Below are positions 1 through 56,878 of a DNA stretch of 56,878 bases, piece after piece. Position 1 is the first letter of the stretch, and the number at the start of each line of letters is the position of its first letter. Where the stretch lies: IMG/VR virus record IMGVR_UViG_3300029981_000015, positions 1 through 56,878 of that record. One strand, 5' to 3'. The stretch is from a virus (Duplodnaviria > Caudoviricetes). A model generated the notes under the pieces. That model saw only the letters and a list, made by a program, of their open reading frames with translations, was not told the DNA's origin and made no database searches. The position numbers and the translations under genes were made by a program.

Positions 1-19
1 GAAGAGAAATTCATTTTTT

Positions 20-496
20 ATGAATATAAAAGAAAAAGAAAAAATGAGACCAATTGAAAGAATAGATGATTTTTTAAAGAAAGTCGATTGGAATGACCTG
101 TTATACAACAGATGGAAATTGGATAAAGAAATTTATTACGATAAAAAAATTGCATATGCAATCAAACCAACTGTTCCGGAATATTGGAAAGAAAATCCAG
201 ACCAACGAATAGGTCAAGTACTTATAAACATGCAATTAGTGCCAAATGATATTATGATATGGCACGCAGAAGAACCAGACATTTTAATGTCACAAGGAAT
301 TGCACTAGAAGAATGTTTATATTGGACTTCAATGTACAACAAAGATGAAAAAGTATTAGACGAGCCGATAACAAGAAAGGTTAGCAGTTTGACTAAAGAA
401 CATATCATAAGGATAGTTGAGTTCATGAAAGAACACAACGGGAAATTATCTCCAGAAATGGAGCAGGCTTTCACAAATGTTTTAATGAAAGAATAA
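20..496 (+). CDS. Phage protein with N-terminal YihD/DUF1040-like motif (start may be ATG 44)
   Basis: 158-aa ORF. MRPIERID...WKENPDQRIGQVLIN resembles the phage 'MRDxxRI...W..xPDxRxGQ' family. Confidence 0.55.
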   Translation: MNIKEKEKMRPIERIDDFLKKVDWNDLLYNRWKLDKEIYYDKKIAYAIKPTVPEYWKENPDQRIGQVLINMQLVPNDIMIWHAEEPDILMSQGIALEECLYWTSMYNKDEKVLDEPITRKVSSLTKEHIIRIVEFMKEHNGKLSPEMEQAFTNVLMKE

Positions 497-548
497 CAGA
501 ATATCTCAAACTTTATCACACCACATTTAACTTAAAAAGTAAATAACG

Positions 549-1115
549 ATGCTGATAGAACTAGATTTAGAAGAGGCAAAGCGCCTTGGAATTACAGTAA
601 ATCAGATTATATTAATCAGCTTATTAATGAGTAAAACTCCTATCAGACCCCTTTTGGATGTAATCCCATTAGATGAAGATGATATTAATAATCTGATAGA
701 CAAGGATATACTAACGAAAGAATCAACCTTTGACGAAAAGGATTTTTCAAAACTAATTATTACTGAAAACTTTAAGACTAAAATTAAAGTAAAAGACTAT
801 TTTACTGAATTCTTTGAAACATACCCGGCATCCGTGTTGAGAAATGATGGATTAAAAGATTATCTACGAGGAGATATATCTCGTTGCAGAAAATATTACG
901 ATAAAATAGTGGGAAACAGTAAAACAAAACATGACCATTTAATGGATTGCCTTAAATTCGAAATCGAAACTCGAAAGAGAGGGAATTCATTGGGATATAT
1001 GAAGAGAATGGCAAAATGGCTATTGTCTGAAGAATGGTTATTATATGATGAATTTATGAAAGATAAAAAGATTAAAAAACATGCGGGAGAAGTTTATGGT
1101 ACAGCAATCGAGTAG
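549..1115 (+). CDS. Putative replication initiator / helicase loader
   Basis: 188 aa with FTEFFETYP and MAKWLLSEEW motifs typical of phage replisome-organiser C-terminal domains. Overlaps the start of the helicase gene. Confidence 0.5.
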   Translation: MLIELDLEEAKRLGITVNQIILISLLMSKTPIRPLLDVIPLDEDDINNLIDKDILTKESTFDEKDFSKLIITENFKTKIKVKDYFTEFFETYPASVLRNDGLKDYLRGDISRCRKYYDKIVGNSKTKHDHLMDCLKFEIETRKRGNSLGYMKRMAKWLLSEEWLLYDEFMKDKKIKKHAGEVYGTAIE

Positions 1116-2082
1116 TAAAGTACTAGGATACAGACATATATCAACTGCAACAAATGAAATAGTTGGTTACATCCAGGACAGAAGAACTAAGAAGGTAAAC
1201 TCCTTAGCAACAAGATGGCCTAAATTCAACCGCCTAGCAATGGGCGGAATTGAACCAAATGCAATATATGCCATAGCTGGCGTATCTGGATCTGGAAAGT
1301 CATCATTTGTCAATACATTAGAAACTGATCTTATTGATTTAAATCCACACGAAAATATAGTTATACTATCATTCTCGTTCGAAATGCTATCAAGCAGGCA
1401 AGTAGGTAGGAAACTATCGTACAAGCTAAAGAAAACTACATCAGAGTTATATAGCGCCTCAGAAAAAGGCTTAATAACGGACGAAGAGTATGAGGGAATA
1501 CAGAAAGAGGCAAAAACAATAATGAGTTATCCAATTTATTATGTAGATTCGCCAGGAAATGTAGCAGAAATAGCAACAACGATAAAATTCTTTCAAGATA
1601 CTCTTGCTAAAGGGAAATGGCTAGTAGTCATTATAGATCACACCTTGTTAATTAGAGGAAGTGGTACTGGCGGAGAAAGAGAAATTATTGTGGATTTAGA
1701 AAAAGAATTAATAGGGGCTAAAAAAGTTGGAAAAACCTCTATCATACAAATATCGCAAATGAATAGAAATATTGAATCACCAGAAAGGTTAAACAATAGT
1801 TCATTGCATTACCCTCAGCGCAGCGACTTATCATCAAGCGACGCTGTTTTTCAAGGTTCGGATTATGTTATAGTTATACACAGACCTGAAGTCCTAGGAT
1901 TATTATCCTATGGTTACAACAATCTTCCCGTAAAAGATTGTGTATACTTACATTTTTTAAAAAATAGAGAAGGAGATCTCAAGATATTGAAATTTATCAA
2001 CGACTTGAAATACAACAATCTAAAAGAACCGGAAGAAGAAGAAACTGAAAGGCCCCAACAACAGTTAGAAATAAAAATTTAA
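1096..2082 (+). CDS. dnaB: DnaB-like (SF4) replicative helicase, motor domain only
   Basis: Walker A GVSGSGKS, FSFEM, Walker B VIIDH, ISQMNR, SDLSSSDAVFQGSD and KNREG motifs. The ORF is open from 1081; ATG 1096 is the likely start. Confidence 0.9.
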   Translation: MVQQSSSKVLGYRHISTATNEIVGYIQDRRTKKVNSLATRWPKFNRLAMGGIEPNAIYAIAGVSGSGKSSFVNTLETDLIDLNPHENIVILSFSFEMLSSRQVGRKLSYKLKKTTSELYSASEKGLITDEEYEGIQKEAKTIMSYPIYYVDSPGNVAEIATTIKFFQDTLAKGKWLVVIIDHTLLIRGSGTGGEREIIVDLEKELIGAKKVGKTSIIQISQMNRNIESPERLNNSSLHYPQRSDLSSSDAVFQGSDYVIVIHRPEVLGLLSYGYNNLPVKDCVYLHFLKNREGDLKILKFINDLKYNNLKEPEEEETERPQQQLEIKI

Positions 2083-2093
2083 AAAGAAACAAG

Positions 2094-2645
2094 ATGAATA
2101 ATCGATATAATTTTACAGTAACATTACCAACAAACAAGCAAGACAAATTCGGTTTGAAAAAAACAGCATTTGTAGAAACAGTAATTGCAGCTTGCCCATG
2201 GTTAACAGTAGCCGGAATTGATACACCATTTAAAAATATTCTTGGAAGAGATATTAAAGGTGTTGATTACGCTCCAGCAGGAAGCCATTTGACTTTTGGT
2301 ACTAGTAAAACACACGATGTAAATTGGATTGAAGATTTAGACTATTTGAAAGATGGTCACAACATGCCAAATTACGATTTAATGACAGAAACTTCAGGCG
2401 CACTAAAACACCTGGCTTTATTTGCCCAAAATCACAAACCGGCCAAAAAGGAATTTGATATTTACTCGTCACATTCAAGCTGCCCACTTTGTGGAAATAT
2501 CACCGATGTAGAAGAATTTGCTTCTTGTACAAAAGTTGGTTACACAATCGTCCCAAAGGCAATTAAATACCCAACATTCTATAGTATTAGAAAGCCTCAG
2601 TACGTAACTGAATATACTATTACTATCGAAAACATATTTGCATAA
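2094..2645 (+). CDS. Hypothetical protein (CPLC motif near C-terminus)
   Basis: 183-aa ORF with an A-rich leader, in operon context between the helicase and the ATPase. Confidence 0.7.
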   Translation: MNNRYNFTVTLPTNKQDKFGLKKTAFVETVIAACPWLTVAGIDTPFKNILGRDIKGVDYAPAGSHLTFGTSKTHDVNWIEDLDYLKDGHNMPNYDLMTETSGALKHLALFAQNHKPAKKEFDIYSSHSSCPLCGNITDVEEFASCTKVGYTIVPKAIKYPTFYSIRKPQYVTEYTITIENIFA

Positions 2646-2739
2646 CCCAAACATGCAGATGGAAAAACAAATACTTATCAAAACATATCAATTCTATCAA
2701 ATAAAAAACCATCTGTTACTTTAACAAAGAAACAGTAAA

Positions 2740-3486
2740 ATGGTTATACTACCAACAATAAAGAACATACCAAAAATATTAAATCCAAGATTCTTAGTCT
2801 TGTTTGGAAAGCCAAAAACTGGAAAAACAACATTATTGTCCACTTTAGAAAACTGCTTAATCGTAGATTTAGAAGGTGGATCTGAATTTTTAGAAGCAAT
2901 GGCCGTTCAAGCCAGAAGTGTAGCAGATCTTGGAGAAATAGCCACAGCAATAAAAGCAAAAATTGCAGAAACAGGGACAAAACCATATAATTACATTGCA
3001 ATAGATAATGCTACAAGATTAGAGGACATGTGTTTACCATATGCCGCTAGTCTATATAGACAAAACCCAATAGCAAAAAACTGGACTGGAACTGATGTGA
3101 GAACATTGGATAAAGGAGCAGGATATTTGTACTTAAGAGAAGCTGTGAAAACAGTAATAGACAACTTTAGAAGCCTAACAGACCATTTTATTCTGATAGG
3201 GCATACAAAAGATAGTCTAATAACTAAAGAGGGGCAAGAATTATCTGAGATGCAAATAGATTTGGTTGGAAAGCTTGGAGATATAGTTTGCGGAGAAGCA
3301 GACGCAGTGGGGTATGTATATAGAAAAACAAATGAGACTATAATTTCATTTGAAGGAGGAGTAAATTCAGTTAGAGAAGCAAGAGCACCGCACCTAAGAG
3401 GAAAGAAAATAGTAATAGCAGATTCTGACAAGGATAATGTTATTACAACCTATTGGGATAAAGTATATTTGCCAACTAATGATTAA
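2740..3486 (+). CDS. Sak4-like / AAA_24 P-loop ATPase (ssDNA-annealing recombinase family)
   Basis: Walker A GKPKTGKT, DLEGGS, IAIDNAT, LIGH and ADAVGY motifs. Adjacent to an SSB-like gene. Confidence 0.8.
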   Translation: MVILPTIKNIPKILNPRFLVLFGKPKTGKTTLLSTLENCLIVDLEGGSEFLEAMAVQARSVADLGEIATAIKAKIAETGTKPYNYIAIDNATRLEDMCLPYAASLYRQNPIAKNWTGTDVRTLDKGAGYLYLREAVKTVIDNFRSLTDHFILIGHTKDSLITKEGQELSEMQIDLVGKLGDIVCGEADAVGYVYRKTNETIISFEGGVNSVREARAPHLRGKKIVIADSDKDNVITTYWDKVYLPTND

Positions 3487-3501
3487 TAGAAAGATACAAT
3501 T

Positions 3502-4107
3502 ATGATATTCAGTACACAGAACGCTTATAACGTTGAGAAAAAAGACATTGCCTTCTTGGAAGGAGGTATTCACGAAAATGTAAGTTTTGTTAACGTAAGA
3601 AAAGAACGCTCAACAGGGGGTAATTTATTCCTTGAGTTCGAATTTGTAAAAAACGGAGCAAAGTTAACCCATACAGAATGGGAACCAAATAAAAGAACAG
3701 AAGACACAGATGATGAGTTTGCCACAAAAGCAAACAACCAAGTTGCAAGAATATTGCAAATTATGGGTGCTTTCTACGAAAAAGAAACATTACAAAATTA
3801 TACTTTTAGTGAATTCGACGAATTGTATTCATGGGTTAAATCCCTGATGGATGCAGTAGACAAAGCCAAATTACTAAGAGTAAAAGTTATTTACGGAGCA
3901 ACAGGGTACACATCATTACCCAAATATGCCAAATACACATTTATTGAAAGCATGGATATTCCGGCTGATAAATCGAAAATCAAACCTTTGAATATTGATG
4001 TATTTACACGACCAGAAATAGGAGACAAAGAGGTCCCAACAGACTCTGCCACAACAACATTCGGAACTCCAGTAGTAGCTGCAAAAGCATCTACGTTGCC
4101 TTTCTAA
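3502..4107 (+). CDS. Putative single-stranded DNA-binding protein
   Basis: 201 aa with a beta-rich N-terminus and a low-complexity tail ending LPF, as in SSBs. Lies between the Sak4-like ATPase and primase. Confidence 0.65.
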   Translation: MIFSTQNAYNVEKKDIAFLEGGIHENVSFVNVRKERSTGGNLFLEFEFVKNGAKLTHTEWEPNKRTEDTDDEFATKANNQVARILQIMGAFYEKETLQNYTFSEFDELYSWVKSLMDAVDKAKLLRVKVIYGATGYTSLPKYAKYTFIESMDIPADKSKIKPLNIDVFTRPEIGDKEVPTDSATTTFGTPVVAAKASTLPF

Positions 4108-4124
4108 GTCGTAATGCAAATTAT

Positions 4125-5102
4125 ATGTATAGTACAAATACTGTCCTAGATAGAGTCGCAAAACCAAAATTAACCATGGAAAGTATACTAGAAAAAGTAA
4201 CAGAATATGATATTTTTTCAAAATATATTGGTGATTTTAAAATAGGCTACATTTACAATAGTCCACTAAGAGAAGACAAGAATCCCTCATTTGGAGTTTT
4301 TGTGAGTAGAAAAACGGGAGATCTATTGTACAAAGACCTAGCAAGCGATGATTGTGGAAACGTATTTAAATTTGTTAAACAACTTAAAAAGCTGCAAACG
4401 TACGAAGAGACTTTGAAGACAATTTCAGATGACATGAATATAGGCAACTTAAAAGTAATGTTATCATCAGAAAACAAACGAAGATTAATTAAGGACACAA
4501 TTATAAACGTAGTCAGAAAGCCACTAAATCTTACTGACATTAAATTTTGGAATAGCTTTGGAATATCTAAAGAAACTCTTAGGATATACAAAGTTAGTGC
4601 AATTTCTAAGTTTGTGATAAATGGGATAGTAAAAGGAGTATACAAGACAGAAAGCCCTTTGTATTGTTACAAAGTGTTTAATAAATTTAAAATATATAAT
4701 CCTCTTGGGCCTAAAACGATTAAATGGAGAGGGAATTTAAACGCCCTGGACATACAGGGGTTTGAGCAGCTACCAGAAAATGGAGAATTGCTCATAATAA
4801 CTAAATCGTTAAAGGATGTTATGGTATTAAGTGAAATGGGATATGACGCAGTAGCTCCTTCGAGTGAGAGCATTACAATCCCAGAAATCGTAATGAATAA
4901 CCTAAAAAAGAGGTTCAAAAGAATACTTATTTTTTATGACAGAGACAAAGCCGGTGTGGAATATGCAAGGAAAATATCCAAAACATATAATATAAATGCA
5001 ATCTTTATAAACAAAAAATATAAAACAAAAGACGTTAGCGATTTAGTTAAAGGACTGGGATATGCAAAAGCATTACAGATCTTTGACTCAATGGTTAATT
5101 AA
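4125..5102 (+). CDS. dnaG: DNA primase (DnaG-like TOPRIM)
   Basis: Degenerate zinc-binding region SPLREDKNPSF. TOPRIM motifs IITKSLKDVM, FYDRDKAG and KDVSD. Confidence 0.85.
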   Translation: MYSTNTVLDRVAKPKLTMESILEKVTEYDIFSKYIGDFKIGYIYNSPLREDKNPSFGVFVSRKTGDLLYKDLASDDCGNVFKFVKQLKKLQTYEETLKTISDDMNIGNLKVMLSSENKRRLIKDTIINVVRKPLNLTDIKFWNSFGISKETLRIYKVSAISKFVINGIVKGVYKTESPLYCYKVFNKFKIYNPLGPKTIKWRGNLNALDIQGFEQLPENGELLIITKSLKDVMVLSEMGYDAVAPSSESITIPEIVMNNLKKRFKRILIFYDRDKAGVEYARKISKTYNINAIFINKKYKTKDVSDLVKGLGYAKALQIFDSMVN

Positions 5103-5106
5103 AGGA

Positions 5107-5230
5107 TGCCTAGGAAGTTCAGCAGGCAGAACAAACTTAATAATAAGAGGGAAACATATTCTCACTACAGTGAAGTCAGTCAACGATTCATTATTAGGTT
5201 GTGACATGGGTTCGATTCCCACCTAGGCAA
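5107..5230 (+). ncRNA. tRNA-like RNA with the anticodon loop replaced by an extended stem and a 45-nt insert
   Basis: Acceptor TGCCTAGG(5107-14)/CCTAGGCA(5222-29). D-arm GTTC-AGCAGGCA-GAAC. Stem AACTTAATAAT(5134-44)/ATTATTAGGTT(5190-5200). T-arm TGGG-TTCGATT-CCCA. Confidence 0.75.
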
Positions 5231-5321
5231 CAAATTGAACATAAGTTCAAATAGCTATCACTATTATTAACGTCATTAGCAGAAGGAGTTACCCTGTTAA
5301 TCAAAAACAAAACATATCAAA

Positions 5322-6542
5322 ATGAATATAAAAACAAACAGTGAAAATTATCTGATTAGTCCAATGGAGACTGAAAAACATTTCGGAATCAAGACGAGTA
5401 AATTTATCGTAATCGATAAAGAAACATTTGATTTCGTTATTCAGAACGACAGCGCATATATATCAGAAGGAGCCTGGATTGACGAAGAAATTGACGGACG
5501 AAAATTCCGTAAAGTGAAGAAAAGCATAATTGCTGAGTTTGGAGATATTTTATTAGAGGAATATAAAAACTCTGATAAGATTTACGAAATTATCAGCAAG
5601 AAATTTATTAACATGTCAGGACCTTCTCAGGTTATCAAAAATGCATTGGCAAATAATATGAATCTCATATTATACGGTAAAGGCGGATTTGGTAAATCAG
5701 AAGTTTGTGACGAATTATTTTCTTGTGCAGAATTAAAAGATCGTGTATTTATTAAATCACTTTCAGAAGCTACAACAGTAGAAGATTTATTCGGTGGCAT
5801 AAATATTAAAAAGATGACCGATACCGGCTCAATCGAATACAATTGCGAAAATTCGTTCGCAAATAAAGAAATCGTGATCTTTGAAGAAATCTTTGATGCA
5901 AATCCGCAAGTGTTGGCCGCACTAAAGGATACTTTGACATCTAAAGAGATCAGAAATGGCAATCAGCGTTTCCCGATTAAGACAAAAATAATTATCGGAT
6001 TGACAAACAAGACGTATGAAGAAGTAATTGAAGATGACTCAACAGAGGCATTAACTCAAAGATTTGCAGTATCTTATCCATTCCAATACAAAATTGACAA
6101 ACTGAATTCAGCAAGTTTGATTTTGAATCGCTACCCGGACTTTGGAGAAGATAAATTAGCTGCAATGGTTGATACAATTGCAGAAATGAAAGATCTTTCA
6201 CCAAGAAAGATTCTTGAGATGTCAAAATACATCAAAAACCTGGAAGTAATCAAGACGAAGACTTATTCAGAAAAGATTACAAACAATTTGATGACTCCAG
6301 TTATCAATTACCTAAAAACAAAGACGGGAATAAATGTATACAGATCATTATTTAACGAAATCGTAGCTACGAAAAAGTCAATACGAGACGAACAAATTAA
6401 TGATTACGATTCATTTATTGACACTCAAAGAAATTTAGAGATTATCAAATTGGTAACATCTAAATCAAAAGATTCTTTCGCAAGCAATGCTTCAAAAGAA
6501 TCCGAGGAATTATTAATCATGCTAGAAAAGAAGTTGTCATGA
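5322..6542 (+). CDS. MoxR/RavA-like AAA+ ATPase
   Basis: Walker A GKGGFGKS, TTVEDLFGG, Walker B-like IFEEIFDA, sensor GLTN and ALTQRF arginine finger. ATGA overlap with the VWA gene. Confidence 0.8.
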   Translation: MNIKTNSENYLISPMETEKHFGIKTSKFIVIDKETFDFVIQNDSAYISEGAWIDEEIDGRKFRKVKKSIIAEFGDILLEEYKNSDKIYEIISKKFINMSGPSQVIKNALANNMNLILYGKGGFGKSEVCDELFSCAELKDRVFIKSLSEATTVEDLFGGINIKKMTDTGSIEYNCENSFANKEIVIFEEIFDANPQVLAALKDTLTSKEIRNGNQRFPIKTKIIIGLTNKTYEEVIEDDSTEALTQRFAVSYPFQYKIDKLNSASLILNRYPDFGEDKLAAMVDTIAEMKDLSPRKILEMSKYIKNLEVIKTKTYSEKITNNLMTPVINYLKTKTGINVYRSLFNEIVATKKSIRDEQINDYDSFIDTQRNLEIIKLVTSKSKDSFASNASKESEELLIMLEKKLS

Positions 6543-7735
6543 TAGCCGGAAACAACGCGCATGCGTTCTATCAAGATGTAAAATATAATATGGATTATGA
6601 AGATCTGTATAAGCTAGCATCAGTTAAAAAGATACTAGCTTCAGAAGAAGAAAGAACATATAAAAAAGCCATTGACGAAGAGACGCGTGGACCAGTGAGT
6701 GCAAAGGAGTATTACGAAGCAAAAGCTATAAACGCTGAATTTGAATCAGTAATGCTCCCAAGCGTATATAATAAACTGAACGGATACGAAACTCAATCAG
6801 CATTCGAAGACGAAGAAAATGAAAAAGACAAGGATATCCTCAAGAAAATAGCACTGCAATCAGACATTATGGCTGAATCGGGGAAATATGAGGAGGGATC
6901 AATCTTAAAGAAAACCATTAATGCAATATACAATCAGTATAAAGACATAATGGAATATAAACCGTCAGAAAAAGAGATTGAGAAAGAGAAAGAAAAAATA
7001 AGTGAGAGTACTTGTGCAGACGAGAATTCAAACAAACATGAAGATCAAGAAGATAAAAATCCATTGAAAAATATGGATGGATATAAAGAACTTGAGGCCT
7101 GGTTAAAGAAATTAAAAGGTACTACAAATTCTAAAAAGAAGAAACATAGACAAATGTCGAAAATTTCTGACTTACAGAAGGTATCTGTTGTGGAATTCAT
7201 TAAACCAAAAGCTTTGTTTATGAAAAAAATAGTAGGCAAAGAATTGTATTTGAAACAGACAGTTGAAAGTGAAAGATTTATGCATACCATTATTGATAGA
7301 TCAGGAAGTATGGGTGGTTACCACAATTGGCGAAATGCCTTAGTGGAAAAAACATATGATGATTGCGTAAAAATGGGGATAAGCGTAGAAAATAGCTTTT
7401 GGAATACGCATCTGTATTCAAAAGGAGAATTCGCTCCACAACGAATAAGAAACAAAACAGATTTAGCTGAAAAGGTATTCGCAATTACCGAAGGCGGTGA
7501 CGACAATATGGGTCGTTGCACGTTGGAAAAGATCAGATTGCTACCAAAACTAAAAACAAAGCAATATTTATTAGTAATCTCAGATGGTACCGGATCCATA
7601 TACGATACAGACCAGAGAATAACTATTTTTGCTGAAGCAGAATCAAAAAACATTGAAGTTAAATTCGCATTATTTTCGAAAAAAAATGACATGCAAGGGA
7701 CAAAAAAAGAAGATATTTTCTACATTTATAAGTAA
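6539..7735 (+). CDS. VWA (MIDAS) domain protein, MoxR partner
   Basis: IIDRSGSMG (DxSxS) and LVISDG motifs in the C-terminal half, preceded by an acidic/Lys-rich linker. Confidence 0.8.
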   Translation: MIAGNNAHAFYQDVKYNMDYEDLYKLASVKKILASEEERTYKKAIDEETRGPVSAKEYYEAKAINAEFESVMLPSVYNKLNGYETQSAFEDEENEKDKDILKKIALQSDIMAESGKYEEGSILKKTINAIYNQYKDIMEYKPSEKEIEKEKEKISESTCADENSNKHEDQEDKNPLKNMDGYKELEAWLKKLKGTTNSKKKKHRQMSKISDLQKVSVVEFIKPKALFMKKIVGKELYLKQTVESERFMHTIIDRSGSMGGYHNWRNALVEKTYDDCVKMGISVENSFWNTHLYSKGEFAPQRIRNKTDLAEKVFAITEGGDDNMGRCTLEKIRLLPKLKTKQYLLVISDGTGSIYDTDQRITIFAEAESKNIEVKFALFSKKNDMQGTKKEDIFYIYK

Positions 7736-7786
7736 TATTATACATATGAATGAAGATAAAAATACAGACGACGACCTATAATCGTC

Positions 7787-7865
7787 TACTCATTACAGAA
7801 CAGGAAAGGGGCATTATCTATGGATTTAGACTATGCCCCTTATCGGAGTAACACCGAGGTGAGTA
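7787..7865 (+). ncRNA. Candidate structured RNA (three-way junction)
   Basis: TACTCA/TGAGTA closing stem, AAGGGGCAT/ATGCCCCTT arm with inner TCTA/TAGA, and TCGG/CCGA arm. Intergenic and GC-richer than its flanks. Confidence 0.45.
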
Positions 7866-7890
7866 ACAACAGTAATTTTAATTAAAAATT

Positions 7891-8364
7891 ATGAAAGAAG
7901 AAACAAAAGAATTTTTAAAACACATAATAGCAATTGGTGAACCAGGCAAAATAGCAGTTTGGCACAAAAAGTACAAAGATTCAAAAGAAATATATGGATG
8001 CTTGACATTTACAAAACATAGAACAGCATTTACATTTACGCCAAGAGATGCAGATAAATCATATGGAAGAACTTGGTATATAGCATTAGGTTCTAGTGAT
8101 ACATATTCGATAGTACCAATTGAGCAAATAGAAGAGAAAATGGAATGCGACTGGAGAGAAACAATTATGGAAAAAGATATATCGTTATCAAAGTCTATGA
8201 CTTGCGTAAAAGATTTATATAGCCAAATAAGCACTGCTAAATCAATATGGAATAGCAAAATACTTGAGGAACTAGAGCAGAAAGTCGAGAGACTAAAAAA
8301 CGATGCTAACCCAATAAAGATATTAGACTACACAACATTTATTACAATTAAAACAGACTATTAA
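7891..8364 (+). CDS. Hypothetical protein
   Basis: 157-aa ORF with an AT-rich leader and the A-ending codon bias of its neighbours. Confidence 0.7.
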   Translation: MKEETKEFLKHIIAIGEPGKIAVWHKKYKDSKEIYGCLTFTKHRTAFTFTPRDADKSYGRTWYIALGSSDTYSIVPIEQIEEKMECDWRETIMEKDISLSKSMTCVKDLYSQISTAKSIWNSKILEELEQKVERLKNDANPIKILDYTTFITIKTDY

Positions 8365-8365
8365 A

Positions 8366-8686
8366 ATGGAAGCAGCAAAACCAACATTGGTGACAAAAGA
8401 GAATTTATTTAAGAAATTCTATAACATGACAGCAGATATTGCAAAGAAATTGAAAGAACCACTCGTGGAACGTTCAATTAAACGCAAATTCGAATCAGCT
8501 GCAGACTTTTGTTTAGACCAGTTAATTGAAGCGGAAAATGAATTTAACAAATTAGTTGAAAACATTGAAGATTTGGACGTTAACAAATTATTGAAGATTG
8601 AAAAGAAAAAAGAAGATGCAGCAAAAACCAAAGAAACTATCGAAAAGTTATATTTCGAATTCTTCGGTACTAAATTAGCCACATAA
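8366..8686 (+). CDS. Hypothetical small helical/coiled-coil protein
   Basis: 106-aa E/K-rich ORF, 1 nt after the preceding stop and followed by a terminator. Confidence 0.7.
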   Translation: MEAAKPTLVTKENLFKKFYNMTADIAKKLKEPLVERSIKRKFESAADFCLDQLIEAENEFNKLVENIEDLDVNKLLKIEKKKEDAAKTKETIEKLYFEFFGTKLAT

Positions 8687-8707
8687 AGATATGCTAAGGG
8701 GTTAGCA

Positions 8708-8763
8708 AAGCACGAGGGTTTGAATTCAGAAGACGATAACGTGACCCTCGTGCTTATTTTTTT
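8708..8763 (+). terminator. Intrinsic terminator with large loop
   Basis: 12-bp stem AAGCACGAGGGT/ACCCTCGTGCTT with a 24-nt loop, then ATTTTTTT. Preceded by a small TGCTAA-GGGG-TTAGCA hairpin. Confidence 0.7.
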
Positions 8764-8780
8764 ACTTAAACCAAATAGAA

Positions 8781-9782
8781 ATGGATATTTCAATTCCTTA
8801 TTACGAAGACAATTCGCGTGTGTCAAGATCCAGTTTAAATTGGTTCCACATATCCCCAAGATACTTCAAAGATAAGTTAGATGGAAAGATACCAAATGAG
8901 ACATCTCCAGCAATGGAAAATGGAACAATGAAGCATGCTTTCCTATTACAACCAAATGAATTTAAGTCAATGTACAAAGCATTGAATTTCGTAACGCCAA
9001 CTTCAGCACAACAAAAAAAGTTTTGCCAGGATTATATTGATAGCAAGGCTCCTACAGTAGTTTTAAAGGCCGTAGAGGCATTTATATCTAATTATAGCAC
9101 AACTGGAAAGACTGGAGAAGTTATTGAGGCTACGGCCCTAGAAATGGCTTTAAAATTAAAATCATATATAAAATGGCTACGAAATAACAAATCAGGACAA
9201 AAAACAATGACCTGGTCTCAATTTAATTCATTAAAGATTTCAAAAGAGAACGTTTTGCTACACAAAAAAGCAAACGAACTAATATTAACTAACGAGGAAT
9301 CGCCTGAGGTAATAACTCAGAACGAGTTCCATATTAATTGGGAATATACAAATTCAGATGGCGTGAAAATAGCATGCAAGTCTCTATTGGATAGACTAAT
9401 TATTGACCACAAAAAGAAAGTAATAAAATTAATCGATATAAAAACGACACTTAGTAATAGCAATTTCGCAGATTCATTTGTGAAATACGATTATGGGCAG
9501 CAAATGGCATTCTATTGGATGGCGATATATTGGTATTTTAGACACGAACTTAATTTAGATATCGAGGAATATACAAACGAAACATATATTGTGACCATTG
9601 AAAACGGTAGCAATGAAGTAAAAGTTTTAAGTGTTCCAGATTCAATCATAATGCAAAAGGCAACAGAAGTAACACAAGACTTATCAGAAATAGATTGGCA
9701 TTTTAAATGCGGACTATGGGATTACACAAGAGAATATTACGAAGGTGATGGTACAGAATCATTACTTTATGATATTAAATGA
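8781..9782 (+). CDS. PD-(D/E)XK exonuclease (RecE/exonuclease VIII-like)
   Basis: VSRSSL, GTMKHAFLL, KSLLDRLII...IDIKTT and YGQQMAFY motifs. Confidence 0.8.
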   Translation: MDISIPYYEDNSRVSRSSLNWFHISPRYFKDKLDGKIPNETSPAMENGTMKHAFLLQPNEFKSMYKALNFVTPTSAQQKKFCQDYIDSKAPTVVLKAVEAFISNYSTTGKTGEVIEATALEMALKLKSYIKWLRNNKSGQKTMTWSQFNSLKISKENVLLHKKANELILTNEESPEVITQNEFHINWEYTNSDGVKIACKSLLDRLIIDHKKKVIKLIDIKTTLSNSNFADSFVKYDYGQQMAFYWMAIYWYFRHELNLDIEEYTNETYIVTIENGSNEVKVLSVPDSIIMQKATEVTQDLSEIDWHFKCGLWDYTREYYEGDGTESLLYDIK

Positions 9783-10302
9783 CAATTATAATTTATCACT
9801 ATTTCTATTACTTCCATTAACAACAGAGGAAGGTAAGGCTGAGAATTATTTAGAAGGATACGAAACAGCATTAATGAATGCATTTAATCACGACATAAAT
9901 AAACCATATTTGGATAATCACATACATTTAGTATTTGATACCTCGATGTTTAGAACAATAGAAGTAGACTCAATAACAAAAGACAAGAAACAAGACATGA
10001 TATCACATTACAGGATATCAGGAGTATTTGTAAAGTCTTATGCAATAAAAATAAAAGATGAATACTTATCAAGTAAAAACCTAATATTAGACAATAAAAT
10101 ATTTAATTTAAGGTACGATATAAAGATAAAAATATTCAAATTCTGGAACCTAAAAGCAGATTCTAAACTATTCAAAGTTCTATTTGAAGAAGGAAATCCA
10201 AAGGAAGACATAACGAAAGAAGTGTTACCTGAAGAAGATTACATAGAAGATGATTTTGATTTATCAATCATATCATTCAATCTAAGGGAGGAGTCATGGT
10301 AA
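9769..10302 (+). CDS. Hypothetical protein
   Basis: ORF open from 9745; ATG 9769 overlapping the nuclease stop is the likely start. Acidic C-terminus. Confidence 0.65.
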   Translation: MILNDNYNLSLFLLLPLTTEEGKAENYLEGYETALMNAFNHDINKPYLDNHIHLVFDTSMFRTIEVDSITKDKKQDMISHYRISGVFVKSYAIKIKDEYLSSKNLILDNKIFNLRYDIKIKIFKFWNLKADSKLFKVLFEEGNPKEDITKEVLPEEDYIEDDFDLSIISFNLREESW

Positions 10303-10385
10303 ATTCATTAGACTTCTACGATCCTGCAGATATAGGAATAGAGCCAACAAATAATAAAAACAAAAATGCCGACAGTGAGGATTAA
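10296..10385 (+). CDS. Possible 29-aa microprotein MVNSLDFYDPADIGIEPTNNKNKNADSED
   Basis: Read by hand. The ATG overlaps the upstream gene's last codons and is preceded by AGGGAGGAG. It ends inside the convergence hairpin. Confidence 0.3.
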   Translation: MVNSLDFYDPADIGIEPTNNKNKNADSED

Positions 10386-10398
10386 CTCGCTACCGGCA
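10362..10398. terminator. Probably bidirectional terminator at the early/late convergence
   Basis: On the - strand TGCCGGTAGCGAG-TTAATC-CTCACTGTCGGCA is followed by TTTTT. A T-run also follows on the + strand (about 10412-10419). Confidence 0.65.
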
Positions 10399-10440
10399 CT
10401 ATGTTTATATATTTTTTTTATACTCTTTCAACTCCTTCCA

Positions 10441-13400
10441 TCACAACCCGGAATTCCTGTCTCTATTCAACATTTTTATTTTTCTATTCAGAATTTTAGA
10501 ACCTCTGGCTTTTTTTCTGGCATTGACTCTCTGTCTAAGTTTATCTTCCTTAGTTTCATGATAGAAAAGTGGCTTATATGAATTTTCCCCTTTATCTATG
10601 ACACTTTTATTCTCGAACTTCTGTTTCTCTAATTGTTTAATCTTATCAGCATTATCGTGCGTACTATCAAACATGTTAGCAACTCCCTGAGTCAAGTTAT
10701 ATATTCCAATCATATTCTTACTCATAAAGTACTCACGTGCCTTTAAATCGGGTTTAATAAAGTTTTCAAAGTAGTTTTTATACCCTGGAGTTAATTTAAT
10801 TAATGACTTTTGCCATTTCTTATAGTACATATATCTACCACCTTGAACTTGATCAAATAATGTACCATCAAAGAATCCATCAGATACCTCTTTTAACTCA
10901 GTTATAGGCCCTTGAGCTGTTGTGGGAGACTGTATTAATCCGAATGCATCAGCAGGAGACATACTTGATCCTAACTCCATTTCCGTTCGCATTAATAGAG
11001 TAAAAATAAACTGTTCTATAGATCTTTTTTTATCATCATCAGAACTTCCTACAAATGATTTGGCAAACAATGTGGCAGCAGCTACCAATATTAATTTAGA
11101 TATATCTCCAAGTGTTTTTCTGAAGTTATATATGTCATTTGCTTCGTATTTATCTTGCATATGACTCATTTTACCTAAATGCGTTAAATTAAATTTAGAC
11201 ATTTCAGTCAATTTCTCTGCTAAAAAACTCATCATAATCTTAGCAGACGCTCCAGGAGTCATTAAAGTACCTGATGCCATTTGTTGTTTCCTATAATTAT
11301 ATTTCTTAGTAGCAAATCTTTGCTCTGCAGCAACCTGCATCCACCCTCTATTTAAGAATAAAGCAGAAGCAAATGCATCAGTATGTAATTTACCTTTATC
11401 AGCCTGAGTCAAAGTACCGTCTAATTTACTTCCAAGATCATGTACTATGTTTGCAACATAATTCCATGTCTTTTCATTCATTATTGATGCATATTTAGGG
11501 TCTATTTTAAGGTTTCCATCAACCACTTTGAATGCATCATATAGATTACCCTCAATAGAATCGAATATCAATTCTCCTTCAGATCTTTTACCAGGGAACC
11601 TCTCTGTTATGAATTCCTCTCTAGAGTAAAATTTACCTTCAAATGGTCTAAAGTTACTAAGAACTCCAACCATCATTGGACCTTTAACTACCAAATCCCC
11701 AGCAGTATATGGACCGTAATGAAAATTAGAAAGTAAGTTCTTTACTGGAGAGAATCCATGCAGATTTTGCATGTCTCTATGTTGAGATTTAGTAACCTCA
11801 AACGCCCTCATAAAGGATATAAGTTTATTGTTTGAGAAAGAAGCATTGTCTCTAGCGATAAGGCTCGGTAAAGACATTGTAAGCTCTCTCATGCCCTTTA
11901 ATAGACCTCCATTGTTCAACCATATACCACACGTAGCTTCGGTCTTTAGATTGATCGCAGATGCAGAAAAATTACCAACTATAGAGAATAAATTTCCAGA
12001 AAGCATTAACTTTCTTACATAATTAATGAAATCTCTTACTGGCTTTGCAATAGATATAGATCTAGTATTACTAAGTATCTTTAGATTATATTGATTAGCC
12101 ATCTGATCTCCATATACAGTATTAGATACAAAGTTAGAAGCCCTGTTATATATATTACTTTGTCCTGGACCCTTTATCTCCTTTTTACTAGTATCTCTTA
12201 CGGATAGATTCTTTATGGATTCGAGTAATAAATCAATGTCATTTGAATGCTTAGACATTTCTCTAAAATTTACTGCGGCTTTATAGTACTCAGCAAATGC
12301 GCCTAATACGTCTCTAGAGATACTATCTCTGTCTTCTAGCATAGAGCGATACTTAGTAGGAACAAATCTTACTTTACTACCATCTATCCTATAATCACCT
12401 TTAGTATCGTAGTCTCCTTCCATATTGTCGTAGGCCTTCCATTTTACTTTATCTTTCATTGCCGATGCAAATCCAGACATAAATCTATCTCCACGTATTG
12501 CCCTATCTAGAAACTTTCCAGGTATCTGGGCTAACCTATATTTAGATGGGTGTTGAATATAATCATAATTAGCATTTGCTTTTGCATATCCAGCTATTAA
12601 CTTATCATGAAAATCTTTTTTTGCTGGAGAATTCTGAATTAGATCATATGCATGTTTATTGTCATATAAAGATCTTTTAGGAATCATACCTTCTTCTGAC
12701 GAATCTGGATCAAAGTTTGAATTTATATACTCTGAATCTGGACTCATTTCTGACCATAGAGAATTAGGCTCATTAAATATATCTTTTTGATCTTTTGGAG
12801 ATAATTTAGTCCATAAAGAATATAATTGTCTATATCCATTCCCATCTGTATATGCAGTCCTTTCATCAAACTCGGCAACAGCTCTAGTATTACCCATAGA
12901 GGCTTCTTGCACTGCAGCCCTTAAAGCCTTTTTATATTCATCAGTAGGTTCTATTTTTGCTATATCTTTAAATTGCAATCCCGGTTTTTGACCATATTTA
13001 ATTCTTGCACTATTTAAAGCTAGATCAATTTTCTTTACCAAATTAGCCAAAGTCTCACCATTACTATTTACAATGGATTCTAACCTAGCAGCAGGGACTT
13101 CCATTGTATCTGGGTTTCTATAAGTGTTTAATATAGCTTTTCTTCTTTCATACAAATCATCATATGCTGGTAGTTGTGGATTTTTTTCAATTGATGTTAA
13201 TTTATCCCACCATTCTTGAGTAAATGAAACTTTAGTATTATTTTTAAACCATGTATTTGCATCATCCTGAGACATCTCTTTCACAACATTTTTATATGTT
13301 TCATTAAAAAGATCTATCTTAGTTTTATAATTTATTCCCTTATTTATTCGTTTGTAGAAATCAGATATTTCATCTGCTATATTCCTCTCAATACTCCCTT

Positions 13401-16400
13401 TTAGTTTCTCATCTCCATTGAGATTTACCGTAGATGCTAAATTATTCTTAATTATTCTAAGTTCATGATATGCGTTAAGATCAGCCGGAGTCATTAATCT
13501 AGTATCTATAATTCCATCAGCATTCTTAAACGCCAATCCAAACGAAGCCATATTTTGTTTTGCGTCATTTAGAGCTTCTGAGGCCTCAGAAGATAGAGTT
13601 TTTTTAGCATTATAGTATTCTGGCAAAAACATTCTTTCTGAATGATCAGATTTCCATTTATCAAACTCCTCATTGTATTGTTTAAAATCATTAGCGTCAG
13701 ATGGAGTAGCATAATCACTAGTTAGTCCGTACTTTTTAGCAAGTGCCTTTCTAAATTCAGATATATCTTTATTGAATTTTCCTCTTAATAGATCAGATGT
13801 AATATACCCAGTAGTTTTTCCATCAACATGCTCCATAAACTCATTATAAGTAGCGATAGGATTAGTTCTTTTTATATTAGTAAAAGAGTTTGCTAAATCA
13901 TTTAGAGTACCATCAGTAGCTACTATTTTAGTTATATTAGTCTGTATATCTACAATCATTTTATCCAAAGCCCTCAAGTGCTCAGATCTTTTATTTTGCA
14001 AACTACCAAGGAATACACCCATAGATGATAAATCACTATCGACCTCATTACTTTTCTTAAGAACCTCCTTCATTGTAGGAGATTTAGCTTCATCTGCTAT
14101 ACTAGCAAATATTTTAGTTGCATTATAGTTTATAACAGACTTAACTGTCCTACTCATTTCGTCAATAGTCTTATTTATACCAGATACTTGATGAACAAGG
14201 TCATCTACAACGTGTTTTGGTAGACTATTAAATATTCCAAAATCTCTAGATTCATATATAGTACGAATAGAGTCCATTACGCTTTTGTATAATGGTAGAA
14301 AATCTCTATTAATAAACATAACATCAGAAGATGCTATATCCTCATTATTTTTCATTGCATTAGATATGTCTAGTAATTTTAAACTAGTTTTAGCAACATC
14401 TAACTCAGCAAATTTCAAGAAACTGATAGCACTTGTAGCCGCATCTGCATTATCAATAGAATTTATAAGATTTTTCATACTATTAAAAGTATGTGCATCT
14501 GTATTTTTATTCCTTTCAAGTATTTTTAAATTTGTATTTAATCCTACTTTTATATTATGCATTAATGTCTCAGCATTACTGGTGGCTATTTCTAACTGAG
14601 TAGGTAATGAAGATTCTTTTTCTTTTGCAGAAGGTATTACTATTTTAGCAGCCTCTCTCAATTTTGACTTTCTACCTAAAGAAGCCATATTTGAGATAGT
14701 TTCGCTATTCTTACTTATTGCAACATATCGTTCTCCATCGACATTTTTAGTATATATAGAATCTTCTTTAAATGCAGAAAGAATATCTTTGTATAAATTA
14801 TCACTTGGATCTATTTTTAATAAAATCTCATTGGCATTTGATTTATCTAAAGACTCAACTATTGATCTAAGAATAAATGGAATGTCTACATTTTTAGTAT
14901 TGTCTTTTATGGAGATATTAGAGATTAAAAGTGAATTCCCTAAATTATAAGATTCAAATGTGGCCATCTTATTCCCACTAGAATATTCTATAGATTTATT
15001 ATCAAAATCTACATATGATAATTTAGATAGTAAGTTTTTCCTAGTAAAATCTATATCATATATTCCGGTATCAACTAAATTTTGGTTTACTAATTCTCTA
15101 GTTAAATCATCATTAAATTTAATAGCTTCATTAAGTGTTATTTTTCTTTGTTTAAACTCATCAAAACGTTTAGCATCGATATGAGATAATAGATTACTTA
15201 TTTCAGACTCAGTTCTTATTGCCTGCTCTCCCCCTATTAAGTTTAATTTACCATCTCCATATATCAAGTAATCAGCAAGATTATCGATCGTAGCATCAGG
15301 CCTGATTTCTTCTATTGGATTAGATTTATCGAAAAGTTTATTAATGAATTTACTAAATTGTTTGAAATAATTACTAATAGCATCAAGTAATTTGCTAAAT
15401 CTAGATTTAGACTTTCCATCAGATGTAGATATATTATTTAGTTCTTTTAACTTCCTAGTAAACTTATCCTCTAACACAGTGTTTATTAGTTCGTCTAATT
15501 TTTCAGGAGACGAATAGTTACTATATAATTTTGTTATATCCGACAGTTCATCGGAATGAGCAACTGCCTCTAATGCTAACTGATTATATATATGTACTAA
15601 ATCTGGGTTGTTCTTAAGCATATTTAAGAATGGATGTCCAAACATTTCGTGCATAGTAGTTTTAGCACTAAGTCTATTTGATACTAAATAAGACATATTC
15701 TTTTCTGAATCATAGAATCCTAGTAATCCATTGTTACCTTTTATGTATTTACTATCTGGAGACCCTTCATTATATAAACGAACTGCTTCTTCTGGTGAAA
15801 CTACTTCATATCCAATTCCAAATCTAGTTTTAAATCTATCGGCAATATTAGATACTACATTTATAGTAGAATTTGACATTGGATTAGCTATTCCCAATTG
15901 AGATGAATTTAATTTAGCATCAAAATTTATCTCTGTTTGTTCTGGAGATATAATAGATTTAGGCTTATCAGTAGCCATACTTATCTTTTCAGAATCAGAA
16001 AATGGGGTATTGGCAATTTCATTATTAGACTTTACTGCGGAGGCATATGCCAATTGAATTGAAGACTCTTTTACTCTAAATCTAACAGAAACATCACTAG
16101 GATTAATAAAATCTGCAGATTTATTATCTACAATATATACTTCTATGTTTGATTTGTCAAATTTATTATACTTTCTAGTTAATTGATTAAATTTTGTCTT
16201 TGATATAAACTTATTATAATACTCCTTATTTAGTGAATTTACAGCAGTTTGCATTACCGATAAATTCTTATTATATAGGTCATCAATACTTTTATTTGGC
16301 AAACTAGGATAGAAACCAGATTTACTGACAACTGGACTTATCATATCTAAATTGCCTAACTCGTTTAGTTGCTCTAAATTTGGCCACTCATCAGTATTGT

Positions 16401-16509
16401 TTCTATCCATCCACACACCCATTTTTGCAGCAAGCATTATAGGGTGTGTCTCAGACTCATTTACAAGCGTTTTAAACGCAATTGATTGTATATTAACACA
16501 ATGTTTCAT
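10441..16509 (-). CDS. Giant virion cargo (ejected) protein with zincin-like domain
   Basis: About 2020 aa; ORF open from 16530, with MKHCVN at 16509 the likely start. HEMFGH motif at 15634-15651, helical body and basic C-tail. Directly downstream of the RNAP gene. Confidence 0.7.
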   Translation of the reverse strand: MKHCVNIQSIAFKTLVNESETHPIMLAAKMGVWMDRNNTDEWPNLEQLNELGNLDMISPVVSKSGFYPSLPNKSIDDLYNKNLSVMQTAVNSLNKEYYNKFISKTKFNQLTRKYNKFDKSNIEVYIVDNKSADFINPSDVSVRFRVKESSIQLAYASAVKSNNEIANTPFSDSEKISMATDKPKSIISPEQTEINFDAKLNSSQLGIANPMSNSTINVVSNIADRFKTRFGIGYEVVSPEEAVRLYNEGSPDSKYIKGNNGLLGFYDSEKNMSYLVSNRLSAKTTMHEMFGHPFLNMLKNNPDLVHIYNQLALEAVAHSDELSDITKLYSNYSSPEKLDELINTVLEDKFTRKLKELNNISTSDGKSKSRFSKLLDAISNYFKQFSKFINKLFDKSNPIEEIRPDATIDNLADYLIYGDGKLNLIGGEQAIRTESEISNLLSHIDAKRFDEFKQRKITLNEAIKFNDDLTRELVNQNLVDTGIYDIDFTRKNLLSKLSYVDFDNKSIEYSSGNKMATFESYNLGNSLLISNISIKDNTKNVDIPFILRSIVESLDKSNANEILLKIDPSDNLYKDILSAFKEDSIYTKNVDGERYVAISKNSETISNMASLGRKSKLREAAKIVIPSAKEKESSLPTQLEIATSNAETLMHNIKVGLNTNLKILERNKNTDAHTFNSMKNLINSIDNADAATSAISFLKFAELDVAKTSLKLLDISNAMKNNEDIASSDVMFINRDFLPLYKSVMDSIRTIYESRDFGIFNSLPKHVVDDLVHQVSGINKTIDEMSRTVKSVINYNATKIFASIADEAKSPTMKEVLKKSNEVDSDLSSMGVFLGSLQNKRSEHLRALDKMIVDIQTNITKIVATDGTLNDLANSFTNIKRTNPIATYNEFMEHVDGKTTGYITSDLLRGKFNKDISEFRKALAKKYGLTSDYATPSDANDFKQYNEEFDKWKSDHSERMFLPEYYNAKKTLSSEASEALNDAKQNMASFGLAFKNADGIIDTRLMTPADLNAYHELRIIKNNLASTVNLNGDEKLKGSIERNIADEISDFYKRINKGINYKTKIDLFNETYKNVVKEMSQDDANTWFKNNTKVSFTQEWWDKLTSIEKNPQLPAYDDLYERRKAILNTYRNPDTMEVPAARLESIVNSNGETLANLVKKIDLALNSARIKYGQKPGLQFKDIAKIEPTDEYKKALRAAVQEASMGNTRAVAEFDERTAYTDGNGYRQLYSLWTKLSPKDQKDIFNEPNSLWSEMSPDSEYINSNFDPDSSEEGMIPKRSLYDNKHAYDLIQNSPAKKDFHDKLIAGYAKANANYDYIQHPSKYRLAQIPGKFLDRAIRGDRFMSGFASAMKDKVKWKAYDNMEGDYDTKGDYRIDGSKVRFVPTKYRSMLEDRDSISRDVLGAFAEYYKAAVNFREMSKHSNDIDLLLESIKNLSVRDTSKKEIKGPGQSNIYNRASNFVSNTVYGDQMANQYNLKILSNTRSISIAKPVRDFINYVRKLMLSGNLFSIVGNFSASAINLKTEATCGIWLNNGGLLKGMRELTMSLPSLIARDNASFSNNKLISFMRAFEVTKSQHRDMQNLHGFSPVKNLLSNFHYGPYTAGDLVVKGPMMVGVLSNFRPFEGKFYSREEFITERFPGKRSEGELIFDSIEGNLYDAFKVVDGNLKIDPKYASIMNEKTWNYVANIVHDLGSKLDGTLTQADKGKLHTDAFASALFLNRGWMQVAAEQRFATKKYNYRKQQMASGTLMTPGASAKIMMSFLAEKLTEMSKFNLTHLGKMSHMQDKYEANDIYNFRKTLGDISKLILVAAATLFAKSFVGSSDDDKKRSIEQFIFTLLMRTEMELGSSMSPADAFGLIQSPTTAQGPITELKEVSDGFFDGTLFDQVQGGRYMYYKKWQKSLIKLTPGYKNYFENFIKPDLKAREYFMSKNMIGIYNLTQGVANMFDSTHDNADKIKQLEKQKFENKSVIDKGENSYKPLFYHETKEDKLRQRVNARKKARGSKILNRKIKMLNRDRNSGL

Positions 16510-16519
16510 ATATATTATT

Positions 16520-19500
16520 TTATGCGCCAAAACAGGCTTTAAGTGACTCTAGCAGGTCTTTATCCATGCTATTAAATTGTTCTTCTGTCATTTCTTTTAA
16601 TCCTGACCTTTTAAAGCCTTCATTTATAGTTTCTATTTGCTTTTTATCAATGCCATCACTAGGCATATCCTCTACTGTGAATGTAGTCTCTTCTACTTTA
16701 TTTGGCTCATTAACTACATCAGTTACAGTGGGCTCAACTACACTTTCTATATTTGATATAATTTCTTTGTTTTTCAAATCAAAAGTAAGTATATTAGATG
16801 GTTTTACATTAGCATATAGTCCATTATATTGACCGGCCATTGATGCGGCTTCTCCATACTCTTGTGCTCCAATCCTATTCTTACTACTGAATGACTCAGG
16901 AAGTATATTGTTTTTAACCATAGAATGATTTACATTATGCTCTATCATAGATAATGCATTCTTTTTAGAACCTTTTTTATCTATTGCTATATACATTGGG
17001 ATTGGGAATGATTGACCTTCAACGCTAGAGGTACCATATAATCTATATAATACATAAAATGGTTGATCTTCTTTTGGAAACATTTGAATCTTAACAAATG
17101 GTCTATTCTCTTCTATATTACCTAATCCAGATAGTGGAAATGCATTTGTATTAAAGAATGCCAATGGATATTGAACACCATTAATTGTTTTTGTAGAGTC
17201 TATCTTTGGCATAAAAACCTTTCCTTCTTGAGTATATCCAAAATGCTGAACCGTAGGGACTAAATCCTCATCATACCATCTATTTTCAAATATATCTACT
17301 ATGTCTGGTATGGTTAATGCCTCATTATCATTACTACTTAACTCATCTAGTTTATCAGCAATAAATCTATAATAACCAGTATCACGTCTATCATATTCAG
17401 ATATCTTAACGGTATTTGAGGCATAATTGTCTCCAGTACTGTAAAACTGATACAGTAAGAAATCTTTAGCAAATTCTGACATTTCAGTATTGTCACTATC
17501 AAGAGCAGAACTATAATGTTGTTTTAGCTTTTCAGTTAGCCCAGGTTCATTGGTATTATTATCCCTAGGCCTAATTTGATCAGGTCTTTCTGCTTCAAGT
17601 CTACTATATATCTCAGCAGACATTCCTCTTAAAAAGTAATTAGATTTTACGTCTTCTGGAAATCGTTGTTGAATAGAGAATAATCTTTTTGCCATAGTAT
17701 GTTCACCAAAGAACATTTTAGGGACATTAACCTCCCTTTCTTTAGATAGTTTATCAAAAAAGTCAGACTTTAATTTAGTATCAACATACTTACTGATCTT
17801 AGTAATTATATCTCTATTATCTAAGTTTCGTCTGCCCATTGCATCAAGGATCCTGTCCGTAGACATTTCCACTGATTTAGTAGACCTAAAGAATACGCCT
17901 TGACTCAAATTTTTAGATAATCCAGCACTATTATTTAATTTATTATATATAAATGTATTATTAAAGAAATCTCCAACATTTGCGAACAAACTATTTGGAT
18001 CCATCATTATCTCATTTACCTTATCGGCAAATAGTCTTTGTGCTGAGAAGGCATTACCAGCCTTTTTTGTATCGACTTGAGAATATTTTACTAATTCAGA
18101 CAATGCACTAGCATATTTACTTAATTCTTTGTATGTTTCAAGTACTACTAATTGTCCATAATAATGATCGAAGCCAGTAACATTAGTTCTTGCCATATTA
18201 TTTATAAGGGTGTTCTTGTTAAATGCATTTTCATTATGTATTTTTACAAATCCTTTATCATTTTCTTCGTATAGATTTTCTAATTTCTTTTGATCAAATG
18301 AACTTTTAGCAGTTTCTTTTGCCTTCTTTTTATAAAAAGCGATCATGTTATTAACCTCTTTATCTATAGAAGACTTATCAGAATTTCTATTTCCAGTAAG
18401 ATATTCGCTGCCCTTTCTAGCCAAAACTTTATATATATCTTTAAGTGATGGTTGACTCAAAAAGAAGAATGTCTTTTCTCCGTAACCAGCCCTAAGTAAT
18501 AATGCGGTCATCTTATATGTCCCTTGATTAACTCCCATTCTAATGATATATGGATCTTTTGCAACATCTACATGCGCATTTACCATCGCAGACAACCAAT
18601 CAAGAATTCTTAATCCATCACTACCATTAATCTTAGCAATATCTTCTAAGCCAAATTTACTTACTACATTATTGTCTTTGAATTTAAGTCCTGCAATCTG
18701 AGTTAATACATGATGTACTCCAGCCAATGCAAATGTAGGTATACCACCTTTGCCACTAGCATACTCCATCTTCTTCCTACTTTCATAAGATAGTCTAGAT
18801 TTTGCAAATGGGATATTAATCATATCATCTTTATTGCACTTGTCTATTTCTTTTAATGCAGATTTAACTGGATCTGTAACGGCATCTAGAGGTATTCTAG
18901 TCTCATTTATACTGTCTGGATTAGACACTACAGCTAACATTACATCAATAAATCTATTTTGTATTGCTTTTGCAGAGTTTGTTTGAAATTTATTTTCTTT
19001 TGAGTCGTCCATTTGGGCCTTGATAAACTTATCACCGGACTTAACAAAATTATATCTTGATATATACAATTTATCAACGTCAAAGTCACTACCAGTAAGG
19101 GCAGTAAATTCGTCAGGCATTATTATTGTATCTCCCATAAATTCAGGTAAACAATCAACAAACTTTGCTGAAATTATAGATGATAAGCCCTGAGTTGGAA
19201 TACGATAGCCAATAGCACAAGTGGCAGAATTCTCTCCTATAATATTATTATCCAGCAACCATTGTATTTTTGCATTATGGGTATTTAGATCAGATGGAAG
19301 TATATCTTTAAACATAGTAATAGATATCACTACATCCATACTACCATCAGGATTATAAAACTTTAGTTTATTACCACCATTTATTTTGTATTGGGTGTTA
19401 GTGTTATCAAATGATTTTAATCCAAATGGAGTCATTTGAATAAACATGCCTCCTGGAGTATTCACATCTACAGTACTTTTAAGTATATGTGAAAGTATTT

Positions 19501-22500
19501 TAGACTCTACAAAGGCTCCATCTACTAATGCCTGTAATGGCATGTCTTTTGGATTAGCAGGATCAAATGATGCTAACATTTCTGTAACATCACTTGGCAT
19601 ACCAGAATTCTCAGATTCAATAGCCAGGAAGTCATACATTTTCTTTGTATTAAATTCATAATTCCCATCTTCACCAAATTTTAACCCAAACTCCTTCTCT
19701 ATATCAGCTTTCCCTCTGTCTGATAATTCATTTAAAGCAGAAACCCATTCTTGTTTTAATTGAGTTCCAGTTACATCATTCTTTCCATTTATAGTTATAT
19801 TTGGGTATACTACATCAGAAATTATATTTCCCATAGCGGCTTTTTGAACTTGAGTAGCCACGGCCATGGTTGCTCCTTCGTGGGGGGTAGTTGGCAATTG
19901 ATGTCTCAAGAATTCAAATGATTGCTGTGCCACCTTAATATCATCTAGAGTCGACATAACAGACCCATCTTCTCCAGTATATATTGCAATGGGATTGTCA
20001 TTATAAGTCTTAACAGCGCTACTAAATGGAGCCATATCGATCTTCTGCTGACCTATTTTAGGATTATTCATTCTTTCGTATAGATTCCTTAGATCACCAG
20101 TGGCCATAAACTTAGGCAAAAGGAACATAGCCATCTTATCCAGTTTAGGAACATTTAAACCGCTCTCAAACGAATCGCCAAAATAAACCATCTTTAATGG
20201 GTGTAAGGCCAATTGAGATACCTTTTCATATGTATCCGCATCATCCATCCAAGACAAGTCGTCAGACTCTAATAACTTAAATGCTTCTTCAACTTTAGGA
20301 GTAAAGTAATCTTCTCCAAGCCTAGTCATAATAGATCGGTACATATATGGTGATATATATACTGTAGCATCAGTTACATTTACTTTTTCATAAGCTTTAG
20401 ATTGGTTATCTATTATTTTTTCTCCTATATCAAATATGGCTTTGTTTGAAGACCTAACTGCATCTAATTCTGATTTCATTCCTGGATTAGAATATAGTTC
20501 GCTTAAATTTGGGATTCTAGATTTACCAGACTGGATTAATAATTTATTTATCTGAGCGGCATATGACTTATTCTTAATTTCATCTATTTCAGTACTTTTT
20601 ATTATGCTATCAGATATTTCAGCGACATTGAATGAAGTAATACCATTTAATGGATGCCCTTCTGGAAAACTATTTCTCAAAGCGGTGCCAGTAGACAAAA
20701 CACTAGAAAGTCTTTTTGTTTTATCATCTGAACCCTTATAATAGGCTAAGTCCTTTGATATTAATTTATCTGTTTCAAATTCTGATATTATAGAGTTTAT
20801 AGCAGTGTTTGCTAATATGTTTGTTATAGCAACCATATTAGCATCTTTTGGAGCAACGCCAGCCTTTATATAGTCAGCAACATTACTATTATATAATGCG
20901 GCGTCAAGCGCTTTATTCTCGTACATAGTACTTTTAACTATATCACCAACATTAACTCCTTCTCGTGCCATTGTAGCGGTATATTCAGAGGTAGTCCTAG
21001 ATATAAGTCCTATTTCTTCTGCATAGTCCATCTCAAATTTGGTTGCAGCTGTAATAGTAGAACTAATCATTTTAGACTTATTCTCATAAGATTCAGAAAA
21101 GAACTTCTTATCGAGTCTCTGTATCGCTTCATCCATAGCTGCATCATTACCAATGATCGGACCTCTAGTAACTATTACTTTATCTATGTAGCCATTTAGG
21201 TCCACAAATCCATTATACTCATCACCAACCGCTTTAGAATTTATATACAAACTATCAAAATATCTAAATCTTAGTCCGTTTCCATGTCCAGCAGCCCATT
21301 TACCACTATTATCATAATGATAATTATTTATTAGATTTTTTTTATTTCCATTTTCCTCTTTATATTTTGCCCAAGCTTGCTTTATAGAATTAAACTCAGA
21401 TAAATAATACCCATTAAATATATCTATTACTTCACTAGGATATGATATGGTATTTCCATTCCAAGACATCTTTTGAGACCCCTTATCTGAAGATACCATA
21501 TCAGGCATTTTAATACCAAATATAAAGCCATATGTCTTTTTATCTGCCATCGCCGGAAGTGTTATATTGCTATCTAATAAGTTAGACATCTTTATGACAT
21601 AATCCTCCATTGGACTTATGTCAAAATAATCCCTACCTTGGTCGGCAACACCTTCTTCATATATTTTAACAAATGTACCGAATGAAATTCCTTTCGAAGT
21701 TCCATTTTTAATCTGATTTAATAGTATAGACCCCTGATTAATAGGCACATCTAACATATTTTTTAGATATTCTGGATTATTAGATATTTTATCAATAACA
21801 TCAGTAACGAAATTTCTAGAAGATATTTGATACAGATTAGATCCATCTGCCCCAGGGACCATAACTTCTTGTGGATTTGGATGTGTTTGTGCATATACTT
21901 TAGCGTAATTATTTATAGATTTTTCTCCACCAAGTAGAACCTTAGGAGTTAATTCGTTTATTTTTACTCTGTTTTTACCTCCATTGTCTTTTATAATTTG
22001 AGGCAAAATAGTAGTAAATATTTTGGCAGTATCTTTATAGTCGTTCATTAATATAGAAACTGCTCTAGATCTTGTAAATCCAGGGAAATTATTACCAATG
22101 ATCCACTCCATTGTATCCATGTCTACATCTATAGACGCAGCATTAAGTAAATCTATAAATGAGTCAAGTGCTTTATTAGCATCTTCTGTTGACGACATCT
22201 TTGTGATTGACTTTGATAATTCCTTGTATCTAGATATTATAGACTCAGCATTGCTTTTGTTAAATACAAGACCATCATCCGTAACAGTATAAAGATATCC
22301 ACCAGACATCATATTCTGACCCCATAAGATAGGCAGTACTCTAGTAGCCCTATCTATGTTACTTGATATATTCCTTATTGATCTATTATACTCGCTATCA
22401 GGCTTAGCGCTATTTGAATTATATACAGTATTAACGTAATCATGCCTATGACTATACATTGTATTCCAGAACTTAGTAATAAAGTTATCATCCATTTTAG

Positions 22501-25500
22501 AAAGTCTATTCTCTAACATTATAAAGAATGGATTTTTCTTTTCATGAGCAAGAGTTTCAATTTTCTTTTTCATTGAATCTGGAGTAGTTTCTTTATGGAG
22601 TTCATAAATCATGGTATTCCATGCTAATTCAAATTCAACAAATGATGGGAATTTAGATATTGGGTCCCTAACGACCACTGCACTATTATCTTTAATTATA
22701 GTCTCAGGGATAGTCCTAATAAAGAACTTCACTTCGGCCCTTATATTATCTCTTTTTGATATCTCATAAGAAGCTTTATCGTGTTCTTGAACTTCTCTCC
22801 CAACTATACCATCTTCAACACTATCGTCTTTTGGAGTAAATTCAGTTATGCCAGTATTTTTTACTTCTGCCTTTATGGCGGGTAAAAAGTAATCGTCAAA
22901 TCTATCGTATGCTTCTTTATATAAAGAATATCTTGCAATTTCATCAGGATTATCTTTTATCTTTTCTGCAGAAGCTAATAGACTGGATTTTAATCCTTGA
23001 TAGTCTAGCTTATTTATATCATCAATAGTTTGTATTCCGCTTATTTCAAATAAATAGTAAGTTAAACTGTTAACTAGTTTATCCTTGGCTTCTACCGTCT
23101 TAATAGACTGAAGCCCTGCTTCTTTAAATCTACGTGGAGCTCCAGCGTTATCTTCATATTTAGATGTAAATGCCTCTTTATTATAGTAACTAGGTTTGAC
23201 GCCTTTTAATACTCCACGTTCTATATCTTTGTATAATCTTTCAATATCTCTATCTTTGAAATTACGTAACGCATTAAATGCATTATAAATCTTTCTAAAT
23301 GCTATATTTACAGTAGTACCATTTTCAGAATCTACATTATTTGATAGGATTCTCTCTCTAAATTTTTCTGCTAAATACTCTTCTATTTCCTTATCAGTGG
23401 CATACTTCATAGACTCATTAGAAGTTCTTACACTATCATAAATAGCCATTCTTCTAGATCTTGGTATTAATAACAATGAAGCTACGTGATACGTCTCATG
23501 GAAGTCAGTACCCTTTTCTGCTAGTTTGTACAGGTCTATTTTACCATCAGATGATAATCCCATTGCAGATTCTCCATTATGTAAAGAAATAACATCTTCA
23601 AGTACTTTTACGTCAAAATCATCACCGAGTTTACTTTTAATGAACTTAATTGATTTTTCAGTGTCTATAAAATCAACTACTTGTTTAGAGTCATCAATCA
23701 TTCTCGTTGCACCAAAATCATCAAATTCGTCTAGCGACTTAGCGCTAGGAGTAGTAATTATTTTTGGTAAAACTATATCATTTGGCAACACTGGTTTCTC
23801 GGGGTTGCTGTATTTTAGATCTATTTCTCTAAGTGCATTTTCATATAGCAACTTAGGGCCTTGACCACCATGACTAGACTTTAATCTATTTTCATAATTA
23901 ATTTTTGCAGCATCTATCTCTAATTGTTTTGCAGATTTAGTATTATCTACCACAACAGAAGGTTCCTTCCCTAATATAGTGGGATCCATTATTGGTTTGT
24001 CTACCAGAGTAACAGAAGTATTATATGCACCATTATTGACTGGTGTTATTTTTTCAGCGCCATTAGATACTGCAACTACATTAGTCATAAACAAATATGG
24101 AGGTTCAAATACTCCATCTGCAATATCCGAAGTTAATTTTTTATTCTTAATCAACCATGCAGTCCATGTTATTCCAACATCACTCCTATTTATAGAGAAT
24201 TGTTTTGTAAAATCAACAGAATTTTCATTAGGATTTCTATCGAAAAATGCTTTAATACCTGGGAATATGTCTGATACTAGATTATCCGTATTATTTTCCC
24301 TGTTCCATAAATCATCTTTATTTATAGTCCAGGTTAAATTATTATTTATAAACTCCAATATCTCTAGTTTCTGTTTTGCGCCAATAGTGTTTACCGCAAT
24401 CTTTTCTGTACCATAGTGTAATATTCCATTATCAACATAAAATTGTTTATCTTCTAAAAAGGATTTAGTAGAATCACTACTCATTTTAGTCACATCTCCA
24501 AATCCAACCATCCTATATAATAGCGATGCTGGAGTTAAACCATAAGGAGACGTAGTATTTGTTTCTATTACTTTACCAGATGGAGATAGTGTTATTTGTC
24601 TAGCGTTGCTGCCAAACATGTCTATTGCTAATTTATATACTAAATCAGCCATTTCGGGATCAGTGTTTACTTTCTTTTTGTTTACTTTTATTTTTCTTTC
24701 AGAATTTGCATCAAATGGCTCTGTTTTGGTAATAAATATAGATCCAGCATTTTCATTTACACTAGTTCCGATAGTTTCAAATAATGAAACAACCAGATTA
24801 CTACCTTTTTCACCACGTCCATAAGCTAATGTTAAATTGGTAAGCCCTAACTTATTTACATCTGGCTCATCTAGTAGTCCAACAACTTCATGCAATCCTC
24901 TCTGAATAGCCTTTCCTTCAGAAGTCCTATTTAATGCTAATTTAGATATACCTCTATCTAAACCGCCAAGCATCCTTAATTGTAATGAATTATCTGCTAT
25001 AACCTTTAATTGCTCAGTAATTATAGAATTCCTAAAATCTCTAAGTGATTGAATTTCATCAGAAGAGTACTTTAACATACCATTTTTTTCAACAACTTGC
25101 TCCCTTTCCCCTGGGTTCTTCATGTTAAAGGCAATTGTTCTAACTTCTTTCCCTTTTTTGTATTTTATTTCTACTTTAATATAGGCATTATCCCAAGTAA
25201 GTTGATCATTCGGATCATAATTATTTGGACCAACGAAGTCATTACCAGTAATAGATAAACCACCGGATTTAAATGAATACGTGTCTCCTATTCCGGAATT
25301 GTGCTTATTTACTATTATCCTAACTTCTGCAGATTTAAATGCAACAGGATCCATTAGAAACTCTCTTATTGAAGGAATCTCTACATTAGCGAATAATGTG
25401 TGGCTTATTCTATCATGTTTAATAGAATTACTTGAGACCAATCCAGGTAATTCTTCAACTAACTGATTGAAGGCCTCTGTGTCTTCATTGTCAAGTATAC

Positions 25501-28500
25501 TTTTAAACTCTACAGAACTTTCTACCGCATTTAAAACTTCTTTATTATCATAAGTCTCATTTATAGTATCTGGTAGATCTGGTTTTTGATCGACAATAAT
25601 AGAATCCTGATTTAATTGGTTTATAAGTCTGTCTATATCTGAAACTTCATCCACTACAGATTCATCATCACTACTAATATCAGTGCTTACAACAGATCCT
25701 TTTTCATCCTTAACCTCACTTGCAATAGTATCAGCCTGGATAGGAGGAGTAACTTTTTCTGGCCCAGTAGGACTTTCAGTATTAACTGGAGGAGTAACTT
25801 CAGTAACAGGTTTAGGAATCTGAGACTCTTCATAAGGACTCACTGGAGGAACTTCTTGGGTGAAAGTATCTTGTGGTTTTATATTATCAATAGATGGAGT
25901 TATTATATCAGAACTACTATGGTATTCTCCAGTTGGCTCGGGAACGACATTCCCTTCTAATTTAATGTCATCTACTATTTGCTTTGTATTTTCAGAGTCT
26001 ATTTCCTTTTTTCTACTATCCCTATACGAATCTAAAAGTTTATCAACGAATATATCATGATGTTTTGAATCCATCGTTTTTGATCCAGTATATCCAACTT
26101 TCTTATTGGTAAGCAACTTGGACATTGTACTTTCGTATTTGCCAGATATATCAGATATGTGAGAAAGTGCTAATGTTTGAATAGCATTTTTATCCATACT
26201 AGGCAGATTCAAAGAATCAATTTGCTTGGACAATTCATCAAATGAAACATTATCTTTTTCTGATCTGTCTATTATACCATAGTTTGCTAACTCATTATGA
26301 GCAAGAATAGCGGCCTCTTGTTTCTTCTTAGATAATTCGTAATTTATTATTTTGTTCTTTCTAACTGCATGTTCATTTTTAGAATCATTCTGTATGTTTA
26401 TATCCTTAAGTGATTCAAAATTAGATAATGCATCAAATAGAGCTACTGGGGATACAAGTGGGACAACATCTGGTTTTACATAGTCAGCATAACGATCTGC
26501 CATTTCAGATATAGGAGCATAATCATTTTTCTGCTTATTATAAGATGTTAGTAATTCATTTTTTACATCGTCAAATTGTTTAGCAGAATTATCATGGTCA
26601 ATAATAAGAGAAGTAAGAAGTTTATGATTCTCAGAACCAACTCCGCCGGCCCTATTTGCATAACCCATCACACTCTTGTCCTTATATACGGATAATGTAT
26701 TTTTTGCTAACTTTAATTCATTATTAATATCTTCTGGATCTATACCTACTGGAGGATTTTTTGCTAGTTTTTCTAGGTATTTAAGAGTAGCATTTTCCTT
26801 TCCATTATTAGAGGCATCTATATATGAGCTAGTTTTTTTAATCCTATCGTGCATTTGCATATCACGAAGTACTCCAGCGTTTATTACACTATTTGTCATA
26901 TCACTTGACATGCCATCAGACAAATGAATCATGGCATTATTATGTAATGCGTCTGGTTGATATCTAGAATCATTACTTATTCCAGAAACAGCAATGGGAG
27001 CAGATGGTTCGCTCTCTATAGTACTCGAAAAAGACGATGTAAGCGTCTCTGATGGACTTATTTGAGTTGGAGGTACTGCAGTGTCACTTGTAGGTTTATT
27101 TTGCTCTGTAGTAGTTTTATTTTTATCGTACTGAGCCATTAACTCATTATATACGTCATTAAATTTTGCATTTTCGGGAATGGCTTCTTTTGATATATAG
27201 TCCTTCTCTCCACTAAGGTTTACACCCAAAGCACTTCCATTGGCTGATTCTCCAGTTACTATCTGCATCCCTTTTTCAGGGGATCGTACAATAGGAATCA
27301 TACCATCAACAGAAAGGCCGCTAAGAGCAGTCCTTACTCTATTTTCTAAAGCATTTTTTTCTATATCTGGATTAACAGTTTTTGTTTTCTTATATGAATC
27401 TAATTCGTCTTTTAAATGTTGAGAAGTCATTGTAAACGTTCTCTTGATTTCATCATCATTTAATTCTACTCTTTTCCCATCTACAGTAGTACCGAATGTT
27501 TTGTCTTCTCCAGTTTTTGGATGAACGTAAACAGCCCTACCATCATTCGTAACAGATAAAGATACGTCTCCATTGGAATCAGTAGCTCTTTTAAACATTG
27601 CGGATCTAGCGGCATATGATGCATGAGCAAATGGTACTGTTGCAAGAGAGAACATTAATCCAGTTTCTAAACCAGATCTAAATGTATCCATCCATCCTTC
27701 AGCATCTGTATGTTTGCCTATAATTGCCTCATTTAATAAATTTTGAGCAACTCCAATCCCTTCCATTGTAGCAACACTATGAAGAGCACCTTTCCCAGCA
27801 GTTGTTGCAAATGACTTTATCGCACCAGGCATTTGATCTGCGAATGTTTTAAATACTCCTTTTCCAGCCTCAGAAACTACTTCTGGGTTTTTTGAAATAA
27901 AATTAAATACAGACTCTTGAACTGCTTTTAGTGGAGTCTTCTTTATTATACCACCTAACCCACTTGATAATTTTCCAAGAGGCAATGAATATATTAAGGC
28001 AGTACCTATTCCTAATGCGCTCTTCGTATCATCGCTAATTGGTTTCCCTGTCTCTTTTTCATAATTGTTTGCAAGATTTAATGCATCTGCATATCCAGTA
28101 CCAACGAAAGACGCAGTTACTCCAGCCCCAACTACTTCTGGTTGGCCAGATAATATACCTCCAATCGTAACTGCGGCTAGGGGAACAATTCCTCCTGCTT
28201 TAGCTTGCCATGTATCAGGAAGTTGACTTTCTGCTTTAGAAACATTAGTAAGATGCTCTACTGTACTAGCCTTGCTCTGTTTAGCACCTTCTGAATATAT
28301 ATCAGATAGGGTCTTATTCTCTTTATCTCCCAGGAACGTTGGAATTGCATTTCCTTCTGGATCGGTTAATAATCCTACTCTAGCATTTGCGGCAGCGGAT
28401 GTCATTCTAATCCTGGATATATCAGATATAGTTGCAACAAATTTATCTGGTATTGTCTCAGTGCCTATAGCAATACCTCTTAATGCCTGTCCTAATCCCT

Positions 28501-29899
28501 CAGAGACGTTCTGACTGACCCAATCAGAAATTGGATAGTCTTGCTTCTCTAACTTTCCAGTCTTCCCTTCGGCTCCTAATTTGGCTTCTGGAGCCAACCA
28601 CATAGAACCAAATTTTACTCCTTCTGGTTTTTGAACTCCATAACCAACTTTTAATTGGTCACTAGCACCTTTATTTATATAATTAGATACAACGTCTGAT
28701 GATTTTCTTATAGATCCAAATAAAGTATCATCTCCAATATTGGAATTATATATTTTATTCGAATTGAATGGCATAGATATATTAGAATTACTAACTATAT
28801 CATAAGGACTTGGTTTTTGATTTTGATTACCCGAACCACTAATAGCATCAGGAGTAGATGCATTAGCAATAGAGGCAGCAACTGAAGACTTGTTTTTAAT
28901 TAAGTAATCATTAACTGGTTTAACTCCAGAAGAATTTAAAGAGTCATGAGACAACTTATCAACACTAATGTTGGCCGCTGTTATAGGAGGAGTATTTTCA
29001 TTTACAGTAGATATGTCATCTGGCTTATCCTCATCATTAGCAATGGTTAGATTTTTTGACTGCTGAGTAATAGCTACGTTATCTGTACTGTCTGAATATT
29101 CTTTATTTAGATTATCTATAGATGTTTTATACCAATTATTTCCAGCAGAAGTATTATTAATATTCTTGCCTGCCATTACCTCTGACAATTTTGGTAATCC
29201 TTTATCTGAGTTCTCATCAATATTAGACCATTTTTCTAATTGTGGACCAACTTTAGTATTTAATTCAGTTAGATGCTGTGGTACTTCCCAATTATCAAGT
29301 TGTCTTAATGAAGTTGGATCGTTAACATCGGTTTTCACTGGATCAAAAAGTACGGATTGAGTTCTTTTATTCTGATAAGTATTTAATAACTCATATAAAT
29401 CAGGATTATTTGCATTATCTTTTAATGTATTTGATAAATCAACAAATGGTTTTATATTGTTTTGAATGTTATCATTTATTTTGAATAATTGATTGTCATA
29501 CAAACTAGATGCAAATTGTTTAAAAGACTGACCAGCTAAGTTACGAGTATTATATCTATCAGCCGGATACTGATTCTGTATTAGATCAGTACTTTTTGAT
29601 ACAGCAGATTGTGATTCTTGTGGAAGAGGACCCTTTATCTCAGAACTTGTAGAGTTTGCTACTGGATCAAATTTGTCTGGAGTATTTACTATAGACTGAG
29701 TAGGTTTTGCTGGAGCACTAACAGCAACTTTTGAAGGGGCTACTGCGGTTTCGGTCTTTTGTCTTTCTATTTCACTTCTTTTGTCAGCATCCTGTTCTCC
29801 ATAAGATTTATTGTCTCTGGATGGCATACTTGCAATATCAGACCATTTCAAACTACCACTACCTAGGGCTTTTCTAATATCTTCTTTAGTTATATTCAT
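16520..29899 (-). CDS. Virion-packaged RNA polymerase polyprotein (crAss-type single-chain, phi14:2 gp66-like) with zincin domain
   Basis: YRIPTQGLSS and catalytic GSDFDVDKLY (DFDVD at 19073-19087). KMVYF..LDKMA and HVDVAKDP motifs. HETYH...EEYLAE zincin at 23486-23500. 4459 aa. Confidence 0.92.
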   Translation of the reverse strand: MNITKEDIRKALGSGSLKWSDIASMPSRDNKSYGEQDADKRSEIERQKTETAVAPSKVAVSAPAKPTQSIVNTPDKFDPVANSTSSEIKGPLPQESQSAVSKSTDLIQNQYPADRYNTRNLAGQSFKQFASSLYDNQLFKINDNIQNNIKPFVDLSNTLKDNANNPDLYELLNTYQNKRTQSVLFDPVKTDVNDPTSLRQLDNWEVPQHLTELNTKVGPQLEKWSNIDENSDKGLPKLSEVMAGKNINNTSAGNNWYKTSIDNLNKEYSDSTDNVAITQQSKNLTIANDEDKPDDISTVNENTPPITAANISVDKLSHDSLNSSGVKPVNDYLIKNKSSVAASIANASTPDAISGSGNQNQKPSPYDIVSNSNISMPFNSNKIYNSNIGDDTLFGSIRKSSDVVSNYINKGASDQLKVGYGVQKPEGVKFGSMWLAPEAKLGAEGKTGKLEKQDYPISDWVSQNVSEGLGQALRGIAIGTETIPDKFVATISDISRIRMTSAAANARVGLLTDPEGNAIPTFLGDKENKTLSDIYSEGAKQSKASTVEHLTNVSKAESQLPDTWQAKAGGIVPLAAVTIGGILSGQPEVVGAGVTASFVGTGYADALNLANNYEKETGKPISDDTKSALGIGTALIYSLPLGKLSSGLGGIIKKTPLKAVQESVFNFISKNPEVVSEAGKGVFKTFADQMPGAIKSFATTAGKGALHSVATMEGIGVAQNLLNEAIIGKHTDAEGWMDTFRSGLETGLMFSLATVPFAHASYAARSAMFKRATDSNGDVSLSVTNDGRAVYVHPKTGEDKTFGTTVDGKRVELNDDEIKRTFTMTSQHLKDELDSYKKTKTVNPDIEKNALENRVRTALSGLSVDGMIPIVRSPEKGMQIVTGESANGSALGVNLSGEKDYISKEAIPENAKFNDVYNELMAQYDKNKTTTEQNKPTSDTAVPPTQISPSETLTSSFSSTIESEPSAPIAVSGISNDSRYQPDALHNNAMIHLSDGMSSDMTNSVINAGVLRDMQMHDRIKKTSSYIDASNNGKENATLKYLEKLAKNPPVGIDPEDINNELKLAKNTLSVYKDKSVMGYANRAGGVGSENHKLLTSLIIDHDNSAKQFDDVKNELLTSYNKQKNDYAPISEMADRYADYVKPDVVPLVSPVALFDALSNFESLKDINIQNDSKNEHAVRKNKIINYELSKKKQEAAILAHNELANYGIIDRSEKDNVSFDELSKQIDSLNLPSMDKNAIQTLALSHISDISGKYESTMSKLLTNKKVGYTGSKTMDSKHHDIFVDKLLDSYRDSRKKEIDSENTKQIVDDIKLEGNVVPEPTGEYHSSSDIITPSIDNIKPQDTFTQEVPPVSPYEESQIPKPVTEVTPPVNTESPTGPEKVTPPIQADTIASEVKDEKGSVVSTDISSDDESVVDEVSDIDRLINQLNQDSIIVDQKPDLPDTINETYDNKEVLNAVESSVEFKSILDNEDTEAFNQLVEELPGLVSSNSIKHDRISHTLFANVEIPSIREFLMDPVAFKSAEVRIIVNKHNSGIGDTYSFKSGGLSITGNDFVGPNNYDPNDQLTWDNAYIKVEIKYKKGKEVRTIAFNMKNPGEREQVVEKNGMLKYSSDEIQSLRDFRNSIITEQLKVIADNSLQLRMLGGLDRGISKLALNRTSEGKAIQRGLHEVVGLLDEPDVNKLGLTNLTLAYGRGEKGSNLVVSLFETIGTSVNENAGSIFITKTEPFDANSERKIKVNKKKVNTDPEMADLVYKLAIDMFGSNARQITLSPSGKVIETNTTSPYGLTPASLLYRMVGFGDVTKMSSDSTKSFLEDKQFYVDNGILHYGTEKIAVNTIGAKQKLEILEFINNNLTWTINKDDLWNRENNTDNLVSDIFPGIKAFFDRNPNENSVDFTKQFSINRSDVGITWTAWLIKNKKLTSDIADGVFEPPYLFMTNVVAVSNGAEKITPVNNGAYNTSVTLVDKPIMDPTILGKEPSVVVDNTKSAKQLEIDAAKINYENRLKSSHGGQGPKLLYENALREIDLKYSNPEKPVLPNDIVLPKIITTPSAKSLDEFDDFGATRMIDDSKQVVDFIDTEKSIKFIKSKLGDDFDVKVLEDVISLHNGESAMGLSSDGKIDLYKLAEKGTDFHETYHVASLLLIPRSRRMAIYDSVRTSNESMKYATDKEIEEYLAEKFRERILSNNVDSENGTTVNIAFRKIYNAFNALRNFKDRDIERLYKDIERGVLKGVKPSYYNKEAFTSKYEDNAGAPRRFKEAGLQSIKTVEAKDKLVNSLTYYLFEISGIQTIDDINKLDYQGLKSSLLASAEKIKDNPDEIARYSLYKEAYDRFDDYFLPAIKAEVKNTGITEFTPKDDSVEDGIVGREVQEHDKASYEISKRDNIRAEVKFFIRTIPETIIKDNSAVVVRDPISKFPSFVEFELAWNTMIYELHKETTPDSMKKKIETLAHEKKNPFFIMLENRLSKMDDNFITKFWNTMYSHRHDYVNTVYNSNSAKPDSEYNRSIRNISSNIDRATRVLPILWGQNMMSGGYLYTVTDDGLVFNKSNAESIISRYKELSKSITKMSSTEDANKALDSFIDLLNAASIDVDMDTMEWIIGNNFPGFTRSRAVSILMNDYKDTAKIFTTILPQIIKDNGGKNRVKINELTPKVLLGGEKSINNYAKVYAQTHPNPQEVMVPGADGSNLYQISSRNFVTDVIDKISNNPEYLKNMLDVPINQGSILLNQIKNGTSKGISFGTFVKIYEEGVADQGRDYFDISPMEDYVIKMSNLLDSNITLPAMADKKTYGFIFGIKMPDMVSSDKGSQKMSWNGNTISYPSEVIDIFNGYYLSEFNSIKQAWAKYKEENGNKKNLINNYHYDNSGKWAAGHGNGLRFRYFDSLYINSKAVGDEYNGFVDLNGYIDKVIVTRGPIIGNDAAMDEAIQRLDKKFFSESYENKSKMISSTITAATKFEMDYAEEIGLISRTTSEYTATMAREGVNVGDIVKSTMYENKALDAALYNSNVADYIKAGVAPKDANMVAITNILANTAINSIISEFETDKLISKDLAYYKGSDDKTKRLSSVLSTGTALRNSFPEGHPLNGITSFNVAEISDSIIKSTEIDEIKNKSYAAQINKLLIQSGKSRIPNLSELYSNPGMKSELDAVRSSNKAIFDIGEKIIDNQSKAYEKVNVTDATVYISPYMYRSIMTRLGEDYFTPKVEEAFKLLESDDLSWMDDADTYEKVSQLALHPLKMVYFGDSFESGLNVPKLDKMAMFLLPKFMATGDLRNLYERMNNPKIGQQKIDMAPFSSAVKTYNDNPIAIYTGEDGSVMSTLDDIKVAQQSFEFLRHQLPTTPHEGATMAVATQVQKAAMGNIISDVVYPNITINGKNDVTGTQLKQEWVSALNELSDRGKADIEKEFGLKFGEDGNYEFNTKKMYDFLAIESENSGMPSDVTEMLASFDPANPKDMPLQALVDGAFVESKILSHILKSTVDVNTPGGMFIQMTPFGLKSFDNTNTQYKINGGNKLKFYNPDGSMDVVISITMFKDILPSDLNTHNAKIQWLLDNNIIGENSATCAIGYRIPTQGLSSIISAKFVDCLPEFMGDTIIMPDEFTALTGSDFDVDKLYISRYNFVKSGDKFIKAQMDDSKENKFQTNSAKAIQNRFIDVMLAVVSNPDSINETRIPLDAVTDPVKSALKEIDKCNKDDMINIPFAKSRLSYESRKKMEYASGKGGIPTFALAGVHHVLTQIAGLKFKDNNVVSKFGLEDIAKINGSDGLRILDWLSAMVNAHVDVAKDPYIIRMGVNQGTYKMTALLLRAGYGEKTFFFLSQPSLKDIYKVLARKGSEYLTGNRNSDKSSIDKEVNNMIAFYKKKAKETAKSSFDQKKLENLYEENDKGFVKIHNENAFNKNTLINNMARTNVTGFDHYYGQLVVLETYKELSKYASALSELVKYSQVDTKKAGNAFSAQRLFADKVNEIMMDPNSLFANVGDFFNNTFIYNKLNNSAGLSKNLSQGVFFRSTKSVEMSTDRILDAMGRRNLDNRDIITKISKYVDTKLKSDFFDKLSKEREVNVPKMFFGEHTMAKRLFSIQQRFPEDVKSNYFLRGMSAEIYSRLEAERPDQIRPRDNNTNEPGLTEKLKQHYSSALDSDNTEMSEFAKDFLLYQFYSTGDNYASNTVKISEYDRRDTGYYRFIADKLDELSSNDNEALTIPDIVDIFENRWYDEDLVPTVQHFGYTQEGKVFMPKIDSTKTINGVQYPLAFFNTNAFPLSGLGNIEENRPFVKIQMFPKEDQPFYVLYRLYGTSSVEGQSFPIPMYIAIDKKGSKKNALSMIEHNVNHSMVKNNILPESFSSKNRIGAQEYGEAASMAGQYNGLYANVKPSNILTFDLKNKEIISNIESVVEPTVTDVVNEPNKVEETTFTVEDMPSDGIDKKQIETINEGFKRSGLKEMTEEQFNSMDKDLLESLKACFGA

Positions 29900-29921
29900 T
29901 ATTACTTTTTATTGGTATTGG

Positions 29922-31856
29922 TTATTCTTCTTCTGACTGTATATTGCTGTAACTAGTAGATGCATTTGTTTTACCGAATTTTACATTAGCATCATGAGCC
30001 AATATAGAATTTGCAATTGTATTGGAAGTAGGGTTATTTAAATCTACTGAAGACATATAGGATGGTATTGGTATATATTTCTTTTTAACACTAGTTTGGA
30101 TAGCATTTTCTGCATCATATGTATTGTCTTTTGTAACGATCTCTTGAGATCCGTATAGCTTCTTAAGAATCATTGCCTCGTTTGGTGTTAATGCTTCTTC
30201 TGGTACATAGTAAACAGATTTAGCATTTGCTTTATTCCCATCAATAACAGCAGAACCAGAAGGAACAGAAAATCCTCTATTCTCGTATTTACCACTAGCA
30301 ACATTTGATATGAATCCAGATAATACCGGAGCCATTTGCCTTCTAAAATTAGGATCTTTTATTCTTGATGTCATTTCATTAAGTATATCTCCTCTATCAT
30401 CACTTCCGTGGTTTGTTCTGAGTTTTAATCTAGATACCGGCCCAGTAAATCCTTCTAGTGAGCCACCAGCAGTAGGAAGAACCTGTATCTTTTTGCCATA
30501 ATTAGCCTCAGAATAAGCATTACTTACCTGGTAAGGCATTTCAACAGTATTAAGTGAAGCAATATGTTCTTTAGACCATACATTACTTTTACCAGCTCTA
30601 GCCAGGTTCTCCTCTCTCTGAACAACAGCATTGAACGCTGGCATAGAATTGTTCATATCGTTGTTATTCTTACTTATAGAAGCATTTAATGCACTTATAC
30701 TCTTATCAATATTATTAGTAGGGGCTCCTGCGGCTTGAGCTGCAGCACGTTGACTCTGTAGGTTCTGCAATTGTCTTGAATTATCATCATTCTTCATTGA
30801 TGACATCATAAATGAAGCGGCTCCTGGACCAAAAATCTGAGATGCCCTATTAAATCTTTCGTTTGGATCTTTTATTCCTGCTAACCTAGATGTTACTACA
30901 TTCCTAAAATCATTTCCTTTATCTGCACTTGCACCAATTATCTTATCAGTTAAGTAATTCTCAACAATGTTGTTCTTCTCAATAACTTGTTGTTTTTGTG
31001 CAAGAGTTTGAGCATGATATAATCTAGTTTCAGTGTCTCTTCTAGCATCAGCAGCAGCTTGGTCGTATTCATATTTAGCCCCTTTAGTTGCATCCATCTT
31101 TGTTTTGGCTATCATATCTTTAGCATACAAAGTTTTCCAATTTGGATTAACTACTGGCTGTTTAGTTGTTGGATCGATAGTGGAGTATTTACTCATATCC
31201 ACTCTTCCTTCTTGGACGTCTTTATCGATTAACATATTAACCTGAGGATTAGAACTTATTTCATTTGATTTCTCATTAACCACTTGATTAATATCATTTG
31301 GATCTATTTTCATTACCCTATAACCTCCTTTAGTGCCAACATATCTAGGTGTTATATCAGAAGTAAACTGATCTCCAGTCTTTTCCCACCCAACGTAATC
31401 CATTGGAGATCCAGTATATTCACCACTCTTAGACGAATCATAGCTTTTAAACTTATCAGCATAGGTATCTCCCCATTGAGGATCTACCTTAGTGGCAGCT
31501 TGTTTAAGCGAGTCTCTTGAGTTTATAAGGGTTTTAGCTAAAGGGCTTCCTGCTATCCTTCTTGTTAAAGATGAAAGTTTACCTAATACAGTAGGATTAG
31601 TCAAGTCGTAATTACTTTTAACGTTTTCATCTACTACCTTTTGAATTGGATCTGAGACTTGACTTTTCCATGTAGCATTATCTACAGCAGACAAAGACCC
31701 GAGAGATTGATTCTCAGATAACTTATCTAAAAGGGCAGTTCCAGTGTCCATATCTTTCTGCGCCTTATCGGCCATTTTATATAAACCATCAAACTGTATA
31801 GGCACATATGTATTAATAAATTGAGCCTGTGCTGGGCTATCGTATAAGTTTACCAT
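29922..31856 (-). CDS. Virion cargo/ejection protein
   Basis: 644 aa with N-terminal MVNLYD...TYVP and helical Q/A/N-rich composition. Lies between the cargo gene and the RNAP gene. Confidence 0.6.
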   Translation of the reverse strand: MVNLYDSPAQAQFINTYVPIQFDGLYKMADKAQKDMDTGTALLDKLSENQSLGSLSAVDNATWKSQVSDPIQKVVDENVKSNYDLTNPTVLGKLSSLTRRIAGSPLAKTLINSRDSLKQAATKVDPQWGDTYADKFKSYDSSKSGEYTGSPMDYVGWEKTGDQFTSDITPRYVGTKGGYRVMKIDPNDINQVVNEKSNEISSNPQVNMLIDKDVQEGRVDMSKYSTIDPTTKQPVVNPNWKTLYAKDMIAKTKMDATKGAKYEYDQAAADARRDTETRLYHAQTLAQKQQVIEKNNIVENYLTDKIIGASADKGNDFRNVVTSRLAGIKDPNERFNRASQIFGPGAASFMMSSMKNDDNSRQLQNLQSQRAAAQAAGAPTNNIDKSISALNASISKNNNDMNNSMPAFNAVVQREENLARAGKSNVWSKEHIASLNTVEMPYQVSNAYSEANYGKKIQVLPTAGGSLEGFTGPVSRLKLRTNHGSDDRGDILNEMTSRIKDPNFRRQMAPVLSGFISNVASGKYENRGFSVPSGSAVIDGNKANAKSVYYVPEEALTPNEAMILKKLYGSQEIVTKDNTYDAENAIQTSVKKKYIPIPSYMSSVDLNNPTSNTIANSILAHDANVKFGKTNASTSYSNIQSEEE

Positions 31857-31858
31857 TA

Positions 31859-33943
31859 TTATTTAGTATATTGACTTATTAATGATTGTAGATATGCTTT
31901 TTGCTCTGGACTAACTGCAGAAGAATATGCTTGCCATATATTGCTATTTAATACGTCAGCCTTCTTCTGATTACCCATTAATTGATTTACTTGTGCATAT
32001 TGGCTTAACATTTCTGCATTTTTAGATCCAAATGTTCTAGCAGCGGCTCTATTTCTAGCGTTAACATCATATATTCTCTTGTCCTCTGCGGTATTAGTTG
32101 CAACGTTCTGATTATATCTATTTGCATAATCTTCTCTATATCCAGCATTTGCAAGTTGAGCCTTACCCATTAATCCAGACAATTGATCACTACCTCTAGA
32201 ATATGCATCTGCTCCATAAGCCATATTAGCTCCTGTACCAGTATTTATAGATGCATTAGCATATCTGGACATTTGACGTTGTTTAGTACTCTCTGCAAGC
32301 TCTGGAGCTATGTTATATCGTTGATTAGGGTTCATATAATCTTGATACATTGGAGAGGCTACCTCAGGACTTGAGTTCCTGGCATTATATGCAATAGGAG
32401 CCAATGACATTAATTTGTTTCCAATAGAATTAAAATCTATCTTACTCGGAGCATTTGGATTTAATTTATCCTGGGTTGTCTTTATATTATTAATATATGA
32501 TTGGTCAATTTGAGTCTTTGCATCTTGCGCATTAACTGCAGGAGCAGAAGTAGTTTGTTGCTCCTGCAGTACGGTAGCAGGTGAATCTCCAATCCTATAT
32601 TTATCAGCTTGAGATTTACTAAGAGGTATTTTATATTTACCAGCCTGATATCCAGTAGAACTACCAACTTTGTATTTTGGATCTTGCTTATTTATCTCCC
32701 CAGCATAATAACCAGCCAAAGATTGATCTAACGAACCATTTAATGTTCCAAAATTATATTTACCGCCCCAAGTTTTTGTAGCTAAATCATTTAAATATGG
32801 AACAGCATTTTTCGCCATGGTCTCTCCAGTTCTAATTGGAACTTTAGTATATACCACCTCTCCAGTTATTGGATCTACTGGCTGGGTAGTACTTATTTCT
32901 GATCCAAGTTTATTTAATCTATCATTAGTAGCAGTATCTACAATTCCATTATCATAACCAGGTAAATTACCTTGACTTTGCTGTGGATTTACAAGGGCGT
33001 TAAATTTATTCAAATTATTTGCTTGTTTCTGTATATTACTTTGATTTAGTTTTGCAGTCAATTGATCTAATCGACTTAATTTTCTATCTCCATCTTTCGG
33101 ATTTAGTATTTTATCATTTATCTTTTGCATCTTTTCAGTTCTTGCAATTATATCCGCAGGAGTACTTCTCCCTCCTGGTAATGTTTGTGATTTTTTATTT
33201 GAAAATACAGAACTACCTTCAGTTAAATTAGCAGGTATAACATCTGGATTAGTAGTACTATATTGTCCAGGCACTGTAGAAACTCTACCTGTCTGTCCAT
33301 CCATAATGCCTTCTTGACCAGCAACCATGGCATTTGGCTGATTAGGATTTTGTTGATTAGACTTAAATCTTACCGTGCCTTTATTTAAACCAGGGACTCT
33401 ATCGTTTGCAAAGTTTCTTAAATTATATTGAGCATTTACATTTCCAGAGACATCTTGATTTGCAGATAAAGTAGTATTTATGGCTTCTTTTCTTTGCGCC
33501 ATTTCTTGTTTCTTTTGAGCATCAGCAGCGTTAAAAAATCCGTATATACCACCAGCCACGGCACCTACACCAGCCCCTATAGGACCCAATGCAGCACCCA
33601 TAGACGCTCCCTGACCAGCAGAACTTAACATATCTCCAGCATAACTACCAACAGAACTAGCGTCATCATTTTTAAGCATACTTCCAACACCAGTAGCAAT
33701 ATTACCGACTCCACCTAAAGTAGCATTAGAAATGCCTATAGTCTGTTTAGGAGCCCCTATACTAGTGGCAGTACCAGATGCCAATTTACTAGCGCCTAGA
33801 GTTAAATTAGGACCAGAAGTTGGAGTGGCGCCAGTAAGTCCATATGCTTGCTGATTTAAATACTCTGGTACCAACCCATCGGCAAATTTAGGTAATTTCT
33901 TTTTAGAAGCAAACATAGGCTTCACTTTCATCTTCTTATTCAT
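31859..33943 (-). CDS. Cargo protein 1-like ejection protein with Gly-rich membrane segment
   Basis: 694 aa. GASMGAALGPIGAGVGAVAGGIYGFF hydrophobic Gly-zipper and repeated LPKFADG/VPGLNKG/LPGYDNG motifs. Immediately after the muzzle genes. Confidence 0.65.
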   Translation of the reverse strand: MNKKMKVKPMFASKKKLPKFADGLVPEYLNQQAYGLTGATPTSGPNLTLGASKLASGTATSIGAPKQTIGISNATLGGVGNIATGVGSMLKNDDASSVGSYAGDMLSSAGQGASMGAALGPIGAGVGAVAGGIYGFFNAADAQKKQEMAQRKEAINTTLSANQDVSGNVNAQYNLRNFANDRVPGLNKGTVRFKSNQQNPNQPNAMVAGQEGIMDGQTGRVSTVPGQYSTTNPDVIPANLTEGSSVFSNKKSQTLPGGRSTPADIIARTEKMQKINDKILNPKDGDRKLSRLDQLTAKLNQSNIQKQANNLNKFNALVNPQQSQGNLPGYDNGIVDTATNDRLNKLGSEISTTQPVDPITGEVVYTKVPIRTGETMAKNAVPYLNDLATKTWGGKYNFGTLNGSLDQSLAGYYAGEINKQDPKYKVGSSTGYQAGKYKIPLSKSQADKYRIGDSPATVLQEQQTTSAPAVNAQDAKTQIDQSYINNIKTTQDKLNPNAPSKIDFNSIGNKLMSLAPIAYNARNSSPEVASPMYQDYMNPNQRYNIAPELAESTKQRQMSRYANASINTGTGANMAYGADAYSRGSDQLSGLMGKAQLANAGYREDYANRYNQNVATNTAEDKRIYDVNARNRAAARTFGSKNAEMLSQYAQVNQLMGNQKKADVLNSNIWQAYSSAVSPEQKAYLQSLISQYTK

Positions 33944-33944
33944 A

Positions 33945-34997
33945 TTATATCATTGAATGTCTATATTTTGTTTCTATAAATGGAAGAACAAACATCTTCC
34001 CACTATTGTTTTGAAATGAGTAATCACTTATTAGATACTTTCCTCTCATTCTGTCTGCAAATTTACCAGGAACTTGGATTGTAGTCTCTATTGGATCTAA
34101 AGACGACCATGGAACATTAACCCCAACATCTACTTTAGCTACACATATAAGTTTTTTTGAATCAGTAGTATATCCATAATCTTCTGGAAGAAATATATAT
34201 CCTATTACCCACCCAGAATATATCTCATAACCAACAACATATGCACTAGGACCATTTGGGACGTTTACATATATTATCGGTCTAACTCTAGTCTGATTTG
34301 ATGCTTGTTTATTTATCCATCCAGTAGATGTATATGCAGACGATATATCTCTTTCGGAAGAGGTTAGGTATATCAAATTTCTATCTAGCCCCAATAACGA
34401 AGAATTTGACATGATAGCATTCATATCTCCTAACGTTGGAAGTTTACCTGAATTACCACTTGATATATAATTTCTACATAAATTAGCTGCTATAGCATTA
34501 GATCCTAGTACAGTAGATATATACAATGTATTAAGATATGCATATCCAATCTCGCCTCTAGTGGTTCCTATTAATGTGGGAACAACTGGTGTTGATACAG
34601 TTTCTGATTCAGTTGTTGTATTCCTAGGAATAGCAAATTTGTATGAATCCTCTCGTATATCTATAGATGAAGTTTCTATAGAAAGGCTATTTTGAGTTAA
34701 CGTATAGAACTTATGTAGTTGAACCATTAAAGAAATATTATCCCCAGAATATTCGACATTATCAAATGTTTTTGTAAGTGGGTAATTTTCATTAACTACT
34801 AATCTAAAAAATGATCTATCAGGATATGTAGTTGAAGATAATTTATTATATATAATATTTGAATTATGTAATAGCATATCCCCATTGGCGTCTATAGAGT
34901 AGTACTTATCTTTAAAGTCTAGATACCAAGATGGTTTTGATGATAAGAATGACATAAAAGACTGAGTAATCTCAGAGTAATTTAAAGTATTTAACAT
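33945..34997 (-). CDS. Muzzle (tail stabilisation) protein C-terminal part with inserted DUF1566-like domain
   Basis: Starts TLNYSEITQSFMSF and has KTFDNVEY, REDSYKFAIPR and DRMRGKYL motifs typical of crAss tail-stabilisation C-termini. TAATG overlap with the upstream ORF. Confidence 0.7.
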   Translation of the reverse strand: MLNTLNYSEITQSFMSFLSSKPSWYLDFKDKYYSIDANGDMLLHNSNIIYNKLSSTTYPDRSFFRLVVNENYPLTKTFDNVEYSGDNISLMVQLHKFYTLTQNSLSIETSSIDIREDSYKFAIPRNTTTESETVSTPVVPTLIGTTRGEIGYAYLNTLYISTVLGSNAIAANLCRNYISSGNSGKLPTLGDMNAIMSNSSLLGLDRNLIYLTSSERDISSAYTSTGWINKQASNQTRVRPIIYVNVPNGPSAYVVGYEIYSGWVIGYIFLPEDYGYTTDSKKLICVAKVDVGVNVPWSSLDPIETTIQVPGKFADRMRGKYLISDYSFQNNSGKMFVLPFIETKYRHSMI

Positions 34998-37900
34998 TAT
35001 CTTATATTGTCGACCCCTGTAAGTCCATTTAAAGTTATTATCATCTCATTATACTTTTTGTCAAATATCATAGGAATTTTATTTGAAATATTAGACTTAT
35101 TACTATTAAGTACGGTTTGTATTCCTTTTGCTTTAGATAATGGAGTTATAGAAGAACCATAAATACATATTTCAGCTCTTTCTATATCCATCCAATATAA
35201 TCCAGACTCAGAATCAGAAATCCCACATATCATATCTTTTTTCATTCCATTTGATGTTGATATGTAATCAAACCTACTTAATACACCACCAGACCCTAAA
35301 GTCAATGTGCTTATATTATTATCTTTTATTAACGCTCTTTCATTTACAGATAATACTCCAAATGAATTCTTTTGCCAAAAAAATAGCTTATTATCAAATT
35401 TTCTTATACCTGTAATTTCGCCATATTGGGTATCTACATCTATATAATTAGCAACTTGAAATTTAGACCAACTATCGTATATTTCGTCATTAGTTTTTGC
35501 CCCAGAATACCATACTCTACAATCGAATATTTTATTATCTTCAGTTACTAATAGTTTTGATTCAAAACCAATACCAGTCATATCAGCCGAATATGCTGAA
35601 TTATATGAATACTGTGGAAGCTGTTGAGTAATTTTCCATTCACTCCCTTGGCTTGCTCCAGGAGAATAGACTCCAGGTTCTCTTTGTATTGCAAAATTAT
35701 TATCAGACGCGATATAGGATTTAGAGTTAACTAAATGTAAGTTTATTGATGATTCAACAGGTATTAAGGCTCCTATATGTTTTACTTGATTTTCTATCAT
35801 AGGGTGTCTACCTTTTGTATCAGATCCATAACTATCACAATAAGGGTCAGTAGCCATAACAAGTGTATAGTCAAAAAGACCTATGAATGTGTCTCCACCA
35901 AATACTAGTTTTTCTATACTAGCCCCAGTATTGTCGAATGATACTCCAGTTGATATATATTCAGTAAATTGTCTATCTACTAATGATGAACCTCCATATA
36001 TATAGTCATTCATCACCTTCAAGTTAACAATGAATGTACTTAGCGCAGAAGACCCTATTCGGTCTAACGACTTATATCCATCATAAAGAGCACCGGAAGT
36101 ATATTTTTTTCTAGTTTGGTTTATGTCAGTAATTGTTGGAAACTGTTCTGAAACTTCTAAATTAAGGATAATAGCGCTCCCATGAGGACCGCCAACCTTT
36201 GTCATTCCACTAGGACCAGTAATAGTGTCATTTTGGCTAGGTTCTCCCTCATTACCAGTAGTAAGGGGTTTAGCCCAATTAAGATACTGTGATCCACCAG
36301 AACTGACATATTGAGCACCAGAAATCTTTTCTATTGGAAGGCCAGACGCAATATCACCTGAATATTCAAATGACTTAATCTTTTTAGTCAATAGAGTAGA
36401 GGCGGTAGATTTATTGATATTTAATCCAGAATACGTAAATGCAGTATAATCAAGTAAACTATTACTATTTTGGTATACTAATGATATGGTGTCAGAAGTA
36501 TTTAATTTAGTACCAGAGTACCTATTAAAATATTTAAATGTCATTCCACTAACTCCTGCGTCATTGGCATCATCAATAGTTATTAGGGCCTTATCGTGTG
36601 ATGTATTTGTAATATCATATACAAATCCATTCTTAAAACAATATGTGGATCCGCTAACATACCTTAGAACCCCTCCTATTGATAAAAATGCTCTTTTAAA
36701 TGGTTCATTAAAATAACCAATAGTTGGATATTTAATATCAGTTCTAGTGGCATCTACATTTTGTAAGTATTGCGTAGCAGAACTGGAGTTGGATACTAGT
36801 CTATAATTAGCGCCAACTAAGCCCATACTCATAAATACCGAATGATCATTTATGGTAATTCCAGTGGTGTATAATCTTTTGTTTATATCAGCTCCAAAAT
36901 ACATCGCAGATGGATAATATTTATGAGATGAATCATCAACTAAATAGAACTGTAACCTATTATGATCAGGATGTCCAAAATAGGAACTACCTGTAACATT
37001 TATTCCCATGCCAACAACAGGAGGAGTGGATACTGGATATATTATATCAACTATATCTGCATCAATAGCCCCAGATACTTTCCTTAATTGTTCAGTAAAA
37101 TCTACCCCATAATAAGACGTTTCTGGATTTATAAATAAAACGTCGCTCTTGTTATAGAAATATGGAGATATTGCATGATCAGTATAATTAGGTAATATTC
37201 TACCCAGATCACTGTTAACATAATATCTGTTATCATCAAAATCATGCCAATCTTCTATCCAAGCATCTGGTAAATTTGTACTAACAGATGGAGTGTGTAA
37301 CTTTTTCTGCGATCTACCAATACCAGTAATAGATAACGCATACCCCATTGATAGTACTGGATGAGGACGAAGTGTATTCACAAGTCCACCTGCAATTATA
37401 TTGGCTACATTGCCATCATGGTCTTGTTGATATTCCGCTCTATAAGTACCAGTCTTCTGTATTGCGCCTTGAGCATATATAGTCTTATTGTTTATATCTC
37501 TTTTTGCTCTTACTATTTCTACCTTTTTTATATCGCTAGGTAAATTTCTAAGTACAAATTTAACTCCAAGCGGTTTTACCAATAGCTCTTGATCGTTTAA
37601 AAAAGTATTAGAATATACAGTAGAATTTGATTCTGCAGGGGTTTCAAATATACTAGAGTTCCAACTAGATGATTCTATATATCCAGCTGGGAATCTTATA
37701 TCGGCTATCCATTTAGCAGGAGATTTTCTTCCTTTTGCATCATAGAATACACATGCAAATCTATATATCTCATCTCTTTGGTATGATGTTAAGTTGTTAG
37801 ACAAATATGGATTAGAATAATTTAAAAATCCATTATGAATAGGTATATTTAAATCGGTTAAATTAATATCTGTTGTTACGCCAGAACTATCAACTGTAGT

Positions 37901-40330
37901 TAATTTAGATATACTACGTTTTTTATCTCCTATCCTAGCAGTCCTTTGATCTATATACTTATCGCCATCAGAGGCCCAGGCACCATTAGTATTTTTTTTA
38001 TTATAATAATCTCCATAAGACTCTATAAAGTATGTATTAGCAAACTTATAATCTATATTTAACCCAGTTCCACCTAAATTACCATATCTATCATATATAT
38101 ATAGTAAATCAGAATATCTATCTTCACTATAAATTTCTTTATGTATACAATCATGTGTCTCTGGAACTAAATTTAAAGTATCAACAGATAATGACAATGT
38201 TCCTCCAGCCGAATCATATAATAAAGCGGTCTTACTAGAATTAAACTGATATGATCTAGTATCGTATTTAGATATTGGAATATCCCATGTATCTTCAGTT
38301 GTATTTGCAGCAAATAGTATGTTATCTTTACTTTCTATATATGTAGGCTTAAAAACATTTCCACCTATAAGATTAAACTCTGCTTGAGTTAACTCGCCAA
38401 GAGCACTAGTGCCACCATCTTCTACAAATACCTTATTGTTAAATACAGATGTAGTTATATCAGTTTCTTTTACTATAGTTATTGTCGGTACATCAGAATA
38501 ATTATAATAGTATAAAGATATTAATTTTAATTTTGTAAACTGGCTCCCTGTTGGTATGTCTATAGACACTTTAACAGATTTACCAGTTGGTTTTCCATAT
38601 ATCTCTCCTAATCCAGTACCAAGATAACTAATACTATAATCAGACTGTTCGCTCTCTGTCAAATGGACTACTGGACTAGATGGACTTAATTCAGTTTCTC
38701 CTCCAGATGGACTATATAGTTGATAGAAATATTGTATTAATCCAGCATTTAATCGTCCAGCCCCTATGGAAGTAATAGATGGCGCAGGAAGACTAGAAGA
38801 TGGAACTATATCAAACATAGTTTCATTTTCTATTAATGCATTTTTAGAGTCATTACTTTCTGCAATATTTATAACCCTAGTAAAATTAGACCCATCTGCC
38901 CAGTATACTTTAATATTATCAAAATCTTCATATCTACCAACTATACTTATTGGTGCGTCTTCTGGAATATCAAAGTCTACACCATTTGGGTTGACTACAT
39001 TTTTAAATATTGGTGTAGTATTATTAGTAAATGTGACTCTATATATTTTAAATGATTTTTCAATATTATCTGAGAATTCATAATATATATATAAATTATC
39101 AGCATCTACATATGATGCAGTAACAGTGGTGTCATATACTCCATTTGTGGACTGAATAAACACTTGTCTGTTTTGACCAGCAGGTATTAAATGAGATGGG
39201 GCATTTACATTTATCTTTCCATCTAGAGCCTTTGTAAAACTTAATATTTCAACCTCTCTGTTAAATATTATATCAGTATAATTACCATTAAAGTATAATG
39301 TAGTATTATTAACAAACGTCATAGATTTCACCCCATTATACTTTCCAGAAGTAGAGTTAAATATAACTCCAGTAACATTTCTAGTTGTGTTTAAAGGAGT
39401 TTCAAGAGTTATTTTTATTGTATTTGCAACAGAACCAGATGATATACTAAGTACATTCGAAGTGAACGCTAACTGTTCTGGGACTATGTCATAGTGCCAT
39501 GTAACTATGTCTGGCTCAGTAACTAGAGATGGACCTGAATCAAGTCCAGTTAACTCATATCTAAAATACTGAGTAGCTCCCTTATATCTTATAGTGAGAG
39601 GATCTGCATTTGGATCCCAATTTTCACCCCCATTTTCATCACATGGTATTCCATTGTTTTTAAATTCAAATGAAAGAACTTCAATACTAAGCACACTAAG
39701 CGTTGTATTGAACGTCTTAGTTAAATCTATTACTAATGTATCTAATGTGGCGTTAGTAGTATATGTAGGGGTATCTGGACCAATAATCGGGCTTAATTCA
39801 TCTGTCGTACTATCATTATAGGTAACTCGTATACTGATAGTCATATTCCTAGGAATAAGATCACTAAACCCACAAATAACTCTTTCTGGAGATTCGTTAT
39901 TTACATGAACCGTATCCACGTGAAAATAATTAGGAGTTAAATCTATAGGCGATGGAGTAACTCTAGAATCCTCTACATAAACTGATTGCTGTGGTATATG
40001 TGGTATAGATATAGTTGCTGGATCATTATCATCTATATACTGATACGACAAGGTACCCACTACGACTTTTGGAAATTTAGTAAATACAACGCCAATATCT
40101 CTAATTGTAGATGTTGCTATGATCTCTTCTCCAGCAGAAAATATACTCTGAGTGTTAAGTAACTCAGTAGAACCTTCTATGTTGGTTATAGAACCAGTAG
40201 TAGCATTGTTATTGGTTACCGTTCTGATATTCTCAGCATATCTATATTGAGTACTTTTTAATAGACTCTTATCGGTATCTAGGTTCATTCCAGCACCAAA
40301 TGTATTTATTTGAGATTTATTAGTACCCAT
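34997..40330 (-). CDS. Muzzle / tail stabilisation protein, N-terminal part
   Basis: INTFGAGMNLD...YRYAENIR start, KVYWADG, SYQRDEIYRFACVFY, FGGDTFI and DVDTQYGEIT beta-propeller-like motifs. ORF open from 40360; MGTNK at 40330 is the likely start. Confidence 0.8.
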   Translation of the reverse strand: MGTNKSQINTFGAGMNLDTDKSLLKSTQYRYAENIRTVTNNNATTGSITNIEGSTELLNTQSIFSAGEEIIATSTIRDIGVVFTKFPKVVVGTLSYQYIDDNDPATISIPHIPQQSVYVEDSRVTPSPIDLTPNYFHVDTVHVNNESPERVICGFSDLIPRNMTISIRVTYNDSTTDELSPIIGPDTPTYTTNATLDTLVIDLTKTFNTTLSVLSIEVLSFEFKNNGIPCDENGGENWDPNADPLTIRYKGATQYFRYELTGLDSGPSLVTEPDIVTWHYDIVPEQLAFTSNVLSISSGSVANTIKITLETPLNTTRNVTGVIFNSTSGKYNGVKSMTFVNNTTLYFNGNYTDIIFNREVEILSFTKALDGKINVNAPSHLIPAGQNRQVFIQSTNGVYDTTVTASYVDADNLYIYYEFSDNIEKSFKIYRVTFTNNTTPIFKNVVNPNGVDFDIPEDAPISIVGRYEDFDNIKVYWADGSNFTRVINIAESNDSKNALIENETMFDIVPSSSLPAPSITSIGAGRLNAGLIQYFYQLYSPSGGETELSPSSPVVHLTESEQSDYSISYLGTGLGEIYGKPTGKSVKVSIDIPTGSQFTKLKLISLYYYNYSDVPTITIVKETDITTSVFNNKVFVEDGGTSALGELTQAEFNLIGGNVFKPTYIESKDNILFAANTTEDTWDIPISKYDTRSYQFNSSKTALLYDSAGGTLSLSVDTLNLVPETHDCIHKEIYSEDRYSDLLYIYDRYGNLGGTGLNIDYKFANTYFIESYGDYYNKKNTNGAWASDGDKYIDQRTARIGDKKRSISKLTTVDSSGVTTDINLTDLNIPIHNGFLNYSNPYLSNNLTSYQRDEIYRFACVFYDAKGRKSPAKWIADIRFPAGYIESSSWNSSIFETPAESNSTVYSNTFLNDQELLVKPLGVKFVLRNLPSDIKKVEIVRAKRDINNKTIYAQGAIQKTGTYRAEYQQDHDGNVANIIAGGLVNTLRPHPVLSMGYALSITGIGRSQKKLHTPSVSTNLPDAWIEDWHDFDDNRYYVNSDLGRILPNYTDHAISPYFYNKSDVLFINPETSYYGVDFTEQLRKVSGAIDADIVDIIYPVSTPPVVGMGINVTGSSYFGHPDHNRLQFYLVDDSSHKYYPSAMYFGADINKRLYTTGITINDHSVFMSMGLVGANYRLVSNSSSATQYLQNVDATRTDIKYPTIGYFNEPFKRAFLSIGGVLRYVSGSTYCFKNGFVYDITNTSHDKALITIDDANDAGVSGMTFKYFNRYSGTKLNTSDTISLVYQNSNSLLDYTAFTYSGLNINKSTASTLLTKKIKSFEYSGDIASGLPIEKISGAQYVSSGGSQYLNWAKPLTTGNEGEPSQNDTITGPSGMTKVGGPHGSAIILNLEVSEQFPTITDINQTRKKYTSGALYDGYKSLDRIGSSALSTFIVNLKVMNDYIYGGSSLVDRQFTEYISTGVSFDNTGASIEKLVFGGDTFIGLFDYTLVMATDPYCDSYGSDTKGRHPMIENQVKHIGALIPVESSINLHLVNSKSYIASDNNFAIQREPGVYSPGASQGSEWKITQQLPQYSYNSAYSADMTGIGFESKLLVTEDNKIFDCRVWYSGAKTNDEIYDSWSKFQVANYIDVDTQYGEITGIRKFDNKLFFWQKNSFGVLSVNERALIKDNNISTLTLGSGGVLSRFDYISTSNGMKKDMICGISDSESGLYWMDIERAEICIYGSSITPLSKAKGIQTVLNSNKSNISNKIPMIFDKKYNEMIITLNGLTGVDNIR

Positions 40331-41090
40331 TGTTATTAGATTTGATGTTTTGTACTTCACCTATCGTATCATATGCATTGTTATTCGCATATACATCTGG
40401 CACTAATTTAATCCAATTATTCTTTATTGTTTCCATTTCATCAGAATTTGGCATCAGTGAGTCTCCATAGGCTTGTTTACAATAAAAATTCCACGAAGTT
40501 TTCATATCGTAGTATATTTGCCTTTGTAATCTTCCAGCCATATATTCTGGATATTTTAACTTTAAAGTAATATACCAATATATAGCTTCTATGTAAGACA
40601 TCATATCTGGAATCATTGGGTACCCATTTTCGTCAGTATAAATTGCATCATAACTTAATTTAAGATATCCATCAGGTATATTAGTCATAATATAACCTGG
40701 CTTTATAGAATATTTTAAATCCTGCGGTTTTCTACCAATACCCATGTTTGTTGTATCATTATTTTGAATATCCTTATCGGACCAAACACTAAAAGAGCCA
40801 GTGGCTATCGTCATTGGCATCCATCCTCCAGAACCCGAGTTAGACCACGCTACACTGTTTAATCTATGAATATCAGTTGGAAGTGCAACCTGATGTCCTA
40901 CTATCTTGAGAATAGGAGTTCCTGTAGATCCTGATACCTTCCTTTTTAATTGTTTAACAGAACCTATCTTCTCAACGGCCTCCGAGCACCATTCCTTCAT
41001 ATCAGAAATCCTTATGGCTTCTTCCCTTATGTCTAGATCGGCTAAAACTTTTGCGATCACTTGGTCGCATGAAATCATTTTATATACCAT
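40320..41090 (-). CDS. Tail ring (tubular) protein
   Basis: 256 aa with DENGYPMIPD...EAIYWYI motif. Directly upstream of the muzzle gene, as in crAss-like gene order. Confidence 0.7.
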   Translation of the reverse strand: MVYKMISCDQVIAKVLADLDIREEAIRISDMKEWCSEAVEKIGSVKQLKRKVSGSTGTPILKIVGHQVALPTDIHRLNSVAWSNSGSGGWMPMTIATGSFSVWSDKDIQNNDTTNMGIGRKPQDLKYSIKPGYIMTNIPDGYLKLSYDAIYTDENGYPMIPDMMSYIEAIYWYITLKLKYPEYMAGRLQRQIYYDMKTSWNFYCKQAYGDSLMPNSDEMETIKNNWIKLVPDVYANNNAYDTIGEVQNIKSNNNGY

Positions 41091-41091
41091 A

Positions 41092-41544
41092 TTATTTCTC
41101 CATATAATCTTTATGTTCTACTTTTATCATATGAGCTAGTTTCCTTTTGTTCGCTCTAGACATTACTAACTCGTACATACTTTTATTTGATATTAAAATA
41201 TCTTTTTTACACCAATAAAATCTAAAATTATAGCCATCGGAATGCTCATTTAAATGTAAAATAGTTTTTTCACATTCTTTTGTACTATGAAAATCAACTC
41301 TAAGATAAGTAAAATCATATCTTTTAGGTTTTTTCTTAACTACTGATAAGGTTCCCATTCTAGCAGGTAACCTTATTTCTTTTGCGTTATCTATTAACTC
41401 TCTAGATAGAAAAGAGAAGTAATCTTTTAATAATGCATTAAACTGTTTCTTAGAAACGATATACGCTGAATTACCACTTGTGTATTCTTTATAAGAATTA
41501 AAGTAGTCATCCAGCGTATATGACTTATGTTTATTTGATACCAC
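41092..41544 (-). CDS. IHF/HU-like DNA-binding protein (crAss-type)
   Basis: Basic 150-aa protein with an IRLPARMGTLSVVKKK arm motif and NEHSDGY..RFYW. Lies between two ring genes. Confidence 0.7.
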   Translation of the reverse strand: MVSNKHKSYTLDDYFNSYKEYTSGNSAYIVSKKQFNALLKDYFSFLSRELIDNAKEIRLPARMGTLSVVKKKPKRYDFTYLRVDFHSTKECEKTILHLNEHSDGYNFRFYWCKKDILISNKSMYELVMSRANKRKLAHMIKVEHKDYMEK

Positions 41545-42229
41545 GTTGAATCTTTTTATAATCCCTTGCGGTTAATGTAGTCCTTGTAAGATCATTATTT
41601 GAATTATTTGTATCATCAGATAGTGATACAATATTTATCTCTTTAGTTATTATTAATTCTTTTAAAGGAATTATCATGTTTGCTGGCATTGGGTACCTAT
41701 CATCTGCAGTTAATCCAAATACTGGATCTAAAGGATTTTCAAAAACTCCTTTTATAGTTATAGACGAAACACCTCCTTGCCCCGTTAAATATATTAAACC
41801 GTCTCGTTCGTATGCCAAAGTATCATTACTAGTATATCGTCTTTTGCTTTGCATTTTTGCTCTAGCCTCAGATGTGACTTGTATAATATTGTCGTATTGG
41901 TCTACAATGGAAACTTTACTATCTGCAAAATGAAAATCTATTCCATTTGGTATCTCTATAGTTGTCTTACCAATCCATATTCCAGAATTAGATAAAGGTT
42001 TCCCTAATGCATCTTTATCTGTTATAGATATGTTATTTATCTCTTGTATATAGTCTGGATTTATTTCTCTTCCTTTATCTATATCTTGTTTTATCAGCAT
42101 AGATCTATACTGAATTATCCACTGTTCTACTTGGGCCTTACTTAAAGACTCACTCTCAGATATATAATTGTTCCGAGTCTCAAGTATTATATCATCGATA
42201 ATTGTATTCAGGGAATTGAAACTTATCAT
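41531..42229 (-). CDS. Tail ring protein
   Basis: 232 aa with SLNTIIDDI, QWIIQYRSMLIKQD and GVFENP...YPMP motifs, in the expected syntenic position. Confidence 0.65.
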   Translation of the reverse strand: MISFNSLNTIIDDIILETRNNYISESESLSKAQVEQWIIQYRSMLIKQDIDKGREINPDYIQEINNISITDKDALGKPLSNSGIWIGKTTIEIPNGIDFHFADSKVSIVDQYDNIIQVTSEARAKMQSKRRYTSNDTLAYERDGLIYLTGQGGVSSITIKGVFENPLDPVFGLTADDRYPMPANMIIPLKELIITKEINIVSLSDDTNNSNNDLTRTTLTARDYKKIQRGIK

Positions 42230-42233
42230 ACTT

Positions 42234-42761
42234 TTATACTATTAATTTATTTAATTCATCATGATACCACTTTCTTTCAGTATAACCATTGTGGCCTCCG
42301 TTTATACGTATACATATTTTTTCAAATTGATCTGAATCTGCTAAACTGTTTAAATTTTTAGAGACCCAGAACCAACATGCAGATCTAACGGCTAAGTCAG
42401 GAGTTTCTAGTAATTCTGGTTTAGATATTAAATCAACATTAAAATCTTTAGATAGTTTCTCGTAATTGAATTTACCAGTAATCTGAATTAATCCTCTACC
42501 TTTGTATTTTACTCCATCCCCTTTTGATGTATTCCCAAGATCTTTTCTTCCTTCATATGCCTTTCCAGATGCCAATTCTTTAGTATATACAAATCTACCA
42601 GATTCTACAAGTAAATTAGATATAAAATCTATTTCTCTATTCTTGGTATTTATTTCATACTCTTCCATGTACTTAGATAGAAGGGGATAGAATAGATCTA
42701 ATTTAGAAACAGACAGTTTCCCATTACAAAGGTCAATTAGATTTTCTTTTGTTATTATCAT
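42234..42761 (-). CDS. Endolysin, glycoside hydrolase family 19
   Basis: ESGRF..TKE, YEGRKDLGN..GDGVKYKGRGLIQITGKFNY and RINGGHNG motifs. Confidence 0.9.
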   Translation of the reverse strand: MIITKENLIDLCNGKLSVSKLDLFYPLLSKYMEEYEINTKNREIDFISNLLVESGRFVYTKELASGKAYEGRKDLGNTSKGDGVKYKGRGLIQITGKFNYEKLSKDFNVDLISKPELLETPDLAVRSACWFWVSKNLNSLADSDQFEKICIRINGGHNGYTERKWYHDELNKLIV

Positions 42762-43384
42762 TACTCTCTTATTTTAACTACCCTTACGGTTCCTACTTTA
42801 ATCAAATCATTAGTATTCTTTATATCGTATCTATCTATATCCTCCTTATGCCAATCAAAATGCCAGAATCTAACCCATCCATTCTTATACACATTTACAA
42901 ACTCACTTGTAGTGTAAACGTATAAATACTCAGTATTGTTTACATCAAGTATGACATTTAAATGATTATCTTTTAAAATAACCCTAGAAGACGTAAAAGC
43001 ATTATGTTTTAATGTAGTATCTACTACACATTGACCATTATTTACTAACAACGCGCCAACGGTATTGTGTATAACTGTATTAATACCCGCAGATACATCA
43101 CCCGGCTTATTACTAGCGTGTTTAAAGGTCTTTCTAATAGAATCCATAGATTGTATTAACTTATCATTAGACTGCTTTAAATCCGCATTAGAAAGCTTTA
43201 AAACCCTATTTTCAGAAGTTTTACCAGATATAATATCTTCATATGCTCTTTGATTATTTCTATAAGATTGCATATCTGTCTTCATGGCCACATATTTATT
43301 ATATGCGACCTTTATACCAAAATAACTGGAGGCAATTATTATGCCCCCAATTATATATAGTATCAATTTTGTTTTGTTTAACAT
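42761..43384 (-). CDS. Putative spanin (Rz-like)
   Basis: N-terminal TM (LILYIIGGIIIASSYFGI), coiled coil and beta-rich C-terminus. TAATG-coupled to the endolysin. Confidence 0.6.
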   Translation of the reverse strand: MLNKTKLILYIIGGIIIASSYFGIKVAYNKYVAMKTDMQSYRNNQRAYEDIISGKTSENRVLKLSNADLKQSNDKLIQSMDSIRKTFKHASNKPGDVSAGINTVIHNTVGALLVNNGQCVVDTTLKHNAFTSSRVILKDNHLNVILDVNNTEYLYVYTTSEFVNVYKNGWVRFWHFDWHKEDIDRYDIKNTNDLIKVGTVRVVKIRE

Positions 43385-43387
43385 GTA

Positions 43388-43747
43388 TTAATTTTTTCTT
43401 CTTTGTAATAACAAATCTAATTTGTCTAACATCAATTGATGTTCTTGTTTATTTTCTGTTCTGTTCTGTTCGATTGATTTTACATTTGCTACTCTCCCTT
43501 TTTCAAGGAATTCTGTTTTTTGATCATATTTGACATCTATTCTTTCTAATTTAACACTCAGATCTACCCAAGCAGCTCCAAGCAATGCTAATAGGCCTAA
43601 TAAAGAAATTATTTGAGAGAAATTTAAACCAGGAACCGCAACTGTCTGTTTATTATAATCTGCCTCATGTATATAAATATATTTTTTATCTTCCGATCTT
43701 TTCGTATACTTCCGTTTCTTTTCTTCGACCTCCTTTTTTTGAACCAT
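43388..43747 (-). CDS. Single-TM lysis-cassette protein (holin/antiholin-like)
   Basis: Basic N-terminus, TM IISLLGLLALLGAAWV and coiled-coil C-terminus, within the lysis cluster. Confidence 0.5.
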   Translation of the reverse strand: MVQKKEVEEKKRKYTKRSEDKKYIYIHEADYNKQTVAVPGLNFSQIISLLGLLALLGAAWVDLSVKLERIDVKYDQKTEFLEKGRVANVKSIEQNRTENKQEHQLMLDKLDLLLQRRKN

Positions 43748-43784
43748 TTCTATGTAACTTAATTAATTTGTTAAAGTACTATTA

Positions 43785-44078
43785 TCATTTAATATCAATA
43801 TTAGTACTTGATTCTTCGTCTGATTTTCCAAGAGTATCTCTTTTTTTAGAATAACCAAACATTACCAACCCTGCGGTTATAACTCCAGCAGCTATTCCTG
43901 CTAGAGCAATTCCATTCGGATCTTTAGCAATAGATGCTATTGATCCAGTTATAAAACTCAAGCAACCAGAGAACACTACTAACATCCCAGCTACCTTACT
44001 TCCAGATGTTTTTCCATTACTAGAACTAACTGACTCTGCAAATGAAAACTTACTTATATCTGTATTTAATATTGTCAT
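43785..44078 (-). CDS. Putative holin (2 TM)
   Basis: 97 aa with two hydrophobic helices after SSSNGKTSGSK and a charged C-tail. Confidence 0.6.
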   Translation of the reverse strand: MTILNTDISKFSFAESVSSSNGKTSGSKVAGMLVVFSGCLSFITGSIASIAKDPNGIALAGIAAGVITAGLVMFGYSKKRDTLGKSDEESSTNIDIK

Positions 44079-44089
44079 TATATTTTTAT

Positions 44090-44773
44090 TTATGGATATT
44101 TTGGATTAAGTGTTAAACTAAAACAAATATTACTACCTGTAGATATTGAAGGTGTACTTATAATATTAATATTATCATTATTGTTTTTTAATAACTTATT
44201 AGATACAGTACATGATAAACTAGAATCAGAATCATACACTTTAACAAAACCTTGTGGACGAATCCAATTAACAATATCATTATTATTTTTATGTGTTGAA
44301 AATACTAACATAGCATTTTTTCTAGTATATACAACAGAATTATTACCATTACCTGTAGAACTTCCTTTTATTACAAAACCTAATTGTGGAGTAGTAATAT
44401 TTACATTTCTGTATGAACATATAGTTATTCTATTTTCAGCACTTTCTTGAAATGTAAAATTATAGGAAGTTAATTCAGAAGATGCAGGTTTCCAATAAAC
44501 TCTTAATCTATGTCCTAAATAATCATATCCTGTAAACATAAACCACTCACTAGGTTGAGTACAAAATGTAGTACTATTTATAGTATGTACAAAAGCAATT
44601 AATAAATCTCCATCTATAGTACCATTAGGTTTATTACATGTAGTTGATAAGGATAATAAATTATAAGTTGATTCAACACCTATAAATTTAATACTATTAT
44701 TATCTCCTCTATAAGGTTTCTTCTTTAATAACTGTGCATTATAATACTGTCTATTCATAATTAACTCCCCCAA
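44090..44773 (-). CDS. Tail-fibre-associated beta-rich protein (possible receptor-binding tip)
   Basis: DGDLLIAFV...PSEW...VYWKPASSE..SYNFTF pattern seen in phage fibre accessory domains. Overlaps the fibre stop. Confidence 0.5.
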   Translation of the reverse strand: MGELIMNRQYYNAQLLKKKPYRGDNNSIKFIGVESTYNLLSLSTTCNKPNGTIDGDLLIAFVHTINSTTFCTQPSEWFMFTGYDYLGHRLRVYWKPASSELTSYNFTFQESAENRITICSYRNVNITTPQLGFVIKGSSTGNGNNSVVYTRKNAMLVFSTHKNNNDIVNWIRPQGFVKVYDSDSSLSCTVSNKLLKNNNDNINIISTPSISTGSNICFSLTLNPKYP

Positions 44774-47700
44774 AAAACATATATTTGATTAGTACTACGA
44801 ATTTCACAATATAAATAATTAATTTGTGCAGGTATATAATCAGTTTGTAAATCCAACGCTATCCAATTAACAGTATATCCTGTAAACATTACAGTGGCAA
44901 TTGTTCCACCTGTGAGTATTAATCTAAAAGGTTTTTTAATAATAGGATTGGATATAGTAAATGCTGAATTAGTTCCAAGAGTTTTAGTAAAATCTTCACC
45001 ACTAGACAAATCTATTACAAATGCAGAAGGAACAATTTCACGAACTGGGACATTATAAACATCTAATAAACCTAATGCCGAACCATTAAATTGAGTTGCA
45101 TTAACTGTTCCATCTGTGTTTATATTCCCACTATCATCAAATTTAATTAATTTAGATGTACCGTTTGCTGATTTAAAATTTAAACCACTTGATAAAGTAT
45201 CTATAGTATAACCCCAAGAAACACCTGGAATTCCTCCTAAATATAATTTTGAATCATTAAGATATGAAGCTGCAACGATAAAATTATTAGCATAAACTGT
45301 TGATGCAAATGTTGCTGAACCTGATGCGCTGACATTAAAATTGCTACCAAGAATACTGATTGGAGTTACTCCTCCGTATGTCTCGATATACATATAAGGT
45401 ACTCCTGAGTTGTTTTTCCAACCAAGAGATCCAGAAGTTCCGCTCCCGAATTGTTTCCCTATCGAATATGCTATATCATCGCTAGCTGTTAATGTAGGGT
45501 CGTAATTATCTATTCTATTGCCTCTTATCCTTCCATCCACCCATATACTCCCACTTTGAGTGGTTGCAGGATTGTTTTGGATATACTTAGAATCTAAAGA
45601 TACTCCTGCAATAGTTGGGGTGTTGGAGAACTCTGCATCTGTAGCCCACAATTTACCCAATCGACTTGCACTTGAACCTATTGTTTGTGGTGTTGATTGA
45701 TTAACTAATACTGCACCTGAAAGAGAATTAATATAACCTGATGGATTAGTTGAATTATATGGTATATAACCTAATGCAGTAGTTACCATTCCACTATTAA
45801 TTCCTGTTATCCAATTACCGTAATTACCTAAATTATTTGTAAATTGGGATAACTGAGTAGGTTTATTTAGTAATACTCCTATTCCAGATGTAGCATTCCA
45901 ATCTGTTTGAACTTGTGAAGATGGAATAGTCGGAAAATCAGTTATTTGTGATTTAGTTATAGTTATACCTGTACTTTTATTCCACGCAGTAAATATTGGA
46001 TCAGTCTCAGTAAATGATGTCAAATAATTTCCTACTGGTTGGTATACACCAGTATGTAAATGATCACCATAAGCTGATAATACATGTGTAGTACCAAACC
46101 CAGGAAATGACACTTTATCATTAAATATATTCCAGTCAATACTAGTTACATACCCAGAATCGGTAGTGTTAGCAACTCCTAGTTTAGTTTTTATACTTAA
46201 AGTTGTTTCATCACCAGTATTAGTATTTGAAAGATTAGAGGCAGTAAGTGTAGAAACAAAATTTGCAGCACCAAAATGACCTATTGTAAACCATATATTA
46301 CCATTATTAAAACCATTTGTAGCAGATAATTTATAAGATCCATCTACATTATCTATACCGGCAGACCATTCAGTCATACCAGTATAAAGATAATGAGTAT
46401 ATGATGACCCTACAGACGAACTATTATTTATTTCAACTCCACCATCAAATTTACCTTTCCCATTAATCCATAAACTTCCATCTTGGGCTGATACACTTTG
46501 ATTTAGTATAAAATCATTTGTATTGTTATTTGATGCAGACCCAAAAGTTCTATACGCTAATACATCCCTGCCTATCAATAATCCCAAGTTATCAGGGGTA
46601 ATAGATACTATGCCAGTTTGGCTATTTACTGATACTACATCATCAGAGTTATCTGATTTCTCAGGTATCCCATTAGAATTATAAATCAACCAATCTCCAG
46701 GTTTAAAAGATAGCCCAAATCTAGTTCCAGTTCCAATAACAGTATACACATTACTAACTTTAGTTAGATCTGGAGATGATAGGGAAGGTATATTACTATT
46801 TACGTCCCAGGTACTGATATATTTTAATAATGTAGATGGTAAATATTGTAGAGCCACCTTTCCTCCGGAATCTAGTGGAGTATATCCATTATTAATCCCT
46901 TTATCTGATAATAGTTGATAAGGACTTAAATCCTGATCATCAGAATGTGATAAATGTATTTTAGCTATCTCAGTATCTAATACAAGACTTTTACCTCCTT
47001 CTTTTACTACTAACCCAGATAGATCTTGATCATCACTGTGAGGGGCATGTAAATTTGACTTCTCTAAATCAGTTATATAATTTTCATCGTCAGTCAACGT
47101 TAATGCAAATTCTGTATAATTATGAGTAGCTACTGTGCCTAGTCCTAGAGCTGTTATAAGCCCTTTTGCGACACCTTTATCCTCTTTTGTGTCAGTTATA
47201 CCAGTAACGAATAATTCTGTCGCATATCCAGTTAAAGAAGGCATTACTGGCTTATTCTTTATATAGTCTAATTTGTTTATATTTGTCTGACTATAATCAG
47301 ATTGTATTTGACTAGTATACTCTGGTAATCCATCAATTATTGTAGCATATATTCTTTTATTATTGAGTGGCTTTATATGTGTTGAATCTATTAAATCTTC
47401 AGAATAAAATACAGCCGTTTCGCCATTATTGAATGCAGCAACGGCTCCATTAGTATTTGTAAAGTCACTACCAATTAATGTCCCATCATTATATTTTGTG
47501 CATGCCCAGTTTTGTTTCAACCAAACTTGATTTCCAATAGTAACTGAATTATATGTATTCCCATTTAGATCTGTTATATCACCAGTATTTAATCCATTAA
47601 TCTTTACAAGTCTAACCGAAACTCCATCGTGCTTATTCATGTCTATGAAACCAAGATCTCTATCATCCGACATCATTATTAGATTAGAAAATGTATCTCC

Positions 47701-48201
47701 GGTAGCAGTAGTAGATGCAAAATAACTTCTAGTGAACAACTGCATGAATCCGTTATTTAAAGTCGCTGATGCAGATTTAGTTCCAGCTCCCAAAACAGAT
47801 AGTTTTAAAGAATTCGTATCATTGCTTCTATTCCCGGACCATGCATCAGATCTAGTGTCTTTTAATTTACCGGCTTGTTGGTATCCACAAAAATTATATA
47901 ACTCTAATAGGTCTTCATAAGTAGGAACTCTCCATCCTATTGGTGGGAATAATGGATTTGATATTGCATAGTAATTATATAATCTTCCAAATCTAATGGA
48001 ATTATTAATTATCTCAGAGTCAAATTCTTCCCATAGTGTTTCTCCATCTTTTCCTGGCAATCCATTTTGGCCTCCTATAGCAACGTCTATATTTAAATCT
48101 ATTACTTGGGTATCAAGATCAATAATAAAATCAGTAGTTTGTACTGTTACTGGGATTATTATATCTTCATATACCGGCGATACTATTAATTCTATATCCA
48201 T
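44761..48201 (-). CDS. Mosaic tail fibre protein with N-terminal FISUMP-like domain
   Basis: 1146 aa with a short collagen-like GQNGLPGKDG, FISUMP motifs, and fibre repeats (HSDDQDLS twice, QSDY/QTDWN, VVSVNSQTG, ETDPIF, ALGYIPYN). Confidence 0.75.
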   Translation of the reverse strand: MDIELIVSPVYEDIIIPVTVQTTDFIIDLDTQVIDLNIDVAIGGQNGLPGKDGETLWEEFDSEIINNSIRFGRLYNYYAISNPLFPPIGWRVPTYEDLLELYNFCGYQQAGKLKDTRSDAWSGNRSNDTNSLKLSVLGAGTKSASATLNNGFMQLFTRSYFASTTATGDTFSNLIMMSDDRDLGFIDMNKHDGVSVRLVKINGLNTGDITDLNGNTYNSVTIGNQVWLKQNWACTKYNDGTLIGSDFTNTNGAVAAFNNGETAVFYSEDLIDSTHIKPLNNKRIYATIIDGLPEYTSQIQSDYSQTNINKLDYIKNKPVMPSLTGYATELFVTGITDTKEDKGVAKGLITALGLGTVATHNYTEFALTLTDDENYITDLEKSNLHAPHSDDQDLSGLVVKEGGKSLVLDTEIAKIHLSHSDDQDLSPYQLLSDKGINNGYTPLDSGGKVALQYLPSTLLKYISTWDVNSNIPSLSSPDLTKVSNVYTVIGTGTRFGLSFKPGDWLIYNSNGIPEKSDNSDDVVSVNSQTGIVSITPDNLGLLIGRDVLAYRTFGSASNNNTNDFILNQSVSAQDGSLWINGKGKFDGGVEINNSSSVGSSYTHYLYTGMTEWSAGIDNVDGSYKLSATNGFNNGNIWFTIGHFGAANFVSTLTASNLSNTNTGDETTLSIKTKLGVANTTDSGYVTSIDWNIFNDKVSFPGFGTTHVLSAYGDHLHTGVYQPVGNYLTSFTETDPIFTAWNKSTGITITKSQITDFPTIPSSQVQTDWNATSGIGVLLNKPTQLSQFTNNLGNYGNWITGINSGMVTTALGYIPYNSTNPSGYINSLSGAVLVNQSTPQTIGSSASRLGKLWATDAEFSNTPTIAGVSLDSKYIQNNPATTQSGSIWVDGRIRGNRIDNYDPTLTASDDIAYSIGKQFGSGTSGSLGWKNNSGVPYMYIETYGGVTPISILGSNFNVSASGSATFASTVYANNFIVAASYLNDSKLYLGGIPGVSWGYTIDTLSSGLNFKSANGTSKLIKFDDSGNINTDGTVNATQFNGSALGLLDVYNVPVREIVPSAFVIDLSSGEDFTKTLGTNSAFTISNPIIKKPFRLILTGGTIATVMFTGYTVNWIALDLQTDYIPAQINYLYCEIRSTNQIYVFWGS

Positions 48202-48566
48202 TATGCCTCTGCTTTAATAACTGTTGGTACTATAAATATACCAGAAAGTGCTTTTTGTATTATATTCTCAGTTAAATCTCCATCTGTAACGGTTTTAATA
48301 CACATTACATCAAGAATTATCTGGCCATTCATCTCTTTTGTATATTCACTAGATATTACACCTTTTAGAATCAATCCATGTCCATCTGGATCAACCAACA
48401 ACTCATAACCATCCTTGATTACTCTAGAGAACTTAGCAACATTATCCTCATTAGTATAAGCATATACTAATACATTATATAGATCATTAAAACTAGATAT
48501 ATCAGAATTTGTAGATGTATTAAAATTTAACGAGAATGAGATATCCTCTCCTTGATATTTTTTCAT
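48201..48566 (-). CDS. Fibre adaptor, BppU-N-like beta-sandwich protein
   Basis: 121 aa beginning MKKYQGEDISFSLNF, TAATG-coupled to the fibre gene. Confidence 0.45.
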   Translation of the reverse strand: MKKYQGEDISFSLNFNTSTNSDISSFNDLYNVLVYAYTNEDNVAKFSRVIKDGYELLVDPDGHGLILKGVISSEYTKEMNGQIILDVMCIKTVTDGDLTENIIQKALSGIFIVPTVIKAEA

Positions 48567-48570
48567 TTAA

Positions 48571-49035
48571 TTACGAATTTGGATTTTGTAATCTAAAATT
48601 AGACCCATCAAATATTAATGTAGCCATTATTCCAGGAAGGATAGCCATGACTGTTATATCATCTATTCCACCAACCATATTAGCCTTTTTGATTAAAAAC
48701 GGACCAACCCCATTGACATTAAATGATACTATAGAACTAGTATTACCTGCTGTTGGAATATATGAAATTTGCATCCCAGGTTTATATTCAGTTATAGCCT
48801 CAGGAATAGTAACTATTTGAGCATTAGCAGTACTACCAGTAGATACACCAAAAGTGTTTAATACACCACTAGATACTACTGGAACTGGTGTAGCCCCAGA
48901 ACCAACCTGGGCCCATGATGCACCATTACTTATTTTTAATACTCCACCATTTGGATTTTCACTTAGATCTAACCATAAAGATGATTCAGACAAATCTGGC
49001 TGAATACCACTTGATATTATTTTTACTGTATTCAT
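48571..49035 (-). CDS. Putative structural/fibre protein
   Basis: 154 aa with LWLDLS..GGVLK...W N-terminus and YKPGMQISYIP...NT...FNVNGVG...LIFDGSNFRL, a phage fibre-type domain. Confidence 0.5.
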   Translation of the reverse strand: MNTVKIISSGIQPDLSESSLWLDLSENPNGGVLKISNGASWAQVGSGATPVPVVSSGVLNTFGVSTGSTANAQIVTIPEAITEYKPGMQISYIPTAGNTSSIVSFNVNGVGPFLIKKANMVGGIDDITVMAILPGIMATLIFDGSNFRLQNPNS

Positions 49036-49049
49036 TTTATCTAGTTTTT

Positions 49050-49082
49050 AAAAAAAAGGGGCAACCTAATAAAGACTGCCCC
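49050..49082 (-). terminator. Intrinsic terminator after the putative auxiliary capsid gene
   Basis: On the - strand GGGGCAGTCT-TTATT-AGGTTGCCCC is followed by T8. Confidence 0.8.
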
Positions 49083-49098
49083 AATTTTGTTTTGATAA

Positions 49099-50046
49099 TT
49101 AAGCTATCCAAGCTCTAATTTTGTCTCCTAGGGTCTCCGCACTTGCAGTAGCTCCAGCAACAATATAAATTTCAGCGGCCAAATCAGTAAATTTAACATA
49201 TTGATTATCTGGACTTTGATATTGTTTATTAAATTCAATAACTAATGTATCATAAGTTGCAGTAAGATCAACATTTAATTCAGGTTTAATGACTGGGAAC
49301 TCAGTACGGTATGTAATACCTTTATAACCAAGAGCTGCCTGTTCGCGATCTCTAACAATATATGGATTACCTTTTCCTGGTTTACTTTCTATATTGGTAA
49401 TAACTAATCCAGTAATTGCATCTTTTGCACTATTAAATTGCGAAGCAGGATTAGTAGTATAGGCAACTACCCTCATTTGAACTTGAGAATAAGGAGTAAT
49501 TGCTTCTTTACCTTGAGTTCCAAATCCATTATCAGTAACACTTTTTGCAGTTAACGTAATAACATCTAATGCAATTGTAGAAGTCACTCTTGCACTTGTA
49601 CTTGCATTTATAATTGCATTAAAAGCGATAGCAAGATCAGCAGGGGCAATAGTTTTTGCAATATATTCATAAGAATGAGTAAACTGTCCTGGATGTTCGT
49701 AGATATCTCTATAGATACAACGAATTACATAACGATGTCCAATAACTGGAACAACATTGGTAAAATCAATAGTAGAAGAAGCAACTGTTTTAGCAACATA
49801 CGAACCATCAGCATCAGCAGTCATATGAGTAATGTTCGTCTTCCCAATTACAGCCGATTTTGTAACTGTATTGTCAAATTTCTTAAATTCTAATTGTATA
49901 GCATTTGCAGTAATTGCGTTAGTAGTAGATAAATCTATTACTGCTCCAGTAGAAGCATCAATTACTCTTACATCTCCAGCAATAAAGCTAGATCCAGCGG
50001 CGTTGAATTTTTTTGCAACGAATACTGTGTTTGGTTTTTGTAACAT
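49099..50046 (-). CDS. Putative auxiliary capsid (decoration) protein
   Basis: 315 aa, beta-rich, with MCP-like codon usage and its own terminator. Follows the ring genes, as in crAss001 gene order (synteny inference). Confidence 0.55.
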   Translation of the reverse strand: MLQKPNTVFVAKKFNAAGSSFIAGDVRVIDASTGAVIDLSTTNAITANAIQLEFKKFDNTVTKSAVIGKTNITHMTADADGSYVAKTVASSTIDFTNVVPVIGHRYVIRCIYRDIYEHPGQFTHSYEYIAKTIAPADLAIAFNAIINASTSARVTSTIALDVITLTAKSVTDNGFGTQGKEAITPYSQVQMRVVAYTTNPASQFNSAKDAITGLVITNIESKPGKGNPYIVRDREQAALGYKGITYRTEFPVIKPELNVDLTATYDTLVIEFNKQYQSPDNQYVKFTDLAAEIYIVAGATASAETLGDKIRAWIA

Positions 50047-50152
50047 TTTTTATTTTTATTATTGTTAAACGATTATCCAGCTTAACTTTGTCCAGTCGCT
50101 CTACTTTCGCTAAAAGATTTCCACGTTAGACTAAACTGAGATTAATTCTATA

Positions 50153-50881
50153 TTATCCCTTAGAATTTGAAGGGTTTTCTATTCTATAACTTTGTAGATA
50201 TAACTCTATTGCTAATTTTACTATTTCAGCATGAGTACTATCAGGCATATCAGTATAATCTAGAAATGCATTCGTATCTGTTATGATTATTTCATTTGGT
50301 CTTTTTATATATACTAATTCATAACTAGAAATAGTATAGTTGCCATCAGTATATAAAGTTACTTTATTATCGGTATAGATTCTTAATGGTCTAGCATCAT
50401 TATTGTGTAATATATGATCAGATAAACTATTATTTAGTCTACTAGTAACATTTTCTATAGTACACTCTAATGCATCTACTACTTTTACGATAGCAGCACC
50501 TGCTGCATCTTTTGGCCATTTAGAGTCTGTAGATACTATGTATATGTTTTCCCCAACTGTATACCAATAGTCATTTTTTATTACGGATAATGTTAGAGGA
50601 TCTATTCCATCGGCCTTATAACTTATAACTGTTTTATTTGGAGAAGTAAATTTGAAGCGACTATCAGTACTCTTGAATTGCATTGTAGTAACTAGAGTAC
50701 TTAGATCTTCAGTAAGAACTTCATCTTTTTGGATTGAACTATCCACTCTTTCTGTAACAAACTTTTTTACTCCAAGATTTATCCAGTAAAATATATCATC
50801 ACTACTAATTTTTCTATCAGATACCTTGTCTATTGATCCAATACCAAATTCAAATGCTTTTTGTAACTCTATATATTTCAT
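50153..50881 (-). CDS. Tail ring protein paralogue C
   Basis: DDIFYWIN, EDLSTLV, YIKRP and HAEIVKLAI motifs shared with the two adjacent genes. Confidence 0.7.
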   Translation of the reverse strand: MKYIELQKAFEFGIGSIDKVSDRKISSDDIFYWINLGVKKFVTERVDSSIQKDEVLTEDLSTLVTTMQFKSTDSRFKFTSPNKTVISYKADGIDPLTLSVIKNDYWYTVGENIYIVSTDSKWPKDAAGAAIVKVVDALECTIENVTSRLNNSLSDHILHNNDARPLRIYTDNKVTLYTDGNYTISSYELVYIKRPNEIIITDTNAFLDYTDMPDSTHAEIVKLAIELYLQSYRIENPSNSKG

Positions 50882-50884
50882 CTA

Positions 50885-51598
50885 TTATTTTTGTTTTGAA
50901 TCGGAATGTCCACTAAGTCTATATGCAGCTTCTGTTATAAATATATTGACAGCTAACTCAACTATTTCTTGATGAACATTTTCAGACAACTCACAATCCT
51001 GAGGAGTCCCCTGTACGGTTACTTTTTTTGGCTTCCTTATATAGGTACATTCGCATCCAGTAACAGTAGTATAAGAATCTGTAAATACAGATAAATATGA
51101 TATATTATCTATTGAGGCTTCTAATAATACGCATGGTTGTCTTAGTATGGGCTTATTAAAATATGAAGTTAAAATATTTTCAACCTCGTCATGAATTATA
51201 AACTTGTTTGGTACCCATGTAGCATTCTCTTCTTTTATATCCATATATGTTCCATATACCTTGCTGGATGATCTTAAATATAAAAAAAATGCTGAATCAT
51301 CTGTAATTGGTAGCGGATATCTTTTTCCATCTGGATAGTTACTTGATATATTTGTAGTAACCGTTCCTAGATCTTTTGTAATTATAAGACCCTTAAAAGC
51401 GTCTGTATTTTTTTTTAAATTCTCAAAACTTCCTCTTGTATTATCTATCGATAAATAGTTTTGTTTAATATATCTATCAATAGCTGCATTGATAAAGTAA
51501 AATATAGTATCTGAATCTATCTTCTTTGATACAGCGTATTCTGGATTTATAAGTTGAATAGATCTTTCAAATTCTACTTGCATTTGTCTAGCCGTCAT
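50885..51598 (-). CDS. Tail ring protein paralogue B
   Basis: DTIFYFIN, DAFKGLI, YIRKP and HQEIVELAV motifs. Confidence 0.7.
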   Translation of the reverse strand: MTARQMQVEFERSIQLINPEYAVSKKIDSDTIFYFINAAIDRYIKQNYLSIDNTRGSFENLKKNTDAFKGLIITKDLGTVTTNISSNYPDGKRYPLPITDDSAFFLYLRSSSKVYGTYMDIKEENATWVPNKFIIHDEVENILTSYFNKPILRQPCVLLEASIDNISYLSVFTDSYTTVTGCECTYIRKPKKVTVQGTPQDCELSENVHQEIVELAVNIFITEAAYRLSGHSDSKQK

Positions 51599-52294
51599 TT
51601 ATTCTTGTATTGTTAATAGTTGCGAAGCACTCTGAATCCTCGGGGATTCGATATTCTCTATTGCAAGATAAGCTGCTAATGTAACTATTTCCGAATGAAC
51701 ATGCTCAGCTATCTTTGGGTATGAATTCTCATCATTTATTGATATTGGTTCTGGGAAAGATATATAGTCATAATTAAATGTCATATATTGAATATTAATA
51801 ATTGTAGACAACGGAAATACTATATCTTCGTCATAATAAATAACAAAACTGCCAGTCTCTTGGACCATAGCAGGGTTTGTTATTATAGGATTATTTGTTC
51901 TAGTTTTCTTAAAATTCTTAGCCTCTTCATGCGTAACAGATATAACATTTGATTTTGTAGACTTGGTAGATGTGAGGGATTCTTTATATATCAGATCCCC
52001 ACTTACAAAGTATAAAAAATCAGCAGCGCATACACCTGTAGAAGGACTGTTGGTACAACTCATTAAATTGTTCGATGCACTCTTTATAAGACCAGACAAA
52101 TCTGATATTCTTTTTTGAGATTGTTCGAATCCCTGTCTAAGAGTATTATCACCAGTAAATTTCTGATTGATAACAATTAGATAGGCTTTATTAAGTAAGT
52201 AGTCAATCTCTTCTGGTAGGAATGATGGAACTGATGTTGTAGTAGACTTATCTAACTCAACTTTAAAATACTTATGTAGTTCGGAAACTGTCAT
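51599..52294 (-). CDS. Tail ring protein paralogue A
   Basis: FLPEEIDYLLN, FEQSQKRISDLSGLI, YISFP and HSEIVTLAA motifs. Confidence 0.7.
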   Translation of the reverse strand: MTVSELHKYFKVELDKSTTTSVPSFLPEEIDYLLNKAYLIVINQKFTGDNTLRQGFEQSQKRISDLSGLIKSASNNLMSCTNSPSTGVCAADFLYFVSGDLIYKESLTSTKSTKSNVISVTHEEAKNFKKTRTNNPIITNPAMVQETGSFVIYYDEDIVFPLSTIINIQYMTFNYDYISFPEPISINDENSYPKIAEHVHSEIVTLAAYLAIENIESPRIQSASQLLTIQE

Positions 52295-52297
52295 ATA

Positions 52298-53050
52298 TTA
52301 TTTATTTTCTAATTCGTTTTTAATTGTCATTTTTAAATCTTGATTTGATTTACTGTCTAAATAAGATACTGCATCAGATAAAGATGTGCCAATTATATCA
52401 GTACCATATAAATACGCATTTTTATTCTTACGCATAATATTCTTTGCTATAGCAGCCTCAATTAAAAACTCTGTATTCTTGTTGGTATTATTAACCCATT
52501 TAGAGAAGAACTTCTCAGGAGCGCCTTCTACCTGTTCAAATAACTTACTTTCTACTAATTCAGCAGACATAGTATCGGCTTTGTATCCAAATAGACGTAA
52601 GCATTTACGCATATCCTCCAAAGACATTTTATCGAACTCTTTAATTGCATCACGTTTTCTTTTATTGATACGATTAGATTCCTGAGCTTCTGAATCTTTA
52701 TTTATAAGAACAAAGTCAGCTCCTGGCTTTAAATCGTTTAATCCAATAGCAACTCTATGATGGTTCTTTAAAAATAAGTATTGTAACTCATCCCATGGTC
52801 TACTTGTATCTAATAATAGTTCTTTGTTTGTTACTTTAATAATAAAAGTAACCCAATATTTACTATACGGAGCCAATGTATTTGGTCCTAGATTTAGTTC
52901 TTTCTCTAATCTAACTGCATCTTCATCGGTTAAACCAGTGTGTCTGTTTCCAGATCTAGTTAATGCGGGTGCAATATAATCGAAACATGATTTATATTTG
53001 ATTACGCCAGCCCAAGCGTCTTTACGCTTATGTTTTAATACCACTTCCAT
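52298..53050 (-). CDS. Conserved crAss-like protein normally adjacent to MCP
   Basis: 250 aa with TGLTDEDAVRLEKEL and LLDTSRPWDELQYLFL motifs. Precedes the ring genes. Confidence 0.6.
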   Translation of the reverse strand: MEVVLKHKRKDAWAGVIKYKSCFDYIAPALTRSGNRHTGLTDEDAVRLEKELNLGPNTLAPYSKYWVTFIIKVTNKELLLDTSRPWDELQYLFLKNHHRVAIGLNDLKPGADFVLINKDSEAQESNRINKRKRDAIKEFDKMSLEDMRKCLRLFGYKADTMSAELVESKLFEQVEGAPEKFFSKWVNNTNKNTEFLIEAAIAKNIMRKNKNAYLYGTDIIGTSLSDAVSYLDSKSNQDLKMTIKNELENK

Positions 53051-53097
53051 TTTTAATATAATTAAAAGTATAGTTGTTTTTATAGTTTATTTAATTG

Positions 53098-53129
53098 TTA
53101 TGTGGGGCAAACTCAATTGCCCCACATAA
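53098..53129. promoter_or_regulatory. Perfect 13-bp inverted repeat (hairpin without U-tract)
   Basis: TTATGTGGGGCAA-ACTCAA-TTGCCCCACATAA, at the 3' boundary of the inserted cassette. Confidence 0.6.
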
Positions 53130-53134
53130 ATACT

Positions 53135-53599
53135 TTAACACATTGCTTTATAATACAAATAGGCTTTCCCTGCTGGGGCATCCCTATCCATTAAAAAAGC
53201 TTTTGCGACGTCATTTAGTAACGATGTATTAGAACCTAATGCAACCCCATAATCAGAATAGATCATGTTTATTGTATAGTACCAGTCATACTGATTAAAC
53301 TTATCAAAGTATATTCCTAGGCTTGATGCGATTTGATTACTATCAGCCATGCTAACCTTTTGACCAGTTGTCCCATCTTCATTACTCATATTGGATACAG
53401 CTTTAGTAGCCATGTCTAAATCGAAATACGGACCATTGGCTATCATATAAATATCATTCATAAGATCGTCATGAGCTCCTGGATGAAGAACACACATATC
53501 GTCTAAATGATCATTTATAATATTTATGATCTCTATCATTGGTTTAGATTGGATTACGATTGGAGCTGCTTTTTCTATTAAATTCAAGAATTTGCTCAT
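53135..53599 (-). CDS. Uncharacterised helical protein of the 'DWYxxxNMxYSDY...D.D...GK...Y' family
   Basis: GPYFD..MATKAV, NQYDWYYTINMIYSDY and FLMDRDAPAGKAYLYY motifs. ATGA overlap with the upstream gene. Confidence 0.65.
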   Translation of the reverse strand: MSKFLNLIEKAAPIVIQSKPMIEIINIINDHLDDMCVLHPGAHDDLMNDIYMIANGPYFDLDMATKAVSNMSNEDGTTGQKVSMADSNQIASSLGIYFDKFNQYDWYYTINMIYSDYGVALGSNTSLLNDVAKAFLMDRDAPAGKAYLYYKAMC

Positions 53600-53859
53600 A
53601 CCAACATTTTTATATAGGGTAAGTACTTCTTAGCCTTCACTATAGCAGATGGATTTTTTATAAAATAATCGAACATCGATATAATCTCGACTGATCCCAC
53701 TTCATTAACCAATGTTTGTATAGCCATTAATAATCTATATGCTTCTTCTTCACTCTTTACAGGAGATCTGAATGTCATCTCTTCTACTAATGGATACACC
53801 TTTTTAGGTTCTACGGCTGCTTCTAAGGCAGTATTATTATTTTGTAGATTATCTTCCAT
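53596..53859 (-). CDS. Hypothetical protein (cassette)
   Basis: 87-aa ORF translationally coupled to the next gene. Confidence 0.6.
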   Translation of the reverse strand: MEDNLQNNNTALEAAVEPKKVYPLVEEMTFRSPVKSEEEAYRLLMAIQTLVNEVGSVEIISMFDYFIKNPSAIVKAKKYLPYIKMLV

Positions 53860-53870
53860 CGTAATATAGA

Positions 53871-54047
53871 TTAGACCGCAGAGAACAACTTAAGAGTCTC
53901 TGATTCTGTTGGTTTATACGTATCAAATATATCGGCAGTAGCTTTTCCTAAAGTCTCTAATATAAATTTGTGTATCTTCTGTCTCTCTTCGATTAAGATC
54001 ATCTCCATGACCTTATCAAAACTAATTTTAAAAAAGTTATCTTCCAT
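53871..54047 (-). CDS. Hypothetical 58-aa protein (not in ORF track)
   Basis: Hand-translated as MEDNFFKISFDKVMEMILIEERQKIHKFILETLGKATADIFDTYKPTESETLKLFSAV*. It fills the gap between two cassette genes. Confidence 0.6.
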   Translation of the reverse strand: MEDNFFKISFDKVMEMILIEERQKIHKFILETLGKATADIFDTYKPTESETLKLFSAV

Positions 54048-54051
54048 GATC

Positions 54052-54348
54052 TTATACTATTACAGTTTCATAAATTGCTAGAGTTCCTGCAGCAGCAGAT
54101 GATACTGCTTGAAATGCAGAAACTGAGTTAGTTTCAAATGGTTCACCACCTTCTCCAGTAGCAGAATCTGGTAACATTCTTACATCATAATCTGTAGCAG
54201 ATACTGGTGTAAAAACCCCACTAGATGGTACTCTTTTGAGATAGATAGTTTGTGTCGCGCTAGTATTCTGAAAACGAATATTTGCTCTAGACAAATTTGC
54301 TAGGACCACTACAGCTGCTGTAGTTCCTACAGTTATCGGACTTGCCAT
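54052..54348 (-). CDS. Small beta-sandwich protein (possible head spike/decoration)
   Basis: 98 aa with the pattern TVGTTA...NLSR..IRFQNTS..TIYL. Ala/Thr/Val-rich and apparently all-beta. Confidence 0.5.
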   Translation of the reverse strand: MASPITVGTTAAVVVLANLSRANIRFQNTSATQTIYLKRVPSSGVFTPVSATDYDVRMLPDSATGEGGEPFETNSVSAFQAVSSAAAGTLAIYETVIV

Positions 54349-54362
54349 ATCTTTATATATTA

Positions 54363-54388
54363 ACCTGGGAGGCCGAAACCTCCTAGGT
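54363..54388 (-). promoter_or_regulatory. UUCG-tetraloop hairpin between cassette genes
   Basis: On the - strand ACCTAGGAGGT-TTCG-GCCTCCCAGGT. No U-tract follows. Confidence 0.5.
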
Positions 54389-54396
54389 AGTTTTTA

Positions 54397-55137
54397 TTAG
54401 ACTATGGTCGTCCCAGTTACTGTTGGATGAATATGAGTTAAGATAGAACTTAACAAATATTGATTCTGATCATTATTGCTAATCTTATTGTTAGCAGCCG
54501 TTAATTGATCCCTTAAGTTTTGAACGTTAAGATCATTGATCAATGCGCGAGTTGCGTTACCATCAGCTAAAATAGTACTCTTTATTTCGCAGCAACAATT
54601 TGCCATTGCCATAGCGTTTGCAGTTCCTTGTGCAATTATTTGATTAGTTGCATTTTGTACTTGCATTGCAGAACTATTAAAACCTTGAAGGTTTGTAGTA
54701 GTCATATTGTTGAAGCTATTCAATTGCTGTAATGCATTTTGATTTGCCTGAGCAGTAATGTCCCTCCCTAGTCCATTAATGGAATCTAGTGTTGTGAAAT
54801 TAGCAGCTGCTTGCGCTGTTGATAATTGTCCAATTTGGGTTCCGACATTACCGATACTAGTAGAAATATCTATAGTATCTGCTCTCATTTGAGATGAAAG
54901 AGCCGTATTATCTATCTGAGCCTGTAATGTTTGAATTTGATTATTTAAAGATCCAAATTCAGCTGCATTGGTATTATTATTACCTCCGCCAAAAAGTCCA
55001 TTTCCGTTATTGCCAACTAATCCACCAAGGATTAATCCAGCAATACCTCCACCGACTGCTCCAAGCCCAACGCCTGAACCTAATGAACTACCTCCCATTG
55101 CAGGCAATGTAGTAGTTCCATCTAAAGTAAGTGCCAT
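54397..55137 (-). CDS. Gly-zipper + long coiled-coil 'CCCE' protein of unknown function
   Basis: GVGLGAVGGGIAGLILGGLVG, N/Q-rich heptads and MANCCCEIKSTI..DGNATRALI..QNLRDQL. Confidence 0.7.
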   Translation of the reverse strand: MALTLDGTTTLPAMGGSSLGSGVGLGAVGGGIAGLILGGLVGNNGNGLFGGGNNNTNAAEFGSLNNQIQTLQAQIDNTALSSQMRADTIDISTSIGNVGTQIGQLSTAQAAANFTTLDSINGLGRDITAQANQNALQQLNSFNNMTTTNLQGFNSSAMQVQNATNQIIAQGTANAMAMANCCCEIKSTILADGNATRALINDLNVQNLRDQLTAANNKISNNDQNQYLLSSILTHIHPTVTGTTIV

Positions 55138-55164
55138 AATTATAAAAAATTAAAAATTAATACT

Positions 55165-55196
55165 AAAAACAATCAACCTATTGGATAAGATTGATT
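55165..55196 (-). terminator. Possible terminator/attenuator between MCP and the cassette
   Basis: On the - strand AATCAATCTTATCCAATAGGTTGATT folds as a hairpin followed by GTTTTT. A second hairpin, TTATATGCAT/ATGCATATAA, lies at about 55298-55329. Confidence 0.4.
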
Positions 55197-55337
55197 ATAT
55201 CCCATTGAATGAAAAATAATTCAAAATATTGTATCTATAATTCTTATTATAACTTTGTTTGATTTGATATCTTTTGTACTCTCGAAATCTAGTTATGTTA
55301 TATGCATCAGAACCAACCAATGCATATAAGTTTTTTA

Positions 55338-56816
55338 TTAGTCAATTACATCCATGATCAACTCACCACAAGCACGTGGATCACGTACCATGATTCCAAC
55401 TTCACCTAAGAAATGAACTGAGTAACCATCTTTTGCATTTGAACGTAGGGTATTGATAGATTTACCATATCCAGCCCCAGGGGTAACAGAACCACCAGTA
55501 TGCCACATAACCATTTCTCTATCTTTTCTAGCAACCTTAACGATATTAGCTTCACCATCCCTTGTGCCGAAGTCTAAGAAAGTAAAACGATATGATTCAA
55601 CTGGTTTACCAGTAATTGGATGCAGTTTACGATTATGAACGATATCATCGTACATTGGTAAGTGTTTAACGGTTAATTCAATACCGTTAGTCATACGATA
55701 AGTAGTAAACTGACCACCTAAAGTTAATTCTTGACCTGAACCAGTAATAAATTTGCTATCAATCAAATTGAAAGCACCCATTTTTTCTTTCAGTACACGA
55801 TCAAATTCACGCATACCCATTTCGCCAGTGAAAGCAACAAACTTACGTTCATTCGTTCCTAGCATATTATAAGACATATCAAACAAGAAGTCTTCTAGTA
55901 AATCGGCATTCAATTCAGTATAATACCTACGATTAGCTGGAGCGATTTGTTGCAATAGACCTGCACCAATATACACTGGACGGCCATTAGTTCCCATTAG
56001 ATCGGTCGTACCATCAGCATTAGCATTATATTTAGAATATACTAATTGACGTTCTTGACGTTTGTTCCATTCACGAGCAGCTTTCCATTCCTGGAAATCA
56101 GACCATAAATAAGAAGTCTTACCTGTTTTAGGATCTTTCAATGCAATTGCAAGTACAGTACTAAAAGCAGTACCAGTAATATCATAAGACAAACGAACTG
56201 TAGTCAAATGGTTATGCAATTTAATATGAGTGTTATAATTGATGATATCTGCTTCTTCAGAATATTCTTCGTAGGCAGAACCTAAACGAGAAACTTGACA
56301 ACCTGAAAGTAAATATTTACCAGGTACAAATGAAGTTGCTTGACTATCAGCAATAAAACAAGTATAGACCCATTCATTACCATCTTGGTACGGAGCACCA
56401 GATATACGTAATTGAAATTCTTTATCATCTAATTCGATGATTGCACCAGGACCAAACCATTTATCTTCTAGTGATAACATGATAGGCGTATTGCCTAATC
56501 CTGCTTGAGTTGTTGGGTCTGTTACTACAGAACCATTCCACTTAGCTGAACGAATTGTAACTGCACGGTCAGAGTCGATCATTACTGACCATCTGAATTC
56601 ACGTTGGTCAATTACCATAGTTTTACCAAGACCGCCTGTTAAGAAGTCAAGAGCAGAACTATATCCATCGTCCTTAGTACCAAATACGTAAGAAATTACG
56701 CTAGATACTTCGTGAGGTTTAGTTAACAATGCATTAGAAAGCATGTTTTCGTCAACAAGATCAGAAAACCATTTTCCTCTGTAAAGCTGTAGATTATTTA
56801 AAATTCCATTATCCAT
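55338..56816 (-). CDS. Major capsid protein (crAss-like, HK97 fold)
   Basis: 492 aa with GAGLLQQI, FTGEMGMREFDR, GGQFTTY..NGIELT and DGYSVHFLGEVGIMVRDP motifs, and strongly biased codon usage. Confidence 0.88.
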   Translation of the reverse strand: MDNGILNNLQLYRGKWFSDLVDENMLSNALLTKPHEVSSVISYVFGTKDDGYSSALDFLTGGLGKTMVIDQREFRWSVMIDSDRAVTIRSAKWNGSVVTDPTTQAGLGNTPIMLSLEDKWFGPGAIIELDDKEFQLRISGAPYQDGNEWVYTCFIADSQATSFVPGKYLLSGCQVSRLGSAYEEYSEEADIINYNTHIKLHNHLTTVRLSYDITGTAFSTVLAIALKDPKTGKTSYLWSDFQEWKAAREWNKRQERQLVYSKYNANADGTTDLMGTNGRPVYIGAGLLQQIAPANRRYYTELNADLLEDFLFDMSYNMLGTNERKFVAFTGEMGMREFDRVLKEKMGAFNLIDSKFITGSGQELTLGGQFTTYRMTNGIELTVKHLPMYDDIVHNRKLHPITGKPVESYRFTFLDFGTRDGEANIVKVARKDREMVMWHTGGSVTPGAGYGKSINTLRSNAKDGYSVHFLGEVGIMVRDPRACGELIMDVID

Positions 56817-56841
56817 TTTAAAACTTAGTTTTATTATTTAA

Positions 56842-56878
56842 TTATTGGGGTCTTCGTAATAGTTGTTGCGAAGCTATA
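56842..56878 (-). CDS. 3' end of upstream gene (partial)
   Basis: Reads ...IASQQLLRRPQ* and ends 25 nt before the MCP start. Truncated by the window edge. Confidence 0.35.
   Translation of the reverse strand, partial: IASQQLLRRPQ

What the first reader, a model, noticed from the sequence alone, without database searches (positions are those of the whole stretch)
5107..5230. tRNA mimic with intact elbow but the anticodon loop replaced by a structured insert (8/4 cloverleaf)
Seen: an 8-bp acceptor stem, a 4-bp D-stem with A..GG.A loop, a 4-bp T-stem with canonical TTCGATT loop and a short variable region. The anticodon arm is extended to 11 bp and encloses 45 nt (5145-5189) with its own mini-hairpins (GAGGG/TTCTC, CAC-TACA-GTG). 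There is no 7-nt anticodon loop, no U33 and no encoded CCA. Known: 8/4 cloverleafs exist, tmRNA and bacterial Y RNAs mimic the tRNA elbow, and group I tRNA introns are much longer than this insert. Inference: this is not a decoding tRNA. It could be a decoy or scaffold (for example against anticodon nucleases or stringent-response sensors), an RNase P/Z processing signal splitting the primase-MoxR transcript, or a tRNA with an unusual intron.
Basis: partly seen in the sequence, partly recalled or inferred. Interest (0 to 1): 0.85.

Follow-up and report, generated by a model that had tools for sequence, protein, structure and literature searches.

The report
Anticodon-less tRNA-shaped RNA after phage primase
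Right after the primase gene of this crAss-like phage lies a tRNA-shaped RNA element with no anticodon; related phages keep such an element at the same spot, so it most likely serves as a tRNA-shaped signal or small RNA and not as a decoder.

Summary
Window 5107-5229 folds as a tRNA body: 8-bp acceptor, 4-bp D stem with a GG loop, 4-bp T stem with a TTCGATT loop. Its anticodon arm is an 11-bp helix enclosing 45 nt. There is no 7-nt loop and no encoded CCA.

It is not a one-off. In 21 of 24 related crAss-like loci (primase at least 49% identical), a tRNA-like element sits just after the primase stop. That gives 13 distinct sequences, and none has an anticodon loop. The arm ends in a GAAA, GTAA or TAAA tetraloop or a triloop, is absent, or is expanded.

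The stems covary strongly: 94% of cells are paired against 67% in shuffles. A covariance model built without the window copy finds it at 33 bits (E 4e-6).

The A73-CAA trailer is shared with bona fide tRNAs of related phages. In some relatives only 4-9 nt precede the element and 12-20 nt follow it, which implies co-transcription.

Best reading: a tRNA-derived, non-decoding element recognised by RNase P and RNase Z, acting as mRNA punctuation and/or a released small RNA, like plant mitochondrial t-elements. The 45-nt insert is specific to this copy and sits in a dispensable arm. The intron reading is rejected. A decoy or scaffold role stays open. No RNA data could be obtained.

The parts
4125..5102 (+). 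DNA primase ORF (325 aa). Its stop codon TAA at 5100-5102 lies 4 nt before the element.
   Evidence: Pfam Toprim_2, Toprim_4 and Zn_ribbon_DnaG; PHROG 12622 DNA primase, E 5.5e-45; ORF list.
5107..5114 (+). Acceptor stem, 5' strand. Position 1 is T5107. G5114 makes an eighth, inner pair.
   Evidence: Pairs listed; Rfam tRNA alignment; family model alignment.
5117..5132 (+). D arm: stem GTTC/GAAC, loop AGCAGGCA carrying the GG of the elbow.
5134..5144 (+). 5' strand of the 11-bp helix at the anticodon-arm position. Its first 6 nt (AACTTA) correspond to the 6-bp stem of the relatives.
   Evidence: pairs. Searches give the comparison with ATCTTA-GAAA-TAAGAT and CTCCTA-GAAA-TAGGAG in L019 and L023.
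5145..5189 (+). 45-nt insert specific to this copy. It is weakly structured and has no anticodon loop.
   Evidence: Folds at -3.3 kcal/mol alone. No similar sequence in the phage records, in the window or fetched loci, or as an exact 26-mer in viral contigs.
5190..5200 (+). 3' strand of the 11-bp helix.
5201..5206 (+). Short variable region (GTGACA). A5206 is the unpaired partner of C5222 in the 7/5 reading.
5207..5221 (+). T arm: stem TGGG/CCCA, loop TTCGATT.
5222..5229 (+). Acceptor stem, 3' strand.
5230..5233 (+). A73 followed by CAA. This is the same trailer found in 7 of the 12 elements tabulated and after bona fide tRNAs of related phages. CCA is not encoded.
5235..5250 (+). Downstream hairpin TTGAAC-ATAA-GTTCAA inside a 92-nt spacer. 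The spacer is 93.5% identical to L023, whereas the element itself is unrelated in sequence.
5322..6542 (+). Next ORF, a MoxR-type AAA ATPase (406 aa).
   Evidence: Pfam bpMoxR, E 2.5e-16, and AAA_5.

Best explanation
The element is a tRNA-derived, non-decoding RNA. It is transcribed as part of the replication-module mRNA of a crAss-like phage.

It keeps the parts of a tRNA that host tRNA-processing enzymes read: a 12-bp acceptor/T-arm stack, the D-loop/T-loop elbow, and A73. It has lost the anticodon loop.

Its most likely action is as a shape signal. RNase P would cut at its 5' end, a few nt after the primase stop. RNase Z would cut after A73. These cuts would separate the primase message from the downstream message and release a small tRNA-shaped RNA that probably receives CCA.

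The anticodon arm is dispensable for this role. In relatives it is therefore a tetraloop hairpin, absent, or expanded. The 45-nt insert in this window is one such expansion.

Shown here: the structure, the family, the covariation, the conserved position and the lack of an anticodon. Inferred: transcription, cleavage, CCA addition and the benefit to the phage.
For: (1) Family and position. A tRNA-like element follows the primase in 21 of 24 loci with primase at least 49% identical (L019-L042). This gives 13 distinct sequences including the window.

(2) Covariation. On the model-fitted alignment of 10 relatives, 94.4% of cells are paired, against 67.4 +/- 2.4 in shuffles (0 of 500 reach it). 20 of 22 pairs change on both sides. 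Slid controls give 25-43%. On my hand register of 12 elements, 179 of 192 stem cells are paired, against 119 +/- 4.6 (0 of 2000).

(3) Membership of the window copy. A model built without it finds it at 33.0 bits, E 4.3e-6, full length, with a 52-nt insertion exactly at the tetraloop.

(4) The anticodon arm is free to vary. It ends in GAAA in 5 elements, GTAA in 1, TAAA in 1 and a triloop in 3. It is absent in 1 and expanded in 2. None of the 13 has a 7-nt loop, and ARAGORN calls none of them.

(5) Embedded in the operon. The gap from the primase stop is 4-9 nt in 9 of 13. The gap to the next start is 12-20 nt in 4 of 13.

(6) The A73-CAA trailer is the same as after real tRNA-Leu, Pro and Glu genes of related phages.

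(7) G.U pairs occur only as read on the + strand. This points to RNA in the direction of the genes.

(8) A documented precedent exists. Plant mitochondrial t-elements are non-canonical cloverleaves whose ends coincide with mRNA ends, and they are cut by RNase P and RNase Z (PMC1920247, passages read).
Against: No transcript, cleavage or CCA data exist.

The Rfam tRNA score of the window copy is below the cut-off (27.5 against 29). Only 3 of the 12 relatives given to Rfam matched tRNA at E<=1.

A pure processing signal would need only the acceptor and T arm, yet the D arm is kept in most members. This can be explained by elbow recognition but was not tested.

In the window and its three closest relatives, 92-105 nt with a hairpin separate the element from the next gene. 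A promoter could lie there, so punctuation is not required in these genomes.

The element's core differs more between close relatives than synonymous sites do: 15-18 of 39 positions identical, against 65.6-69.3% third-position identity in codons that keep the same residue. A simple conserved signal does not predict this.

The model-fitted alignment leans towards the structure. The hand register was chosen by me.
Confidence: 0.5

Rival explanations
1. The released tRNA-shaped RNA is itself the product. It could be a decoy or competitive binder for host factors that grip the tRNA body, such as tRNA-directed defence nucleases or transferases, or processing enzymes. Alternatively it could be a natural 'tRNA scaffold' that stabilises a payload RNA placed in the anticodon arm, such as the 45-nt insert here.
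For: The whole tRNA body, including the elbow, is kept, not just a minihelix. Sequence turnover among close relatives is faster than at synonymous sites, as expected in an arms race. Inserts at the same arm recur in other crAss-like tRNA-likes. The window's anticodon-position arm is 67 nt and L028's about 51 nt. L040:560-680, L054:934-1062 and L054:1316-1477 carry 50-, 51- and 104-nt insertions relative to the family model, which places 52 nt in the window. Position 1:72 is unpaired in 8 of 12. In initiator tRNA such a mismatch disfavours EF-Tu (recalled), which fits a role outside translation. Phage-host conflict over tRNAs is documented (PMC13056530, passages read; PMC10264068, search listing only).
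Against: The defence nucleases described in the passages read cut the anticodon arm or loop, which is exactly what this RNA lacks. No partner is identified. The inserts share no visible similarity with each other. The window insert has no complementarity beyond 11-nt chance matches in the window. No tRNA-related enzyme was recognised among the 26 window ORFs scanned.
Confidence: 0.2
2. The element acts in cis without being cut out. It would be a compact tRNA-like fold at the 3' end of the primase message that blocks 3'-to-5' exonucleases, or that tunes coupling between the two cistrons.
For: It starts 4-9 nt after the stop in 9 of 13 elements. It stays with the primase even where the downstream gene differs: an ATPase in the window, L019, L023-L026, L028, L029 and L035, and another gene in L033, L036 and L038.
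Against: A simple hairpin would do this job. Keeping the T-loop sequence, the GG of the D loop, A73 and the tRNA-type trailer points to recognition by the tRNA machinery.
Confidence: 0.1
3. It is a decaying tRNA pseudogene with no function, left over from a tRNA cluster next to the primase.
For: More distant crAss-like phages have real tRNA genes (Leu, Gln, Lys, Thr, Pro) beside the primase, together with degenerate ones. The insert and the loss of the anticodon look like damage. One relative (L037) has no element.
Against: Stems stay paired through double changes across primases only 51-85% identical. The damage is confined to one arm, which is neatly capped by stable tetraloops in 7 of 13. 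The element is kept in 21 of 24 loci in compact genomes.
Confidence: 0.1
4. It works at the DNA level, as a replication origin, a primase loading site or a recombination site formed by the cloverleaf in single-stranded DNA.
For: It lies beside the primase. The flanks are mosaic: 77-86% identity upstream, unrelated sequence in the element, and 70-94% downstream.
Against: There is no GC-skew turn at 5.1 kb; the turn is at about 10 kb, where gene direction flips. tRNA tertiary-contact motifs and strand-specific G.U pairs are conserved. No integrase context was seen among the ORFs scanned.
Confidence: 0.04
5. It is a decoding tRNA interrupted by a small intron that is spliced out.
For: A CAT triplet sits in a possible 7-nt loop at 5153-5159.
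Against: The ARAGORN model breaks the 11-bp helix and has a mismatched anticodon stem. No reading gives U33. Relatives have tetraloops or no arm, so there is no anticodon to restore. No group I or other intron family matched at E<=10. A 45-55 nt insert is far below self-splicing size (established knowledge).
Confidence: 0.02

Closest known systems
Plant mitochondrial t-elements (tRNA-like processing signals)
   Same: Both are non-canonical cloverleaves derived from tRNAs and embedded next to protein genes, with a conserved T arm. In t-elements the ends coincide with mRNA 3' and 5' ends, they are cut by RNase P and RNase Z, and the excised RNA can receive non-encoded C/CCA (PMC1920247, passages read).
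   Different: This element is in a phage of bacteria, and processing is not shown here. Its anticodon arm is specifically capped by a tetraloop, or expanded, rather than generally eroded. It is tied to one gene, the primase, across a clade.
mascRNA / MALAT1 and MEN-beta 3' tRNA-like elements (recalled, not read here)
   Same: A tRNA-like fold sits at the 3' end of a longer transcript, and RNase P cleavage makes the upstream RNA's 3' end. The small RNA lacks a functional anticodon loop and receives CCA.
   Different: These are eukaryotic nuclear lncRNAs, with no sequence relation to this element.
Canonical tRNA (Rfam RF00005)
   Same: Acceptor stem, D arm with GG, T arm with TTCGAWT, A73 and the trailer are all as in real tRNAs of related phages.
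   Different: There is no 7-nt anticodon loop and no U33. The window copy scores below the Rfam cut-off. Position 1:72 is unpaired in 8 of 12 family members.
tmRNA tRNA-like domain and bacterial Y RNA (YrlA) tRNA-like domain
   Same: These are tRNA mimics that keep the acceptor/T-arm or elbow but lack an anticodon (PMC3985003 and PMC4201824, search listings only).
   Different: There is no tag reading frame and no pseudoknots, and default ARAGORN calls no tmRNA. No G3.U70 was seen in the 12 elements tabulated, and no Ro-binding helix was seen by eye. No Rfam match to either family was found.
Engineered 'tRNA scaffold' for expressing RNAs in the anticodon arm; gammaherpesvirus MHV68 tRNA-like RNAs (both recalled)
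   Same: A tRNA body carries a foreign or shortened anticodon arm, is processed by the tRNA machinery and is not used in decoding.
   Different: One is a laboratory design and the other a pol III unit of an animal virus. Neither is in a phage operon.

Membership tests
Canonical decoding tRNA | Acceptor, D and T arms with a T-loop and a D-loop GG | tested here: met
Canonical decoding tRNA | 5-bp anticodon stem with a 7-nt loop, U33 and an anticodon | tested here: not met
   An 11-bp helix plus 45 nt sits at that position. Default ARAGORN finds 0 tRNAs. 0 of 13 family members has such a loop.
Canonical decoding tRNA | Rfam RF00005 gathering score (29 bits) | tested here: not met
   The window scores 27.5 bits. 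Relatives L038 (38.1) and L019 (37.0) pass and L033 (27.0) does not. The other 9 of the 12 relatives scanned gave no match at E<=1.
Intron-containing tRNA (group I or bulge-helix-bulge type) | A functional anticodon loop after removal of the insert, plus intron core or splice motif | tested here: not met
   No register gives U33 and a 7-nt loop. The ARAGORN -i model is poor. No intron family matched at E<=10. Relatives lack any anticodon.
tmRNA | tRNA-like domain with G3.U70, a tag-peptide frame and pseudoknots | tested here: not met
   Default ARAGORN finds no tmRNA. Only low-threshold permuted calls appear elsewhere in the window. None of the 12 elements tabulated has G.U at 3:70 with the family register.
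allo-tRNA with 8/4 or 9/3 cloverleaf (recalled) | 8/4 stack together with a normal anticodon loop and usually a long variable arm | tested here: not met
   8/4 is possible only in the window copy. Relatives are 7/5 or 6+1/5. There is no anticodon loop.
tRNA-like processing element (t-element kind) | tRNA-like fold with conserved acceptor and T arm, inside a longer transcript next to a coding region | tested here: met
   Structure and covariation. Spacers of 4-9 nt and 12-20 nt leave no room for a separate transcription unit in several relatives. Transcription itself is inferred.
tRNA-like processing element (t-element kind) | RNA ends at the element's borders made by RNase P and RNase Z; non-encoded CCA on the excised RNA | not testable with these tools
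No RNA data were seen.
The primase-adjacent tRNA-like family defined here | Full-length match to a covariance model built from relatives without the window copy | tested here: met
   Model R2 gives 33.0 bits, E 4.3e-6, positions 1-75 of 75. The next hit in the window scores 13.0 bits.

The most novel reading that the evidence does not exclude
crAss-like phages may carry a whole class of excised, CCA-tailed, anticodon-less tRNA bodies that act in trans. They could be decoys for host factors or defences that grip the tRNA body, or natural tRNA scaffolds that present variable payload RNAs in the anticodon arm, such as the 45-nt insert here and the 50-104 nt insertions in other lineages. The faster-than-synonymous turnover of the element between close relatives would then be the trace of an arms race.
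Probability: 0.15. Interest if true: 0.85.

Novelty: new variant of a known kind. Interest (0 to 1): 0.6.

Why it matters
tRNA-shaped processing signals and tRNA mimics are known from organelles, eukaryotic lncRNAs and animal or plant viruses. Six full-text searches found no description of a conserved, position-fixed, anticodon-less tRNA-like family in Crassvirales or other phages.

Two partial precedents turned up. One preprint mentions low-scoring 'ambiguous tRNA-like' calls in a crAss-like genome without interpreting them. A large screen lists unnamed tRNA-like candidates from IMG/VR, but its supplements could not be opened.

If the element is processed as proposed, it shows tRNA punctuation of phage operons. 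It would also explain why gene finders report 'pseudo-tRNAs' in these abundant gut phages, and it gives a simple handle for mapping crAss-like transcription units. If instead it acts in trans, it would be a new kind of phage counter-measure or RNA scaffold.

It also matters for annotation. Such elements should not be counted as decoding tRNAs or as suppressor candidates.

Tried and rejected
- **ARAGORN with introns.** It gives tRNA-Ser(tga) with a 29-nt intron. I rejected this as an artefact because it ignores the 11-bp helix. At lowered thresholds the same program calls about 100-170 'tRNAs' in the window.
- **tmRNA.** None was found at default settings.
- **Group I or other ribozyme in the insert.** Only a 14-bit hairpin-ribozyme match at E 3, taken as chance.
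- **Insert as a repeated mini-element.** There is no second copy in the window or in the fetched loci. There is no match in phage records. No exact 26-mer was found in viral contigs.
- **Donor tRNA in bacteria.** No exact match of the 22-nt T-arm/acceptor strand was found in viral contigs or in genomes of 185,579 species.
- **Closer relatives through the conserved downstream flank.** This returned only the two loci already known.
- **Origin of replication.** There is no skew turn at the element.
- **Promoter and terminator scan of 4700-5700.** Promoter-like sites were no more frequent than in shuffles. The two terminator-like sites lie on the other strand.
- **Conserved motif after the hairpin.** It is not enriched in the window: 22 matches against 14 +/- 4 expected.
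- **MAFFT alignments of the elements.** These misplaced the D and anticodon arms, so I used a seed model (R1), model-fitted alignments and a hand register by coordinates.
- **L025.** It was left out of the hand count because its T arm could not be placed.
- **L041/L042.** The element is my manual call only. It overlaps the primase stop by 13 nt, and neither model reports it.
- **L027.** Only a possible acceptor/T-arm minihelix was seen. It is counted as uncertain.
- **Metagenome scan.** Of the 12 loci returned, the only new element match was L092, scoring the same as L033 (97.6 bits).

Full report
**What is in the window.**
The stretch 5107-5229 lies 4 nt after the stop of a Toprim/DnaG-type primase (4125-5102). 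It lies 92 nt before a MoxR-type AAA ATPase (5322-6542). The surrounding + strand genes form a replication module: a DnaB-like helicase, a Sak4-like annealing protein, the primase and an exonuclease. The nearest named relatives are Crassvirales of the family Suoliviridae, with about 70% nucleotide identity over part of the primase. The record is a 56.9-kb fragment estimated to be 57% complete.

**Check of the observation.**
- an 8-bp acceptor;
- a 4-bp D stem with loop AGCAGGCA;
- an 11-bp helix (one G.U) enclosing 45 nt;
- a 4-bp T stem with loop TTCGATT;
- then ACAA instead of CCA.

The constrained cloverleaf costs -31.6 kcal/mol, against -32.3 for the free minimum. The z-score against shuffles is -3.0. 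Default ARAGORN and Rfam at gathering thresholds report nothing in the window. On the region alone, the Rfam tRNA model aligns over all 71 positions at 27.5 bits (cut-off 29). It places a 63-nt insertion where the anticodon arm belongs. The mini-hairpins inside the insert are weak (-3.3 kcal/mol) and overlap in one base.

**It is a family, not a one-off.**
Using the primase as a handle, I fetched 15 loci, then 72, then 12 more. Loci L019-L042 have primases 49-85% identical to the window's. In 21 of these 24 loci, a tRNA-like element follows the primase stop. L037 and L040 have none, and L027 is uncertain. This gives 12 distinct sequences besides the window.

The L041/L042 element is a manual call that neither covariance model reports, and it overlaps the primase stop.

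None of the 13 has a 7-nt anticodon loop. At that position there is:
- a 4-6 bp stem capped by GAAA (5 elements), GTAA (1) or TAAA (1);
- a triloop hairpin (3);
- nothing at all (L024);
- a long branched arm (window, 67 nt; L028, about 51 nt).

ARAGORN calls no tRNA at any of these places. Unconstrained folding recovers the cloverleaf in most members.

**Covariation.**
On the model-fitted alignment of 10 relatives, 94.4% of cells are standard pairs, against 67.4 +/- 2.4 in shuffles (0 of 500). 20 of 22 pairs change on both sides. Sliding the partners by 1-3 columns drops pairing to 25-43%. That alignment leans towards the structure.

On my own register of 12 elements, defined by coordinates with L025 left out, 179 of 192 acceptor, D and T stem cells are paired. 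Shuffles give 119 +/- 4.6 (0 of 2000).

A second model built from the 10 relatives, without the window copy or L028, finds the window element over its full length at 33.0 bits (E 4.3e-6). It places a 52-nt insertion exactly at the tetraloop. The next best hit in the window scores 13 bits. The same model finds L028 at 32.3 bits.

**What the insert is.**
The base of the window's long helix (AACTTA/TAGGTT) matches the 6-bp stem of the closest relatives: ATCTTA-GAAA-TAAGAT and CTCCTA-GAAA-TAGGAG. The window copy therefore looks like the family hairpin with about 55 nt put in place of the tetraloop. That piece has no relative anywhere I could search. Its covariation cannot be tested, and I treat it as a lineage-specific expansion of a dispensable arm.

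**Evidence bearing on mechanism.**
- *Position.* The element starts 4-9 nt after the primase stop in 9 of 13 elements. In the others the gap is 60 nt (two), 190 nt (one) and -13 nt (one). In 4 of 13 the next start codon follows after only 12-20 nt. There it must be part of a polycistronic transcript.
- *Attachment.* It stays with the primase even where the downstream gene differs.
- *3' end.* After the acceptor comes A73, then C, then A/T/G. The trailer is ACAA in 7 of 12. The same trailer follows bona fide tRNA-Leu, Pro and Glu genes in related phages. This suggests the same 3' processing route.
- *Real tRNAs elsewhere.* Five related, mostly complete genomes carry 1-3 normal tRNAs elsewhere (His, Arg, Glu, Pro; 7 fetched, and all 7 confirmed by ARAGORN). 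The only anticodon-less tRNA-model hits there are the primase-adjacent ones, seen in 3 of the 5 genomes at E<=1.
- *Position 1:72.* It is unpaired (AxA or AxG) in 8 of 12.
- *Strand.* G.U pairs exist only as read on the + strand.

All of this fits an RNA read by shape by the tRNA-processing enzymes. The documented parallel is the plant mitochondrial t-element: a non-canonical cloverleaf next to coding regions whose borders are mRNA ends made by RNase P and RNase Z (PMC1920247, passages read).

**What does not fit neatly.**
Between the window and its closest relatives (primase 80-85% identical), the element core shares only 15-18 of 39 positions. Third codon positions of conserved residues are 65.6-69.3% identical, and the downstream spacer reaches 93.5%. 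Meanwhile L019 and L033 share 30 of 39 core positions, although both primases are far from the window's: 85% and 59% identical. The slot is thus refilled, or evolves faster than neutral, in some lineages. This could reflect recombination between mosaic phages, selection for shape only, or a conflict with the host. I could not find a donor tRNA.

**A wider pattern, noticed in passing.**
In more distant crAss-like phages (primase 40-50% identical), the region upstream of the primase holds real tRNAs together with further tRNA-shaped elements that ARAGORN does not call. The examples are listed with coordinates under Noticed in passing. The inserts show no obvious similarity to each other.

**Rejected and open readings.**
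The intron reading is rejected (and the family itself). tmRNA, Y RNA and allo-tRNA memberships fail on defining features. A DNA-level role has no support from GC skew. A neutral pseudogene is unlikely given the covariation and retention. A trans-acting role as a decoy or scaffold cannot be excluded. The defence nucleases described in the passages I read act on the anticodon arm, which this RNA lacks.

**Limits.**
The family is small, with 13 distinct sequences. tRNAscan-SE and R-scape were not available. The comparisons with mascRNA, MHV68 tRNA-like RNAs, the tRNA scaffold and EF-Tu discrimination of 1:72 mismatches are recalled and were not read here.

Six full-text searches found no description of such a family. 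One preprint notes low-scoring ambiguous tRNA-like calls in a crAss-like genome.

**Verdict.**
The element is a non-decoding, tRNA-derived RNA. Its most likely role (about 0.5) is as a tRNA-shaped processing signal in the replication operon, possibly with a released small RNA. It is a new variant of a known kind, of moderate to high interest.

Noticed in passing
L019:2479-2668 (same in L020-L022; L004-L007): In the closest relatives by primase (85%), about 190 nt of extra non-coding sequence sits between the primase stop and the tRNA-like element. In the window the gap is only 4 nt. Rfam found no other match in L019 at E<=1.
   Followed up: partly
L095:836-907 and L095:1091-1174; L047:764-846 and 1240-1320; L046:1404-1489; L093:1107-1189: More distant crAss-like phages carry other tRNA-shaped elements upstream of the primase that default ARAGORN does not call. 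Their 'anticodon arms' are a 4-bp stem with a GCAA tetraloop, a 17-nt loop, or an 8-bp stem with a 5- or 10-nt loop. Most are followed by ACAA.
   Followed up: partly
L040:560-680; L054:934-1062; L054:1316-1477; L054:391-457; L063:1431-1479: These are further tRNA-like elements. Some have 50-, 51- and 104-nt insertions at the anticodon-arm position. Others are reduced to little more than an acceptor/T-arm minihelix. They lie in the tRNA clusters beside the primase.
   Followed up: partly
window 5230-5321: The spacer after the element (a TTGAAC-ATAA-GTTCAA hairpin, then an AT-rich stretch and a second possible hairpin) is 93.5% identical to L023 and 82% to L024. This is far more conserved than the element or the primase 3' end. 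It may hold a promoter or regulatory site for the ATPase gene.
   Followed up: partly
L108 (G005:C1:90050-90380): A tRNA-Arg(tct) is followed directly by a second copy of its anticodon arm and a T arm, without a 5' half. This looks like a partial tandem duplication of a tRNA.
   Followed up: no
window 16523-29899 (-) and 10444-16509 (-): Two very long ORFs (about 4458 and 2022 aa) lie on the minus strand. The 2022-aa ORF had no PHROG match at E<=1e-5, and the larger one was not scanned.
   Followed up: no
family register, position 1:72 (window 5107/5229): The first acceptor pair is AxA or AxG in 8 of 12 family members and is a T-A or A-T pair in 4, including the window. Most members are preceded by GGA.
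   Followed up: no
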